From contig NC_013202.1 of NCBI RefSeq assembly GCF_000023965.1, positions 150,001 through 182,000 on the forward strand: 32,000 nucleotides of DNA, written 5' to 3'. Shown piece after piece: positions 1 to 32,000 of the stretch. Numbering within the stretch: position 1 is the stretch's first letter; the number at the start of each line of letters is the position of its first letter. The translations under genes were made by a program, and so were the position numbers. The notes below the pieces were generated by a model. The model was not told the origin of the DNA. It saw nothing but the letters and a program-made list of their open reading frames with translations, and searched no databases. The DNA comes from Halomicrobium mukohataei DSM 12286 (GTDB lineage: Archaea; Halobacteriota; Halobacteria; Halobacteriales; Haloarculaceae).

Positions 1-1326
1 GACACCTACGTGGCCGACGCCGACGGATCGAACCAGCGGAACCTGGAGATCGGCGAGACGGGCGCTGAAGTCGGGCCGGTCGACTGGGGTCCAGACGGCG
101 ACCGGCTGCTGGTGACGGACAACACGGCGGATCTGGGCCGGTGTGGCGTCTACGATCTGTCGACCGACGAGGTGACCTGGTACGGGGGCGAGTTCGACGA
201 GGACGCCGAGTCCTTCCTGCCCGGTGGCGACCGGTTCCTCGCGGTTCGGACACGAGAGTGTGCGAAAGAAGTCGTCGTCTACGACGCCCGGACCGGCGCG
301 GCGACGACGCTCGATCTACCATCGGGCGTCGCGTCACTCGGGCGTGCGGGCAGCGCCGTCGTCGACGAGGAACGCATCGTCTGCTCGCACACGACGCCGG
401 ATCGGCGACCCGAACTGCTGTGTTACGACCTCGCGACCGACGAGACCGAGCAGCTGATCGCGGCCGACTACGGCGACCTCGATCCCGATCGGTTCGTGGA
501 CGCCGAGTACTTCACCTTCGACTCCGCGGGCGTCGCCGAGTTCGACGACCGCGCCGGCCAGGGAGTCGAGAGCGACCCAGCGTCCCGCGAGATCGAGGCG
601 CTGCTGTACGACAGCGGCGAGCGTCCGTCGCCAGCGATCGTGAACCCCCACGGCGGTCCGCGGGGACAGGACACTCGCGGGTTCGACCTCTACACGCAGT
701 TCCTCTGTTCGCAGGGGTACAGCGTCCTGAAGGTGAACTACCGGGGCTCGACCGGCCGCGGCCGCGAGTTCGCACAGGCGATCTACGACGACTGGGGCGG
801 CAACGAGCAGGCCGACATCGCGACGGGGACGACGATCCTCGCCGAGAAGGAGTGGGTCGACGACGACCGTATCGCCGTCTTCGGTGGCTCTTACGGCGGC
901 TACTCGGCGTACTGTCAGATGACGATGTACCCCGAGCTGTACGACGCGGGGGTCGCCTGGATCGGCGTCACCGACCTGCGGGACCTCTACGAGAACACGA
1001 TGCCCCACTACCGGACCGAACTGCTGGAGAAGAACGTGGGCTCGCCCGAGGAGAATCCGGCGCTGTACGACGAACGCAGCCCCATCACTCACGCCGAGAA
1101 CCTCGCCGCTCCGCTGTTGGTGCTCCACGGCGTCAACGACCGGCGCGTCCCGGTCTCGCAGGCCCGACTGTTCCGTGATCGCCTCGACGAACTCGGCTAC
1201 GAGGCGGGCGAAGACGGCGACTACGAGTACGTCGAACTCGGCGAGGAGGGCCACGCATCGACCGACGTGGACCAGAAGATCCGCACGTTCCGCACGCTCG
1301 CGGACTTCCTCGAACGCCGGCTCTGA
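1..1326 (+). CDS. S9 family serine peptidase (prolyl oligopeptidase / acylaminoacyl-peptidase type), N-terminus outside window
   Basis: Frame is open from base 1. C-terminal alpha/beta-hydrolase triad contexts: FGGSYGGY (Ser), LHGVNDRRV (Asp), EEGHAS (His). N-terminal part has propeller-like repeats (WGPDGDRLL, FLPGGDRFL). Confidence 0.85.
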   Translation, partial: DTYVADADGSNQRNLEIGETGAEVGPVDWGPDGDRLLVTDNTADLGRCGVYDLSTDEVTWYGGEFDEDAESFLPGGDRFLAVRTRECAKEVVVYDARTGAATTLDLPSGVASLGRAGSAVVDEERIVCSHTTPDRRPELLCYDLATDETEQLIAADYGDLDPDRFVDAEYFTFDSAGVAEFDDRAGQGVESDPASREIEALLYDSGERPSPAIVNPHGGPRGQDTRGFDLYTQFLCSQGYSVLKVNYRGSTGRGREFAQAIYDDWGGNEQADIATGTTILAEKEWVDDDRIAVFGGSYGGYSAYCQMTMYPELYDAGVAWIGVTDLRDLYENTMPHYRTELLEKNVGSPEENPALYDERSPITHAENLAAPLLVLHGVNDRRVPVSQARLFRDRLDELGYEAGEDGDYEYVELGEEGHASTDVDQKIRTFRTLADFLERRL

Positions 1327-1374
1327 GCGAACGAGGTCGTTTCTCGCCGCCGACGTAGGAGTCACATAACGAAG

Positions 1375-2448
1375 GTGCGATCGGTCGTCGTCGCTCTCGT
1401 GTACGAGACACGAGCGACGGCCGACGGGGCCAGCCCAGAGACAGCCACTGTCGAGAGAGACGAGCCGGGGCCGGAGCTGTCGGTCGTCGTCGTCACCTAC
1501 AACGAGGCAGCGCGCATCGCCGACTGTCTCGACGCCGTGTTCGAGGCGTGTCGCGGCGTCGCCAGCTTCGAGGTGCTGGTCGTCGACTCGAACTCGACGG
1601 ACGGGACGGTCGCAATCGCAGACGACTACGACGCGACTGTCCTCCGGATCCCCGACGACGCGCTGACGACCCCCGGTGCGGGCCGCTACGTCGGCACGCA
1701 GCGGGCCCGCGGTGACGCCGTGCTGTTCGTCGACGGCGACGTGGTCCTGACCCAGGGCGACTGGCTCGTCGAGGCCCGAGAGACACTCGCGAGCGACTCC
1801 TCGATCGCGGGCGTCGACGGACACCTGAACGAACGCCAGACGGAGGCACCGACCAGCGTCGACTATCTGCACGGCGTCGCGCTGTACGACCGCGAGTCGC
1901 TTGCCGAAGTCGGCGGCTTCCACCCGTTTCTGACCGCTTGGGAGGACGTGGATCTGGGGTTCCAGCTGACGCTCGCGGGGTACGAGCTGTGCCGGCTGCC
2001 GACGGTCGTGGGCACTCATCCCGTCCCGGAGTCGTCGCTCGATCAGTTCCGTCGCTGGCGACGGGGGTACTACCGGGCCGGCGGCCAGGTCTGTCGCAAA
2101 GCCCTGCGCCGACCGGCGCTGTGCTGGCGGTGGCTGTGGTACTTCCGAGACAAGATCGCCACCACGGCCTGGCTCGGCCTGGGGGCGCTGCTCGCGGTCG
2201 TGCAGCCGCTGCTCGCTGCCGGGTGGCTGCTCGCGACGATCGCGGCCGCCGGACTGGTCTGTCAGCGGCTCGGCGTCGACGGCGGCCTCCGACGAGCGAT
2301 CTCGGCGATACTGTTCCCGCTTGGCTTTGCCCTCGGGTTCGAGGCGGTCCCCGATCGGGACGCGTTCCCGCTCGACGCCGTCGAGACGGTCCGGCGCGGG
2401 TCGGTGTGTGACGCCGAGGCCTCGCCCCGTCCCTCGCCGACAGACTAA
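1375..2448 (+). CDS. Family 2 glycosyltransferase with C-terminal membrane helices
   Basis: Motifs LSVVVVTYNE, VLVVDSNSTDGT and LFVDGDV (DxD). Hydrophobic C-terminal third. GTG start at 1375 is the only start offered, so the start is uncertain. Confidence 0.8.
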   Translation: MRSVVVALVYETRATADGASPETATVERDEPGPELSVVVVTYNEAARIADCLDAVFEACRGVASFEVLVVDSNSTDGTVAIADDYDATVLRIPDDALTTPGAGRYVGTQRARGDAVLFVDGDVVLTQGDWLVEARETLASDSSIAGVDGHLNERQTEAPTSVDYLHGVALYDRESLAEVGGFHPFLTAWEDVDLGFQLTLAGYELCRLPTVVGTHPVPESSLDQFRRWRRGYYRAGGQVCRKALRRPALCWRWLWYFRDKIATTAWLGLGALLAVVQPLLAAGWLLATIAAAGLVCQRLGVDGGLRRAISAILFPLGFALGFEAVPDRDAFPLDAVETVRRGSVCDAEASPRPSPTD

Positions 2449-2527
2449 TACTGCCGGCTGTAAGTCTGTACAGAATTTCGCGACCCCGTTGTCGCGAATA
2501 TCTTGAAACAGTTACAGCCGGCAGTAT
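2448..2527. terminator. Nested palindrome between convergent genes (possible bidirectional terminator or small RNA)
   Basis: 16-nt perfect outer arms ATACTGCCGGCTGTAA (2448-2463) and TTACAGCCGGCAGTAT (2512-2527). Inside are the palindrome TCTGTACAGA (2465-2474) and the hairpin TTCGCGAC-cccgtt-GTCGCGAA (2477-2498). Confidence 0.5.
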
Positions 2528-2552
2528 GAGACCGTTCGCGTCTCGAAGCGCG

Positions 2553-3884
2553 TCAGTTGTACGGTTTCGGCCGCAGTCGGTCGTAGACCGGATAGAGGTA
2601 CTCGTAGAACTCGTAGGGCGCGTTTCGCGCGCCCACGCGAAGCAGCTTCACCCAAGCGGGCTGGGTCGACCGCTCGACGTTGTCCGCGAAGTCGTTGTCC
2701 GCGAGCCACGCGAGGAACTCTTCGGTACCGTCGTAGTCGGGCGGTTCTTCGACTGGGAGGTGGGCCTGGATGTCCTCCCAGTAGTACCGGACGTGCTCGT
2801 CCAGCGCCCAGTCGTTCGTCTCGAAGCGCTCGATGGCGTAGTCGTACCACTCCTCGTCGACCCGGTAGCCGAAGTCGTTGGGATCGACGCCGGCCACCAA
2901 GAGTCCGGTCGCCGTCCGGACGCACTTCTCACAGCGGTTGCAGTTCCCGCCCGCGTCGTCGTACGTACAGGTCCGGATCACGAACGGGGACCCGGTTTCG
3001 CGGGCGTAGTCGGCCAGCAGTTCCAGCTTGTCCTGGCGCGTGATATCGAAGGCATCGTGGTGGCCCCGCGTGCCAGCCCACCGGACGTTGTCGTCGATGT
3101 CCGGATGCGATCCCCACGGCGATCCCCGACCCGGCCAGGTGATCGACTCCAGCTCGAACCCGTCCCAGTGCGTCGAGCCCATGTGGACGACGCCGTAGCC
3201 CTGACTGTAGGCCAGCGGCGCACAGACTCCGAGCAGCCCGATGCCGTGGCCGACGCCGCTGTACCACCCGCCGTCCGTGTGGTGCTTGTAGTGGACGTTC
3301 AGCATCGTGTGATCGAGGAAATCAGAGATGTCCGCCGTGACGCCGTGGGTCGGACAGTCCTCCCGCTTCGCGAATCGGTCCACGTGACCCATGGCCCGCT
3401 CCCAGCGATCGTCCTCGTCGACGCCGATCACCCAGCCCTGGATCGCGATCAGCGCCGGGTCCGCCTCGCGATGTCGGACGTACGTCGCGAGCGAGTCGAC
3501 ACCGCCGCTGAACAGCTGTGCCGTCCCCTCGAACGAACCCGGTTCGTGACGGTGCTCCGTGATCCGCTCGGCCCGGATCGCCCCGCCGTCGATGAACGCG
3601 GGGTACATCCGCGACAGCGTGTCTCGGACCGCATCGAGGCTGTCGAGGAACTGCCGGTCGACGGCCTCGACGACGACCGTGCTGTCGGTCGCCCACGCGA
3701 CCGGACAGACCTGTGCCAGCACCGGAATCGTCGCCACTCCGAGGGGCACCTCGCTTACGTCCACATCGTACGACACAGAAAACGTCGACCTGTCGAAGAA
3801 ACGCCGCAGATCCCGCGAGTACTCGACGGTGTACTCGATCGAGCGCTCCCCGATCGACACGTCCGCGACGACGATCTCAGACAT
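2553..3884 (-). CDS. QueC-like PP-loop ATP pyrophosphatase family protein with N- and C-terminal extensions (443 aa)
   Basis: SGGVDS PP-loop at aa 126-131 (nt 3492-3509). Cys cluster C306-x8-C315-x2-C318-x2-C321 (nt 2922-2969) lies about 180 aa downstream, matching the spacing I recall for the QueC zinc site. ATG at 3884. Confidence 0.7.
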   Translation of the reverse strand: MSEIVVADVSIGERSIEYTVEYSRDLRRFFDRSTFSVSYDVDVSEVPLGVATIPVLAQVCPVAWATDSTVVVEAVDRQFLDSLDAVRDTLSRMYPAFIDGGAIRAERITEHRHEPGSFEGTAQLFSGGVDSLATYVRHREADPALIAIQGWVIGVDEDDRWERAMGHVDRFAKREDCPTHGVTADISDFLDHTMLNVHYKHHTDGGWYSGVGHGIGLLGVCAPLAYSQGYGVVHMGSTHWDGFELESITWPGRGSPWGSHPDIDDNVRWAGTRGHHDAFDITRQDKLELLADYARETGSPFVIRTCTYDDAGGNCNRCEKCVRTATGLLVAGVDPNDFGYRVDEEWYDYAIERFETNDWALDEHVRYYWEDIQAHLPVEEPPDYDGTEEFLAWLADNDFADNVERSTQPAWVKLLRVGARNAPYEFYEYLYPVYDRLRPKPYN

Positions 3885-4075
3885 CCGTTACCTCCCGCCC
3901 CGGTCGGCGTCTGTCAGTTCCCTGCGTGCTCCGTTGATCGGTCATCCACTGCCAGCCAGGGACGGTCGTGGCTTAGTTACGAGACGCCTGCCGGCCGCTC
4001 GATCCCTGGGTAGGAACAGGCTGACGGGCAGTGAGAAGGGTCACTGGAAGAACGAACGTCGGCCGTCGAGGGCAG

Positions 4076-4930
4076 CTACCCCTCGGTGTGGTTGTCGTAG
4101 AACGAGACCGAGAACGCCGACCGGAACGGTGTCAGGACCAGCTGCGAGAGAAGCGAGTAGACGACGATCCCGCCCTGGGCGAGGAGCGTCGCGCCCAGTC
4201 CACCGGTCTGCGTTGCATCCATCGCCGACGCCGAACCCATGCCACCGGAACCCATGCCGCCCGTGAGGATCGGGACCAGGAAGAGACCAAACACCGGTGC
4301 CGCGACCAGCAGACCGATCACGAGGTTGATGACCCCGAACCCGAGCGCCTCGAGGATGTTGTTCAGGACGACGCTGACGCTGTTGCGGAAGCCGTCGACG
4401 ACGCCCACGTCGTCGACGACGATCGCAGTCGCGTAGAACTGGATGAAAAACATCACCAGCAGGAAGAAGAGTACGAGCCCGGCGATCAGGACGATCGAAA
4501 CGATACCGAGACCGCCCAGCATCGCGTCACTCGTCCCGCCAGTTCCGCCGTCCGCCATGGCCATCGCGCCGAAGCCGACGACGAAGATCGCGACGATGAA
4601 GGCGATGATTCCGTAGACGAACGAGAAGACAGCCTGAATCAGGTTCCCGATTAACACGGGGGCGTACCGATCCTTGCCGACCTTCTTGAACGTCTCGAAG
4701 GAGGTATCTCTGACCCGTCCCTCGTAGGCCATCGCCAGCAGGCCAGCGATGACGAAGGGCGTAATGAAGAACGTCACTATCTGAAAGAGCCACGGAACGA
4801 TCGGGATTCCGAACGTCGAGAGGGCAGTCTGGGGGAGTACGATCACCGCGTACAACGCCCCGATCGCGAACAGGATCGGGTTCCGGCGCAGTACGCCGAA
4901 CGATTCGACGAATGATTTGATCGTCGCCAT
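4076..4930 (-). CDS. Polytopic membrane protein, function unknown
   Basis: Start taken at MATIKSF (ATG 4930). Six or more long hydrophobic segments and Gly-rich loops (GGTGGTS, GGMGSGGMGS). Same strand as the QueC-like gene, 190 nt upstream of it. Confidence 0.75.
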   Translation of the reverse strand: MATIKSFVESFGVLRRNPILFAIGALYAVIVLPQTALSTFGIPIVPWLFQIVTFFITPFVIAGLLAMAYEGRVRDTSFETFKKVGKDRYAPVLIGNLIQAVFSFVYGIIAFIVAIFVVGFGAMAMADGGTGGTSDAMLGGLGIVSIVLIAGLVLFFLLVMFFIQFYATAIVVDDVGVVDGFRNSVSVVLNNILEALGFGVINLVIGLLVAAPVFGLFLVPILTGGMGSGGMGSASAMDATQTGGLGATLLAQGGIVVYSLLSQLVLTPFRSAFSVSFYDNHTEG

Positions 4931-5037
4931 ATCAACCAAGCCGCAAGACACCTACAAATAAATTGATATCGGAGATGCACGCCGGCGAGCGCGGAGCCGT
5001 CGAGGGGAGGACGGACGCGTCGTCGGCAACGAGATGG

Positions 5038-5382
5038 TCAGCGCCGGTCGGACCTGTGGACAACGATGAATTCGGGCAGATACCCGATCGTATCAGCAGT
5101 CATCGCTGTTGCCATAGACGTGGAAACGCTGCGGATCGACAGTAGTCGTCGTCTCGATGTCGATCTCGTAGTACCGGGCACCCTCAGTGTCTCGGCGGCC
5201 TCCCGCCTCTGCCGAACCGTCAGATCGTCGCGGGCCAACACCTCGCGGATTCGCTCGTCGATCCGCCGGGAGAACCCGGCGGACTGCACGAGCGCCGTCG
5301 TCTTGTTGCAGTGCCAGCGCTCGGCGGCCTGCTCGATCGTCTCTGTTCGGTGCGCGTGCGTGCCGTCGCCGGGGATTCGCAT
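5038..5382 (-). CDS. Hypothetical island protein, paralog of 11122..11322; C-terminus probably frameshifted
   Basis: 39 of 48 residues are identical to the second copy over WHCNKTTALVQSAGFSRRIDERIREVLARDDLTVRQRREAAETLRVPG. The conserved YEI(D/E)I continuation is only readable in the adjacent frame, which would end at 5093. Confidence 0.45.
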   Translation of the reverse strand: MRIPGDGTHAHRTETIEQAAERWHCNKTTALVQSAGFSRRIDERIREVLARDDLTVRQRREAAETLRVPGTTRSTSRRRLLSIRSVSTSMATAMTADTIGYLPEFIVVHRSDRR

Positions 5383-5705
5383 ACCCGCCGCCCGTGAATA
5401 TGCCGGTAAATAGTGGTCTGCTCGGGTAACTCGAAGCCCGATTACGGATAAAGATCGCTACGGCCCATACCCATCACGGCTCGATCACGCCGACGGCCCA
5501 ACCCGATCGATCGTGAGTATGCACACACCCAGTTCGCGCTCGTGTGCATATGAGGATGAACGGATTTCTCGACGTGCGAGCCCTTGGGGTTAACAATTCA
5601 GACCCAAGCTTTGTTCTATTTCCACTATCATCAGATATGCTTCCACTTTTACCCCGGTTTGCGAACCTTCTTCAGCCTCCCACACGAACCGATTGTTAAT
5701 CTAAA

Positions 5706-6353
5706 ATGCCATATTACGGAGACATATCCGGTGATTTCCGGAACCTTCTCAACGAAGATTGTGAGGTGGTGGTTGTGGCTGTCGTTGGCGGTACTCATCA
5801 TGATTGTTACCGATGTCCGAAGAGAGCGGTTCGTAATGCACCGCAGATGGATGAGGCAAAATGGTATGATATGAAGACAGTTGAAAAGAGACGGTTCATG
5901 GAATGTTTAGGCGAAAATTCGCCACCACTAGAATTCGGATATGCAGTCTTTGAGTTAGACGACTTCACCAATCTGAGATCTCATTATAAGCTATTCCAAG
6001 ATGTTTCATTCCCTCCCATTTGGGATATCGCCATTCGAGGCATTGCTTATACTGAGATCCTATACGAGCTATCCGGAGACACCAATATCGAGTTCTATCC
6101 CGACCAGTTTAGATCGGGTGTACAGACAGACAAGCTTTGTGAAGTGATCGAAAACCGTCTAAAAAAGGCAGAGATCGAATGTGTATCGTCTGAACAAGTA
6201 GATGGTGTACAAGCGGCAGATTGCTTGGCCGGTGCTGTTGCAGAAGAACAGAAGGGCGGAACTCCCTGGCTAGAACACACTAATGCTGAGTCTCAAATAG
6301 CGGAATGTTCAAGTTGGACACTGATAGAACTGGAACGTCTTCTCGTCTCTTGA
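5706..6353 (+). CDS. Hypothetical protein in AT-rich islet (possibly DUF3800-like)
   Basis: 215-aa ORF with normal amino-acid composition in DNA much AT-richer than the flanks. C-terminal VQAADCLAGAV resembles the Q-x-AD-x-x-A motif I associate with DUF3800. Weak assignment. Confidence 0.55.
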   Translation: MPYYGDISGDFRNLLNEDCEVVVVAVVGGTHHDCYRCPKRAVRNAPQMDEAKWYDMKTVEKRRFMECLGENSPPLEFGYAVFELDDFTNLRSHYKLFQDVSFPPIWDIAIRGIAYTEILYELSGDTNIEFYPDQFRSGVQTDKLCEVIENRLKKAEIECVSSEQVDGVQAADCLAGAVAEEQKGGTPWLEHTNAESQIAECSSWTLIELERLLVS

Positions 6354-6615
6354 GAACCGGCCCGTGATTGGCCTCCCACCCACTCGCGTGCGATAGACAG
6401 AAACCAAGCGAATTTCTGCCACGACGCACGCTGAGGTGCTGTTCGCACCCCTGCAGGGTCATCGACCTTTCACGGCGTTATCGGTGATTGAACGTAGTGT
6501 CCTCACAGTGCTAAATCTTGTGGCTCGTCGATCGGTCAGTGAAATTAGAACAAAACTCCAGATATGCTATGCAGCAGGTATCGTAAAGGCACTTTGTATC
6601 CGAATGGAATTCTGA

Positions 6616-7335
<720 letters not shown>

Positions 7336-7381
7336 TAGTGATCTTCTCATCTTTGTCGATATTGCTTAAACTTGTTCATAG

Positions 7382-8431
7382 TTATAGCTCAAAGAAATTG
7401 CGTCGCTGCTCTGCTTTCTGGCGATCGTTGCGCCGGTCGTAATGCTTGTCGAGAATCTCCTCGCTCGCGTTCATCCGATCGGAGACAAGCGACCGATCTT
7501 CGTCGGCCAGCCGGTGCGCAGTCACCCGTCCACTCCGAACGTCGTGGGGCGAGCGCGACGACGGGCACTTGCTCATCTCAGAGTAGTGGGTCCACTCACA
7601 AGTGTCCGGATCTTTGTCGTGGGGACACTCCTCTCCGCGCCAACATGGGGGCGAGACTCGGTAAAGCGTATCCCGGCAGCACGACCGCGACACCCGGCCG
7701 CTCTTCGTCGTCACCAGCGGCGCACGGCCCTGATCGTCGGTCTCCTTCTCACGTGGACCGTCGATGTAGTCCTTCAGAATCTGGGCGACGTGGGGGCTGA
7801 TCGCGTTCCATCGCTCGCCCTTCTCCTTGTTCTTGAGCGGGGTTCCCTTGTTCGGACGATGGACGAAGTGAACCGCCGGCCCATCGGCACCGGGACGGTC
7901 GCCGTCGAGATCGCAGTCGCCCACGTCAAGCGCGCGAAGGCCACCGGTCCGGCACCCGGTGTGCCAGAACAGCAGGACGATCACGTGTCGGCGGCTGGCG
8001 TACTCGTACCGTTCGAGCCAGTCCAGTATTTCGAGCGCGCGGTCCGGGTCGGGCGTAGATTCACTCACGTCCTGTCCCGGATTGATCTTCGGCAGCGGGA
8101 CCTGCTCGTACAGCGCTTCCGGCACGGCTTCGATGTCGCCACAGAACCGGAGGAACGCCCGAAGCGTCCCCATATCGCCGCGAAGGGTGACGGTCTTCAG
8201 TTCTTTGCCTTCGTCGGAATAACCACCCTCACGACGCCAGACGCGATAGGCGTACAGGTCGCGCCCAGACAGTTCGTTGAGGTTCGCGATACCTTCCTCG
8301 TCGCACCACTGGATGAAGGCCTGTAGTCGGTAGTACTGGCCTTGGAGGGTCTGTTCGGTCGCATCGTCTCTGGCCTCGATATACAGATCTACAGCCTCGG
8401 AGGGCGACAACGGTTCGAGATCGTCGCTCAC
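7382..8431 (-). CDS. Tyrosine recombinase / phage-type integrase
   Basis: N-terminal SAM-like core-binding region. Catalytic contexts HTGCRTGGLRAL (Arg), SPHDVRSGRVT (H-x-x-R) and ILDKHYD (Tyr). GTG start overlaps the upstream stop as GTGA. Confidence 0.9.
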   Translation of the reverse strand: MSDDLEPLSPSEAVDLYIEARDDATEQTLQGQYYRLQAFIQWCDEEGIANLNELSGRDLYAYRVWRREGGYSDEGKELKTVTLRGDMGTLRAFLRFCGDIEAVPEALYEQVPLPKINPGQDVSESTPDPDRALEILDWLERYEYASRRHVIVLLFWHTGCRTGGLRALDVGDCDLDGDRPGADGPAVHFVHRPNKGTPLKNKEKGERWNAISPHVAQILKDYIDGPREKETDDQGRAPLVTTKSGRVSRSCCRDTLYRVSPPCWRGEECPHDKDPDTCEWTHYSEMSKCPSSRSPHDVRSGRVTAHRLADEDRSLVSDRMNASEEILDKHYDRRNDRQKAEQRRNFFEL

Positions 8432-8688
8432 TCGTCGTCACCCCCGTCGAGATCGCGGTCGTACGGACCGACCGGCGTTACCAGCCGGACCTGTTCACGT
8501 TCGCGAAGGTTACCGGTCTTCCGGTCGTGCAGCTCGTGAAACTCGCCATCGACGCCCTCAGTGCGGGCGCAAGAGGCACACCAGAAGTGGTGGTTGGTGG
8601 GCTCCCAGGAGCGGTGGCCGCGGGGACACACGAATCGCCAGCGATCGCTACGACTCTCAATTCGGACGGTCTTCTTCTTCTCCAACAT
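8428..8688 (-). CDS. Small zinc-ribbon protein co-transcribed with the integrase
   Basis: Start taken at MLEKKK (ATG 8688). CPRGH...CASC cysteine pairs. 4-nt overlap with the integrase start. TATA-like CTTTTACC lies about 30 nt upstream. Confidence 0.5.
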   Translation of the reverse strand: MLEKKKTVRIESRSDRWRFVCPRGHRSWEPTNHHFWCASCARTEGVDGEFHELHDRKTGNLREREQVRLVTPVGPYDRDLDGGDDE

Positions 8689-8715
8689 ACCCAGTCGAAA
8701 CCGACAGAGGGCATG

Positions 8716-8757
8716 GTAAAAGGAGCGAGTCTTATCCGTGTGGTGAAAGTGAAAGTG
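8716..8757 (-). promoter_or_regulatory. Putative promoter of the zinc-ribbon/integrase operon with tandem hexamer repeats
   Basis: The reverse complement of 8716-8723 reads CTTTTACC, 28-35 nt upstream of ATG 8688. GTGAAAGTGAAAGTG (8743-8757) lies just upstream. Confidence 0.3.
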
Positions 8758-9072
8758 ATCGATTCGTCGCCCCGTCCCGCCGAAATAGCGATTTCGGCCG
8801 GTGAAAGTAAAACGAGGGCGCGGGCGGTCGGTCGTGCCACCTGTGTTAAGGCGGGAGGCTCGTCTCGTAGTCATGTGTTCGCTCGCAAGAGCGGCACCCC
8901 GGCCGACGGACATGGGCGTCGGCCACCGACTCTTTCTCTCGGACCTGCTCGCCGAGGGCCGGGTCTGTCGCTCTTGGCTCGCCAATTGTGACGACCTGAC
9001 TTAAGTTTTGATGCACGTATCGTAGTTATAGAATGCACAAAACGTGTTCTAAAAATCGTCACCGGATCAACT

Positions 9073-9354
9073 ATGAGTGATTCATCAGACAGTCAAAACG
9101 AAATGCACCGTCGGGTTGAATGGCTGAAACCCTCTGACCGGGTGATTGTGGCTGAGTTAGCAGAGTATGGCGGTTGGATGAAGCCCTCGTCACTCGCCCT
9201 CAATATTTCGTATACACGTCGCCATATCGCTCGACGGTGTCAGGTGCTGGCTAAACACGGGTTATTGGAGCGGCATGACGAAACGGCAGGTTATCGAGTG
9301 ACAGAACACGGTCACCAGTTCCTACAAGATAAACTAAATGAAGACGATCTCTAA
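9073..9354 (+). CDS. Winged helix-turn-helix DNA-binding protein (MarR/PhiH1-repressor-like)
   Basis: 93 aa. LKPSDRVIVAELAEYGGWMKPSSLALNISYTRRHIARRCQVLAKHGLLER fits a wHTH layout. Divergent from the integrase operon across an AT-rich spacer. Confidence 0.7.
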   Translation: MSDSSDSQNEMHRRVEWLKPSDRVIVAELAEYGGWMKPSSLALNISYTRRHIARRCQVLAKHGLLERHDETAGYRVTEHGHQFLQDKLNEDDL

Positions 9355-9438
9355 TGTGGGGTGCAGTTCCACCATCAGATCCTTTCGAAGTGCGGGACAA
9401 CACATAGATTGAAGATGTCTGAGTGATTGCCACAAGTC

Positions 9439-9945
9439 GTGAAGCGACGAACATTTTTCATACTCAGCATCGAGATAACTATCGCTCTCACCGGGATCGC
9501 AACATTGGGCGCTGTCGTTGTCTTCAGCGATATCACTGAGCCATCGGAGACCAGCCCACAACAAGACACACAAACATCTCAGGGGACTCCAACACCAGAG
9601 TCAAACTCTGAAAATGAGATCACAGTGCGGTCCCCAGAACCCGTTTCTACACCAGCCCCAGAGATTGCAATAAATGCCATGCAGGCCGAGGGTGGAGAGG
9701 GGTACCAGCTCGAAGCAGGGGCAAATACTTGGGGCGCAGCGGATTCTATTGCAATCGCATATAATGGTGAAGAAATTGAACGTTTAGCGAGTGGGGAAAC
9801 GGAGATCATTGCGTCTTCAGAGTCAGGTACACATGATCCACTTCCGAAAGGGGCAGTGGTTGTCGCTTACGCAATTCACGGAGACGACAGAACAGAACTA
9901 CTTCGTTGGGAAGTCAAATCTGGTGGAACATCTAACACGAGATAG
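9439..9945 (+). CDS. Secreted or membrane-anchored protein, function unknown
   Basis: A GTG start at 9439 gives MKRRTFFILSIEITIALTGIATLGAVVVF (signal/anchor), followed by a Ser/Thr/Pro/Glu-rich linker. AT-rich DNA. Confidence 0.55.
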   Translation: MKRRTFFILSIEITIALTGIATLGAVVVFSDITEPSETSPQQDTQTSQGTPTPESNSENEITVRSPEPVSTPAPEIAINAMQAEGGEGYQLEAGANTWGAADSIAIAYNGEEIERLASGETEIIASSESGTHDPLPKGAVVVAYAIHGDDRTELLRWEVKSGGTSNTR

Positions 9946-10010
9946 ACGACGGGCCTTGGTTTGTAGACGGTCAGGATTGAATCAGCCTTTCAGCATTAGA
10001 TCTGACAGCT

Positions 10011-10019
10011 AAATATAAA
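10011..10019 (+). promoter_or_regulatory. TATA-box-like element for the 10045 gene
   Basis: AAATATAAA is centred about 30 nt upstream of ATG 10045, which fits a leaderless transcript. Confidence 0.35.
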
Positions 10020-10044
10020 CCAATAGCAATTCTGGAACTGCACA

Positions 10045-10563
10045 ATGGCAGCAGTCTCGAAATCGGAAACTAAAGTCCTTGATCCGCACATCCCAAAGGG
10101 AGAACAGTTAATCGAAGCCTACAGTGGGAACGAGAAAACCGTCGCCGTGACGGACCGCCGAATTATCGATCTCTGGCATCACGAAGACGACCGGAGCCAG
10201 GAGACAGAACTTCGGAGTACCCTGCTCACCAACGATTACATCGTCGGGACCGAGTACGAGCGCGAACAGGAATCGAACACTCCCGATCTGGAACGTCTCA
10301 TCGGATTTCTGCTCGGGGTGTGTGGCGTCGGTGGAATCCTGTACGGGCTCGACGGCACGGGAGGGGCCATCTTCGGCGGCTTTGTCCTGCTGGCCCTCAG
10401 CGCGCTCATCATCTACCTCACCGACACCACGGAGAGCGGGGAAGTGGAGATCACTCTCTACCGAGCTGGAGAAGTCCCGAATCGGACGTGGACGTTCCCG
10501 AAAGGCGAGACGGGTGTTCCGCGGGCGATCTCCGAGCAAGTCGCTACGTTGCACCGGCCCTGA
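10045..10563 (+). CDS. Membrane protein with bacterial-PH (YdbT/DUF304-like) features
   Basis: GEQLIEAYSGNEKTVAVTDRRIIDL resembles the bPH N-terminal strand pattern. Central Gly-rich double TM segment (LIGFLLGVCGVGGILYG...FGGFVLLALSALIIYL). Confidence 0.6.
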   Translation: MAAVSKSETKVLDPHIPKGEQLIEAYSGNEKTVAVTDRRIIDLWHHEDDRSQETELRSTLLTNDYIVGTEYEREQESNTPDLERLIGFLLGVCGVGGILYGLDGTGGAIFGGFVLLALSALIIYLTDTTESGEVEITLYRAGEVPNRTWTFPKGETGVPRAISEQVATLHRP

Positions 10564-10608
10564 ATCGACGACCGAACGCTTATGCCGCCGTTTCACGTAT
10601 CACCTCCC

Positions 10609-10866
10609 ATGGCAAGTGCAACGCGAGACGACCGTACCGACGGCGTGGTGTTCGAGCAGGAAGCGGACGGGAGCATCACCGCCAAGGACCTCGAAACGGG
10701 ACTGGCCCGCGGCGGTGACACTCGCGCGGAAGCGCTCGCCCAGCTCGCGGAAGTTCTCGAACTCGAAGCCGGTGGTGGGGAACCGGTGACCGACGACGAT
10801 CTCGAAGCGATGGGCCTCGATCCCGACGACGAGGGTGACGAAGAACTGCCGGACTTCATGCAATAA
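10609..10866 (+). CDS. hicB: HicB-family antitoxin (short form)
   Basis: VVFEQEADGSITAKDLETGLARGGDTRAEALAQLAEVLEL fits the HicB N-domain pattern (partner-binding fold ending in TxxEAL). Lies immediately upstream of hicA. Start taken at ATG 10609. Confidence 0.7.
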   Translation: MASATRDDRTDGVVFEQEADGSITAKDLETGLARGGDTRAEALAQLAEVLELEAGGGEPVTDDDLEAMGLDPDDEGDEELPDFMQ

Positions 10867-10872
10867 CTTCGG

Positions 10873-11118
10873 ATGGTGAGGACGACGTTCTCTGGCCGCG
10901 AGGTAGTGAAAGTGCTGCGTAACCACGGCTTCTCTCCGAAATCACGAACCGGGAGTCACGTCCGGCTCAGGTACGAACATCCTGAGACTGGGGAAGTCCG
11001 TAACGTGGACGTGCCACAGCACGACGAAATTCACATCGGAACGATACGCTCTATCGCTGACCAGTGTGGAGCCAACGACTTCGAAGCGTGGTGCGAGTGG
11101 ATCGACGAGAACAGTTGA
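10873..11118 (+). CDS. hicA: HicA-family mRNA interferase toxin
   Basis: 81 aa. SGREVVKVLRNHGFSPKSRTGSHVRLRY...VDVPQHDEIHIGTIRSIADQCG matches the HicA/YcfA pattern, including the GSH motif. Confidence 0.85.
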   Translation: MVRTTFSGREVVKVLRNHGFSPKSRTGSHVRLRYEHPETGEVRNVDVPQHDEIHIGTIRSIADQCGANDFEAWCEWIDENS

Positions 11119-11121
11119 GCG

Positions 11122-11322
11122 TCACTTCTCGACAGCCAGACGTTGAGCGATCTCGATCTCATAGGTACCGGGCACCGTCAGCGTCTCGGCGATCTCCCGC
11201 TTCTGCCGAACCGTCAGATCCTCTCGATTCAGTACCTCCCGAATTCGATCGTCGATCCGCCGAGAAAATTCAGCAGACTGCACGAGTGTCGTCGTCTTGT
11301 TGCAGTCCCAGAATCTCTTCAT
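11122..11322 (-). CDS. Hypothetical island protein, N-terminally replaced paralog of 5038..5382
   Basis: MKRFWDCNKTTTLVQSAEFSRRIDDRIREVLNREDLTVRQKREIAETLTVPGTYEIEIAQRLAVEK. DNA similarity to copy 1 stops near 11312. Confidence 0.45.
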   Translation of the reverse strand: MKRFWDCNKTTTLVQSAEFSRRIDDRIREVLNREDLTVRQKREIAETLTVPGTYEIEIAQRLAVEK

Positions 11323-11848
11323 CGGCGACGAGTTCAGTAGCAAGGCCGGCGGGAGCGGCAAAGATGGCTATCTTACTCGCCAGAAGATAGGGCCGCTGGT
11401 GTACAAGATCCGGAAGTACAACGGGCTCCTGATCTACATCGCCCACGACGAGAGTTCGATCCACCCGCTACTCTGGCGGCTGGGTGTCATCACCAAGAAG
11501 GTGAGCAAGAAGAAGGCCGTCGTCGCCGACCACGTGAGCAACGGCCAGCTCCGGGACAAGCGCTTCGAAGTCGAGGGCGTTCCGCCGACAGACTGGCGGT
11601 ACAACGACAAAGAAGCCTCTTCGTGGTCGTGGACAGACGAGGAAGATGGGGAAGAGCCCGACCCCGACGAAGTGGCCTACGACGTGGCACTCTGGACGGT
11701 TCGGGAGTGCAAGCAGGACGGACTGACACACCGAGAGACGGCCCAGTACGTCCCATTCGGAAAGTCGTGGGTCGGTGATCGGTGGTCCGAGATTCAGGAC
11801 GGGAAGCACAGCGGAGCCATGGACAGGGTTCGGGCGATAACCGCATGA
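11297..11848 (+). pseudogene. N-terminally truncated Zot-like/plasmid-virus type NTPase gene
   Basis: No P-loop is present. The ORF begins essentially at a Walker-B-like LFIGDE, followed by KIRKYNGLLIYIAHDESSIHP (like the Zot R-x-G...hhhh-Q/H segment). Its first codons are antisense to the neighbouring paralog gene. Confidence 0.5.
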
Positions 11849-11891
11849 CGACGCGCGTATGTCCGCGTGTCCGCGTCCATCGTCGACCCTT

Positions 11892-11953
11892 CACTGGCCC
11901 ATACCGCTGGGCCCGACCCTCCAGGTTCGGGCGTGGGCGCATGGGCGCGGTGT
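11892..11953 (+). repeat. GC-rich hairpin-forming leader element, copy 1 (upstream of the nuclease gene)
   Basis: CACTGGCCCATACCGCTGGGCCCGACCCTCCAGGTTCGGGCGTGGGCGCATGGGCGCGGTGT. Possible stems GGCCCA/TGGGCC and GCCCGA/TCGGGC. Repeated at 13218-13280. Confidence 0.6.
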
Positions 11954-12008
11954 TCTCGTCGGCAGAGGAGTGTACATATACAATCGCGCGACGAGCGCGT
12001 GATGCGCG

Positions 12009-12401
12009 ATGAGTCGCTCGCACAAGGCCAACCACTACGGGACGCTCGTGGAGCGCCAGGCCGCGGAGCGGTACAACCTCGAACTCGACCGGTGTAGCTG
12101 GCACGACGCAAAGCGATCGGACGGCACCCCAGTCGAGATCAAGGCTGCGATGCACCGGCACAGCGATGGGCAGCCTGGTACGTTCAAGCTCTACGATCAG
12201 TACCACGAGCAACTACGGGAAGCGAACGGGTGGTACGTCTTTTTTGTATACCGGGTTCGTGGACTGGGTGTGGAAGTTCTACGGTGGGAGATGGGTCACT
12301 CGTCACGACTGCCGAAATTGGTCTGGCATGGAGGTGGAGATCATCGGGAAGCCAAACAGGCGAAGATCGCGATCAGTCTTCTCACGCAAAACCAGAAGTA
12401 G
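12009..12401 (+). CDS. PD-(D/E)xK-like nuclease-fold protein (130 aa)
   Basis: WHDAKRSDGTPVEIKAA provides a D...E-x-K arrangement typical of restriction-endonuclease-like or resolvase-like folds. The C-terminal 38 aa are duplicated in the fragment at 13281-13397. Confidence 0.6.
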   Translation: MSRSHKANHYGTLVERQAAERYNLELDRCSWHDAKRSDGTPVEIKAAMHRHSDGQPGTFKLYDQYHEQLREANGWYVFFVYRVRGLGVEVLRWEMGHSSRLPKLVWHGGGDHREAKQAKIAISLLTQNQK

Positions 12402-12442
12402 AAGGCTACGTGCACGTAGGTCGGTTACGCACGGGGAGCTGG

Positions 12443-13075
12443 TTATGACACCAATCCCGGATCGTCACCCCAGAAGGGAATCCCAATGTGATCTGCGACA
12501 TCCTCGATCGCGTCGTCGGAAAACGGATGCTTCGAGACGATCAAGATACTGCCGTCGTCGAGTTCCTCGACTCGTGGGGCAGGCGCTGACAGGAGTGTAT
12601 CGCGTCCGATCTGCTCGACTTCTGTAGGTGGGTAGAGATCCAACCAGCTGATGAACCGTCGAGGTGACGATGGGTATCTACTGTCCGGCGTCGGCGCGGC
12701 CAGCGGTTGGTTCGGTGCGACCCCATAACACATGACTGGTGGACTCTCAATTGCTGAGTAAATATCTTTGACAGCCCCAATCAAAGATGCGAGATTGTCT
12801 GCTTCAGCTAGTTTGGTAGCATCGTCGAGTCGTCCTCCCTCTACGTAGAATGTAGCCACTGTTCCGTTCTGATGACGGCCTGGTGATGCAGTCGCTCGCA
12901 ATTCGATATCGAAGTCATTTCGAGCAAAGATGATACGGAGTGTACCGGTGAGGTCTACACCTTTTTCGAACAGTTCGTACTCGTTCTTCGACTCTGCGAT
13001 CTCGGCAGCAGTATCAATTATTTCATCCTCGTGGTCAGCCGGATACAGTAGATCAATGTGAATCGAGTCGGCCAT
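12443..13075 (-). CDS. Hypothetical protein (210 aa), acidic, no recognisable motif
   Basis: Clean ORF with ATG start and ordinary composition in a lower-GC cassette. Convergent with the nuclease gene across a 41-nt gap. Confidence 0.6.
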   Translation of the reverse strand: MADSIHIDLLYPADHEDEIIDTAAEIAESKNEYELFEKGVDLTGTLRIIFARNDFDIELRATASPGRHQNGTVATFYVEGGRLDDATKLAEADNLASLIGAVKDIYSAIESPPVMCYGVAPNQPLAAPTPDSRYPSSPRRFISWLDLYPPTEVEQIGRDTLLSAPAPRVEELDDGSILIVSKHPFSDDAIEDVADHIGIPFWGDDPGLVS

Positions 13076-13217
13076 CGTTATTCTCCCCCAGTGATGACGC
13101 TGACTGGGCTTCCAATCCTAAACCCTTCTACGTTATTAGCGAAGTGATAAACTTCATCGTCGATGGCAGCGTTGTCTGCAGTCCTTTCGCTCACGCGGAG
13201 GATGATAGTCGGCCTTA

Positions 13218-13280
13218 CACTGGCCCATACCGCCGCGCCCGACCCCTCGGGTTCGGGCGTGGGCGCATGGGCGCGGTGTC
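13218..13280 (+). repeat. GC-rich hairpin-forming leader element, copy 2
   Basis: Near-identical to 11892-11953 with a few substitutions and a 2-nt length difference. The GCCCGA/TCGGGC stem is retained. Confidence 0.6.
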
Positions 13281-13397
13281 GAAGTGCTACGGTGGGAGAT
13301 GCGTCACTCGTCGCGACTCCCGAAGTTGGACTGGCATGGTGGCGGTGAGCATCGGGATGCGAAACAGACGAAAATACCGGTTACAGAGCTTCGATAG
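13281..13397 (+). pseudogene. C-terminal fragment of a second nuclease paralog, fused directly to the leader repeat
   Basis: Reads EVLRWEMRHSSRLPKLDWHGGGEHRDAKQTKIPVTELR*, against EVLRWEMGHSSRLPKLVWHGGGDHREAKQAKIAISLL in 12009..12401. No start codon. About 320 nt are missing relative to copy 1. Confidence 0.6.
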
Positions 13398-13869
13398 CCC
13401 ACTGTTTTGAGATTCGGTTATCAGGACCTTAACTTAGTCAGAGTCGATCATGTCCGCACTTTTCGGAACGACAGCCACTGGGCGATTGAGATTTTCATGT
13501 GGCGGATAGTCGTGATCGCCGAAATGGATTTCATCTGCTCCGTTGAATCCGGTGACTGCGGCCGAGTCGACGAGCTAGCGTCCAGTGTGTCAGATGGAGT
13601 CGGCAACAGATAGCGAGTCAGAATCTGCTTTCGCCCTCCAAAGCCGACCCATCAATCGAAGGTCGGTTGTAAGAATTCGTCACCACTGGAGTCTGATAAC
13701 TGTGTCTTCAGCCTCAATCCCAGTGCCGTCTGCGGATTCAACAGAGCAGTCTGCGGTGTATTTTGGACAGGTGGCCTTAGCCACACGACGCGCCGGGGTG
13801 GGGTGAAAGGGTACGATATTGCCGCAAAAATGGTGTGTTGAACAGTGATGCCTCTATCCAGGGGGCGCG

Positions 13870-14368
13870 CTACCCCTTGGACCAGTCAGGCGGACAGCCC
13901 GCTTCCATCCAGGCTTCGAAGTCGAAGCCGTCGCGAGCTTGCTCCCAGCGGCGTCGTTCGTCGATCTTGTCGGCGGTACGGCGGCCGTTCGCGAACACGT
14001 TTCGCAGATCGCGGAACCGATCGCGGCCACCGTCGGCGTACTCGATGGCGTCGTACACTCCCGCTGGGCGTCGGACAGTGGCGTCAGATCCTCTTTGTAC
14101 TCGAAGAGAGACGACTGGTACCTCACCGCCAATCCCTCCCGAAGCACTCCGGATTCCCACAGAGCTGGTAGTGTGGGCGGTACGCGGCGATTGGAACGTC
14201 CGTGAAGTCCGCCTCGTCGCGAGTATCCGCTTCGGGACAGGCCGGGCGTGGCTCGTCGCTGTCGGGGTCCTGACGGTGCAGGGTGTCCGCGTACTGGGAG
14301 CGATTGCGGACGCCCTGGTCGGTGTCGAGCTGAGCGTCGGCGGTCGCGCGCTGGCTCACGCCGACCAC
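13870..14368 (-). pseudogene. Gene with two frameshifts abutting the proximal att repeat
   Basis: Protein-like sequence continues across three ORFs in three frames: 14123..14368 (...NPECFGRDW), 13854..14147 ([22 protein letters not shown]) and 13870..14160 ([19 protein letters not shown]...[10 protein letters not shown]). Confidence 0.5.
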
Positions 14369-14390
14369 CCCGTTTCTGCTCCTAGTTTCG

Positions 14391-14555
14391 CAGGACGGCG
14401 GCGACCCGGCACTTGTCCCACGTTCAACTCAGGATTTCGGGGGTGTTCGTGCGAAAGCAGATCGCCCAGTAGCGGGCTCGAAATGCACGTAAACACAGCT
14501 TTCGCTGTGTGCCATAGTTCGGTTGAAAATGGGATCCGCCCTCCCCGATTTGAAC
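14391..14555. repeat. Proximal att-like direct repeat (tRNA-Tyr 3' end plus about 145 nt of trailer)
   Basis: Partner of 7046-7207. The trailer includes a perfect hairpin ACACAGC-GAAA-GCTGTGT (read on the tRNA strand) that is imperfect in the distal copy. Confidence 0.6.
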
Positions 14556-14608
14556 GGGGGGCAAGTCGATCTACAGTCGACTGCTCTACCAGTCTGAGCT
14601 AAGGGCGG
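14535..14608 (-). tRNA. tRNA-Tyr (anticodon GUA), no intron, CCA not encoded
   Basis: Hand-folded cloverleaf: acceptor CCGCCCT/AGGGCGG with the C1-G72 pair typical of archaeal tRNA-Tyr, D arm GCTC/GAGC, anticodon arm GTCGA-CTGTAGA-TCGAC, variable TTGCC, T arm CCCCG-TTCAAAT-CGGGG, discriminator A. Confidence 0.95.
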
Positions 14609-14782
14609 TTGCACTCGAACGTAGCGCCGGTCCCAGACTTAACGGTTATCATTCTGTACGAGGGCGGGAGGGTCTCACAGCCACACCAGTCCGTCAGACA
14701 GCGACGGCGACGCCCGCGTAGTTGGACGGACAGAGACGAGACGCAAAACGGTGGCAGACGGGCGTCAGACGCCGCGGGAAGA

Positions 14783-14790
14783 TTAAAATA
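14783..14790 (+). promoter_or_regulatory. TATA-box-like element upstream of cdrL
   Basis: TTAAAATA is centred about 33 nt upstream of ATG 14820. The palindrome GGCGTC-A-GACGCC at 14761-14773 lies just upstream. Confidence 0.4.
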
Positions 14791-14819
14791 CCCCGGCGAT
14801 AATGTGTATGACGAGTCGA

Positions 14820-15413
14820 ATGAGTAAGATCACGTTTCGCGCCGACGACGACCTCATCGATCAGCTCGAGGAGTTCGACGCTTCCAAGAGCGAGGTCATG
14901 CGCGAAGCGCTCCGGGAGTATCTGGAAGCGCCAGACGAATCGCCGGGGGCCGTCGACGCGTCCAGCGGCGACGGCGGCGACGACAGCATCGACGATCTGA
15001 TCGTCGACCGCGTGGACGCGATCATCGAGGAGCGCCTGAACGGCCGGCTCCAACCGCGGTCTCCCCAGGACGTGAACGTAAACATCACGCTAGAGGGTGA
15101 AAACGCCAGCCGAGAGGCGGTGTCGGACGATCAGTCGGCGGTGTCACACGACCGTCGGCGCGAGTCGTCACACGCCAGCACCGATCGTAAGACAGCCGGT
15201 CGTGAGGACGACGGCGCACCCACAGCCGGACGTAAGACGTGTGGCCAATGTGGCGAAAACGTCACGGGCGACCACGTTTACTGCCCGAACTGCGGTGAGA
15301 AGGCAGCCCACCGCGTGTTCTGTGACTGCGGCGACGAGCTCCGGTCGGACTGGGGTTTCTGCCCGAGTTGCGGGCGTCGAACCCCGGCAGCGGACGTGCT
15401 CGAAAACAGCTAA
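14820..15413 (+). CDS. cdrL: Ribbon-helix-helix protein with C-terminal double zinc ribbon (CdrL-like)
   Basis: N-terminal MSKITFRADDDLIDQLEEF...KSEVMREALREYL is a CopG/RHH signature. C-terminal CGQCG...CPNCG...CDCG...CPSCG zinc ribbons. Sits directly upstream of cdrS-ftsZ2. ATGs also occur at 14802 and 14808. Confidence 0.7.
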   Translation: MSKITFRADDDLIDQLEEFDASKSEVMREALREYLEAPDESPGAVDASSGDGGDDSIDDLIVDRVDAIIEERLNGRLQPRSPQDVNVNITLEGENASREAVSDDQSAVSHDRRRESSHASTDRKTAGREDDGAPTAGRKTCGQCGENVTGDHVYCPNCGEKAAHRVFCDCGDELRSDWGFCPSCGRRTPAADVLENS

Positions 15414-15483
15414 AGTTGCGAAAACAGGCAGTAGAATTACCTTACCGTCGTAAACACCAGTTTGTCATACACCCGCCACAACC

Positions 15484-15533
15484 TTTATTATACTACACTC
15501 TGTGGTATGTTCTGCGTAAGACGGTCGTCTTAC
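15484..15533 (+). promoter_or_regulatory. Putative cdrS-ftsZ2 promoter (TATA) with an operator-like palindrome at the predicted transcription start
   Basis: TTTATTATA at 15484-15492. Perfect palindrome GTAAGACG-GT-CGTCTTAC at 15516-15533. A further CCGTCTTAC copy lies at 15615-23 in the leader. Confidence 0.4.
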
Positions 15534-15640
15534 ACGGCGCGCCACGCGGTGGATGTCCCGCCGTCGTCCGGCGATTACGCGGTGTAAAACGTGCGGTCGG
15601 CGTGTAAACGCCCGCCGTCTTACCGGGGAACGAGATAACT

Positions 15641-15829
15641 ATGGAGCGTGTGACACTACGGATTCCGAAGCAGCAGATCGAAGAGGTCGAACGAATGGTC
15701 GAAACCGGGGAGTACCCCAACCGCAGCGAGGCTATCAGGTCCGCTGTGCGCGAGATGCTCGCCGAGCAGGAGGGCGGGAAGGAACGACCATCCGAGAAAC
15801 GCGAGCGTCGCACCTACGTGAGGGCCTAA
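15641..15829 (+). CDS. cdrS: Small CopG/ribbon-helix-helix transcription regulator CdrS
   Basis: 62 aa. [40 protein letters not shown] is a classical RHH. Its stop lies 2 nt before the ftsZ start, matching the published cdrS-ftsZ2 arrangement in haloarchaea. Confidence 0.8.
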
Positions 15830-15831
15830 CG

Positions 15832-17025
15832 ATGCAGGACATCGTCAAGGAAGCCCTCGAGCGCGACGAAGCGGAACAACAGCAACTGTCCGACGCAGAC
15901 GTGGACGGCTTCGGTGACCCTCGGATCGTCATCGTCGGCTGTGGCGGAGCCGGTAACAACACGGTCAACCGTCTGTACAACATCGGCGTCGACGGTGCCG
16001 ACACGGTGGCGATCAACACCGACAAGCAGCACCTCAAGATGATCGAAGCCGACACGAAGATCCTCGTCGGCAAGTCCCTGACCAACGGGCTCGGTGCCGG
16101 TGGCGACCCCTCGATGGGCGAGCGCGCTACCGAGATGGCACAGGGCACGATCAAGGAAGTACTGGGCGACGCCGACCTCGTGTTCGTGACCGCCGGCATG
16201 GGTGGCGGGACGGGGACCGGTGCGGCACCGGTCGTCTCGAAGATCGCCAAAGAACAGGGCGCGATCGTCGTCGGCATGGTGTCGACGCCGTTCAACGTCG
16301 AACGCGCCCGCACGGTCAAGGCCGAGGAGGGCCTCGAACGGCTTCGCAACGAGGCCGACTCGATCATCGTGCTGGACAACAACCGCCTGCTCGATTACGT
16401 CCCGAACCTCCCGATCGGCAAGGCGTTCTCGGTGATGGACCAGATCATCGCCGAGACGGTCAAGGGAATCAGCGAGACCATCACGCAGCCGTCGCTGATC
16501 AACCTCGACTACGCCGACATGACCTCGATCATGAACCAGGGCGGCGTCGCGGTCATGCTGGTCGGCGAGACCCAGGACAAGAACAAGACCGAAGAGGTCG
16601 TCAAAGACGCGATGAACCACCCGCTGCTGGACGTCGACTACCGCGGCGCGAGCGGCGGACTGGTTCACATCACTGGCGGCCCCGACCTCACGCTGAAGGA
16701 GGCCGAGGGGATCGCACAGAACATCACCGAACGGCTCGAAGCCAGCGCCAACGTCATCTGGGGCGCGCGTATCCAGGAGGAGTACAAGGGCAAGGTCCGC
16801 GTGATGGCGATCATGACCGGCGTCCAGTCGGCGCAGGTGCTCGGCCCGTCCACCCAGAAGCAGGCCGACAAGTCCCGCGAAGCGATCCAGGAAGTCGGTG
16901 ACGACACCAGCTTCGACGCCAGCCAGAACGTCGAGGAGTTCGACGATCAGGGCGGCCAGAGCTACGGACACACCGACGGCGGCCGGGACACCAAAGAGAA
17001 GAACAACGGAATCGACGTCATCTGA
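15832..17025 (+). CDS. ftsZ2: Cell division GTPase FtsZ (FtsZ2 paralog by context)
   Basis: GCGGAGNN and tubulin signature [10 protein letters not shown]. Start at MQDIVKEAL (ATG 15832). The track ORF from 15553 is an upstream extension that overlaps cdrS. Confidence 0.95.
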
Positions 17026-17063
17026 CCCGGCGACGCGGCACCCGGTTCGGACTGTCGACTCAC

Positions 17064-17068
17064 TTTTT
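17064..17068 (+). terminator. Oligo-T tract after ftsZ2
   Basis: A TTTTT run lies 39 nt after the ftsZ2 stop. Archaeal termination commonly uses oligo-T. Confidence 0.35.
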
Positions 17069-17225
17069 GGCCGCGATGACTCCCAGACACGGACGATCAA
17101 GCAGATGCCAGCGACGGCGACAGTCGAGCAACAGATATCAGTGAGTAGTAAATAGTACTTTTGTCCTGCAGGCCGTTCGTGACGTGTAGAACACCGGTCG
17201 TCCGCCGACCGCCGTCCCGAATCCT

Positions 17226-19337
17226 ATGGTTACCGATACGACGCCGTCGATGACAGCGGTCGAAGCACCCTACGGGTTGCGACTCGCCGATCCGATCGAG
17301 GGGGCACAGTTTACGCTGCTTACCCAACGCCCAGTGACGCCGGCCTCGATCGACCCGTCGACGTTCGCGCCGCCCGTCGATACGGCCGCCGTGATTACGG
17401 CCACGACGCTAGAGACCCCCTATCAGGTCGACGCGCTCGTTCGTGACGACGAGCTCTCGATCGTCGCCGAATGTACCAGCAGCGAGCGGACCGCTGTCGG
17501 ACCCGGCGAGTACTACGTCGAACTCTCCTCGGCCAAGATGAAGCTGTACCTCTACGTCGAGGGCGAGGTCGTGTTCGAGCCCGGGACCGATCAGGTGCGG
17601 CTCTCGTTTCCGGGTGCCAGCGAGCTCCGGGTCGGCGTTCGGTCGCTCCACGAGCAGCCGGCGGCGACGATCACGACGACCGACGACCTCGAAGCACTGG
17701 CGACCGCGCTGTCACAGCTGGGCTCGGCGCTGAAAACGACGAGCTGTGAGCGGTCGTTCCCGACACTCCGCGGACACCCGCCGCTAATCGAACGCGGCCC
17801 GGAGCTTTCGGTCCCGGCGGCGCTGTCCGCGCCGGAGACGGGCGTGACCATCGAAGTGCCGCCGCGACTGGACGCGCTCTTGCCGATCACGTCGCTGGCG
17901 TACTACCTCGGTGCGACCGTGGAAATCGGATCGCGTCCGATGCTCCACGCCGACGGCTGGTCGCACTCGCTCGACGGCGACGACGGCTTCGAGACGACCG
18001 TCGCGCGCGTGCTCAAGCAGGTGTTCCTGCTGGACTGCGTCACCCGGACAGAGGGGATGTACGACGTGCCGCTGTACGAACGGGACCGCGTCGAAGCGGC
18101 CGTCGATCTGGACTTCCCGGCGCTGTACGACCAGCCACTCGCAGAACAGGTCCGCCAGTACCTACAGGTTCCCTACGAGGCGGTCGCAGAGGCGGTCCCG
18201 ACGTGGAAGCTGACCGCCGACGTCGTTCCGGAGTCCTCGGCACTCCCGGTGTTGCCCTTCCTCGCCGACGAGCTCGCGGTCGTTCGCTGTCCCGACGATC
18301 CCACGGCTACAGACGGCGCGAAGGCGGACCTCTCGCCGAAAGTAACCTCCTTCTTCGATACGTCGGACCGCGGCGGCGAAGCGTTCGTCAGATCGACGGC
18401 GACCCGAAGCGAGACCGCGACTCGGGGACTCGACCAGACGGTGTTCACGCCCGAACCAGCAGACAGCATCGAACAGACCTACGTCGGCGAGGGGATCCCG
18501 CTGGGCGCGAGCAAGATGAGCGTCGAGGAGTACGACCGCCGGCTGGAGTTCGACGCCAGTTCCCGCGAACGGACCCGCATTCTCGTCGTCTGCAACGACC
18601 CCCAGATGAGCGACGAAAACGTCGTCGGGGACATCTACGGCACGCGCGAGTGGATCGAGTTCGACATCACCACGCGCGAGCAGGTCACGACCGACGAACT
18701 CGCCGACCTCCTCGCCGCTGACGCCGACTTCTTCCACTACATCGGTCACGTCGATCCCGACGGCATCCGCTGTACCGACGGCCACCTCGACGCCGAAACG
18801 CTGACGGAAGTCGGCGTCAACGCGTTCCTGCTCAACGCCTGCCAGTCCTACAGCCAGGGCCGCGCGCTCATCGACGCCGGTGCGATCGGCGGCATCGTCA
18901 CCCTGACCGACGTGCTGAACAAGACCGCGACGGAGATCGGCCGGACGGTCGCCCGGTTGCTCAATCAAGGGTTCTCGCTGCTGTCGATGCTCGGCCTGCT
19001 GAAAAAGCGAAACCGGCTGGCCCAGCGCTACATGGTCGTCGGCGACGGCAACGAGACGCTGGTCGAGAGCGAGTCAGGGACACCTATTTCTGCTAATATT
19101 ACACAGGACACATCTGATGGTTGTAGAGTGAGTGTCAACGCGTATCCAACCAAATCTTACCCGATGGGTTCGCTAGTACGACCATATATAACTGGTGAAC
19201 AGAAGTGCTATCTGAATTCAGGTGAACTAAACACGTTCAACGTCTCTGTAGAACGGCTCAACGACTTCCTCGAAATGCAGTTATTCCCAGTTATTTCAAA
19301 CGACAATCTCTACTGGAGTGACGAATACTCCGTCTGA
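17226..19337 (+). CDS. 703-aa protein with C-terminal CHAT/caspase-like cysteine protease domain
   Basis: RILVVCND strand (aa 451). Candidate catalytic His in FFHYIGHVD (H508, nt 18747). Candidate catalytic Cys in AFLLNACQSY (C539, nt 18840). CHAT-like ending RYMVVGDG. The N-terminal ~450 aa have no motif I recognise. Confidence 0.75.
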   Translation: MVTDTTPSMTAVEAPYGLRLADPIEGAQFTLLTQRPVTPASIDPSTFAPPVDTAAVITATTLETPYQVDALVRDDELSIVAECTSSERTAVGPGEYYVELSSAKMKLYLYVEGEVVFEPGTDQVRLSFPGASELRVGVRSLHEQPAATITTTDDLEALATALSQLGSALKTTSCERSFPTLRGHPPLIERGPELSVPAALSAPETGVTIEVPPRLDALLPITSLAYYLGATVEIGSRPMLHADGWSHSLDGDDGFETTVARVLKQVFLLDCVTRTEGMYDVPLYERDRVEAAVDLDFPALYDQPLAEQVRQYLQVPYEAVAEAVPTWKLTADVVPESSALPVLPFLADELAVVRCPDDPTATDGAKADLSPKVTSFFDTSDRGGEAFVRSTATRSETATRGLDQTVFTPEPADSIEQTYVGEGIPLGASKMSVEEYDRRLEFDASSRERTRILVVCNDPQMSDENVVGDIYGTREWIEFDITTREQVTTDELADLLAADADFFHYIGHVDPDGIRCTDGHLDAETLTEVGVNAFLLNACQSYSQGRALIDAGAIGGIVTLTDVLNKTATEIGRTVARLLNQGFSLLSMLGLLKKRNRLAQRYMVVGDGNETLVESESGTPISANITQDTSDGCRVSVNAYPTKSYPMGSLVRPYITGEQKCYLNSGELNTFNVSVERLNDFLEMQLFPVISNDNLYWSDEYSV

Positions 19338-19340
19338 GAA

Positions 19341-19478
19341 TCACGGGCCAGCGAATGTAGCGGCAGCTGCACCAGCAGCAGCGCCGGCCTGCGTCAGCAG
19401 TAGCAGCACGGCAAAGATCATGCCGATGAGTTTCGGGTGCGATGCGAGCGTGTCTTTGACAGATTGTGTCTGGCTCAT
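19341..19478 (-). CDS. Unlisted 45-codon ORF encoding a single-TM peptide
   Basis: MSQTQSVKDTLASHPKLIGMIFAVLLLLTQAGAAAGAAAATFAGP*. ATG at 19478 is preceded by a very AT-rich tract (TTAGATAAATATATTT about 25-40 nt upstream). The stop lies 3 nt from the convergent CHAT gene stop. Confidence 0.45.
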   Translation of the reverse strand: MSQTQSVKDTLASHPKLIGMIFAVLLLLTQAGAAAGAAAATFAGP

Positions 19479-19715
19479 AGCCACTTGTGTACAGGGGCCA
19501 TGGTGAAATATATTTATCTAAAGAATAATAATAAATTATTAGTTCAATTATCTCCATCAAACTCAGGAACCGGTGCGGTCCGGCGAATTTGAGCGCCACC
19601 GGGACGTGTTGTATTGGAGATCTAAGACGAGTGAAGATATTTGTCGGTGTAGAGCCATCAGTACGGTAGTGAACGACAGAACCCACACCGTGATCGTAGT
19701 GAGGAGGGCGGTGCT

Positions 19716-20300
19716 GTGACCGAGAACTTCGATCTCGGACCGGCCGTCGCGGACGCGACGAACGTGTTGCTGGTCGCGCCGGGCGTCGGGGACACTGCAG
19801 ACCGGCTGTGCTGTGATGTCCTGACGGCCGACGGGCTGCCGGAGCACGTCGTCGGGGTGACGATCAGTGACGGGCCAGAGGAGAAGGCCACGCGGTGGCG
19901 AGAGCTGCTCGGCCCGGCACCGTCGCTGTCGATGCTGGGGATCGACGGCGTGACCCGCTCGGCCGCGGTCCAGCAGGCACCGACGGCCGACGACACGACC
20001 ATCGAGTATCTCGACAGCTCCGAGCCCATCCGGGAGCTCGGCGAGCGGATCGCGACGAAGATCCACCGCGAAACCGACACCGCGGTCTGTTTCGACTCGA
20101 TCACCGACCTCCAGGAGTGTATGGGACGTGAAACCGCCTTCGAGTTCCTGCACGTGCTCGGCTCGCGCGTCAGAGCCGGCGGTGCGACCGGCTACTACTA
20201 CATCGATCGGACGGTCCACGACGAAGAGACGATGACGCTGTACTCGACGCTGTTCGACGCCGCGATCGAGGTCGGCTCGGACACCGACGGAGGCAACTGA
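19716..20300 (+). CDS. KaiC/RecA-superfamily-like protein with degenerate Walker A (probable pseudo-ATPase signalling partner)
   Basis: NVLLVAPGVGDTADRL sits where a P-loop is expected and has no GK[ST]. TAVCFDSITDL is Walker-B-like. GGAGG lies 10 nt upstream of the GTG start. Confidence 0.6.
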   Translation: MTENFDLGPAVADATNVLLVAPGVGDTADRLCCDVLTADGLPEHVVGVTISDGPEEKATRWRELLGPAPSLSMLGIDGVTRSAAVQQAPTADDTTIEYLDSSEPIRELGERIATKIHRETDTAVCFDSITDLQECMGRETAFEFLHVLGSRVRAGGATGYYYIDRTVHDEETMTLYSTLFDAAIEVGSDTDGGN

Positions 20301-20352
20301 TCGTGCAGCGCGTACGCGTGGCGTCTCCCGGTCCGGCGATGCGAGGGAGACG

Positions 20353-20931
20353 ATGAGCAACGCGGCGTTCGATATCTCCGTGACCGACAACGTAGTCCTG
20401 GTCTGTATCGACGACGACGGCTGTCGCCAGCGGGTGACGGCGGTGCTGCGCGAGGAGTGGCCCGTCAGGACGGCGATCGACGCGGAGGCGGCCCTCGACA
20501 GCCTCGACGAGGCGGTGTCGGTCGTCGTCGTCGACGCCAGAGACGGTATCGAGCAGTCGATTCCACGCCCCCAGCGCGACGAGCGCCCGTTCGAGCTGGC
20601 GGCGCTGGTCGACGAGTCGGTCGACGGCACCGACAGAGCCGTCGAGTGTGTCACCAAACCGATCTCGCCGGAGACGCTTCGCGCGACGGTCGAGCGCCTC
20701 CAGCGCCGCGTCGAGTACGATCAGCTACTCGGGCGCTACTACGCGGTCGCCAGCGAGTACGCCGCCGCGGCCAGCGGTCACCAGCGAGAGCCAGAGGCGG
20801 TGTCGGAGCTGAAAGGGCGACTGTCGGCGATGCGGACGCGGCTGGACGAACTCGCCGACGGCCTCGACGACCACGACGCGTTCTCGGTCGCACTGGGCGC
20901 GCCAGACGAGACGGAACCGCCTGACGAGTGA
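20353..20931 (+). CDS. Response regulator, receiver domain plus HalX-type coiled C-terminal domain
   Basis: VLVCIDDDG acidic pocket, acceptor Asp in VVVVDARDG, and VTKPIS (Lys-Pro). The C-terminal LQRRVEYDQLLGRYYAVASEY...LKGRLSAMRTRLDEL resembles HalX. Confidence 0.8.
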   Translation: MSNAAFDISVTDNVVLVCIDDDGCRQRVTAVLREEWPVRTAIDAEAALDSLDEAVSVVVVDARDGIEQSIPRPQRDERPFELAALVDESVDGTDRAVECVTKPISPETLRATVERLQRRVEYDQLLGRYYAVASEYAAAASGHQREPEAVSELKGRLSAMRTRLDELADGLDDHDAFSVALGAPDETEPPDE

Positions 20932-20932
20932 G

Positions 20933-21330
20933 TCACGTGGCTCCGGTCTCGTCTGAGCCGTCGACACCGTTGGCGCTCTCGTCTGAGAGCACCTCGACCG
21001 AAGGAGTTCCCAGCGGGTCGTCGACGAATCTGAGCTTCCCGTTCGTCGTCCCGACGTAGACGATCTCCGTCGCGCAGTCGCCGTCGACATCTGCCGTCGT
21101 CAGTGGCGCTTTCATCGCACTCACGCCAGTGAGGCGTTCGGTCCCGCCACCGCTCGCTTTGCGGTTGATCAGGATTTCGTTGCTCCCGTCGACCAGGACC
21201 ACTGCTGGCGTGCCGTCGCCGTCGGCGCGGGAGTCTGTTGGTCAGCCAGGCCGAACAGGAACGTCCCCGCCGCCGCGACCAGCAGGACGACGATCGCGAC
21301 CACCGCTGAGACGCTCCGGTCGCCGATCCC
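20933..21330 (-). pseudogene. Frameshifted gene for a membrane-anchored FG-GAP/VCBS-like repeat protein
   Basis: A hydrophobic anchor SAVVAIVVLLVAAAGTFLFGLA in one frame (ORF 21169..21492) is followed, after a shift near 21215-21235, by ADGDGTPAVVLVDGSNEI...ADVDGDCATEIVYVG repeats (ORF 20933..21202). Confidence 0.4.
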
Positions 21331-21413
21331 AGAGAGTCGTGGGTCGCCAATCTCGTACAGGGTAGAGACTCGAACGGCAAAGAAGTCAGTGTTACCTCCG
21401 GTCCGGAGAGCGA

Positions 21414-22412
21414 TCAGACCGCTTCCAGCGCGTCCAGCAGATTGCACTTGCGACAGCGATCCCGGCCCGTCGGAGCCCCACAGTTCTCGCACTCGCCGAA
21501 GTCGGCGTCGCGGTCGTCTTCGCTACGGTAGGCCTCGGCGGCCAGCGCGGCGAGTTTCTCGTAGCCGGCCATGATCGAGTGGCGCGTGCCGGGGTGGTTC
21601 TCTTCGAGGCCGAGCATGAGGTCCTGTATCTCGCCGCGATAGGCCTCCTCGGCGTGGGGACACTCGGTGATGTGGGCCGGCAGCTCCTCGAAGCGAGCGT
21701 ACAGAGCGACCTCCTTTTCTGGGATGTCACGGAGTGGTTTGGCCCGCGGGATGTGCTGGTCGGTCTCGGGACGCTCTCGGTCGGCGGGTCCGTCGCCGTC
21801 GGCGTCGAACGGTCCCAGCGACGAGTCGAAGTGCTGGGCGATCTGGGTCACGTCGCCTTCGAGGACGTTCATCAGCGCGGTCTCGGCCTCGTCGTCGAGG
21901 TTGTGGCCCGTCAGCAGCTTGTCGGCGTCGAGTTCGTCGGCGTACTTCGAGAGGAGATCCCGACGAAAGACGCCACAGTACGCACAGGCGGCCATCCCCT
22001 CGGGATCGTCCTCGACGACCTCGTCCATGCGCACGTCGAACTCCTCGTCGTAGCTGACGACCTCGTGGCGGATGCCCAGGTCGTCGGTCAGCGTCACCGA
22101 GGCGTCGAGGCTCTCGTCGCGGTACCCCTCGATTCCCTCGTGGATCGACAGCGCGACGAGTTCGATCCGCGGGTCCTCGGCGAACACGTCCTGTAAGATC
22201 TGCGTGAGGACGACGCTGTCTTTGCCGCCCGAGAGCCCGATCACCCACGTCTCCGGGTCCTCCGGCGTGGCGTCGCGAGGCACCAGCCCGTCCTCGCGGA
22301 TACGGCGACGGACGCGCTTCTCGACGGTCCGACAGAAGTGCTCTTCGCACATGTGCAGCCCCGAGTAGGCCGCGTGCATCACCGCCGGTGCGCCACACTT
22401 GTCACACTCCAT
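21414..22412 (-). CDS. ncsA: tRNA 2-thiolation PP-loop ATPase, Ncs6/Tuc1 family (NcsA)
   Basis: N-terminal CDKCG...CEEHF zinc finger, SGGKDS PP-loop, C-terminal CENCG...CRKC zinc finger. 332 aa, as expected for the family. Confidence 0.85.
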   Translation of the reverse strand: MECDKCGAPAVMHAAYSGLHMCEEHFCRTVEKRVRRRIREDGLVPRDATPEDPETWVIGLSGGKDSVVLTQILQDVFAEDPRIELVALSIHEGIEGYRDESLDASVTLTDDLGIRHEVVSYDEEFDVRMDEVVEDDPEGMAACAYCGVFRRDLLSKYADELDADKLLTGHNLDDEAETALMNVLEGDVTQIAQHFDSSLGPFDADGDGPADRERPETDQHIPRAKPLRDIPEKEVALYARFEELPAHITECPHAEEAYRGEIQDLMLGLEENHPGTRHSIMAGYEKLAALAAEAYRSEDDRDADFGECENCGAPTGRDRCRKCNLLDALEAV

Positions 22413-22450
22413 CGGGTGTCCGTAGCGGACGTGGCAGGGTCAGGGTTTCG

Positions 22451-23155
22451 TTACGAGACGACCGCGTCCCGTCCCCGTTCGAGCGCCGACAGCAGCGTCG
22501 GGACGTGTTCGTCGCGAGACCGCGAGGAGAACAGTTCGTGGCCGCCGTCGTACAGCACCGTCCGGGCTGCGGGCATCCGCTGGCCGATCGCGCGCGTCGA
22601 GACCACGCGATCGGTCAGCGAGCAGAAGACGACCGCCTCGTCGTCGCTCTCGGGGAGCGTTCGGTGCGCCCGTTTCGTCGCCCGGAGGAAGGCCGGCGAG
22701 ACGCGATCCGGACCGTCGGCCAACTGCTCGTCGGTCGCGTGCTCGCCGATGAGCGATCGATCGCTGACCCCGCTGGGGAGGAGCTTGGCGTTGCCGGGAA
22801 TCGAGGCGAAGAGATCGACGATCGGCCCCTGACGCGACGGCGGGTCGCCCCACCACGGACTGAGATACGTCGTCGTCACCGCGTCGAGGTCGGCGTGGGC
22901 GACGGTGAGACCGCCGGCACTGTGGGCCAGTACGGCGGGATCGTCGAGGTCGGCGGCGTAGGACTCGACCGGTCGGACCCACTGCTCGGACACGTCGGTG
23001 ACGTGTGGCGGCAGGGTCGCAGTGTGGACTTGCCAGCCGTCGGCGGCGATTCGATCGATCAGCCAGCGGACCGGTTCGTGTGCCGGGCGATTCCCCCAGC
23101 CCAGGACGAACAGACAGTCTGGGTCGGACGCCTCCCCGAAGGTGTGAAACTCCAT
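22451..23155 (-). CDS. Alpha/beta hydrolase fold protein
   Basis: Start taken at MEFHTFGE (ATG 23155). Nucleophile-elbow-like LAHSAGG and C-terminal GGHELF. Confidence 0.7.
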   Translation of the reverse strand: MEFHTFGEASDPDCLFVLGWGNRPAHEPVRWLIDRIAADGWQVHTATLPPHVTDVSEQWVRPVESYAADLDDPAVLAHSAGGLTVAHADLDAVTTTYLSPWWGDPPSRQGPIVDLFASIPGNAKLLPSGVSDRSLIGEHATDEQLADGPDRVSPAFLRATKRAHRTLPESDDEAVVFCSLTDRVVSTRAIGQRMPAARTVLYDGGHELFSSRSRDEHVPTLLSALERGRDAVVS

Positions 23156-23221
23156 GGACAGACGACGGCCGCCACGGTCAAAAAGCCGGCCGGAGCCCAC
23201 GGCGAAGCCGTTGTCGGCCGT

Positions 23222-24283
23222 TTACCGGTCGCCGTCGGCGTGCCACTCGATCCACTGTCCGTGGGGGTGATATCGAGCCAGTCGGTCGGTCGTGAGTGTC
23301 CCTGCGACCGAGCGGTGCCAGCGGAGATCGAGTCCGTCGCCCGGATCGTCGAAGGCACCACTACCGGTGAGCCAGTGGAGTTGCCGCTCCCGGGCACGGG
23401 TGGCGATCAGGTCCCGGAGGTTCGCTCTGACCTCGTCGGGCAGCTGGTAGAGCACGAGCGTGCTGTAGACGACGACCGGCACGTCTGCCGGGATCGTGTC
23501 GAGGATTCTGGGGAGCTCGTCGATTGCGTCTCCCTCAATCAGCCGTGGTGGATCGCGCCGAGCGACCGCGACGGCATCGGAGAGGGCGGCGCGCCGCTGG
23601 TCGTGTTCGGGCCAAGTCAACGCCCCGAGCCACTCGACGTCGGCCTCGTCGGTCACGTCCATCGGATTCAGATCGACGCCGACGCGAGAGTGGACACCGG
23701 GGGGATCGACCGGCAACGGCGGAGTCCCCTCCTCGACGGTGGCTCGAATCGTCACCGGCGCGTCGGACCGTCCGACCCGGCGAACGTCCTCGTCGAGATC
23801 CCTGCCACGGAACGCGTAGCCGTAGCGGTCCAGCGCGAGGTTCAGCCCAGCACTCGGACCGATCTCGACGAGCGCGATCTGGCCCTCAGTCTGGGCTGTG
23901 ACGTGTGCGATCGCCGGATAGAGGACCGCACAGCGGCCCACCTCGTTCGTCTGTGTCCGACGGTCAGTGAGAAGCGGACGCAGTGCCCCCGCGTACGTCC
24001 GGCAGAAATCCCGCAGCGCCGGTCCGAGATCCCCGTCGGGCGGGCGCGGATCGTCGGTCACGCTGGAGTAGTAATTGGCCAGTGGATGGTCGACGCCGCG
24101 CCGGACCACACAGTGGACGGCGGCGAGAAAGACGTTCGCGACGGCTCGGTCCGCGGGAACCGTCTCGGCGAGCGTGAGGAGTTCGGGTTCGTCGGCGACA
24201 ATTCGACAGAGCCGTTCGTACAGCGGCGAAGTGTCGGCAGTCCACTCGGCCAGGTCGAGGAACGGCTCTCGAAGGTCCGTCAT
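23222..24283 (-). CDS. DUF2332-like protein
   Basis: 353 aa with RRTQTNEVGRCAVLYP and VEIGPSAGLNL segments that I associate with DUF2332. Function unknown. Confidence 0.7.
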   Translation of the reverse strand: MTDLREPFLDLAEWTADTSPLYERLCRIVADEPELLTLAETVPADRAVANVFLAAVHCVVRRGVDHPLANYYSSVTDDPRPPDGDLGPALRDFCRTYAGALRPLLTDRRTQTNEVGRCAVLYPAIAHVTAQTEGQIALVEIGPSAGLNLALDRYGYAFRGRDLDEDVRRVGRSDAPVTIRATVEEGTPPLPVDPPGVHSRVGVDLNPMDVTDEADVEWLGALTWPEHDQRRAALSDAVAVARRDPPRLIEGDAIDELPRILDTIPADVPVVVYSTLVLYQLPDEVRANLRDLIATRARERQLHWLTGSGAFDDPGDGLDLRWHRSVAGTLTTDRLARYHPHGQWIEWHADGDR

Positions 24284-24346
24284 ACGGGTCGTTCCAGTGG
24301 GCCGGACAAGACAGTTGCCGTCGGGTGGGAACGAGCACCACAGCCG

Positions 24347-25966
24347 TCACTCCTCGCGGACGCGTGGCAGCGTGATCGTGACGGTCGTGCCGTCGTCGAC
24401 GGTGACCGCGATGGTGCCATCGAGCCACTCGACGACCCACTTGACGACCCACAGCCCGAGGCCCGAACCGTGGTCGGTCGGCGTCTCGACGAACGACTCG
24501 GTGAGGACTCGCCGCTCTACGTCGGGCAAACCGGGGCCGTCGTCGTCGACCGTAATCGAGACCCTCTCGGGCGTCGTGGTCACGTCGATCGACACCGTCG
24601 GCTCCGCACAGTCGTGGATGATCGCGTTGCGGATCAGTTCGTCGGCGACGACGCTGACGAGGTCCCCGTCGGGGACGAGGGCGGTCTCGGAGGACGACTC
24701 CGTCGCGACGGTCGCGTCGGGGTACTCGGCCCGGAGGTCTGCGACCGTCTCCTCGACCAGCGGTCCGATCGGTCTGGGCGGGGACTCCGAGCGGTCCGTC
24801 CGGAGCGACGTCTCGACGATCCGTGCGTGATCGGCGAGCTTCAACAGCGACTCGCCGCGGCGTTTGATGAGAGTCGCGTCCTCGATCAGGCGCTCCTCTT
24901 CGGCAGACTCCTCGATGCGAGCGGCCGTCCCGGAGACGACCGTCATGGCGTTGCGGAGGTTGTGTCTGAGCACGCGGTTGAGCACCGTCACCTCGACGCG
25001 GCGACGCGCCAGGGTCTCGCTGAGCTCGTTGAAGTGTTTGGCGACGTTGGTCCACTCGGTCGGCCCCGACAGGGAGACCGTCGTGCCGTACTCGCCGGCC
25101 ACCAGCGCGTTCAGCCCGCCCTGGAGACGCTCGAAGTTGGCGACGTACTCCCGATAGAGCCACCACCCGAACACCGACAGCGACGCGAGGACGAGCCCCA
25201 GCGTCCCGAGGCCAAGCAGCGTGATCGACTGGAGCTCCGACCGAACGGCGCTCTCGGTCCGTGTCGTCGACACGGTCCAGTCGGTCCGGTCGACGGTCGC
25301 GTTGGCGACGGCGACCGCACCCTCGTCGCCCGGCTGTGGGCCCCGCTGGTACAGCGTCGTGCCGTTGGCCGCGACGAGGACGCCGCTCGCGGTGCTTTGC
25401 TCCTGGCGGATCGGCGCGAGGAAGTCACCCCGACGAACGTGAAACGCCGCGTTGAACGTCCCGACGATCGACCCATCGGAGTGGATCGGGGCACTGATCG
25501 TGACGATCCGGTTGCCACTCTCCGCGGAGACCGGTTCGCTGACGTACGTCTCGCCGGCCATCGCCCGCTGGAAGTACTCCCGGTTGCCAAACTGCTGGCC
25601 GACGAGGGCGCGCGACTGAGCAGGCGCAGTTCCCTCGGAGTACAGCGCCGTCATCGTCCCGTTGGCGGCGATGACTGACGCGCCGCTAAAGGAGGTCGAC
25701 AGGACGAACGACCGGACCGACTCCGCCTGTTCCTGTGAGTGGTGGTCGGCCAGCGCCGGGGTTTCGGTCCACAGACCGACCGTCTGGCCCTTCTCGGTGA
25801 GGAGAACGTCGAGCTGGGAGGCCATCGTCTCGCTGACTCGTTCGAGGGCGGCCTCCTCCTGTGCGATCGTCGCATCGCGATACAGCGTGAAGCCGGCCAG
25901 CGAGAGCACCGAGAGCACCACCGTCAACACCAGGAACGCGACGAGGAAGCGTCGCCGAAGTCGCAT
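24347..25966 (-). CDS. Membrane sensor histidine kinase (extracytoplasmic Cache-like domain, HAMP-like linker, HisKA, HATPase_c)
   Basis: Start at MRLRRRFLVAFLVLTVVL (ATG 25966; the track ORF extends further upstream). Second TM segment ITLLGLGTLGLVLASLSVFGWWLY. H-box VLRHNLRN. ELIRNAIIHD, DDGPGLP and GSGLGLWVV boxes. Confidence 0.85.
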   Translation of the reverse strand: MRLRRRFLVAFLVLTVVLSVLSLAGFTLYRDATIAQEEAALERVSETMASQLDVLLTEKGQTVGLWTETPALADHHSQEQAESVRSFVLSTSFSGASVIAANGTMTALYSEGTAPAQSRALVGQQFGNREYFQRAMAGETYVSEPVSAESGNRIVTISAPIHSDGSIVGTFNAAFHVRRGDFLAPIRQEQSTASGVLVAANGTTLYQRGPQPGDEGAVAVANATVDRTDWTVSTTRTESAVRSELQSITLLGLGTLGLVLASLSVFGWWLYREYVANFERLQGGLNALVAGEYGTTVSLSGPTEWTNVAKHFNELSETLARRRVEVTVLNRVLRHNLRNAMTVVSGTAARIEESAEEERLIEDATLIKRRGESLLKLADHARIVETSLRTDRSESPPRPIGPLVEETVADLRAEYPDATVATESSSETALVPDGDLVSVVADELIRNAIIHDCAEPTVSIDVTTTPERVSITVDDDGPGLPDVERRVLTESFVETPTDHGSGLGLWVVKWVVEWLDGTIAVTVDDGTTVTITLPRVREE

Positions 25967-26048
25967 TGTCGGCAGTTTCGCCACGGAACACATAAAGAGT
26001 GGGGCCACGACGGCAGACATATTTCCCTGTGACCGGTAGGGTCGGGCG

Positions 26049-26702
26049 ATGAGCGAACTCGCGCGCGAGGCGGCGATCGATCGAGCCGTCGAGATCGTCG
26101 ACGCCGTCGCCGAGCAGACCATGCCGGTACCGGTACGAGAGGTCTGGGTGTACGGCGACGTGGCACTCGGACTCGATCCGATCGATCGACTCGACGTGTA
26201 TCTGACGAAGGACATCCTGCTGCGCGACGACGCAGACCGAGAGCCCGAGTTTCGCGAACGACTGGGCGTCGAGGGCGTCGGCAAGACCGTCCGGGCGGCG
26301 TGGGCCGACGAGTACCCCGAGTACGTCCGTGCGAACGCCTCGGGCCACGCCGCACCCGAGCAGTGCCTGGCCGCACACCTACTGGAGGCGTCCGAACCGA
26401 TCCACCTCGAAGTGTGCAACGCCTCGTTCGAGGACAACGTCACCCAGCGCCTGAAGGGTGCCCGCGCACGCGGAAACTACAAACAGCTGCTCGATCCCCG
26501 CGGCGTCTGTCTGTGGGCCGAGGGCCAGCGCAGCGACTCGGCCGTCCGCAAGCTCCGAGAGAGCGAACTCGCATTTCCCACGCTGTCTGGCGCACTCGAA
26601 ACGCTGGGTATGGACCCCGCGGAAGCCGACGAGGCCGCCGACGCCGTCCGAGAGTACCGGGAACGGCAGGACGGACGAACGGTGCGGGGCGACGTGGTCT
26701 GA
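26049..26702 (+). CDS. Conserved hypothetical protein (possibly a degenerate nucleotidyltransferase-like fold)
   Basis: 217-aa acidic ORF. VWVYGDVALGLDPIDRLDVYL loosely resembles the G[SD]-x(n)-D-x-D strand-turn of the minimal NTase fold. Confidence 0.6.
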   Translation: MSELAREAAIDRAVEIVDAVAEQTMPVPVREVWVYGDVALGLDPIDRLDVYLTKDILLRDDADREPEFRERLGVEGVGKTVRAAWADEYPEYVRANASGHAAPEQCLAAHLLEASEPIHLEVCNASFEDNVTQRLKGARARGNYKQLLDPRGVCLWAEGQRSDSAVRKLRESELAFPTLSGALETLGMDPAEADEAADAVREYRERQDGRTVRGDVV

Positions 26703-26795
26703 TACGGACACACGACCGAGAGATCCCAACAGCAGGTGGCGACAGCCACAGTCGGGCGGTGTTCAGATGAGAGAGAGTAGCGTCATTCAGGCACG

Positions 26796-27134
26796 GAAAG
26801 CCCTCGGCCCGCTAGCCCGATCTGTGGCGGATATTCTCTCTCCGGTCGAATAGTGCCGCCGCAGATCGGGCTACCGAGCCTCGCCCTTCCATCCGCCAGG
26901 ATTCGGCTGCCTCACAGTCTGAACCCTGGCGGATGAAAGGGCGAGCGGCGTCCGCGGCGCTTGCGCCGCGGGCTCGGAAGAGCGTGCTCTTCCGGCGCTC
27001 GATCCCTCCCGGGCGACGGTGAGCCGAGCGGAGCGAAGCGAACGTCGGGAGAGCTTGCTCTCCCGGAACAAGCACGCGAACGTAGTGAGCGCGCGCAGCG
27101 AGCCCCGGAGCGGTCGAGCGACGCGAGGGCTTTC
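26796..27134. repeat. Dense array of perfect palindromes and long hairpins enclosed by long-range pairing (candidate structured RNA or REP/BIME-like element)
   Basis: Outer 11-bp pairing 26796-806/27124-134. 18-bp hairpin 26813-30/26856-73. 21-bp hairpin 26880-900/26925-45. Three 9+2+9 perfect palindromes at 26952-71, 26975-94 and 27046-65. Inner pairing 26996-27002/27114-20. Confidence 0.45.
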
Positions 27135-27227
27135 GGTGTCTGCAACTCAGCAAGCGCGGTCGCTTCTCTGAACACCACCCACAGTCGACGCCACAGCTAT
27201 TTTGCGCCGGGCCGTGAACCGCCGACG

Positions 27228-27644
27228 ATGAGTCAGTCCCTCCACCTCGCGATCCGAACCGTCCACGTCCTCGCGATGGCGCTGCTGGTCGGCGGCGCGG
27301 CCGGGCTCTGGGCCGCGGCCCGACGGCGCGTCGACGACCTCCACGTGCTGGCGAAACGCTACGAGTGGCTCTTCTGGGCCGCGCTGGGCGTGCTGGTCCT
27401 CACGGGCGTCGGCAATCTCGGTGCGCTCGGTGCGCCCGGCCCCGGCACTCGCTGGGGGCAGACGCTGCTCGCGAAGCTCGTGGTCGTCGCTCTGTTCGTC
27501 CTCGGCTCGGCCGTCCGAACGCTGGCCCTCACCCGGACCGACCGCTCGACGCCACTCGCCGCCTGGAGTCGGCGGGCGTACGGGCTGACGACGGTGACAC
27601 TGCTCGCGCTCGTCGTCCTGGCGGAGGTGCTGGCCCATGGCTGA
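27228..27644 (+). CDS. CopD-like four-helix membrane protein
   Basis: Start at MSQSLHLAIRTVHVLAMALLVGG (ATG 27228). The upstream part of the track ORF lies in the palindrome array. Four TM helices with an H-x-x-A-x-x-L-x-x-GG pattern, as in the CopD family. Confidence 0.65.
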   Translation: MSQSLHLAIRTVHVLAMALLVGGAAGLWAAARRRVDDLHVLAKRYEWLFWAALGVLVLTGVGNLGALGAPGPGTRWGQTLLAKLVVVALFVLGSAVRTLALTRTDRSTPLAAWSRRAYGLTTVTLLALVVLAEVLAHG

Positions 27645-28161
27645 GACCGCGGCCGCGTCCCGGCGCACACGCGAGACGATCGGACGACCGACGACGACGC
27701 TCACCGCGTGGACGCTCGCGACCACGAACACGGTGGGATTCGTCCTCGCCGTGCTGGTCCCCGCCTACGCCAGCGGCGGGCTCTCGGACGTGTTACCCTC
27801 GCTGAACACGGCGGTCGGCGTCGCGGGGTTTCTCGCGCTCTGGCTGGTCGTCGGAGCGACGACCCACTGGCTGCTGGGCCACGTCGACCCGTCCAGTGAC
27901 TCCCCGGTTCGGCTGACGCTGTGGGCCGGGAGCTGCGGGGCCCTCGCTGGCATCGTCTTCCTGGTCGGGATCGTCGTCGGTCTCGGTGTCCCGGCGGCAG
28001 TCGTCGGCTCGTTCGGACTGCAGACGGTCGTCCTGCTGGCGGCCACCGGGACGCCGGTCGCCGCCATCGTCGGGGCCGTCGTCGGCATCGCGGCGGGACT
28101 GCTGGACGTGGTCTTGCTCCGGATCGCCGACCGGGTCACTCCCCCGTCAGACCGACAGTGA
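27637..28161 (+). CDS. Polytopic membrane protein, function unknown
   Basis: Start overlaps the previous stop (ATGGCTGA). Four or five hydrophobic helices. Confidence 0.65.
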   Translation: MAETAAASRRTRETIGRPTTTLTAWTLATTNTVGFVLAVLVPAYASGGLSDVLPSLNTAVGVAGFLALWLVVGATTHWLLGHVDPSSDSPVRLTLWAGSCGALAGIVFLVGIVVGLGVPAAVVGSFGLQTVVLLAATGTPVAAIVGAVVGIAAGLLDVVLLRIADRVTPPSDRQ

Positions 28162-28927
28162 CGAAGAAGGGGACCGTCTCGGTCCGCTCGTACTCGCCGG
28201 CACCCATCTGATCGATCACGTCCCGACCCATCGACCGCCAGGCGTCCCGGAGCCGATCGAACTCGTCGTCGGGGACCGACGCGGCCAGCACGTCGGCCCG
28301 GTCTGCCAGCCCCGCGCCCGTCGCCTTTCGCTGTGCCGCGGTGAGTGCGGCCTCCGAGTACGGCGGCGTGACAGTGAGTCGCTGATCGTACCGCCGCGTC
28401 GAGACCACGTCCAGCCCGGCGTCGGGAAAGAGATCGGCCGCGCGCGCTCCGAGCGCCACGTCGGTGTCGACGCCGTCGAGGTAGAGCCGGCGCGCCCGTC
28501 GGGCCAGCGTCGGTTCGGCGTCGACCGTCGACTCGACGCTGACGGCGCTGTTGTCCGGTTCGATGACGGCGACGCGGTCGCTGGCGACTCTGGCGAACTC
28601 CGCGAGTGCCACCGCGGGCTCCGGGAGGTTGATCAGGAGTGCCTGACACACCACGATGTCGACGGCGTCGTCCGCGACTGGCAACCGCGTGGCGTCGCCA
28701 CGAACGACCGGCTGGGGGACGGTCGACAGCAGCGTCTCGTCGGCGTCGACGCCGATCACGTCGCCGGGCGACTCCTCGCGGAGCACCGCGGTGAGTTCGC
28801 CGCTGCCACAGCCGACATCGAGCACTCGCTGAGCGGTGTCGAGTTCGAGATCGGCGAGTGCCTCGCGGGAGTCACCCCACATGCCCCGGCGCGTGCGTTC
28901 GAGGTAGTCGGCGTCGAATCTGCGCAC
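28136..28927 (-). CDS. Class I SAM-dependent methyltransferase
   Basis: VLDVGCGSGELT motif I, VIGVDADE, and LPVADDAVDIVVCQALL. A GTG start at 28927 (VRRFDADYLERT) is preferred, because the ATG at 29026 would overlap the upstream gene by 60 nt. Confidence 0.8.
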   Translation of the reverse strand: MRRFDADYLERTRRGMWGDSREALADLELDTAQRVLDVGCGSGELTAVLREESPGDVIGVDADETLLSTVPQPVVRGDATRLPVADDAVDIVVCQALLINLPEPAVALAEFARVASDRVAVIEPDNSAVSVESTVDAEPTLARRARRLYLDGVDTDVALGARAADLFPDAGLDVVSTRRYDQRLTVTPPYSEAALTAAQRKATGAGLADRADVLAASVPDDEFDRLRDAWRSMGRDVIDQMGAGEYERTETVPFFVTVGLTGE

Positions 28928-28964
28928 GGCCGGGGTTGTCGTGCGACCGGCAAAAGGAGCCCGG

Positions 28965-29708
28965 TCACGCGCGTCGGAGCGACAGCCGTTCGGCGGCCAC
29001 GTCCTCCAAAACGGCGTGGGGGCCACCGATCCACTGACGGCCGTCGTCCTCGACGAGGATGGAGTTCTCGATTGGCAGTGAGGAAGACGCGGGATACACC
29101 ATCCGCTGGTGGACGTTCAGGACGCGACCGTCGACGGTGCGTTTGGCACCGGTCTCCGGATCTCGGCCCGTCGCACGGCATCGGATCGCCACCTCGTCCC
29201 GGAGGCACAGCGCGACGTTCGTCACGGCGTGTCGGATGCCGTCGTACGCCACGGGGAGTTCCGGCACTGCCCTGGCGTGGATCTCCGACGCGAACATCCA
29301 GAAGTTCGTGACGAAGTCCCGGTAGAGACCATGTGCGACCTCCTGAAAGTCGAACGTGGTGGCGACATCGTCAGAACCGTCGTCGGTGATCGAGGAGCCG
29401 TTGCCGATCAGTCCGCGTTCGTTGTCGACACAGCAGAACACGGGCGCGATGTCCTGTGACCTGCGTGCGACCGTCGACCGGCCAGCGAGCGACGGCAGTT
29501 CGTGTTTCGAGCGCTCGTCGTGTGGCGGGTCCCAGACCAACACGAGGACGAGCAATCCGCGATCGACGGCCGCCGAGAGCGTCGCATCGAGCTCCGGCAA
29601 CACCGTGTGGGGCACCGAGAGAGCGACTTCCGACACCGCACTGTCGGCCAGCTCTCGAACCCGGTCGAGAATGGCGTCGCGCTCGAACACCTCGGTGTCG
29701 ACAGTCAT
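28965..29708 (-). CDS. TrmB-family C-terminal (sensor/effector-binding) domain protein lacking the N-terminal HTH
   Basis: Start at MTVDTEVFERD (ATG 29708). The overall pattern (SVPHTVLPELD...GLLVLVLV...CVDNERGLIG...) resembles stand-alone TrmB_C proteins of haloarchaea. Assigned from memory. Confidence 0.6.
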   Translation of the reverse strand: MTVDTEVFERDAILDRVRELADSAVSEVALSVPHTVLPELDATLSAAVDRGLLVLVLVWDPPHDERSKHELPSLAGRSTVARRSQDIAPVFCCVDNERGLIGNGSSITDDGSDDVATTFDFQEVAHGLYRDFVTNFWMFASEIHARAVPELPVAYDGIRHAVTNVALCLRDEVAIRCRATGRDPETGAKRTVDGRVLNVHQRMVYPASSSLPIENSILVEDDGRQWIGGPHAVLEDVAAERLSLRRA

Positions 29709-29800
29709 CACCGACAACTGGTACCAGATGCCGATAAAACCACCTATGACCGAGAGTGATAGAGCACACGTTTTTATCGCTTGGATCCGGCAGTTCCCGC

Positions 29801-31336
29801 ATGGACGAGGGGACGACGGTGCTGTACGTGGGGGGGTACGGTAGCACCGAGCCACGAGACCACCTCGAAGCCGCGGGGTTCGAGGTCGAAAGCGTCGTCG
29901 GAGCAGCCGACGCGCGGGCCGCCGTCCGAGAGAATCGATCGATCGAGGTCTGTGTCACCAGATACGAGGTCCCGCGGGCCGACGGGATCGAGTTCCAGGG
30001 CGGGCTCGCGGTCGTCGACGCGGTCGAGGCCGAGCGGCCCTCGCTCCCGGTGATCCTCTTTACCCGGATGGCCAACCGAGACGTGGCACGCGAGGTCTCT
30101 GGACGGGACCTGTTCGACTACATACCGATCCAGTCGGGCGACGCACCCTACGATCGTCTGGTCCGGCGCACTCGAACGGCCGCGAGTCGGTACCGAACCG
30201 ACCGGCGCGTCGAACAGCTGTCGCGGATCAACGAGATCGTCCGAGACGTGAACCGCGAACTCGTCCGGGCCGACGACCGCGCAGGCGTCGAGCGAGCGGT
30301 CTGTGAGGAACTCACACAGCGGGGTGCCTACGAGTTCGCCCGGTTCGAAGGCGGCGAGGAGACCACGGCCCACGGCGACGAGGCGGACGGCGAGACGGTC
30401 GACCCGGACGCCCTCGCGAACCACCTCGGGGCGAGCGGGCCGGGCGTCGTCGATCTGGACGAGCGCTGGCAGCCCTACACCGCGGGCATCGTCGTCCCGG
30501 TCGCCATAGACGGGGTCGAATACGGCCGGGTGTTGCTGTGTACGACTCGCCCGGACGCCCTCGACGAGACCGAGCAGGAAGTGCTCGGAGAGCTGGGCGA
30601 GACGATCGCCGACGCGCTCGACGCCATCGAGACCCAGCAACAGCTGGCCGTCCGCGAGCGGGAGCTCGCAGAGCAGAACCGCCGGCTCGAACGGTTCGCT
30701 TCGATCGCCAGCCACGACCTCCGGAACCCCCTCCAGGTCGCCGACGGCTACGTCCAGCAGCTCCGAGAGGAGTCCGACGACGAGCGCCTCGACGAGATCA
30801 GCCAGGCGCTGGGACGCATCGGCACCATCATCGACGACGTGCTCGCGCTGGCCCGGACTGGGGACGGTGCGATGACGAAGACGGCTGTCGATCTGACGGC
30901 GGCCGTCGAGCGGGCCTGGGAGACGGTCGATACCGGTGGCGCGACCCTGGAGTGTGCGGTGTCGGGGACGGTCCGGGCCGACGAGGACCGCCTCGCGCGG
31001 CTCTTCGAGAACCTGTTTCGCAACGCCATGGAGCACGGCTTCACGGCGTCGGCGACCCAGAATCGGCGAGACGGCGAAAGTAGCAGGGATCTGACCGTCC
31101 GCGTCGTCCCGACCGAGAACGGCTTCGCGGTCGAGGACGACGGCGTCGGCATCCCGCGAGAGAAGCGAGAGTCCGTCGTCGAGCTGGGCCACTCGGAGGG
31201 CGGCGGGACGGGGCTCGGGCTGGCGATCGTGGCCCGAATCGCCGAGGCACACGACTGGACGGTCACTGTCGAGGAGAGCGATGCCGGCGGTGCCCGGTTC
31301 GTCTTCGCCGTCGGCGAGCCGGTGTCCGGCGCGTAG
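29801..31336 (+). CDS. Cytoplasmic hybrid-type histidine kinase: degenerate receiver, GAF-like domain, HisKA, HATPase_c
   Basis: Start at MDEGTTVLYVGG (ATG 29801). H-box FASIASHDLRNPL. LFENLFRNAMEHG, VEDDGVGIP and GGTGLGLAI boxes. Confidence 0.85.
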   Translation: MDEGTTVLYVGGYGSTEPRDHLEAAGFEVESVVGAADARAAVRENRSIEVCVTRYEVPRADGIEFQGGLAVVDAVEAERPSLPVILFTRMANRDVAREVSGRDLFDYIPIQSGDAPYDRLVRRTRTAASRYRTDRRVEQLSRINEIVRDVNRELVRADDRAGVERAVCEELTQRGAYEFARFEGGEETTAHGDEADGETVDPDALANHLGASGPGVVDLDERWQPYTAGIVVPVAIDGVEYGRVLLCTTRPDALDETEQEVLGELGETIADALDAIETQQQLAVRERELAEQNRRLERFASIASHDLRNPLQVADGYVQQLREESDDERLDEISQALGRIGTIIDDVLALARTGDGAMTKTAVDLTAAVERAWETVDTGGATLECAVSGTVRADEDRLARLFENLFRNAMEHGFTASATQNRRDGESSRDLTVRVVPTENGFAVEDDGVGIPREKRESVVELGHSEGGGTGLGLAIVARIAEAHDWTVTVEESDAGGARFVFAVGEPVSGA

Positions 31337-31395
31337 GCGTCGGCCGAGCGCACCCCGTCGCGGCTCTCTTCTGTAGTAACAATTGAAACGATTTA

Positions 31396-31431
31396 CACAC
31401 CGATCGCACTGCAGTCGTGCGATCGGGTGTG
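31396..31431. terminator. Hairpin between convergent kinase and nfo genes
   Basis: CACACCGATCGCAC (31396-409) pairs with GTGCGATCG(G)GTGTG (31417-31), with one bulged G and loop TGCAGTC. An imperfect outer repeat TTGAAA.../...TTTCAA flanks it. Confidence 0.45.
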
Positions 31432-31461
31432 CATTGATTTTCAATGGCTACTATAGCAGTG

Positions 31462-32000
31462 TCAGGCGTTCCCCAGCTCTCTGGCGCGTTCGATGTTCCA
31501 CTCGAAGCCCCGGCCGTCCTCGGTCGGGGTCTCCAGAACGAAGGGAACGTCTTCGAGGGCTTCGTGGGTCAACAGCGCGGCCATCCCCTCCTCGCCGATG
31601 TACCCCTCGCCGAGGTGGGCGTGTTCGTCCTTGTTGGTGCCACACTCGTGTTTCGAGTCGTTGAGGTGGATGCAAGCGAGGTTGTCGAGTCCGACCACGT
31701 CGTCGAACTCGGCGATAGTCTCGGCGACGCCGTCGGCCGTCGAGATGTCGTAGCCCGCCGCGAAGGCGTGGGCCGTGTCGACACAGACTTCGAGGTCCTG
31801 CTCGGAGCGGTCGAGCACCTCGGCGAGGTGTTCGAACTCGCCGCCGAGTTTCGTCCCGCTGCCGGCGTCGGACTCGACGAGCACCGTGACGCCGTCGGGA
31901 ATCGTCAGTTCGTCCAGCGCGCTCGCGGCGTTGTCGAGACCGCCCTCGACACCGGCTCCCGTGTGCGCACCGAGGTGGACGTTGACGTACTCGACGCCGA
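31462..32000 (-). CDS. nfo: Deoxyribonuclease IV (endonuclease IV), N-terminus outside window
   Basis: [21 protein letters not shown] and [12 protein letters not shown] metal-binding motifs of the Nfo/AP endonuclease 2 family. The frame stays open to the window end. Confidence 0.85.

Follow-up and report, generated by a model that had tools for sequence, protein, structure and literature searches.

The window, by which we mean the whole 32,000-nucleotide stretch of Halomicrobium mukohataei DNA analysed here, carries a complete, ATG-initiated open reading frame at 2553..3884 on the minus strand. It encodes a 443-aa protein, and its homologues use the same start methionine in the alignment. The translation contains a PP-loop, SGGVDS (aa 126-131; 3492..3509, minus strand), predicted to bind ATP or pyrophosphate, and a cluster of four cysteines, C306-x8-C315-x2-C318-x2-C321 (aa 306-321; 2922..2969, minus strand), whose sequence is CTYDDAGGNCNRCEKC, i.e. 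C-x8-C-x2-C-x2-C. The cluster is predicted to form a zinc knuckle as in QueC, the metal being probably zinc by analogy with the QueC structure 3BL5. From the PP-loop to the first cysteine there are 180 residues, compared with 179 in E. coli QueC (reference sequence validated against PDB 2PG3 and 3BL5), which bears out the QueC spacing read by an earlier note on this DNA; the cysteine pattern arose in none of 200,000 shuffles of the 443-aa protein. The extensions described in that note are also present. Relative to QueC, the protein is extended by about 117 aa at its N-terminus, 122 aa lie C-terminal of the cysteine cluster, and the Trp/Tyr/acidic-rich character ascribed to the C-terminal extension is evident in the composition of aa 333-443 (D 11.6%, E 11.6%, Y 10.7%, W 4.5%). 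Neither transmembrane segments nor a signal peptide were predicted in the protein, consistent with action at the cytoplasmic face.

The gene runs tail-to-tail, across a gap of 104 nt, towards a convergent gene for a family-2 glycosyltransferase (GT2) with two C-terminal transmembrane segments (1375..2448, plus strand; Pfam Glycos_transf_2, E 8e-19). This arrangement is kept in orthologue contigs at 87% and 80% identity, and the GT2 is the only conserved partner within the gene's own subclade. On the other side, 145 nt upstream and on the same strand, lies a gene for a polytopic DUF7847 membrane protein with 8 transmembrane segments (4076..4930, minus strand; Pfam DUF7847, E 1e-46). Neighbourhood conservation with this gene, which the earlier note had raised, did not extend far: the DUF7847 gene sits beside the orthologue in some contigs and is missing from a contig at 78% identity and from all more distant relatives. 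The association is therefore weak, and we rejected the DUF7847 protein as a functional partner. The absence of queD, queE and tgt genes noted previously holds out to ±10 kb in the source genome. Nor is there a flippase, dehydrogenase or pyruvyl transferase gene within 10 kb of the window copy, whose glycan context consists of the one GT2. In the nearest sister group (loci L001, L002, L004 and L006) no glycan gene occurs within ±5 genes.

An AlphaFold2 model of the 443-aa protein (pLDDT 89.5, pTM 0.89) shows an N-terminal domain, a central PP-loop core and a C-terminal domain. The N-terminal alpha/beta domain (aa 1-112; 3549..3884, minus strand; pLDDT 91-98) is conserved family-wide, has no match in Pfam or the PDB and possibly serves in substrate binding. 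The core (aa 113-300; 2985..3548, minus strand), of the adenine-nucleotide alpha-hydrolase type, is modelled as five parallel strands alternating with helices. By secondary-structure order this is a Rossmann-like five-stranded parallel sheet with the PP-loop after strand 1, the arrangement by which the PP-loop superfamily is recognised. The C-terminal domain (aa 322-443; 2556..2921, minus strand) is rich in Asp, Glu, Tyr and Trp and helical in the model, with helices spanning 319-437; its pLDDT is 84-96 as far as about aa 400 and drops after that. When the core alone (aa 112-345) was modelled from a trimmed 15-sequence alignment, pLDDT fell to 50.7, which suggests that the core needs the outer domains, or else a deeper alignment, to model well.

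All structural neighbours of the model identified with Foldseek are PP-loop ATPases (MnmA, QueC, TtuA, NcsA, ThiI and ArgG, and viral QueCs in BFVD), with QueC nearest; PDB entry 3bl5 matches with a target-normalised TM of 0.58 and probability 0.96. The top matches have probabilities of 0.96-0.98 and weak E-values, 0.03-0.3 in the PDB and down to 2.7e-4 in BFVD, where viral QueCs take the top named ranks at E 1e-3 to 1e-2. Asparagine synthase and carbapenam synthetase rank low. Sequence searches of solved structures, with the single sequence or a 42-sequence profile, returned nothing significant and no QueC. On the strength of the model, the protein is assigned to the PP-loop ATP pyrophosphatase fold class.

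A word-index search found 361 homologues, and 5,772 representative clusters (~5,800), nearly all of 400-450 aa, were recovered at E<=1e-3 from Halobacteria, methanogens, Bathyarchaeota, Bacteroidota, Bacillota and other phyla. Members are named 'hypothetical' or auto-named QueC. No model in Pfam, NCBIfam or PADLOC reaches threshold for the 443-aa protein, and the only sub-threshold Pfam matches that recur among 40 members are to QueC (11/40) and DUF6395 (9/40). The DUF6395 (PF19932) match joins aa 302-348, comprising the cysteine cluster and the next helix, to profile positions 37-81 at E 0.014; across the relatives the 25-bit gathering score is never reached and fewer than 50 residues are covered. 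A literature search found no paper on DUF6395. The family is large and unnamed, is represented by no model in Pfam, NCBIfam or PADLOC, and does not appear in a 2026 survey of the PF06508 family (PMC13329287); the 443-aa protein is a member of ordinary length. The description 'oversized' thus holds relative to QueC only, since 400-450 aa is normal for the protein's own family, and what had been taken for a peculiar stand-alone protein is an ordinary member of a large family found in polysaccharide biosynthesis loci.

Conservation extends through all three domains. In a 40-sequence alignment drawn from several phyla, C306, C315, C318 and C321 are invariant together with N314 and R323; G128 of the PP-loop is invariant, and F125, G127 and D130 are nearly so. 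G127, G128, D130 and all four cysteines are kept from Halobacteria to Bacteroidota, and a relaxed PP-loop motif is present in 108 of 111 relatives, although the last PP-loop serine is alanine in most Flavobacteriia. Both extensions are conserved parts of the family protein, the N-terminal domain holding an invariant P54 and nearly invariant Y39, W64 and D76, and the C-terminal domain nearly invariant P335 and W369. Family-specific motifs in the same alignment (W207-x6-G214, A222-P223, WGS259-x4-D264 and R283-x2-K286) appear, as judged by secondary-structure order, to sit in the loops where QueC has its substrate motifs. The family is patchily distributed, and several genomes hold two or three copies, often in tandem.

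We surveyed the genomic surroundings of the family in 80 related loci from genome contigs together with three earlier loci, 72 of which were assessable; genes in the fetched loci were called with a simple caller, and cluster labels are the Pfam matches of one representative each. At least one polysaccharide gene lies within ±5 genes in 64 of the 72 assessable loci, and at least two kinds in 52. Recurrent neighbours are Wzx flippase (28 loci), GT4 (27), PS_pyruv_trans (24), epimerase/dehydratase (21) and UDP-sugar 6-dehydrogenase (18), joined by GT2, EpsG/Wzy-like proteins, deacetylase and hexapeptide acetyltransferase. In bacterial loci the family gene sits tightly between the Wzx flippase and pyruvyl transferase genes on the same strand, with operon-like gaps (median 6 nt from wzx to the family gene and 16 nt from there to the pyruvyl transferase gene). 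At least nine separate lineages have a pyruvyl transferase gene directly beside the family gene, among them Thermoproteota, two methanogen orders, Opitutae, Bacilli and Clostridia. No pyruvyl transferase gene was found in any of the haloarchaeal loci examined, so this strongest bacterial linkage is not directly transferable; a literature search on PP-loop proteins with pyruvyltransferases found nothing relevant. Gene fusions point in the same direction, combining the family with Acyl_transf_3 (O-acyltransferase) in front of it, or with the sugar-associated ATPgrasp_ST or a weak PS_pyruv_trans match behind it. Haloarchaeal relatives adjoin a 12-TM membrane protein, GT4, alkaline-phosphatase-superfamily enzymes and flippases, and loci of Natrialbaceae include WbpA/B/D-like genes for 2,3-diacetamido uronic acids. 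None of the labelled neighbours in the 80 related loci is queD, queE or tgt.

We propose, with modest confidence, that the 443-aa protein is a cytoplasmic three-domain enzyme of cell-surface glycan or polysaccharide tailoring, adenylating its substrate at the expense of ATP and forming an amide, and that in Halomicrobium it would work in concert with the GT2 of the neighbouring convergent gene. The PP-loop would bind ATP, and an oxygen of the substrate carboxyl or carbonyl group would attack the alpha-phosphate to give an acyl-adenylate and pyrophosphate; a nitrogen nucleophile, either ammonia or an amine, would then displace AMP to yield the amide. The two outer domains would provide the substrate pocket. 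The likeliest substrate, we infer, is a carboxylate, for example that of a uronic acid or ketal-pyruvate, borne by a sugar in either a lipid-linked repeat unit or a nucleotide sugar; alternatively, a small carboxylic acid could be joined to an amino sugar. In the PP-loop superfamily, a carboxylate can be adenylated and then attacked by ammonia or an amine, as in the asparagine-synthetase-like uronic-acid amidotransferases of the WbpS type, NadE and Dph6, and the same carboxylate adenylation as in QueC is presumed for the family. In contrast to asparagine-synthetase-like enzymes, the family has no Ntn glutaminase domain, and the asn_synth model gives a trace match in only 2 of 40 members (best E 0.0087). 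Profile searches placed the protein neither with this group nor with the PseA/WbpG-like amidotransferases, the other families to which the earlier note thought it might prove to belong, and that note's suggestion of a different use of adenylation chemistry fits the evidence. We also considered the threonine-attachment factor AglU (MMP1084) of Methanococcus maripaludis as a possible family member; a search seeded with a Methanobacterium family member returned no Methanococcus protein. There is precedent in archaeal N-glycans, where uronic acids in amide linkage to threonine occur, as do acetamidino sugars (PMC11407970).

A broader possibility, which we raise tentatively and hold to be rather unlikely, is that the QueC scaffold, besides serving tRNA/DNA deazaguanine synthesis and phage defence, has been recruited again, as widespread glycan-tailoring ligases (thousands of sequence clusters in Bacteria and Archaea) that would adenylate a sugar carboxylate, such as ketal-pyruvate or a uronic acid, on a lipid-linked unit before flipping and then amidate it or couple it to an amine. 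If this were true, the ligases would account for a carboxyl-amide decoration step that has no known candidate enzyme in these loci. Its extreme version, which takes QatC and Cap9 as models and would have a nucleobase-like carboxylic acid attached to glycans, is very unlikely. On the surface glycans of bacteria and archaea, amide-type and other carboxyl-derived decorations influence antigenicity, charge and phage receptor recognition, and a conserved family encoded between flippase and pyruvyl transferase in many polysaccharide operons is a concrete candidate for such decoration steps. Recognising it would put one more reuse of the QueC scaffold beside QatC, Cap9 and LarE, and would correct annotations, since the label 'QueC' that automatic pipelines sometimes give to family members would falsely suggest a capacity for queuosine or archaeosine. 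For the window copy, one ordinary family member paired with a glycosyltransferase in Halomicrobium, the practical message is modest.

Other explanations of the tailoring enzyme we favour have to be weighed, and the one that survives best, though we regard it as unlikely, is an N-acetyl-sugar amidotransferase like WbpG, WbuX, PseA or AglX, which would convert a sugar N-acetyl group to an acetamidino group by acting on an amide carbonyl and not on a carboxylate. These PP-loop enzymes (TIGR03573; PF06508 SSN cluster 5.2) are encoded in O-antigen, capsule and N-glycan loci and install nitrogen on a sugar substituent. They share the fold class of the family, which likewise sits in surface polysaccharide loci (the 64 of 72 above, the window copy adjoining GT2 only), and both the WbpA/B/D-like genes of Natrialbaceae loci and the acetamidino sugars of archaeal N-glycans (PMC11407970) agree with such a role. 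However, the window protein matches neither TIGR03573 nor any other amidotransferase model at E<=1, and TIGR03573 likewise fails to match 40 relatives at that cutoff; the WbpG-type cysteine pattern, CxxC-x6-CxC, and the order of motifs differ as well (PMC13329287). HisH/HisF-like ammonia-delivering partners are typical of WbpG-type systems, whereas no glutamine-amidotransferase or HisH/HisF partner was seen in the examined family loci, unlabelled neighbours included.

The lack of a nitrogen-donor partner for the family, together with the replacement of the last PP-loop serine by alanine in many bacterial members, could instead be taken to indicate a catalytically inactive subunit with a structural or scaffolding role in a glycan assembly complex. 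We find this improbable, because in the phyla compared the PP-loop glycine pair and aspartate, the Arg/Lys residues after strand beta5 and several loop motifs vary little or not at all, which argues for a preserved active site.

Less probable again is an RNA-modifying PP-loop enzyme, of the thiolation or lysidine type, that lies near glycan genes by accident. The best Foldseek E-values do include MnmA, ThiI, TtuA and NcsA, but these matches are weak (E>=0.035) and cover the shared core only, and searches of the window protein and of 40 members found no RNA-binding domain, be it THUMP, PUA or another. An accidental association is also hard to square with the operon-like gaps, the fusions to glycan enzymes and a linkage to polysaccharide genes that is conserved across phyla. 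Unlike housekeeping tRNA enzymes, the family is patchy and often multi-copy, and the window already encodes an ordinary TtuA/NcsA-type thiolase at 21414-22412.

QueC itself, which converts 7-carboxy-7-deazaguanine to preQ0, is a single-domain protein of about 220-230 aa, linked to queD and queE in about 30% of the members of the canonical PF06508 cluster. The resemblance that prompted the term 'QueC-like' stands as far as the PP-loop, the four cysteines and the nearest fold are concerned: QueC (PF06508, SSN cluster 1; PDB 3BL5, 2PG3) and the family share SGGxDS and C-x8-C-x2-C-x2-C about 180 residues apart and, as judged from the model, core strands and helices that follow one another in the same order. 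These hallmarks, and the QueC label that some automatic pipelines give to relatives, would be explained if the protein were a functional 7-cyano-7-deazaguanine synthase with extra domains that supplies preQ0 for archaeosine, a reading we consider barely credible. Residues essential to QueC by mutagenesis are Y35 in YxQxHxxE, R99 in VPxRN and Y131 in YPDC (PMC13329287), but none of 111 relatives has any of these three motifs. The window protein is not matched by PF06508 at E<=1, and the 11 of 40 members that are matched stay below its gathering threshold (best E 0.008). The family profile retrieves no QueC from the PDB, and in hhalign only 25 columns over the cysteine knuckle align with QueC, in register and at 17% probability, against a shallow QueC profile of three sequences. 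Smith-Waterman scores of the core are not significant (z = 3.0 against E. coli QueC and 0.3 against B. subtilis QueC). Compared with QueC, the family is about twice as long, its three modelled domains including conserved N- and C-terminal ones; it is often multi-copy and is encoded with glycan genes and never, in the window or the related loci, with queD, queE or tgt. Being below the Pfam gathering threshold and without QueC motifs or que neighbours, the 443-aa protein is not a QueC family member.

Just as hard to credit is a defence enzyme of the QatC/Cap9 type that would conjugate deazaguanine to a partner protein. These protein-deazaguanylating ligases of the QueC family resemble the present family in that a QueC core is reused for a purpose other than queuosine. 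Cap9 is a minimal QueC core of about 185 aa adjacent to a CD-NTase and Cap10; the window protein, in contrast, has 443 aa and neither a CD-NTase nor a TGT-like (type IV CBASS) neighbour. [quoted passage not shown] The likeness to QatC and Cap9 drawn by the earlier note dissolves into noise-level matches: the QatC models of PADLOC (PDLC02214; 1 of 40 members, E 0.055) and NCBIfam (NF041925; 3 of 40, best E 0.046) both fail to match the window protein at E<=1, the best 50 Foldseek PDB matches include neither a QatC nor a Cap9 structure, and the family profile did not retrieve the Cap9 structure 9nto from the PDB. The absence of partner genes remarked on in that note extends beyond the window, with no QatA ATPase, QatB, QatD (TatD nuclease) or CD-NTase in its neighbourhood or in the 80 loci, where the family context is polysaccharide biosynthesis. 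Nothing links the 443-aa protein to Qat or type IV CBASS, and a defence role is not supported. A provirus-like island that lies 1 kb from the gene might seem to favour one, but it is an insertion missing from the orthologous contig and is therefore unrelated to the PP-loop gene.

Adenylating PP-loop enzymes built on QueC-like scaffolds are a known kind. The query gene belongs to a three-domain family that has no annotation, either for itself or for its size and polysaccharide setting; the literature searched contained no account of it. The gene (2553-3884, minus strand) encodes 443 residues, with a start methionine shared with its homologues. In its translation, the PP-loop SGGVDS occupies residues 126-131 and a four-cysteine cluster, CTYDDAGGNCNRCEKC, residues 306-321, a spacing of 180 residues versus 179 in E. 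coli QueC (reference sequence validated against PDB 2PG3 and 3BL5). Shuffling the protein sequence 200,000 times did not once reproduce the cysteine pattern. About 117 residues lie ahead of the would-be start of QueC, and 122, rich in Asp, Glu, Tyr and Trp, extend beyond the cysteine cluster. Sequence prediction gives neither transmembrane segments nor a signal peptide, and the protein is accordingly predicted to be cytoplasmic. A Shine-Dalgarno-like GGAGGT stands 6 nt 5' of the ATG at 3884 on the minus strand (region 3885-3900), suggesting that the gene may have a leadered transcript or a polycistronic one with the upstream DUF7847 gene.

AlphaFold2, run with 42 homologues, gives a confident model (pLDDT 89.5, pTM 0.89) in which an N-terminal alpha/beta domain is followed by a PP-loop core of five strands, the cysteine knuckle and a C-terminal helical domain; the PP-loop core modelled alone was poor (pLDDT 50.7). 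The full-length model's top high-probability matches in the PDB (0.96-0.98) are PP-loop ATPases, including MnmA, QueC 3bl5, TtuA, NcsA, ThiI and argininosuccinate synthetase, all with weak E-values (at least 0.035). QueC 3bl5 aligned over 233 columns with a target-normalised TM of 0.58 and probability 0.96. Against BFVD, phage QueCs were the top named matches (E 1.2e-3 to 1.4e-2, probability about 1.0, target-normalised TM 0.5-0.64).

Curated models do not recognise this protein. Pfam returned only a sub-threshold DUF6395 match over the cysteine cluster (E 0.014), NCBIfam and PADLOC returned nothing, and single-sequence and profile searches of the PDB found no match. Full-length relatives number 361 by word-index search and 493 in the genome collection; among 1.84 billion cluster representatives, a profile matched 5,772 at E<=1e-3, of which 3,161 reach E<=1e-10 and 1,005 reach E<=1e-30. 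They span archaea (Halobacteria, Methanobacteriales, Methanosarcinales, Thermoproteota, Bathyarchaeota) and bacteria (Bacteroidota, Bacillota, Chloroflexota, Verrucomicrobiota, Actinomycetota), often as tandem paralogues, and all are named "hypothetical protein" or carry an automatic "QueC" label. The earlier note regarded the protein as oversized; its length is the family norm, because nearly all of the 150 matches listed, of the 5,772 representatives, are 400-450 residues long. In a 40-sequence cross-phylum alignment, P54, G128, R283, C306, N314, C315, C318, C321 and R323 (query numbering) are invariant, and Y39, W64, D76, F125, G127, D130, W207, G214, A222, P223, S259, D264, K286, E319, K320, T324, P335 and W369 nearly so; both "extensions" are therefore under conservation too.

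The query protein has the fold and metal-site architecture of QueC. Canonical QueC combines SGGxDS and a C-x8-C-x2-C-x2-C zinc motif with YxQxHxxE, VPxRN and YPDC, in which Y35, R99 and Y131 are essential by mutagenesis (PF06508 survey, 2026; PMC13329287). The first two motifs are present in the query protein, whereas none of the 111 family sequences examined contains any of the latter three. Eleven of 40 family members reach the Pfam QueC model, and then only at E>=0.008; hhalign aligned the cysteine knuckle alone, in register, and pairwise alignment of the query protein with QueC was not significant. QueC-likeness thus holds for the PP-loop, Cys4 site, spacing and fold, and we reject membership in the QueC family as defined. 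Exact matches to proteins encoded just beyond the window assign the source genome to Halomicrobium (H. mukohataei group; record CP045142.1), and the 10 kb to either side of the gene contain no que gene; here, as for motifs, spacing, extensions and neighbours, ORF, translation and annotation agree with the earlier description. The anti-phage proteins QatC and Cap9, raised there as comparisons, are ruled out: HMM matches were at noise level, the QatC zinc motif is a different variant (PMC13329287), and partner genes are absent from the window neighbourhood and related loci. Placement with asparagine synthetase-like or PseA-like amidotransferases did not materialise either, as profile models for WbpG/PseA-type and asparagine-synthetase-type enzymes matched neither the query protein nor 40 relatives, apart from trace asn_synth hits in two of these (best E 0.0087).

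Genomic context points to polysaccharide assembly. We called genes in 83 loci, clustered the five neighbours on each side and annotated cluster representatives with Pfam. At least one polysaccharide gene lies within five genes in 64 of 72 assessable loci, and at least two kinds in 52. Recurrent neighbours are a Wzx flippase (28 loci, mostly directly upstream), GT4 (27), polysaccharide pyruvyl transferase (24, mostly directly downstream), NAD epimerase/dehydratase (21) and UDP-sugar 6-dehydrogenase (18), together with GT2, EpsG/Wzy-like polymerase, polysaccharide deacetylase, hexapeptide acetyltransferase, GFO/IDH/MocA oxidoreductase and methyltransferases. Same-strand spacing is operon-like (median 6 nt from Wzx to the family gene and 16 nt from there to the pyruvyl transferase). 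The pyruvyl transferase, free or GT2-fused, adjoins the family gene in Flavobacteriia, other Bacteroidota, Opitutae, Thermoproteota, Methanobrevibacter, Methanosarcinales, Bacilli, an Acetobacter MAG and Acutalibacteraceae. Natural fusions join family proteins to an N-terminal Acyl_transf_3 membrane O-acyltransferase (P0170), a C-terminal ATPgrasp_ST, a "sugar-transfer associated" ATP-grasp (P0249), and a C-terminal region weakly matching PS_pyruv_trans (P0221); P0192, P0224 and P0179 bear N-terminal extensions of about 90 residues without Pfam matches. Downstream of the family gene, several Flavobacteriia polysaccharide operons (among L040, L045, L052, L055 and L059) also encode an AMP-binding enzyme and proteins of about 79, 481 and 310 residues, only the AMP-binding member being annotated; this layout recalls a Dlt-like module for carrier-protein-dependent esterification.

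PP-loop enzymes such as QueC, NadE, asparagine synthetase, argininosuccinate synthetase and TilS adenylate their substrates and release PPi. The family keeps intact its PP-loop, including the predicted Mg-binding Asp, its Cys4 site and its own invariant loops, and its linkage to glycan-assembly and glycan-decorating genes is conserved. Following established PP-loop enzymology, the enzyme would transfer AMP to a carboxyl or carbonyl oxygen, releasing PPi, after which AMP would be displaced by a nitrogen nucleophile. The simplest proposal is that the enzyme forms an amide, tailoring a nucleotide sugar or a lipid-linked repeat unit ahead of flipping, because the enzymes encoded nearby or fused to it either generate carboxylates on sugars (dehydrogenase, pyruvyl transferase) or attach small substituents. 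Such products exist, as archaeal N-glycans contain threonine-amidated uronic acids and acetamidino sugars (PMC11407970). No glutaminase or HisH/HisF partner occurs among neighbours in the surveyed loci; the nitrogen donor is therefore likely to be free ammonia or an amine. On balance we lean slightly towards the query protein being an adenylating glycan-tailoring enzyme; carboxylate amidation specifically, as the family's activity, is a tentative and rather doubtful assignment. In this family the QueC scaffold would have been put to yet another use, and the family is a candidate for a glycan-decoration step with no assigned enzyme.

Haloarchaeal members form a single clade in a neighbour-joining tree; pyruvyl transferase was found in none of their surveyed loci. 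Natrialbaceae genes are divergent from a membrane protein with a soluble tail, always so in 21 loci (L007-L034), and are flanked by beta-helix proteins, an alkaline-phosphatase-superfamily enzyme, deacetylase, WbpB-like oxidoreductase, epimerase and GT4. This partner (for example L033:7845-9647, minus strand; about 600 residues, about 12 TM segments, acidic C-terminal soluble domain, no Pfam match) resembles, in predicted topology, a GT-C-type glycosyltransferase, polymerase or ligase and may be the family's haloarchaeal functional partner. In Halosimplex, tandem pairs adjoin GT4 and UDP-sugar dehydrogenase. "Stand-alone" members (L001, L002, L004, L006) have no glycan genes within five genes, and the query protein is a long branch beside them. 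It adjoins a convergent GT2 (1375-2448) and, on its own strand, an 8-TM DUF7847 protein (4076-4930). The convergent GT2 and an S9 peptidase persist beside orthologues of 78-87% identity, where DUF7847 is not always present; a 47%-identity relative is convergent with GT4, with a flippase nearby. The query gene is an ordinary family member with thin glycan context.

Beside DUF7847, window positions 5000-14610 look like a provirus or island of about 9.5 kb, possibly composite, inserted at tRNA-Tyr(GTA) (14535-14608, minus strand), since in L087, a metagenome contig carrying an orthologue, the region is missing and DUF7847 directly abuts CdrL-like, RHH and FtsZ-family genes. GC there falls to 0.49-0.55. 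A 14-nt exact copy of the tRNA 3' end (7318-7331) and a 157-nt direct repeat (7051-7207 and 14399-14555, 78%) adjoin an integrase-like ORF without Pfam match (7382-8431); a second repeat (5171-5317 and 11165-11311) involves two DUF7692 genes, carried with a VP3-like protein (PF26064), a HicA toxin and a PDDEXK nuclease. The window's second PP-loop protein (21414-22412, minus strand; 332 aa) combines a TtuA N-terminal LIM domain with PP-loop ATP_bind_3 and looks like an ordinary TtuA/NcsA-type tRNA 2-thiolation enzyme unrelated to the query gene. A 490-aa tubulin/FtsZ-family protein (Tubulin and FtsZ_C) is encoded at 15553-17025 on the plus strand; in related contigs its gene comes after those for an RHH and a CdrL-like zinc-ribbon protein, a trio that close relatives retain next to the locus.

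Follow-up and report, generated by a model that had tools for sequence, protein, structure and literature searches.

Caspase-fold proteases of clan CD have been described in several settings that bear on the locus reported here. Among the CHAT proteases are SAVED-CHAT of type III CRISPR (PDB 8tl0), TPR-CHAT/Csx29 ("Craspase") and the anti-sigma factor DdvA (PDB 8rw5), which we take to contain a CHAT domain. They have a caspase-like alpha/beta core, in which the His follows one strand and the Cys the next, and this core is joined to a sizeable N-terminal region without catalytic function. The same catalytic fold is found in gingipain R (C25) and separase (C50), both of which cleave after Arg. 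In bacteria, the gene of a caspase-like or CHAT protease is tightly linked, in an operon, to that of a membrane product, a gasdermin of ~250 aa. A separate line of work deals with archaeal KaiC-centred signalling (Galperin et al. 2018, PMC5847659), in which inactivated KaiC domains (iKaiC) and REC-HalX proteins, the latter typical of haloarchaea, are recognised but uncharacterised signalling parts, and haloarchaeal genomes have many genes of the REC-HalX and KaiC-like kinds. Inactivated KaiC was also treated by Makarova et al. 2017, as cited in PMC5847659.

The window analysed here, a stretch of 32,000 nucleotides from Halomicrobium mukohataei DSM 12286, carries the gene order cdrL-cdrS-ftsZ2, P703, DUF7503, DUF7504, REC-HalX and ncsA, and every ORF that an earlier, sequence-only reading had claimed for positions 17226-20931 was found at its place. 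P703 is encoded on the forward strand at 17226..19337 (703 aa, multidomain; GenBank ACV46307), with a 100% match to H. mukohataei DSM 12286; in RefSeq, it starts at Met9 (position 17250) and has 695 aa. The upstream boundary is formed by cdrS (15641-15829) and ftsZ2 (15832-17025), both on the forward strand and above the cut-offs of the NCBIfam CdrS and FtsZ equivalogs, and already known as an operon (15641..17025; PMC7439475). Downstream lies the tRNA 2-thiolation gene ncsA (21414..22412, reverse strand; NCBIfam NcsA, 615 bits against a cut-off of 500), convergent with the module, so that the ftsZ2-ncsA interval spans 17026-21413, or 4388 bp. The reading that we prefer, and believe about as much as we doubt, is that of an ancient, Halobacteria-wide module centred on a cytoplasmic, CHAT-like cysteine protease of the caspase fold, which would act by signal-controlled limited proteolysis. 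As the sequence-only reading had supposed, no description of the module was found in the literature searched, nor was any report that links iKaiC or REC-HalX, as this module does, to a caspase-fold protease or a micro-membrane-protein, nor any biochemical or genetic work on a member of the P703 family.

The same reading had seen a CHAT/caspase layout in the motifs RILVVCND, FFHYIGHVD, AFLLNACQSY and RYMVVGDG, which begin at aa 451, 502, 533 and 601 of P703, and the structural comparison bears this out. The AF2 model of the C-terminal part (pLDDT about 76-86 over aa 445-610) matched SAVED-CHAT in Foldseek with an E of 1.9e-5 and a probability of 1.0, and gingipain R (1cvr), separase and DdvA reached the same probability, with caspase-11 also among the matches. 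The CHAT proteases gave the best of these matches, and the HYIGH...LNAC arrangement of P703 reproduces their order of His and Cys; identity to gingipain R and separase is only 12-16%. The alignment to the gingipain RgpB runs over 336 columns and thus past the ~175-residue catalytic domain (aa 440-615, 18543..19070, forward strand). In RgpB, the catalytic domain is followed by a beta domain, and the long alignment may reflect a similar succession in P703. At the sequence level, the window protein itself has no Pfam hit and no above-threshold family assignment, and profile searches against PDB sequences gave no match. The Pfam CHAT matches in its relatives are weak but consistently placed in the catalytic region, with a best score of 23.0 bits against a cut-off of 24, and one relative matched Peptidase_C25 (Pfam, E 0.006). 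The proposed dyad, His508 (18747-18749) and Cys539 (18840-18842), was invariant in a first set of 36/36 homologues and then in 85/85 sequences, some of them paralogues with 37% identity, as were H504, N537, S541 and Q544. Such invariance favours catalysis, and the assignment of P703 as a caspase-fold (CHAT-like) cysteine protease is supported by the modelled fold together with the conserved dyad.

The remainder of the protein sets P703 apart from its structural relatives. Homologues are ~700 aa each, with an architecture fixed across the family, and in agreement with the sequence-only reading, which recognised nothing in the first ~450 aa, the first ~440 aa matched nothing in Pfam, NCBIfam or PDB sequences. 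Residues 1-150 (17226..17675) form a predicted beta-sandwich domain (AF2 pLDDT about 85-95), for which Foldseek returned generic beta-sandwich matches only, to GH31 N-terminal domains and the YidC P1 domain (E 4e-4 to 1e-2, with high rmsd). The middle alpha/beta domain, aa 151-325 (17676..18200), found no match by Foldseek or by profile against PDB sequences, yet it contains the most conserved motifs of the family, ERSFPTLRGHPP (aa 175-186, 17748-17783) and DCVTRTEG (aa 270-277, 18033-18056), both in lower-confidence loops of the full-length AF2 model. E175, R176, R182, R274, E276 and W327 are unchanged in 85/85 sequences, and the polar residues of the N-terminal half equal the catalytic His and Cys in invariance. 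We read aa 151-325 as a putative sensor or regulatory domain. A variable linker of low predicted order follows (aa 326-433, 18201..18524; pLDDT 27-54 over aa 327-433), with many insertions and deletions in alignment A1, and a small beta-rich domain (aa 621-703, 19086..19334; AF2 secondary structure, pLDDT about 70-90), whose coding region is lower in GC, ends the protein. In place of the SAVED, TPR or ZAS anti-sigma regions of the CHAT systems, P703 thus has a beta-sandwich and an unmatched alpha/beta domain; unlike gingipains, it lacks a secretion signal and a pro-domain, and unlike separase, it lacks a helical ARM/HEAT-like N-terminal region. A hydropathy scan of P703 revealed no hydrophobic segment, signal peptide or membrane segment.

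Convergent with P703 is a small gene (19341..19484, reverse strand) that the sequence-only reading had mentioned as a 45-codon membrane peptide. It belongs to Pfam DUF7503 (PF24335, E 5e-17), with a product of 47 aa if translation starts at GTG and of 45 aa if it starts at the ATG of position 19478, and so far from being a side feature, it turned out to be the most faithful partner of P703, beside which it was found at 70+ loci among 80 from many genera. Members of the family have 42-47 aa, laid out as a short polar N-terminus, HP[K/R], a single hydrophobic helix (Kyte-Doolittle peak 2.15), QAG, a variable tail of 7-9 residues and an invariant C-terminal Gly-Pro. The stop codons of the two genes are 3 nt apart here, the median stop-to-stop distance is 0 nt (n=70 convergent pairs), and in 25/70 pairs the stop codons overlap, an arrangement kept among sequences only 37-45% identical. 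The pairing is nearly obligate. Whereas gasdermin and its protease share an operon, P703 and DUF7503 face one another, and the membrane product has 45 residues and one helix.

An AT-rich intergenic region with a drop in GC (19485..19715, tatatttatctaaagaataataataaattattag) separates the divergent DUF7503 and DUF7504 genes and probably holds the promoters of both. The DUF7504 gene (19716..20300, forward strand) encodes a 194-aa protein (Pfam DUF7504, E 1e-26; DUF7090, E 1e-9) whose family profile matches KaiC structures over a Walker-B-like strand (E 0.008). None of the 61 family members has a Walker A motif (GxxxxGK[ST]), as expected from the proposal of a KaiC-like protein without a P-loop, and the product is an inactivated KaiC/RecA-like protein (iKaiC). 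DUF7504 adjoins P703 in 59/82 copies, immediately upstream in the same orientation in some and a short way downstream in others, and the other 23 copies lack this neighbour. The last gene of the module (20353..20931, forward strand; 192 aa) had been called a REC-HalX regulator, and its product is a response-regulator-like REC-HalX protein of the usual haloarchaeal kind. HalX scores 47 bits (cut-off 23.2); the receiver domain scores only 13.8 bits against a cut-off of 30.2 and is degenerate, retaining the acceptor Asp and the Lys but not the conserved Thr. In Halosimplex, the conserved Lys is gone, whereas the orthologues of the Haloferax type have a canonical REC domain. REC-HalX lies beside P703 at 25 loci, in two arrangements. 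It is a neighbour in Haloarculaceae and Haloferacaceae; most copies outside these families are without it, and no histidine kinase is present in the module.

With 567 loci in Halobacteria species genomes and 901 clusters at 50% identity, the P703 family extends through the whole of Halobacteria, against the earlier idea of a lineage-specific novelty; as far as sampled, it is limited to this class. P703, DUF7503, DUF7504 and REC-HalX are linked in other genomes, and since they co-occur in two different arrangements, one system is well supported. Distances of P703 and DUF7504 are correlated (Spearman 0.63), paralogous modules pair across genomes as units, and no conserved gene families other than the named partners were found around P703 past family-level synteny. 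Identity among relatives drops with taxonomic distance and chromosomal synteny is stable at the family level in Haloferacaceae, so vertical inheritance fits. Several paralogues occur per genome, with copies on 27 megaplasmids, and the H. volcanii DS2 copy is frameshifted; such expansion and loss are a common trait of accessory or conflict genes as well.

Under the preferred reading of regulated proteolysis, the N-terminal half of P703 and the iKaiC partner would hold the protease off, or switch it on, and the trigger might be a ligand or a phosphorylation state relayed by REC-HalX. DUF7503 could be a membrane tether, an inhibitor or a substrate; because gingipain R and separase cleave after Arg, the invariant HP[K/R] ahead of its helix may be guessed to be where an Arg/Lys-specific clan CD enzyme would cut. 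Transcribed towards each other, the two genes would give mutually antisense mRNAs, which could couple their expression reciprocally.

The sequence-only reading had instead pointed to conflict or programmed death. The CHAT protease would then be an effector or activator of an abortive-infection module, switched on by infection or stress, and would release or activate the peptide as a membrane-damaging toxin, or degrade host proteins, by analogy with protease-to-gasdermin, Craspase and SAVED-CHAT cascades. This is favoured by the closest structural match, SAVED-CHAT of type III CRISPR, by the multiple and partly megaplasmid-borne paralogues, by the dispensability seen in H. volcanii DS2 and by the peptide gene, which faces P703, is of necessity antisense to it and, with its small hydrophobic product, recalls type I toxin logic, but we consider it unlikely. 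PADLOC had no match for P703, DUF7503 or DUF7504 and a marginal one for REC-HalX (MkoB, E 0.015), no relatives were present among 50,697 phage records or IMG/VR viral contigs, and Cas10, Cas7-11, CD-NTase, TIR and gasdermin are absent among the conserved neighbours. The partners are signalling-type proteins in place of CRISPR or CBASS components, and the gasdermin likeness lies in a protease gene closely linked to one for a membrane product, any toxicity of the peptide being conjectural. Defence islands are usually patchy in distribution, whereas this family is broad and tracks taxonomy.

It is quite improbable that DUF7503 is instead the precursor of an extracellular cue, its hydrophobic segment acting as a signal peptide and cleavage freeing the ~8-residue tail that ends in Gly-Pro, with the protease, iKaiC and REC-HalX maturing or answering the signal. 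A K/R n-region, an h-region, a small-residue stretch (QAG..AA), the variable tail with its invariant GP end and the presence of a response regulator would suit such a role, as would the density-dependent signalling of Haloferax, whose small signal is unidentified (PMC13464002). However, DS2-derived H. volcanii strains keep the density response (PMC13464002) despite their frameshifted P703, neither a transporter nor a histidine kinase is conserved in the neighbourhood, and the tail, rich in G/S/T/N/A, may be merely unconstrained. Having no signal peptide or membrane segment, P703 would be unable to get at a tail displayed outside the cell.

A separase-like action of P703 on divisome or chromosome-segregation proteins deserves very little credence. 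P703 immediately follows ftsZ2 in the window and at the loci L001, L002 and L007, a Haladaptatus copy (L069) is about 4 kb from cdrL, and separases are among the structural matches, but that match reflects the shared clan CD core only. FtsZ2 is within 10 kb of P703 in only 4/80 loci, and in other genera sampled the neighbours are unrelated genes. An oligo-T run 3' of ftsZ2 (17064-17068) and a separate TATA-like AT-rich box upstream of P703 (~17150-17165) also suggest separate transcription. The proposed lineage-specific insertion at the division locus holds for the slot and not for the module: the ftsZ2-ncsA position, far from being core in all relatives, occurs only in Halomicrobium and a handful of close relatives (the above three loci and probably L003), and in Haladaptatus the slot is occupied by a PQQ-like lipoprotein gene. 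Since the module is widespread and only its location is local, the divisome link looks incidental, and a rearrangement in the Halomicrobium lineage, without functional meaning, is the best explanation of the placement. Finally, a non-catalytic scaffold, or unrelated neighbours brought together by chance synteny, is scarcely credible: P703 does lack an above-threshold family assignment, and the abundance of REC-HalX and KaiC-like genes in haloarchaea (PMC5847659) makes some adjacency expected, but the His and Cys are invariant, the stop codons of P703 and DUF7503 still touch in strongly diverged sequences, and DUF7504 adjoins P703 in two independent arrangements and is co-inherited with it through paralogue duplication.

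In the window, cdrL (14802-15413) is followed by cdrS (15641-15829) and ftsZ2 (15832-17025), and a convergent ncsA gene (21414-22412) closes the far side of the 4388-bp ftsZ2-to-ncsA interval; CdrS, FtsZ and NcsA all score above their NCBIfam equivalog cut-offs. Within this interval lie the gene for P703, a 703 amino acid long protein (17226-19337, plus strand) that matches ACV46307 from Halomicrobium mukohataei DSM 12286 at 100% identity, a convergent micro-ORF of the DUF7503 family (19341-19484), the gene for a 194 amino acid DUF7504 protein (19716-20300) and that for a 192 amino acid REC-HalX regulator (20353-20931). NCBIfam holds no model for any of these four genes, referred to here as the module. 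The ORF listing places all of the reading frames exactly where the sequence-only reading had put them, and the motifs quoted there, along with His508 and Cys539, were found at their claimed positions.

The P703 of the window had zero matches in Pfam, NCBIfam or PDB sequences, and PDB-sequence searches with the whole protein, a family profile and a catalytic-domain profile yielded nothing usable. An AlphaFold2 model was built on an alignment of 36 homologues (mean pLDDT 72.6, about 76-86 over residues 445-610), and Foldseek comparison of this model with the PDB returned the SAVED-CHAT filament 8tl0 (E 1.9e-5), gingipain R (E 9.7e-5), several separases, the anti-sigma factor DdvA and caspase-11, with probabilities of up to 1.0. 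The predicted structure has the caspase-hemoglobinase alpha/beta fold of clan CD, in which a conserved His and then a conserved Cys each follow a hydrophobic beta-strand; in P703 the strand at 500-506 leads into Gly-H508 and the strand at 531-537 into Ala-C539. Residues H504, H508, N537, C539, S541 and Q544 are fixed in all 36 aligned homologues and in 85 of 85 sequences of a set that takes in paralogues down to 37% identity. Pfam CHAT (PF12770) was matched weakly by 7 of the 36 relatives (E 0.0088-1), always over the His/Cys region. The top score, 23.0 bits (E 6.5e-5) over the same region, came from a further relative, P0318, and the gathering threshold of 24 bits was reached by neither the window protein nor this best relative found. 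P703 therefore has the fold and dyad of clan CD as modelled, with formal Pfam CHAT membership narrowly missed on these weak sequence-level matches. A few database records of the family already carry the automatic names 'CHAT domain-containing' or 'caspase family protein', and literature searches on DUF7503/DUF7504, on CHAT with Haloferax and on archaeal caspase-like with KaiC-like proteins found no published description of it.

The model divides P703 into five parts, beginning with a beta-sandwich (residues 1-150) and an alpha/beta middle domain (151-325), followed by a variable linker of low model confidence (326-433), the catalytic domain and a small beta domain at the C-terminal end. Modelled alone, residues 1-335 reached a pLDDT of 84.9. 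This model matched only generic beta-sandwiches (GH31 N-terminal domains and YidC P1) at an rmsd of 10-15 A, and a Foldseek search with the 1-335 model gave zero structural matches for the middle domain. The best-conserved motifs of the family, ERSFPTLRGHPP and DCxTRTEGxY, sit in the middle domain, and E175, R176, R182, R274, E276 and W327, reported within its motifs, are fixed in 85/85 sequences. This wealth of fixed polar residues points to a putative binding or regulatory site. No hydrophobic segment is present in P703, which is therefore probably cytoplasmic.

The DUF7503 product matches its Pfam model over the whole profile length with 61.6 bits (cut-off 27). Its layout is fixed: a short polar start, an HP[K/R] motif and a single hydrophobic helix lead into QAG and small residues, and the 7-9 residues of the variable tail precede a Gly-Pro that is invariant at the C-terminus. 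The DUF7504 protein scores 94.8 bits against its model (cut-off 27). The Walker A motif GxxxxGK[ST] is missing from the window protein, which has APGVGDTAD instead, and from all 61 aligned DUF7504 sequences, so that the family is classed, from sequence, as inactivated KaiC-like. Its KaiC similarity is weak: the family profile matched KaiC chains over a Walker-B-like strand (E 0.008-0.03), and a few members match Pfam KaiC and DUF835 weakly, which together with the family HMM gives detectable similarity to the KaiC/RecA-like core and is in line with 'iKaiC' as described by Galperin et al. (PMC5847659). The 192 amino acid regulator has a HalX domain (47 bits, cut-off 23.2), for which there is no known function (PMC5847659). 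Its receiver, at 13.8 bits against Pfam Response_reg (cut-off 30.2), is degenerate in alignment, with the acidic pocket, acceptor Asp and Lys retained and the Thr gone; the Lys is gone as well in Halosimplex orthologues, and Haloferax-type orthologues have a canonical receiver. An AT-rich region of 230 bp read between the peptide gene and the DUF7504 gene probably holds divergent promoters. The Haloferax KaiC-like/HalX regulators QarABC/CirA and CsmR, the subjects of two recent papers, are other genes.

Partners were sought by iterative HMM searches on six-frame ORFs of the best 80 of 567 loci. In this set DUF7503 is convergent with and beside P703 in 70 gene pairs, and most of the loci lacking it end at a contig boundary. 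The median stop-to-stop gap is 0 nt and in 25 of the 70 pairs the stop codons overlap, so the two transcripts must overlap; in the window the stops are 3 nt apart (19335-19343). DUF7504 adjoins P703 in 59 of 82 copies, either directly upstream on the same strand (39 copies, the arrangement of most genera) or downstream of the peptide gene (20 copies, as in the Haloarculaceae including the window). REC-HalX adjoins in 25 of the loci, again in two arrangements: after DUF7504 in the Haloarculaceae, and, in Haloferax, Halogeometricum, Halobellus and Salinirarus, on the strand of the peptide gene and upstream of it. Unbiased clustering of neighbouring ORFs at the 80 loci brought up, beyond DUF7503, DUF7504 and HalX, just genus- or family-level synteny genes; Usp, aminotransferase and MBL-like genes were rejected as module parts, since they occur near P703 in related genera only. 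P703 and its partner DUF7504 have correlated pairwise distances (Spearman 0.63), and paralogous modules of one genome match the same partner loci elsewhere, so the module is inherited and duplicated as one unit. We accept the module as real and see its core in the protease/peptide pair. The fold, the dyad, the KaiC-like protein without a P-loop and the co-occurrence of the genes, all proposed in the sequence-only reading, have stood up. Two minor observations belong here. In the window, the final ~330 bp of the P703 gene have a reduced GC content (0.56-0.59), which may accommodate termination signals of the opposing transcript. At loci without DUF7504 (L053, L054, L058, L065 and L074, about 9050-9870), an ORF of ~250-280 amino acids, MBL-fold-like by eye, lies directly upstream of P703 on the same strand and could be an alternative partner or reflect synteny among related genera.

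The same reading had taken the module to be lineage-specific, which did not hold. A scan of one genome per species gave 567 P703 loci, the best 80 of which are all from Halobacteria of many genera, and the candidates scored include about 1500-1800 family clusters at 90% identity within the set E-value limits. At 50% identity the family comprises 901 clusters, essentially all about 700 amino acids long and of the same architecture. Identity declines with taxonomic distance, from Halomicrobium through other Haloarculaceae to other families. Some genomes have at least three copies, and the family is found on 27 haloarchaeal megaplasmids. Pairs of protease paralogues, tandem or separated by a few kb, occur in the genomes of loci L021, L036, L037 and L073, the last with both copies directly in tandem (10001-14303) and no peptide gene in between. 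In Haloferax volcanii DS2 (L081, 5130-7257, AOHU01000091) the orthologue is frameshifted: the reading frame of the N-terminal ORF is lost after ...GFEEAVARA, right ahead of the DCxTRTEG motif, and the annotated product is a 418 amino acid C-terminal piece that retains the entire CHAT-like domain. Other H. volcanii strains have an intact protein of 681 amino acids, and DUF7504, DUF7503 and REC-HalX are all intact in DS2. The 418 amino acid form turns up in the index of 307 blocks of the assembly collection, which speaks against an error confined to one assembly, and the frameshift in this laboratory lineage is maybe one reason why the gene has not surfaced in the genetics of the model strain.

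The fold and its dyad are taken as established, and so are the conserved partners and the convergent overlap. We infer a mechanism of signal-controlled limited proteolysis and would give it an even chance of being correct. The protease would be gated by its N-terminal half and the iKaiC protein, and a phosphorelay input would be linked to it through REC-HalX. The micro-membrane-protein DUF7503 could be tether, inhibitor or substrate of the protease, and HP[K/R] is a candidate site at which a clan CD enzyme specific for Arg/Lys could cut; expression of the pair may be coupled by the antisense overlap. The main rival, an unlikely one in our judgement, is a conflict or abortive-infection system. 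In its favour are the expansion of paralogues, the plasmid-borne copies, a protease gene that is dispensable and a peptide that looks like a toxin. However, a defence signature was nowhere detected, the partners are of signalling type, and the distribution is broad and tracks taxonomy. PADLOC returned no relevant match for any of the four module genes, protein searches found P703 relatives absent from phage genomes and IMG/VR viral contigs, and the sequence-only hint of a conflict role thus went unsupported. Known CHAT defence systems (type III-E Craspase, type III-B/CBASS SAVED-CHAT, gasdermin-protease and TIR-caspase) have hallmarks that the P703 module lacks: Pfam searches of the module and flanking genes found no TPR/SAVED/CARF sensor, Cas7-11, Cas10, CD-NTase, TIR or gasdermin, and in place of their TPR/SAVED/CARF sensor P703 has a generic beta-sandwich and an unmatched domain at its N-terminus.

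A bolder and rather improbable version makes P703/DUF7503 a protease-gated membrane switch. Here the mutually antisense mRNAs would form a toggle, a cellular signal would reach the CHAT protease through iKaiC and REC-HalX, and the protease would clip the cytoplasmic N-terminus of the 45 amino acid peptide at HP[K/R], giving a membrane-active form that leads to dormancy or death. If true, it would give archaea a minimal counterpart to the pathways that lead from caspase to pore-former, and provide the first genetic candidate for haloarchaeal 'caspase-like' biology (PMC3615174). A peptide-signal system built on the same module has a slimmer chance still.

Proteases of the caspase fold drive regulated proteolysis when eukaryotic cells die, when chromosomes segregate and in recently discovered immune cascades of bacteria. 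Clear homologues have been said to be missing from archaea, although caspase-like activity was measured in Haloferax, with gene homologues thought absent in haloarchaea (PMC3615174). A conserved enzyme of predicted caspase fold is now seen to be carried by most haloarchaeal lineages sampled, with its own sensor-like half and fixed partners in the form of a micro-membrane-protein, a dead KaiC-like ATPase and a HalX regulator. What is new about this CHAT-type protease is its sensor half and its set of partners, and since these partners are all without known function, the module offers a route into three uncharacterised families together, DUF7503, DUF7504 and HalX. The interest lies in its near-universal occurrence in a well-studied archaeal class, where it is yet uncharacterised.

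The placement of the module at the division locus is real and lineage-specific, as had been proposed, and is most probably without functional significance. Just 4 of the best 80 of 567 loci have FtsZ2 at 10 kb or less from P703. Three of these are from Halomicrobium or close relatives with the gene order of the window, and in the fourth, from Haladaptatus, the copy sits some 4 kb past cdrL, on the opposite side. A further locus, L003, likewise has ncsA downstream, and its contig begins inside P703. The module of H. volcanii is instead surrounded by Usp, aminotransferase, TrmB and IMPDH genes. In the window, an oligo-T run lies 3' of ftsZ2 and an AT-rich box 5' of P703, and the cdrS-ftsZ2 operon is known as bicistronic (PMC7439475). 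The hint of a divisome link is left without support, and a division-linked module is very improbable. Just as little probability goes to the genes forming no single system; adjacency that persists despite rearrangement is a classic sign of functional coupling. In that Haladaptatus locus (L069, Haladaptatus salinisoli), the gene at 2028-3209 between convergent ncsA and ftsZ2 encodes a 393 amino acid PQQ-like beta-propeller lipoprotein with a lipobox/Tat-like signal, so the slot carries different cargo in different genera.

A mobile-element origin of the 4.4-kb interval was considered and rejected, as it has no integrase, repeat or marked overall GC deviation and its GC dips are just the P703 3' end and the promoter region. 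An integrase-like gene and tRNA-associated repeats do occur upstream of cdrL, not flanking the module. There a tRNA-Tyr gene (14535-14608, minus strand) borders a low-GC stretch (GC 0.48-0.56; region 5000-14610), and an integrase-like ORF lies in this stretch on the minus strand (7382-8431; Phage_int_SAM_1, E 1e-3). The tRNA-Tyr 3' end is overlapped by a 157-nt direct repeat, whose copies at 7051-7207 and 14399-14555 are 78% identical, and there are other internal repeats; the region probably consists of one or two mobile elements that integrated here, or of what is left of them. On the other side, ~480 bp (20932-21413) separate the HalX stop from the ncsA stop, where H. katesii has ~100 unrelated bp. 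A minus-strand ORF within 21169-21492 includes a segment that resembles the class III signal peptide of type IV pilins, GDRSVSAVVAIVVLLVAAAGTFLFGL, and an 89 amino acid ORF in another frame (20933-21202) has a weak FG-GAP match; together they look like a frameshifted gene remnant.

Follow-up and report, generated by a model that had tools for sequence, protein, structure and literature searches.

The locus lies within a 32-kb stretch of the Halomicrobium mukohataei DSM 12286 genome, referred to as a whole here as the window, and is bounded by two co-directional genes. The upstream gene (26049-26702, with its stop codon at 26702) was assigned to DUF7095 by Pfam (E = 1e-113), and the downstream gene is CopD-like with an ATG at 27228, leaving a DUF7095-CopD gap of 525 nt. 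No Pfam-supported gene was found within this gap, and the only open reading frames within the element described below were palindrome-spanning frames, none of them credible; the statement of an earlier note on this DNA that the gap has no credible open reading frame holds. A TATA-like CTATTTTG was located at 27197-27204, about 28 nt before the CopD ATG. An identical DUF7095 protein was found to be encoded on the 3.09-Mb chromosome CP045142.1 (GCA_009217585.1) and in the SRR017872 read assembly, and the 90%-identity cluster of this protein comprised sequences of Halomicrobium mukohataei, Halomicrobium sp. IBSBa, and H. katesii.

A terminal inverted repeat and a flanking direct repeat, which together are the signature of a transposon insertion, were identified at the borders of a 425-bp noncoding unit within the gap (26755-27179, plus strand), very probably a nonautonomous MITE of the IS6 type. 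At the left border, the terminal inverted repeat (TIR) GGCGGTGTTCAGA (13 nt, 26755-26767, plus strand; the 'A' end) is followed by a subterminal part to 26787, and at the right border the repeat reads GGTGGTGTTCAGA on the minus strand (TCTGAACACCACC, facing GGCGGTGTTCAGA; 27167-27179; the 'B' end), with its subterminal part extending from 27143. Flush with these tips are the two copies of the target-site duplication (TSD) CACAGTCG, an exact 8-bp direct repeat at 26747-26754 on the left and 27180-27187 on the right. G1G2 and T6G7T8T9 were present at both ends of the element, together with this 8-bp repeat.

The interior is made up of nested self-complementary segments, all described here for the plus strand. 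The outermost is a closing helix, P1, in which the 5′ arm CAGGCACG-GAAAGCCCTCG (26788-26806) pairs with the 3′ arm CGAGGGCTTTC-GGTGTCTG (27124-27142). The 11-bp pair GAAAGCCCTCG/CGAGGGCTTTC that the earlier note had reported at 26796-806 and 27124-134 was seen both by direct reading and by a repeat scan, but 26796 and 27134 proved not to be the limits of the array, as P1 extends further and the TIR and TSD lie beyond. Hairpin H1 (26807-26879) has a stem at 26813-30/26856-73 with a T.G wobble and an asymmetric inner part, GGATATTCTC...GAATAGTGCC; hairpin H2 (26880-26945), also detected by the repeat scan, has a 21-bp stem, CTCGCCCTTCCATCCGCCAGG/CCTGGCGGATGAAAGGGCGAG (26880-900/26925-45), and a 24-nt loop, and both stems were present where they had previously been placed. 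The expanded arm H3 (26946-27123) has its stem at about 26996-27014/27102-27120 around a conserved center, AAGCACGCG...GCGCGCAG, which agrees with the inner helix reported earlier, and three added mini-palindromes of 9+2+9 design (26952-71, 26975-94, and 27046-65) in the H3 region were verified as perfect palindromes, two of which sit between H2 and H3. The window copy is a long variant with a 339-nt core, in which H3 is about 50 nt longer; the same H3 and mini-palindrome additions are carried by two H. katesii copies (L024 and L006). A pentamer-like run proposed at 27021-45 was not borne out, as TRF found no tandem repeat there. Folded as single-stranded RNA, the region reached -231 kcal/mol, whereas dinucleotide-preserving shuffles gave -170.5 ± 6, a z of -10 for each strand; thus, the self-complementarity is far above chance, in line with the pairing claimed from the sequence.

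Empty orthologous sites and the history of the insertion

The DUF7095-CopD spacer of H. katesii DSM 19301 was found to be 92 nt long and to lack the element. Removal of 26755-27179 and one copy of CACAGTCG from the window restored the H. katesii spacer, with 121/121 positions identical and the octamer present as a single copy, and the same empty-site sequence was obtained from an independent read assembly. In more distant Halomicrobium genomes and metagenome contigs the spacers were 110-112 nt in length, were without the element, and aligned with the right flank of the window as far as the duplicated octamer. Overall, besides H. katesii, five further Halomicrobium genomes or contigs were seen to have the orthologous spacer without the element. 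The empty site and the exact 121/121 match indicate that the 425-bp unit is a precise, lineage-specific insertion. Judged by these sequences, the insertion is placed in the Halomicrobium mukohataei lineage, after the split from H. katesii DSM 19301.

The insertion point lies 52 nt past the DUF7095 stop codon and 48 nt ahead of the CopD start codon, and the insertion is 9 nt upstream of the TATA-like CTATTTTG, which was left intact. From this arrangement, the core promoter of the CopD gene would probably be intact but separated from its upstream sequence. A position 48 nt ahead of the CopD start, between genes that run in the same direction and with the TATA-like sequence preserved, is also what might be seen if the region were a native regulatory region of the DUF7095-CopD pair, serving as a terminator, attenuator, or riboswitch. 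This explanation has virtually no probability left, as it was ruled out by (i) the empty orthologous spacers of H. katesii and the five other Halomicrobium genomes or contigs; and (ii) the presence of the element at dozens of unrelated loci. The isogenic empty site of H. katesii allows a direct comparison of the effect of the insertion.

Autonomous relatives and further copies of the element

When viral contigs were scanned with GGYRGTGTTCAGATAAG, a 697-bp unit with both tips and the TSD GGTTTGAC was found (L056, 2944-3640). Its single open reading frame encodes a protein of 211 aa that scored 199 bits against NCBIfam transpos_IS6 (cutoff 125) and also matched Pfam DDE_Tnp_IS240; homologues are widespread in haloarchaea. 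Copies of 697 bp were also detected in Halomicrobium urmianum (L059; TSD GATTCGAA) and in GCA_009789175.1 (L060; TSD GTCCTTGA), and ISH29 on Halobacterium pNRC200 (L061) is of the same length, with the TSD GATAGGCC. The tips of these four elements read GGCGGTGTTCAGATAAG / GGTAGTGTTCAGAT(A/T)AGC and are accompanied by 8-bp TSDs; GGC(G/A)GTGTTCAGATAAG precedes the transposase gene, and GGTAGTGTTCAGAT(A/T)AGC lies beyond it. When compared with the window element, GGCGGTGTTCAGA was identical to the transposase-proximal tip of L056, L059, and L060 and one base off that of ISH29, and the right TIR GGTGGTGTTCAGA had one mismatch to the transposase-distal tip GGTAGTGTTCAGA of those IS6 elements. The left/right difference of the insertion sequences is reproduced by the MITE ends (GGCGG... 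at 'A' and GGT(A/G)G... at 'B'), and the similarity between MITE and insertion sequence ends after 13-17 nt. GG tips, a cTGTt motif, and 8-bp repeats are hallmarks of the IS6 family (PMC7986276). Based on the TIR with its flush 8-bp TSD, the empty site in H. katesii, the presence of multiple related copies, and the autonomous insertion sequence with matching tips, we assign 26755-27179 with high confidence to the IS6-family (ISH29-group) MITEs. A striking structured intergenic region is in this way resolved as a recent transposon insertion.

No IS6 transposase was found in the 32-kb window or in the examined H. katesii loci. Accession CP001688 is taken here to be the chromosome of H. mukohataei DSM 12286. 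ISHmu2 and ISHmu9 are listed under this accession with the ISfinder host code Hmu (PMC6807381) and are literature-based candidates for the IS6 partner in the H. mukohataei genome. We infer that the insertion was made by an ISH29-type transposase acting in trans: the enzyme would recognize the two tips of about 13-17 nt and join them to target DNA whose strands are cut 8 bp apart, after which repair would duplicate CACAGTCG. The long-range closing helices are nested inverted repeats, some belonging to the core and others to the ends of the MITE. Transposition of IS6 elements proceeds chiefly through a replicative cointegrate, later resolved by recombination, and intramolecular events redistribute their flanking repeats (PMC7986276).

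The copy-number question raised in the earlier note was answered by the finding of further copies in relatives as well as in the source species. In the SRR017872 assembly, the same left junction was followed by a jump into a shorter variant, about 170 bp in length and with point differences; this variant has a different right flank, with a TrkA-domain gene adjoining. The junction to the second variant indicates at least two copies of the element in that genome. A one-genome-per-species scan with CAGRCACSGAAAGCCCTCG returned 16 loci in H. katesii, plus two Halobacteriales MAGs, and about 19 single matches in unrelated bacteria compared with about 17 estimated by chance. The H. katesii copies, collected by BLAST and tip searches, were 74-532 bp long and all had GGYRGTGTTCAGA at their borders, with perfect TSDs of 8-9 bp at L006, L018, and L027. 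In a set of 31 distinct copies that have an IS6-type tip at each end, the octamers on the two sides matched at 8/8 positions in five, 7/8 in six, and 6/8 in three; hence at least 6/8 positions matched in 14 of the 31, compared with a chance expectation, by our own estimate, of about 0.4% of copies. About half of the copies were without a recognizable TSD, and one octamer, GTCGGCAG, was found split between two copies, to the left of L035 and to the right of L026. The absence of a TSD from so many copies would be accounted for by intramolecular events of IS6 elements or by recombination of one copy with another, an explanation that falls short of proof. Copies were also found to differ by whole modules. 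When the plasmid collection was searched by BLASTN with the whole element and with its left end, no match was obtained even at E = 10.

Several observations were made on single copies. Small palindromic MITEs are nested inside copies L019 and L016; in L019 the CTAG at the base of H1 is occupied by a small palindromic element, accompanied by a TA duplication. Deletions at short repeats were seen in L024 and L035. A solo tip (L037, 1550-1562) lies beside a 444-bp flank in which the visible open reading frame, on reading the sequence, begins with a lipoprotein-like signal and is not that of an insertion sequence.

REP/BIME sequences are associated with RAYT proteins and are without TIR or TSD. 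The earlier proposal of DNA-level palindromes came close, the unit being repeated, mobile DNA, and its REP/BIME-like part did not hold, given the TIR and the 8-bp TSD, which are typical of a DDE (IS6) transposase, and the lack of a RAYT/Y1 signature. More generally, the element might be imagined as a REP/BIME-like unit moved by a RAYT (IS200/IS605-type Y1), or as what is left of an IS605-type element in the form of a PATE or omega-RNA. Its repetitive and palindromic makeup and its intergenic position would suit such an origin, and IS605-type elements and PATEs abound in haloarchaea (PMC3119063). We consider this origin highly improbable, as the window copy has a TIR and an 8-bp TSD, which are absent from Y1-mobilized elements (PMC3119063), its tips match IS6 elements, and no TnpA, TnpB, RAYT, or other gene was found to recur beside the cores described below.

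A covarying four-hairpin core in different shells

A metagenome scan with one arm of H2, CTGGYGGATGAAAGGGCGAG, detected at least 120 loci, in which H2 was nearly always inside a P1-closed unit. From genomes and hypersaline metagenomes 81 cores were extracted, and the order H1-H2(-H3) was found in 61 of the approximately 70 cores that were oriented by the asymmetric H1 loop. In an alignment of 27 canonical cores (231-257 nt; 273 columns), RNAalifold predicted that P1 (15 bp), H1, H2, and H3 abut without linkers to form a four-way junction. Compensatory double changes were observed in 25 of the 74 pairs. Paired cells amounted to 97.4% compared with 89.4% in shuffles, and double-changed cells numbered 147 compared with 43.5 ± 5.6 in shuffles and at most 26 in slid-partner controls; none of the 500 shuffles reached any observed measure. 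The nested-helix structure, for which the earlier note had suggested covariation analysis, is strongly supported by these 27 homologous cores. P1 was kept in 27/27 of them, with compensatory changes in its outer 4 bp, and the invariance of both P1 and H2 is to be read as partly built in by the collection (scan pattern and extraction rule). The outer stem of H1 was almost hypervariable yet paired, with 6-16 of the 27 sequences changed on both sides per pair, while in inner H1 the T.G wobble was present in 22/27 sequences, and a bulged, asymmetric segment there showed compensatory replacement of U-A by C-G. The H3 stems differed wholesale around the conserved center; the canonical H3 is shorter, and its stems covary.

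The compensatory signal does not by itself distinguish the type of molecule, as DNA palindromes give the same signal as structured RNA. Across 1998 pair cells, G-U was counted 54 times and A-C 23 times; 22 of the G-U cells belong to a single wobble column, leaving 32 versus 23, and strand assignment by G-U versus A-C was not significant without that column. Both G-U and A-C were as rare as other mismatches, and most changes were from Watson-Crick to Watson-Crick pairs, including many C-G to G-C swaps. The conflicting strand evidence pointed out for the window copy is real and persists family-wide, with G-U and A-C nearly symmetric. The H2 loop occurred in either of two reverse-complement forms, with H1 and H3 fixed in those cores, and the core as a whole faces either way with respect to its A and B ends, in the combinations A/B, B/A, A/A, and B/B. 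A single RNA explains the near strand-symmetric changes and the flipped loop no better than a constraint acting at the DNA level or on both strands.

The Rfam comparison suggested in the earlier note gave no family for the region: with the window and a canonical metagenome copy as queries, Rfam 15 returned no family match for the element at gathering or permissive thresholds, only the tRNA-Tyr elsewhere in the window reaching threshold, and the region gave sub-threshold miRNA-hairpin noise. A gene partner was also looked for by clustering the open reading frames within 2.5 kb of the 81 cores; no real recurrent family emerged, only wrong-frame low-complexity frames, and the check for a partner of the Y1/RAYT type proposed previously was likewise negative. 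Among 43 classifiable cores, none was inside a long open reading frame. A terminator role was considered and rejected, as the neighboring genes were co-directional in 23 cases, divergent in 14, and convergent in 6, with no convergent enrichment by this crude gene calling. The core was essentially absent from viral contigs, where the H2 arm was found in one 4-kb contig and the P1 16-mer in single matches taken as chance.

The sequences enclosing the core were of more than one type. The distance from tip to P1 was fixed in about 40 of 66 cores, at 45 nt or, for a second tip type (GGTCGTGTTTAGTTAAG), at 38-42 nt. Cores were found in shells with IS6-type tips other than those of the window copy (GGTCGTGTTTAG type), and 8-bp duplications accompany both IS6-type tip variants (e.g., L123, 8/8; L101, 7/8). 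Among the cores without IS6 tips, 10 of 13 were CTAG-bounded on both sides at 45-55 nt from P1, with ends that were short and dissimilar. CTAG with a TA duplication is the classic target of IS630; a 4-bp YTAR duplication of the IS5/IS701 type would fit the CTAG borders equally well. Three loci (L154, L124, and L164) represent one orthologous CTAG-bounded site at which the core is reversed in L164; an in situ flip could explain this, as could independent hits of the same CTAG, given how much the shells differ. The tip-to-P1 shell sequence is poorly conserved and the core blocks are near-invariant, which is the basis for reading the core as a conserved passenger. A plain MITE model predicts neither a covarying interior nor the same interior in different shells.

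We tentatively propose that the four-way-junction core (P1, H1, H2, and H3; about 230-340 nt) may be a functional module under its own selection, acting as a noncoding RNA from promoter-like IS6 tips or as cruciform DNA, and that MITE shells belonging to no fewer than two unrelated types of transposase (IS6 with an 8-bp TSD; CTAG-targeting) may have acquired it. If so, transposon ends would be interchangeable vehicles and the structured core their conserved passenger.

In one form of this proposal, the cargo of the MITE is a functional structured RNA encoded by the core. An archaeal TATA box would be provided by the A/T-rich part of each tip (TTCAGATAAG or TTTAGTTAAG), and transcription would begin about 26 nt further on, at the opening base of the extended P1, to yield a 230-340-nt four-way-junction RNA; about 26 nt is the usual archaeal TATA-to-start spacing. 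Consistent with such an RNA are the covariation far above both controls, the U.G wobble in 22/27 sequences together with the bulged inner H1 and its U-A to C-G compensation, the fixed tip-to-P1 spacing in about 40 of 66 cores, the conservation of the core in differing shells, and the plus-strand CUUG-type loops closed by G-C in two of the mini-palindromes. We nonetheless regard this form as rather unlikely: Rfam gave no match, G-U outside the wobble column (32) is barely above A-C (23), substitutions mainly replace one Watson-Crick pair with a different one, C-G to G-C swaps being frequent, the core is seen facing either way with respect to the A/B ends and some copies have a flipped H2 loop, and spacing is the evidence for the promoter.

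The strand symmetry of the mismatch spectrum favors the possibility that the interior is without function, i.e., nested palindromic junk. Its arms would be kept complementary by events at the DNA level, namely template switching at quasipalindromes, conversion of one arm by the other, and inversion between them, and its apparent conservation would reflect recent common descent and recombinational exchange of cores between shells. Also in favor of this possibility are the perfect 20-nt palindromes with 2-nt centers, which are unable to form RNA loops, the inversions, relative to the ends, of the H2 loop or the entire core in some copies, the nested small MITEs (L019 and L016), and the deletions at short repeats (L024 and L035); no recurring gene partner beside the cores is also in agreement. 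Set against this are the near-invariant core blocks within poorly conserved tip-to-P1 shells, the fixed H1-H2-H3 order in 61 of about 70 oriented cores, and the conserved asymmetries (bulged G residues and the T.G wobble), which should vanish under arm-to-arm correction. On balance, lack of function has a somewhat better chance than the RNA, though still a minority one.

The rest of the probability, beside the RNA and the functionless interior, falls to a cis-acting structural role. The core would be preserved for the sake of a fold that has effects in cis, whichever strand forms it, for example as a stable bidirectional RNA or as cruciform DNA that makes insertions tolerable or aids recombination, and the mini-palindromes and part of the compensation may still stem from template switching, arm-to-arm conversion, and loop inversion. 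Should the core prove functional, archaeal MITEs would offer an example of mobile elements that spread a structured passenger.

Comparison with known mobile repeats

REP/BIME, ERIC, and Correia-type repeats are abundant and intergenic, form stable hairpins, and can affect transcripts. Compared with these, the window element is archaeal, IS6-bounded, and built as a four-way junction rather than a single hairpin. MITEs of the IS630/Tc1-mariner type that target CTAG with a TA duplication resemble the CTAG-bounded members of the family and not the window copy. The ISH29/ISH14-group insertion sequences are like the MITE at both tips for 13-17 nt, including the GGCGG versus GGTAG end difference, and share with it the GG tips, TGTT at positions 6-9, and an 8-bp TSD (PMC7986276, PMC6807381). 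The insertion sequence of the ISH29 group, however, is 697 bp with a 211-aa DDE transposase, whereas the window MITE is 425 bp, noncoding, and shares only the tips.

MITEs of the IS6 family are rare in the curated record, with two in ISfinder as of 2019-2020; the two counted for the family (PMC7986276) are named MITEBth2 and MITEHarch3 (PMC6807381, Harmer and Hall). Compared here by description, both likewise have IS6 ends without a transposase; they are given as 336 and 227 bp, respectively, with no conserved structured interior described (PMC6807381, PMC7986276). The 'Harch' in MITEHarch3 is a host code, as in the ISHarch IS6 elements. Our literature search found no named Halomicrobium MITE, and the family described here is abundant in Halomicrobium-like genomes and hypersaline metagenomes.

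A parallel in kind may be drawn with Haloquadratum walsbyi, in which MITEs, SMRs, and PATEs are small noncoding mobile repeats that far outnumber full transposons (PMC3119063). These elements nest in one another, as was also seen here, and some have prominent inverted repeats (PMC3119063). SMRs have no TSD and inverted terminal repeats that match no transposon, and PATEs have subterminal palindromes with neither inverted terminal repeats nor target duplication, in contrast to the TSD and insertion sequence-matched TIR of the window element (PMC3119063). By the definitions of that study, the window element is a MITE, since its inverted terminal repeat is related to a known transposon, it has a TSD, and it is too short for a transposase. 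A core shared by different shells is present here and was not described in that study (PMC3119063). The element is of a known kind, and what is new is the covarying four-way-junction core common to shells with different ends.

Small inserts and substitutions in copies of the MITE

Hairpin H1 has a CTAG at its base, and in two copies of the IS6-type MITE from H. katesii (L019, 5960-6040; and L016, 6940-7025) a palindromic element of 80 nt (TAGTAACAATTGAAATGG...) was found inserted into this CTAG, accompanied by a TA duplication. This element is an IS630-style MITE nested within the IS6-type MITE. The L019 copy also carries, in its right end (approximately 6215-6290), an inserted member of a small element family, flanked by TCA. 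The window itself has a member of this family, a near-palindrome of 100 nt (TACTGCCGGCTGTAAG...CTTACAGCCGGCAGTA) at 2435-2540, which is flanked by TAA and TGA; it is likely to be a further tiny MITE with a 3-bp duplication of the TNA type.

Hairpin H2 was found to contain an insert of approximately 50 nt in four loci (L018, L033, L025, and L032). Because this insert bears an additional palindrome of the 9+2+9 design, CAGGAGAGC-AC-GCTCTCCTG, and has the direct repeat CGCCAGG on both sides, our analysis suggests that the GAGAGC-NN-GCTCTC mini-hairpins were themselves acquired as small units. Outside the closing helix P1, a recurrent module of 60 nt with a hairpin of its own (GCACCGAAAGACTCGCTTCGCTCGACTTTCGA...TTCACTNCGTTCNCGAGACCACC) was detected next to P1 in L125, L127, L109, L147, L111, and L170; in several cores (the P1-H3 interior of the MITE) this module substitutes for the IS6-type end on one side.

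Two H. katesii copies were found to have the octamer GTCGGCAG in common, in the left flank of one (L035, 4415-4422) and the right flank of the other (L026, 793-800), as if a single original target duplication had been split between them. Recombination or intramolecular transposition between MITE copies would produce this arrangement.

The DUF7095 neighbourhood

In the metagenome relatives L044 and L045, whose DUF7095 is 82% identical, the orthologous DUF7095-CopD spacer spans 226 nt (3655-3880) and holds a different series of short GC-rich hairpins (e.g., GTCCGGGCGACCAGCCCGGAC and CTGCCTGCGCGACCAGCGCAGGCAG) separated by GTGT-type linkers; these may represent a second small repeat family occupying this spacer. 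A further core was identified on metagenome contig L081 (4288-4707), 41 nt from a DUF7095 homologue on the 5′ side of the gene and, as in the window, near a TrmB-like gene. This placement may reflect either coincidence or a preferred neighbourhood.

Repeats linked to tRNA-Tyr in the window

The two copies of a direct repeat of 157 nt, with approximately 79% identity, were located at 7051-7207 and 14399-14555, the second of which overlaps the 3′ end of a minus-strand tRNA-Tyr (14535-14608). Three additional dispersed direct repeats (75-147 nt, 82-88% identity) lie in and beside this region, at 5171-5317/11165-11311, 11879-11953/13205-13279, and 12253-12367/13261-13375. The nine ORFs between and around the 157-nt repeats had no matches in Pfam. 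The 157-nt pair looks like att-type repeats on both sides of a 7.3-kb integrated element.
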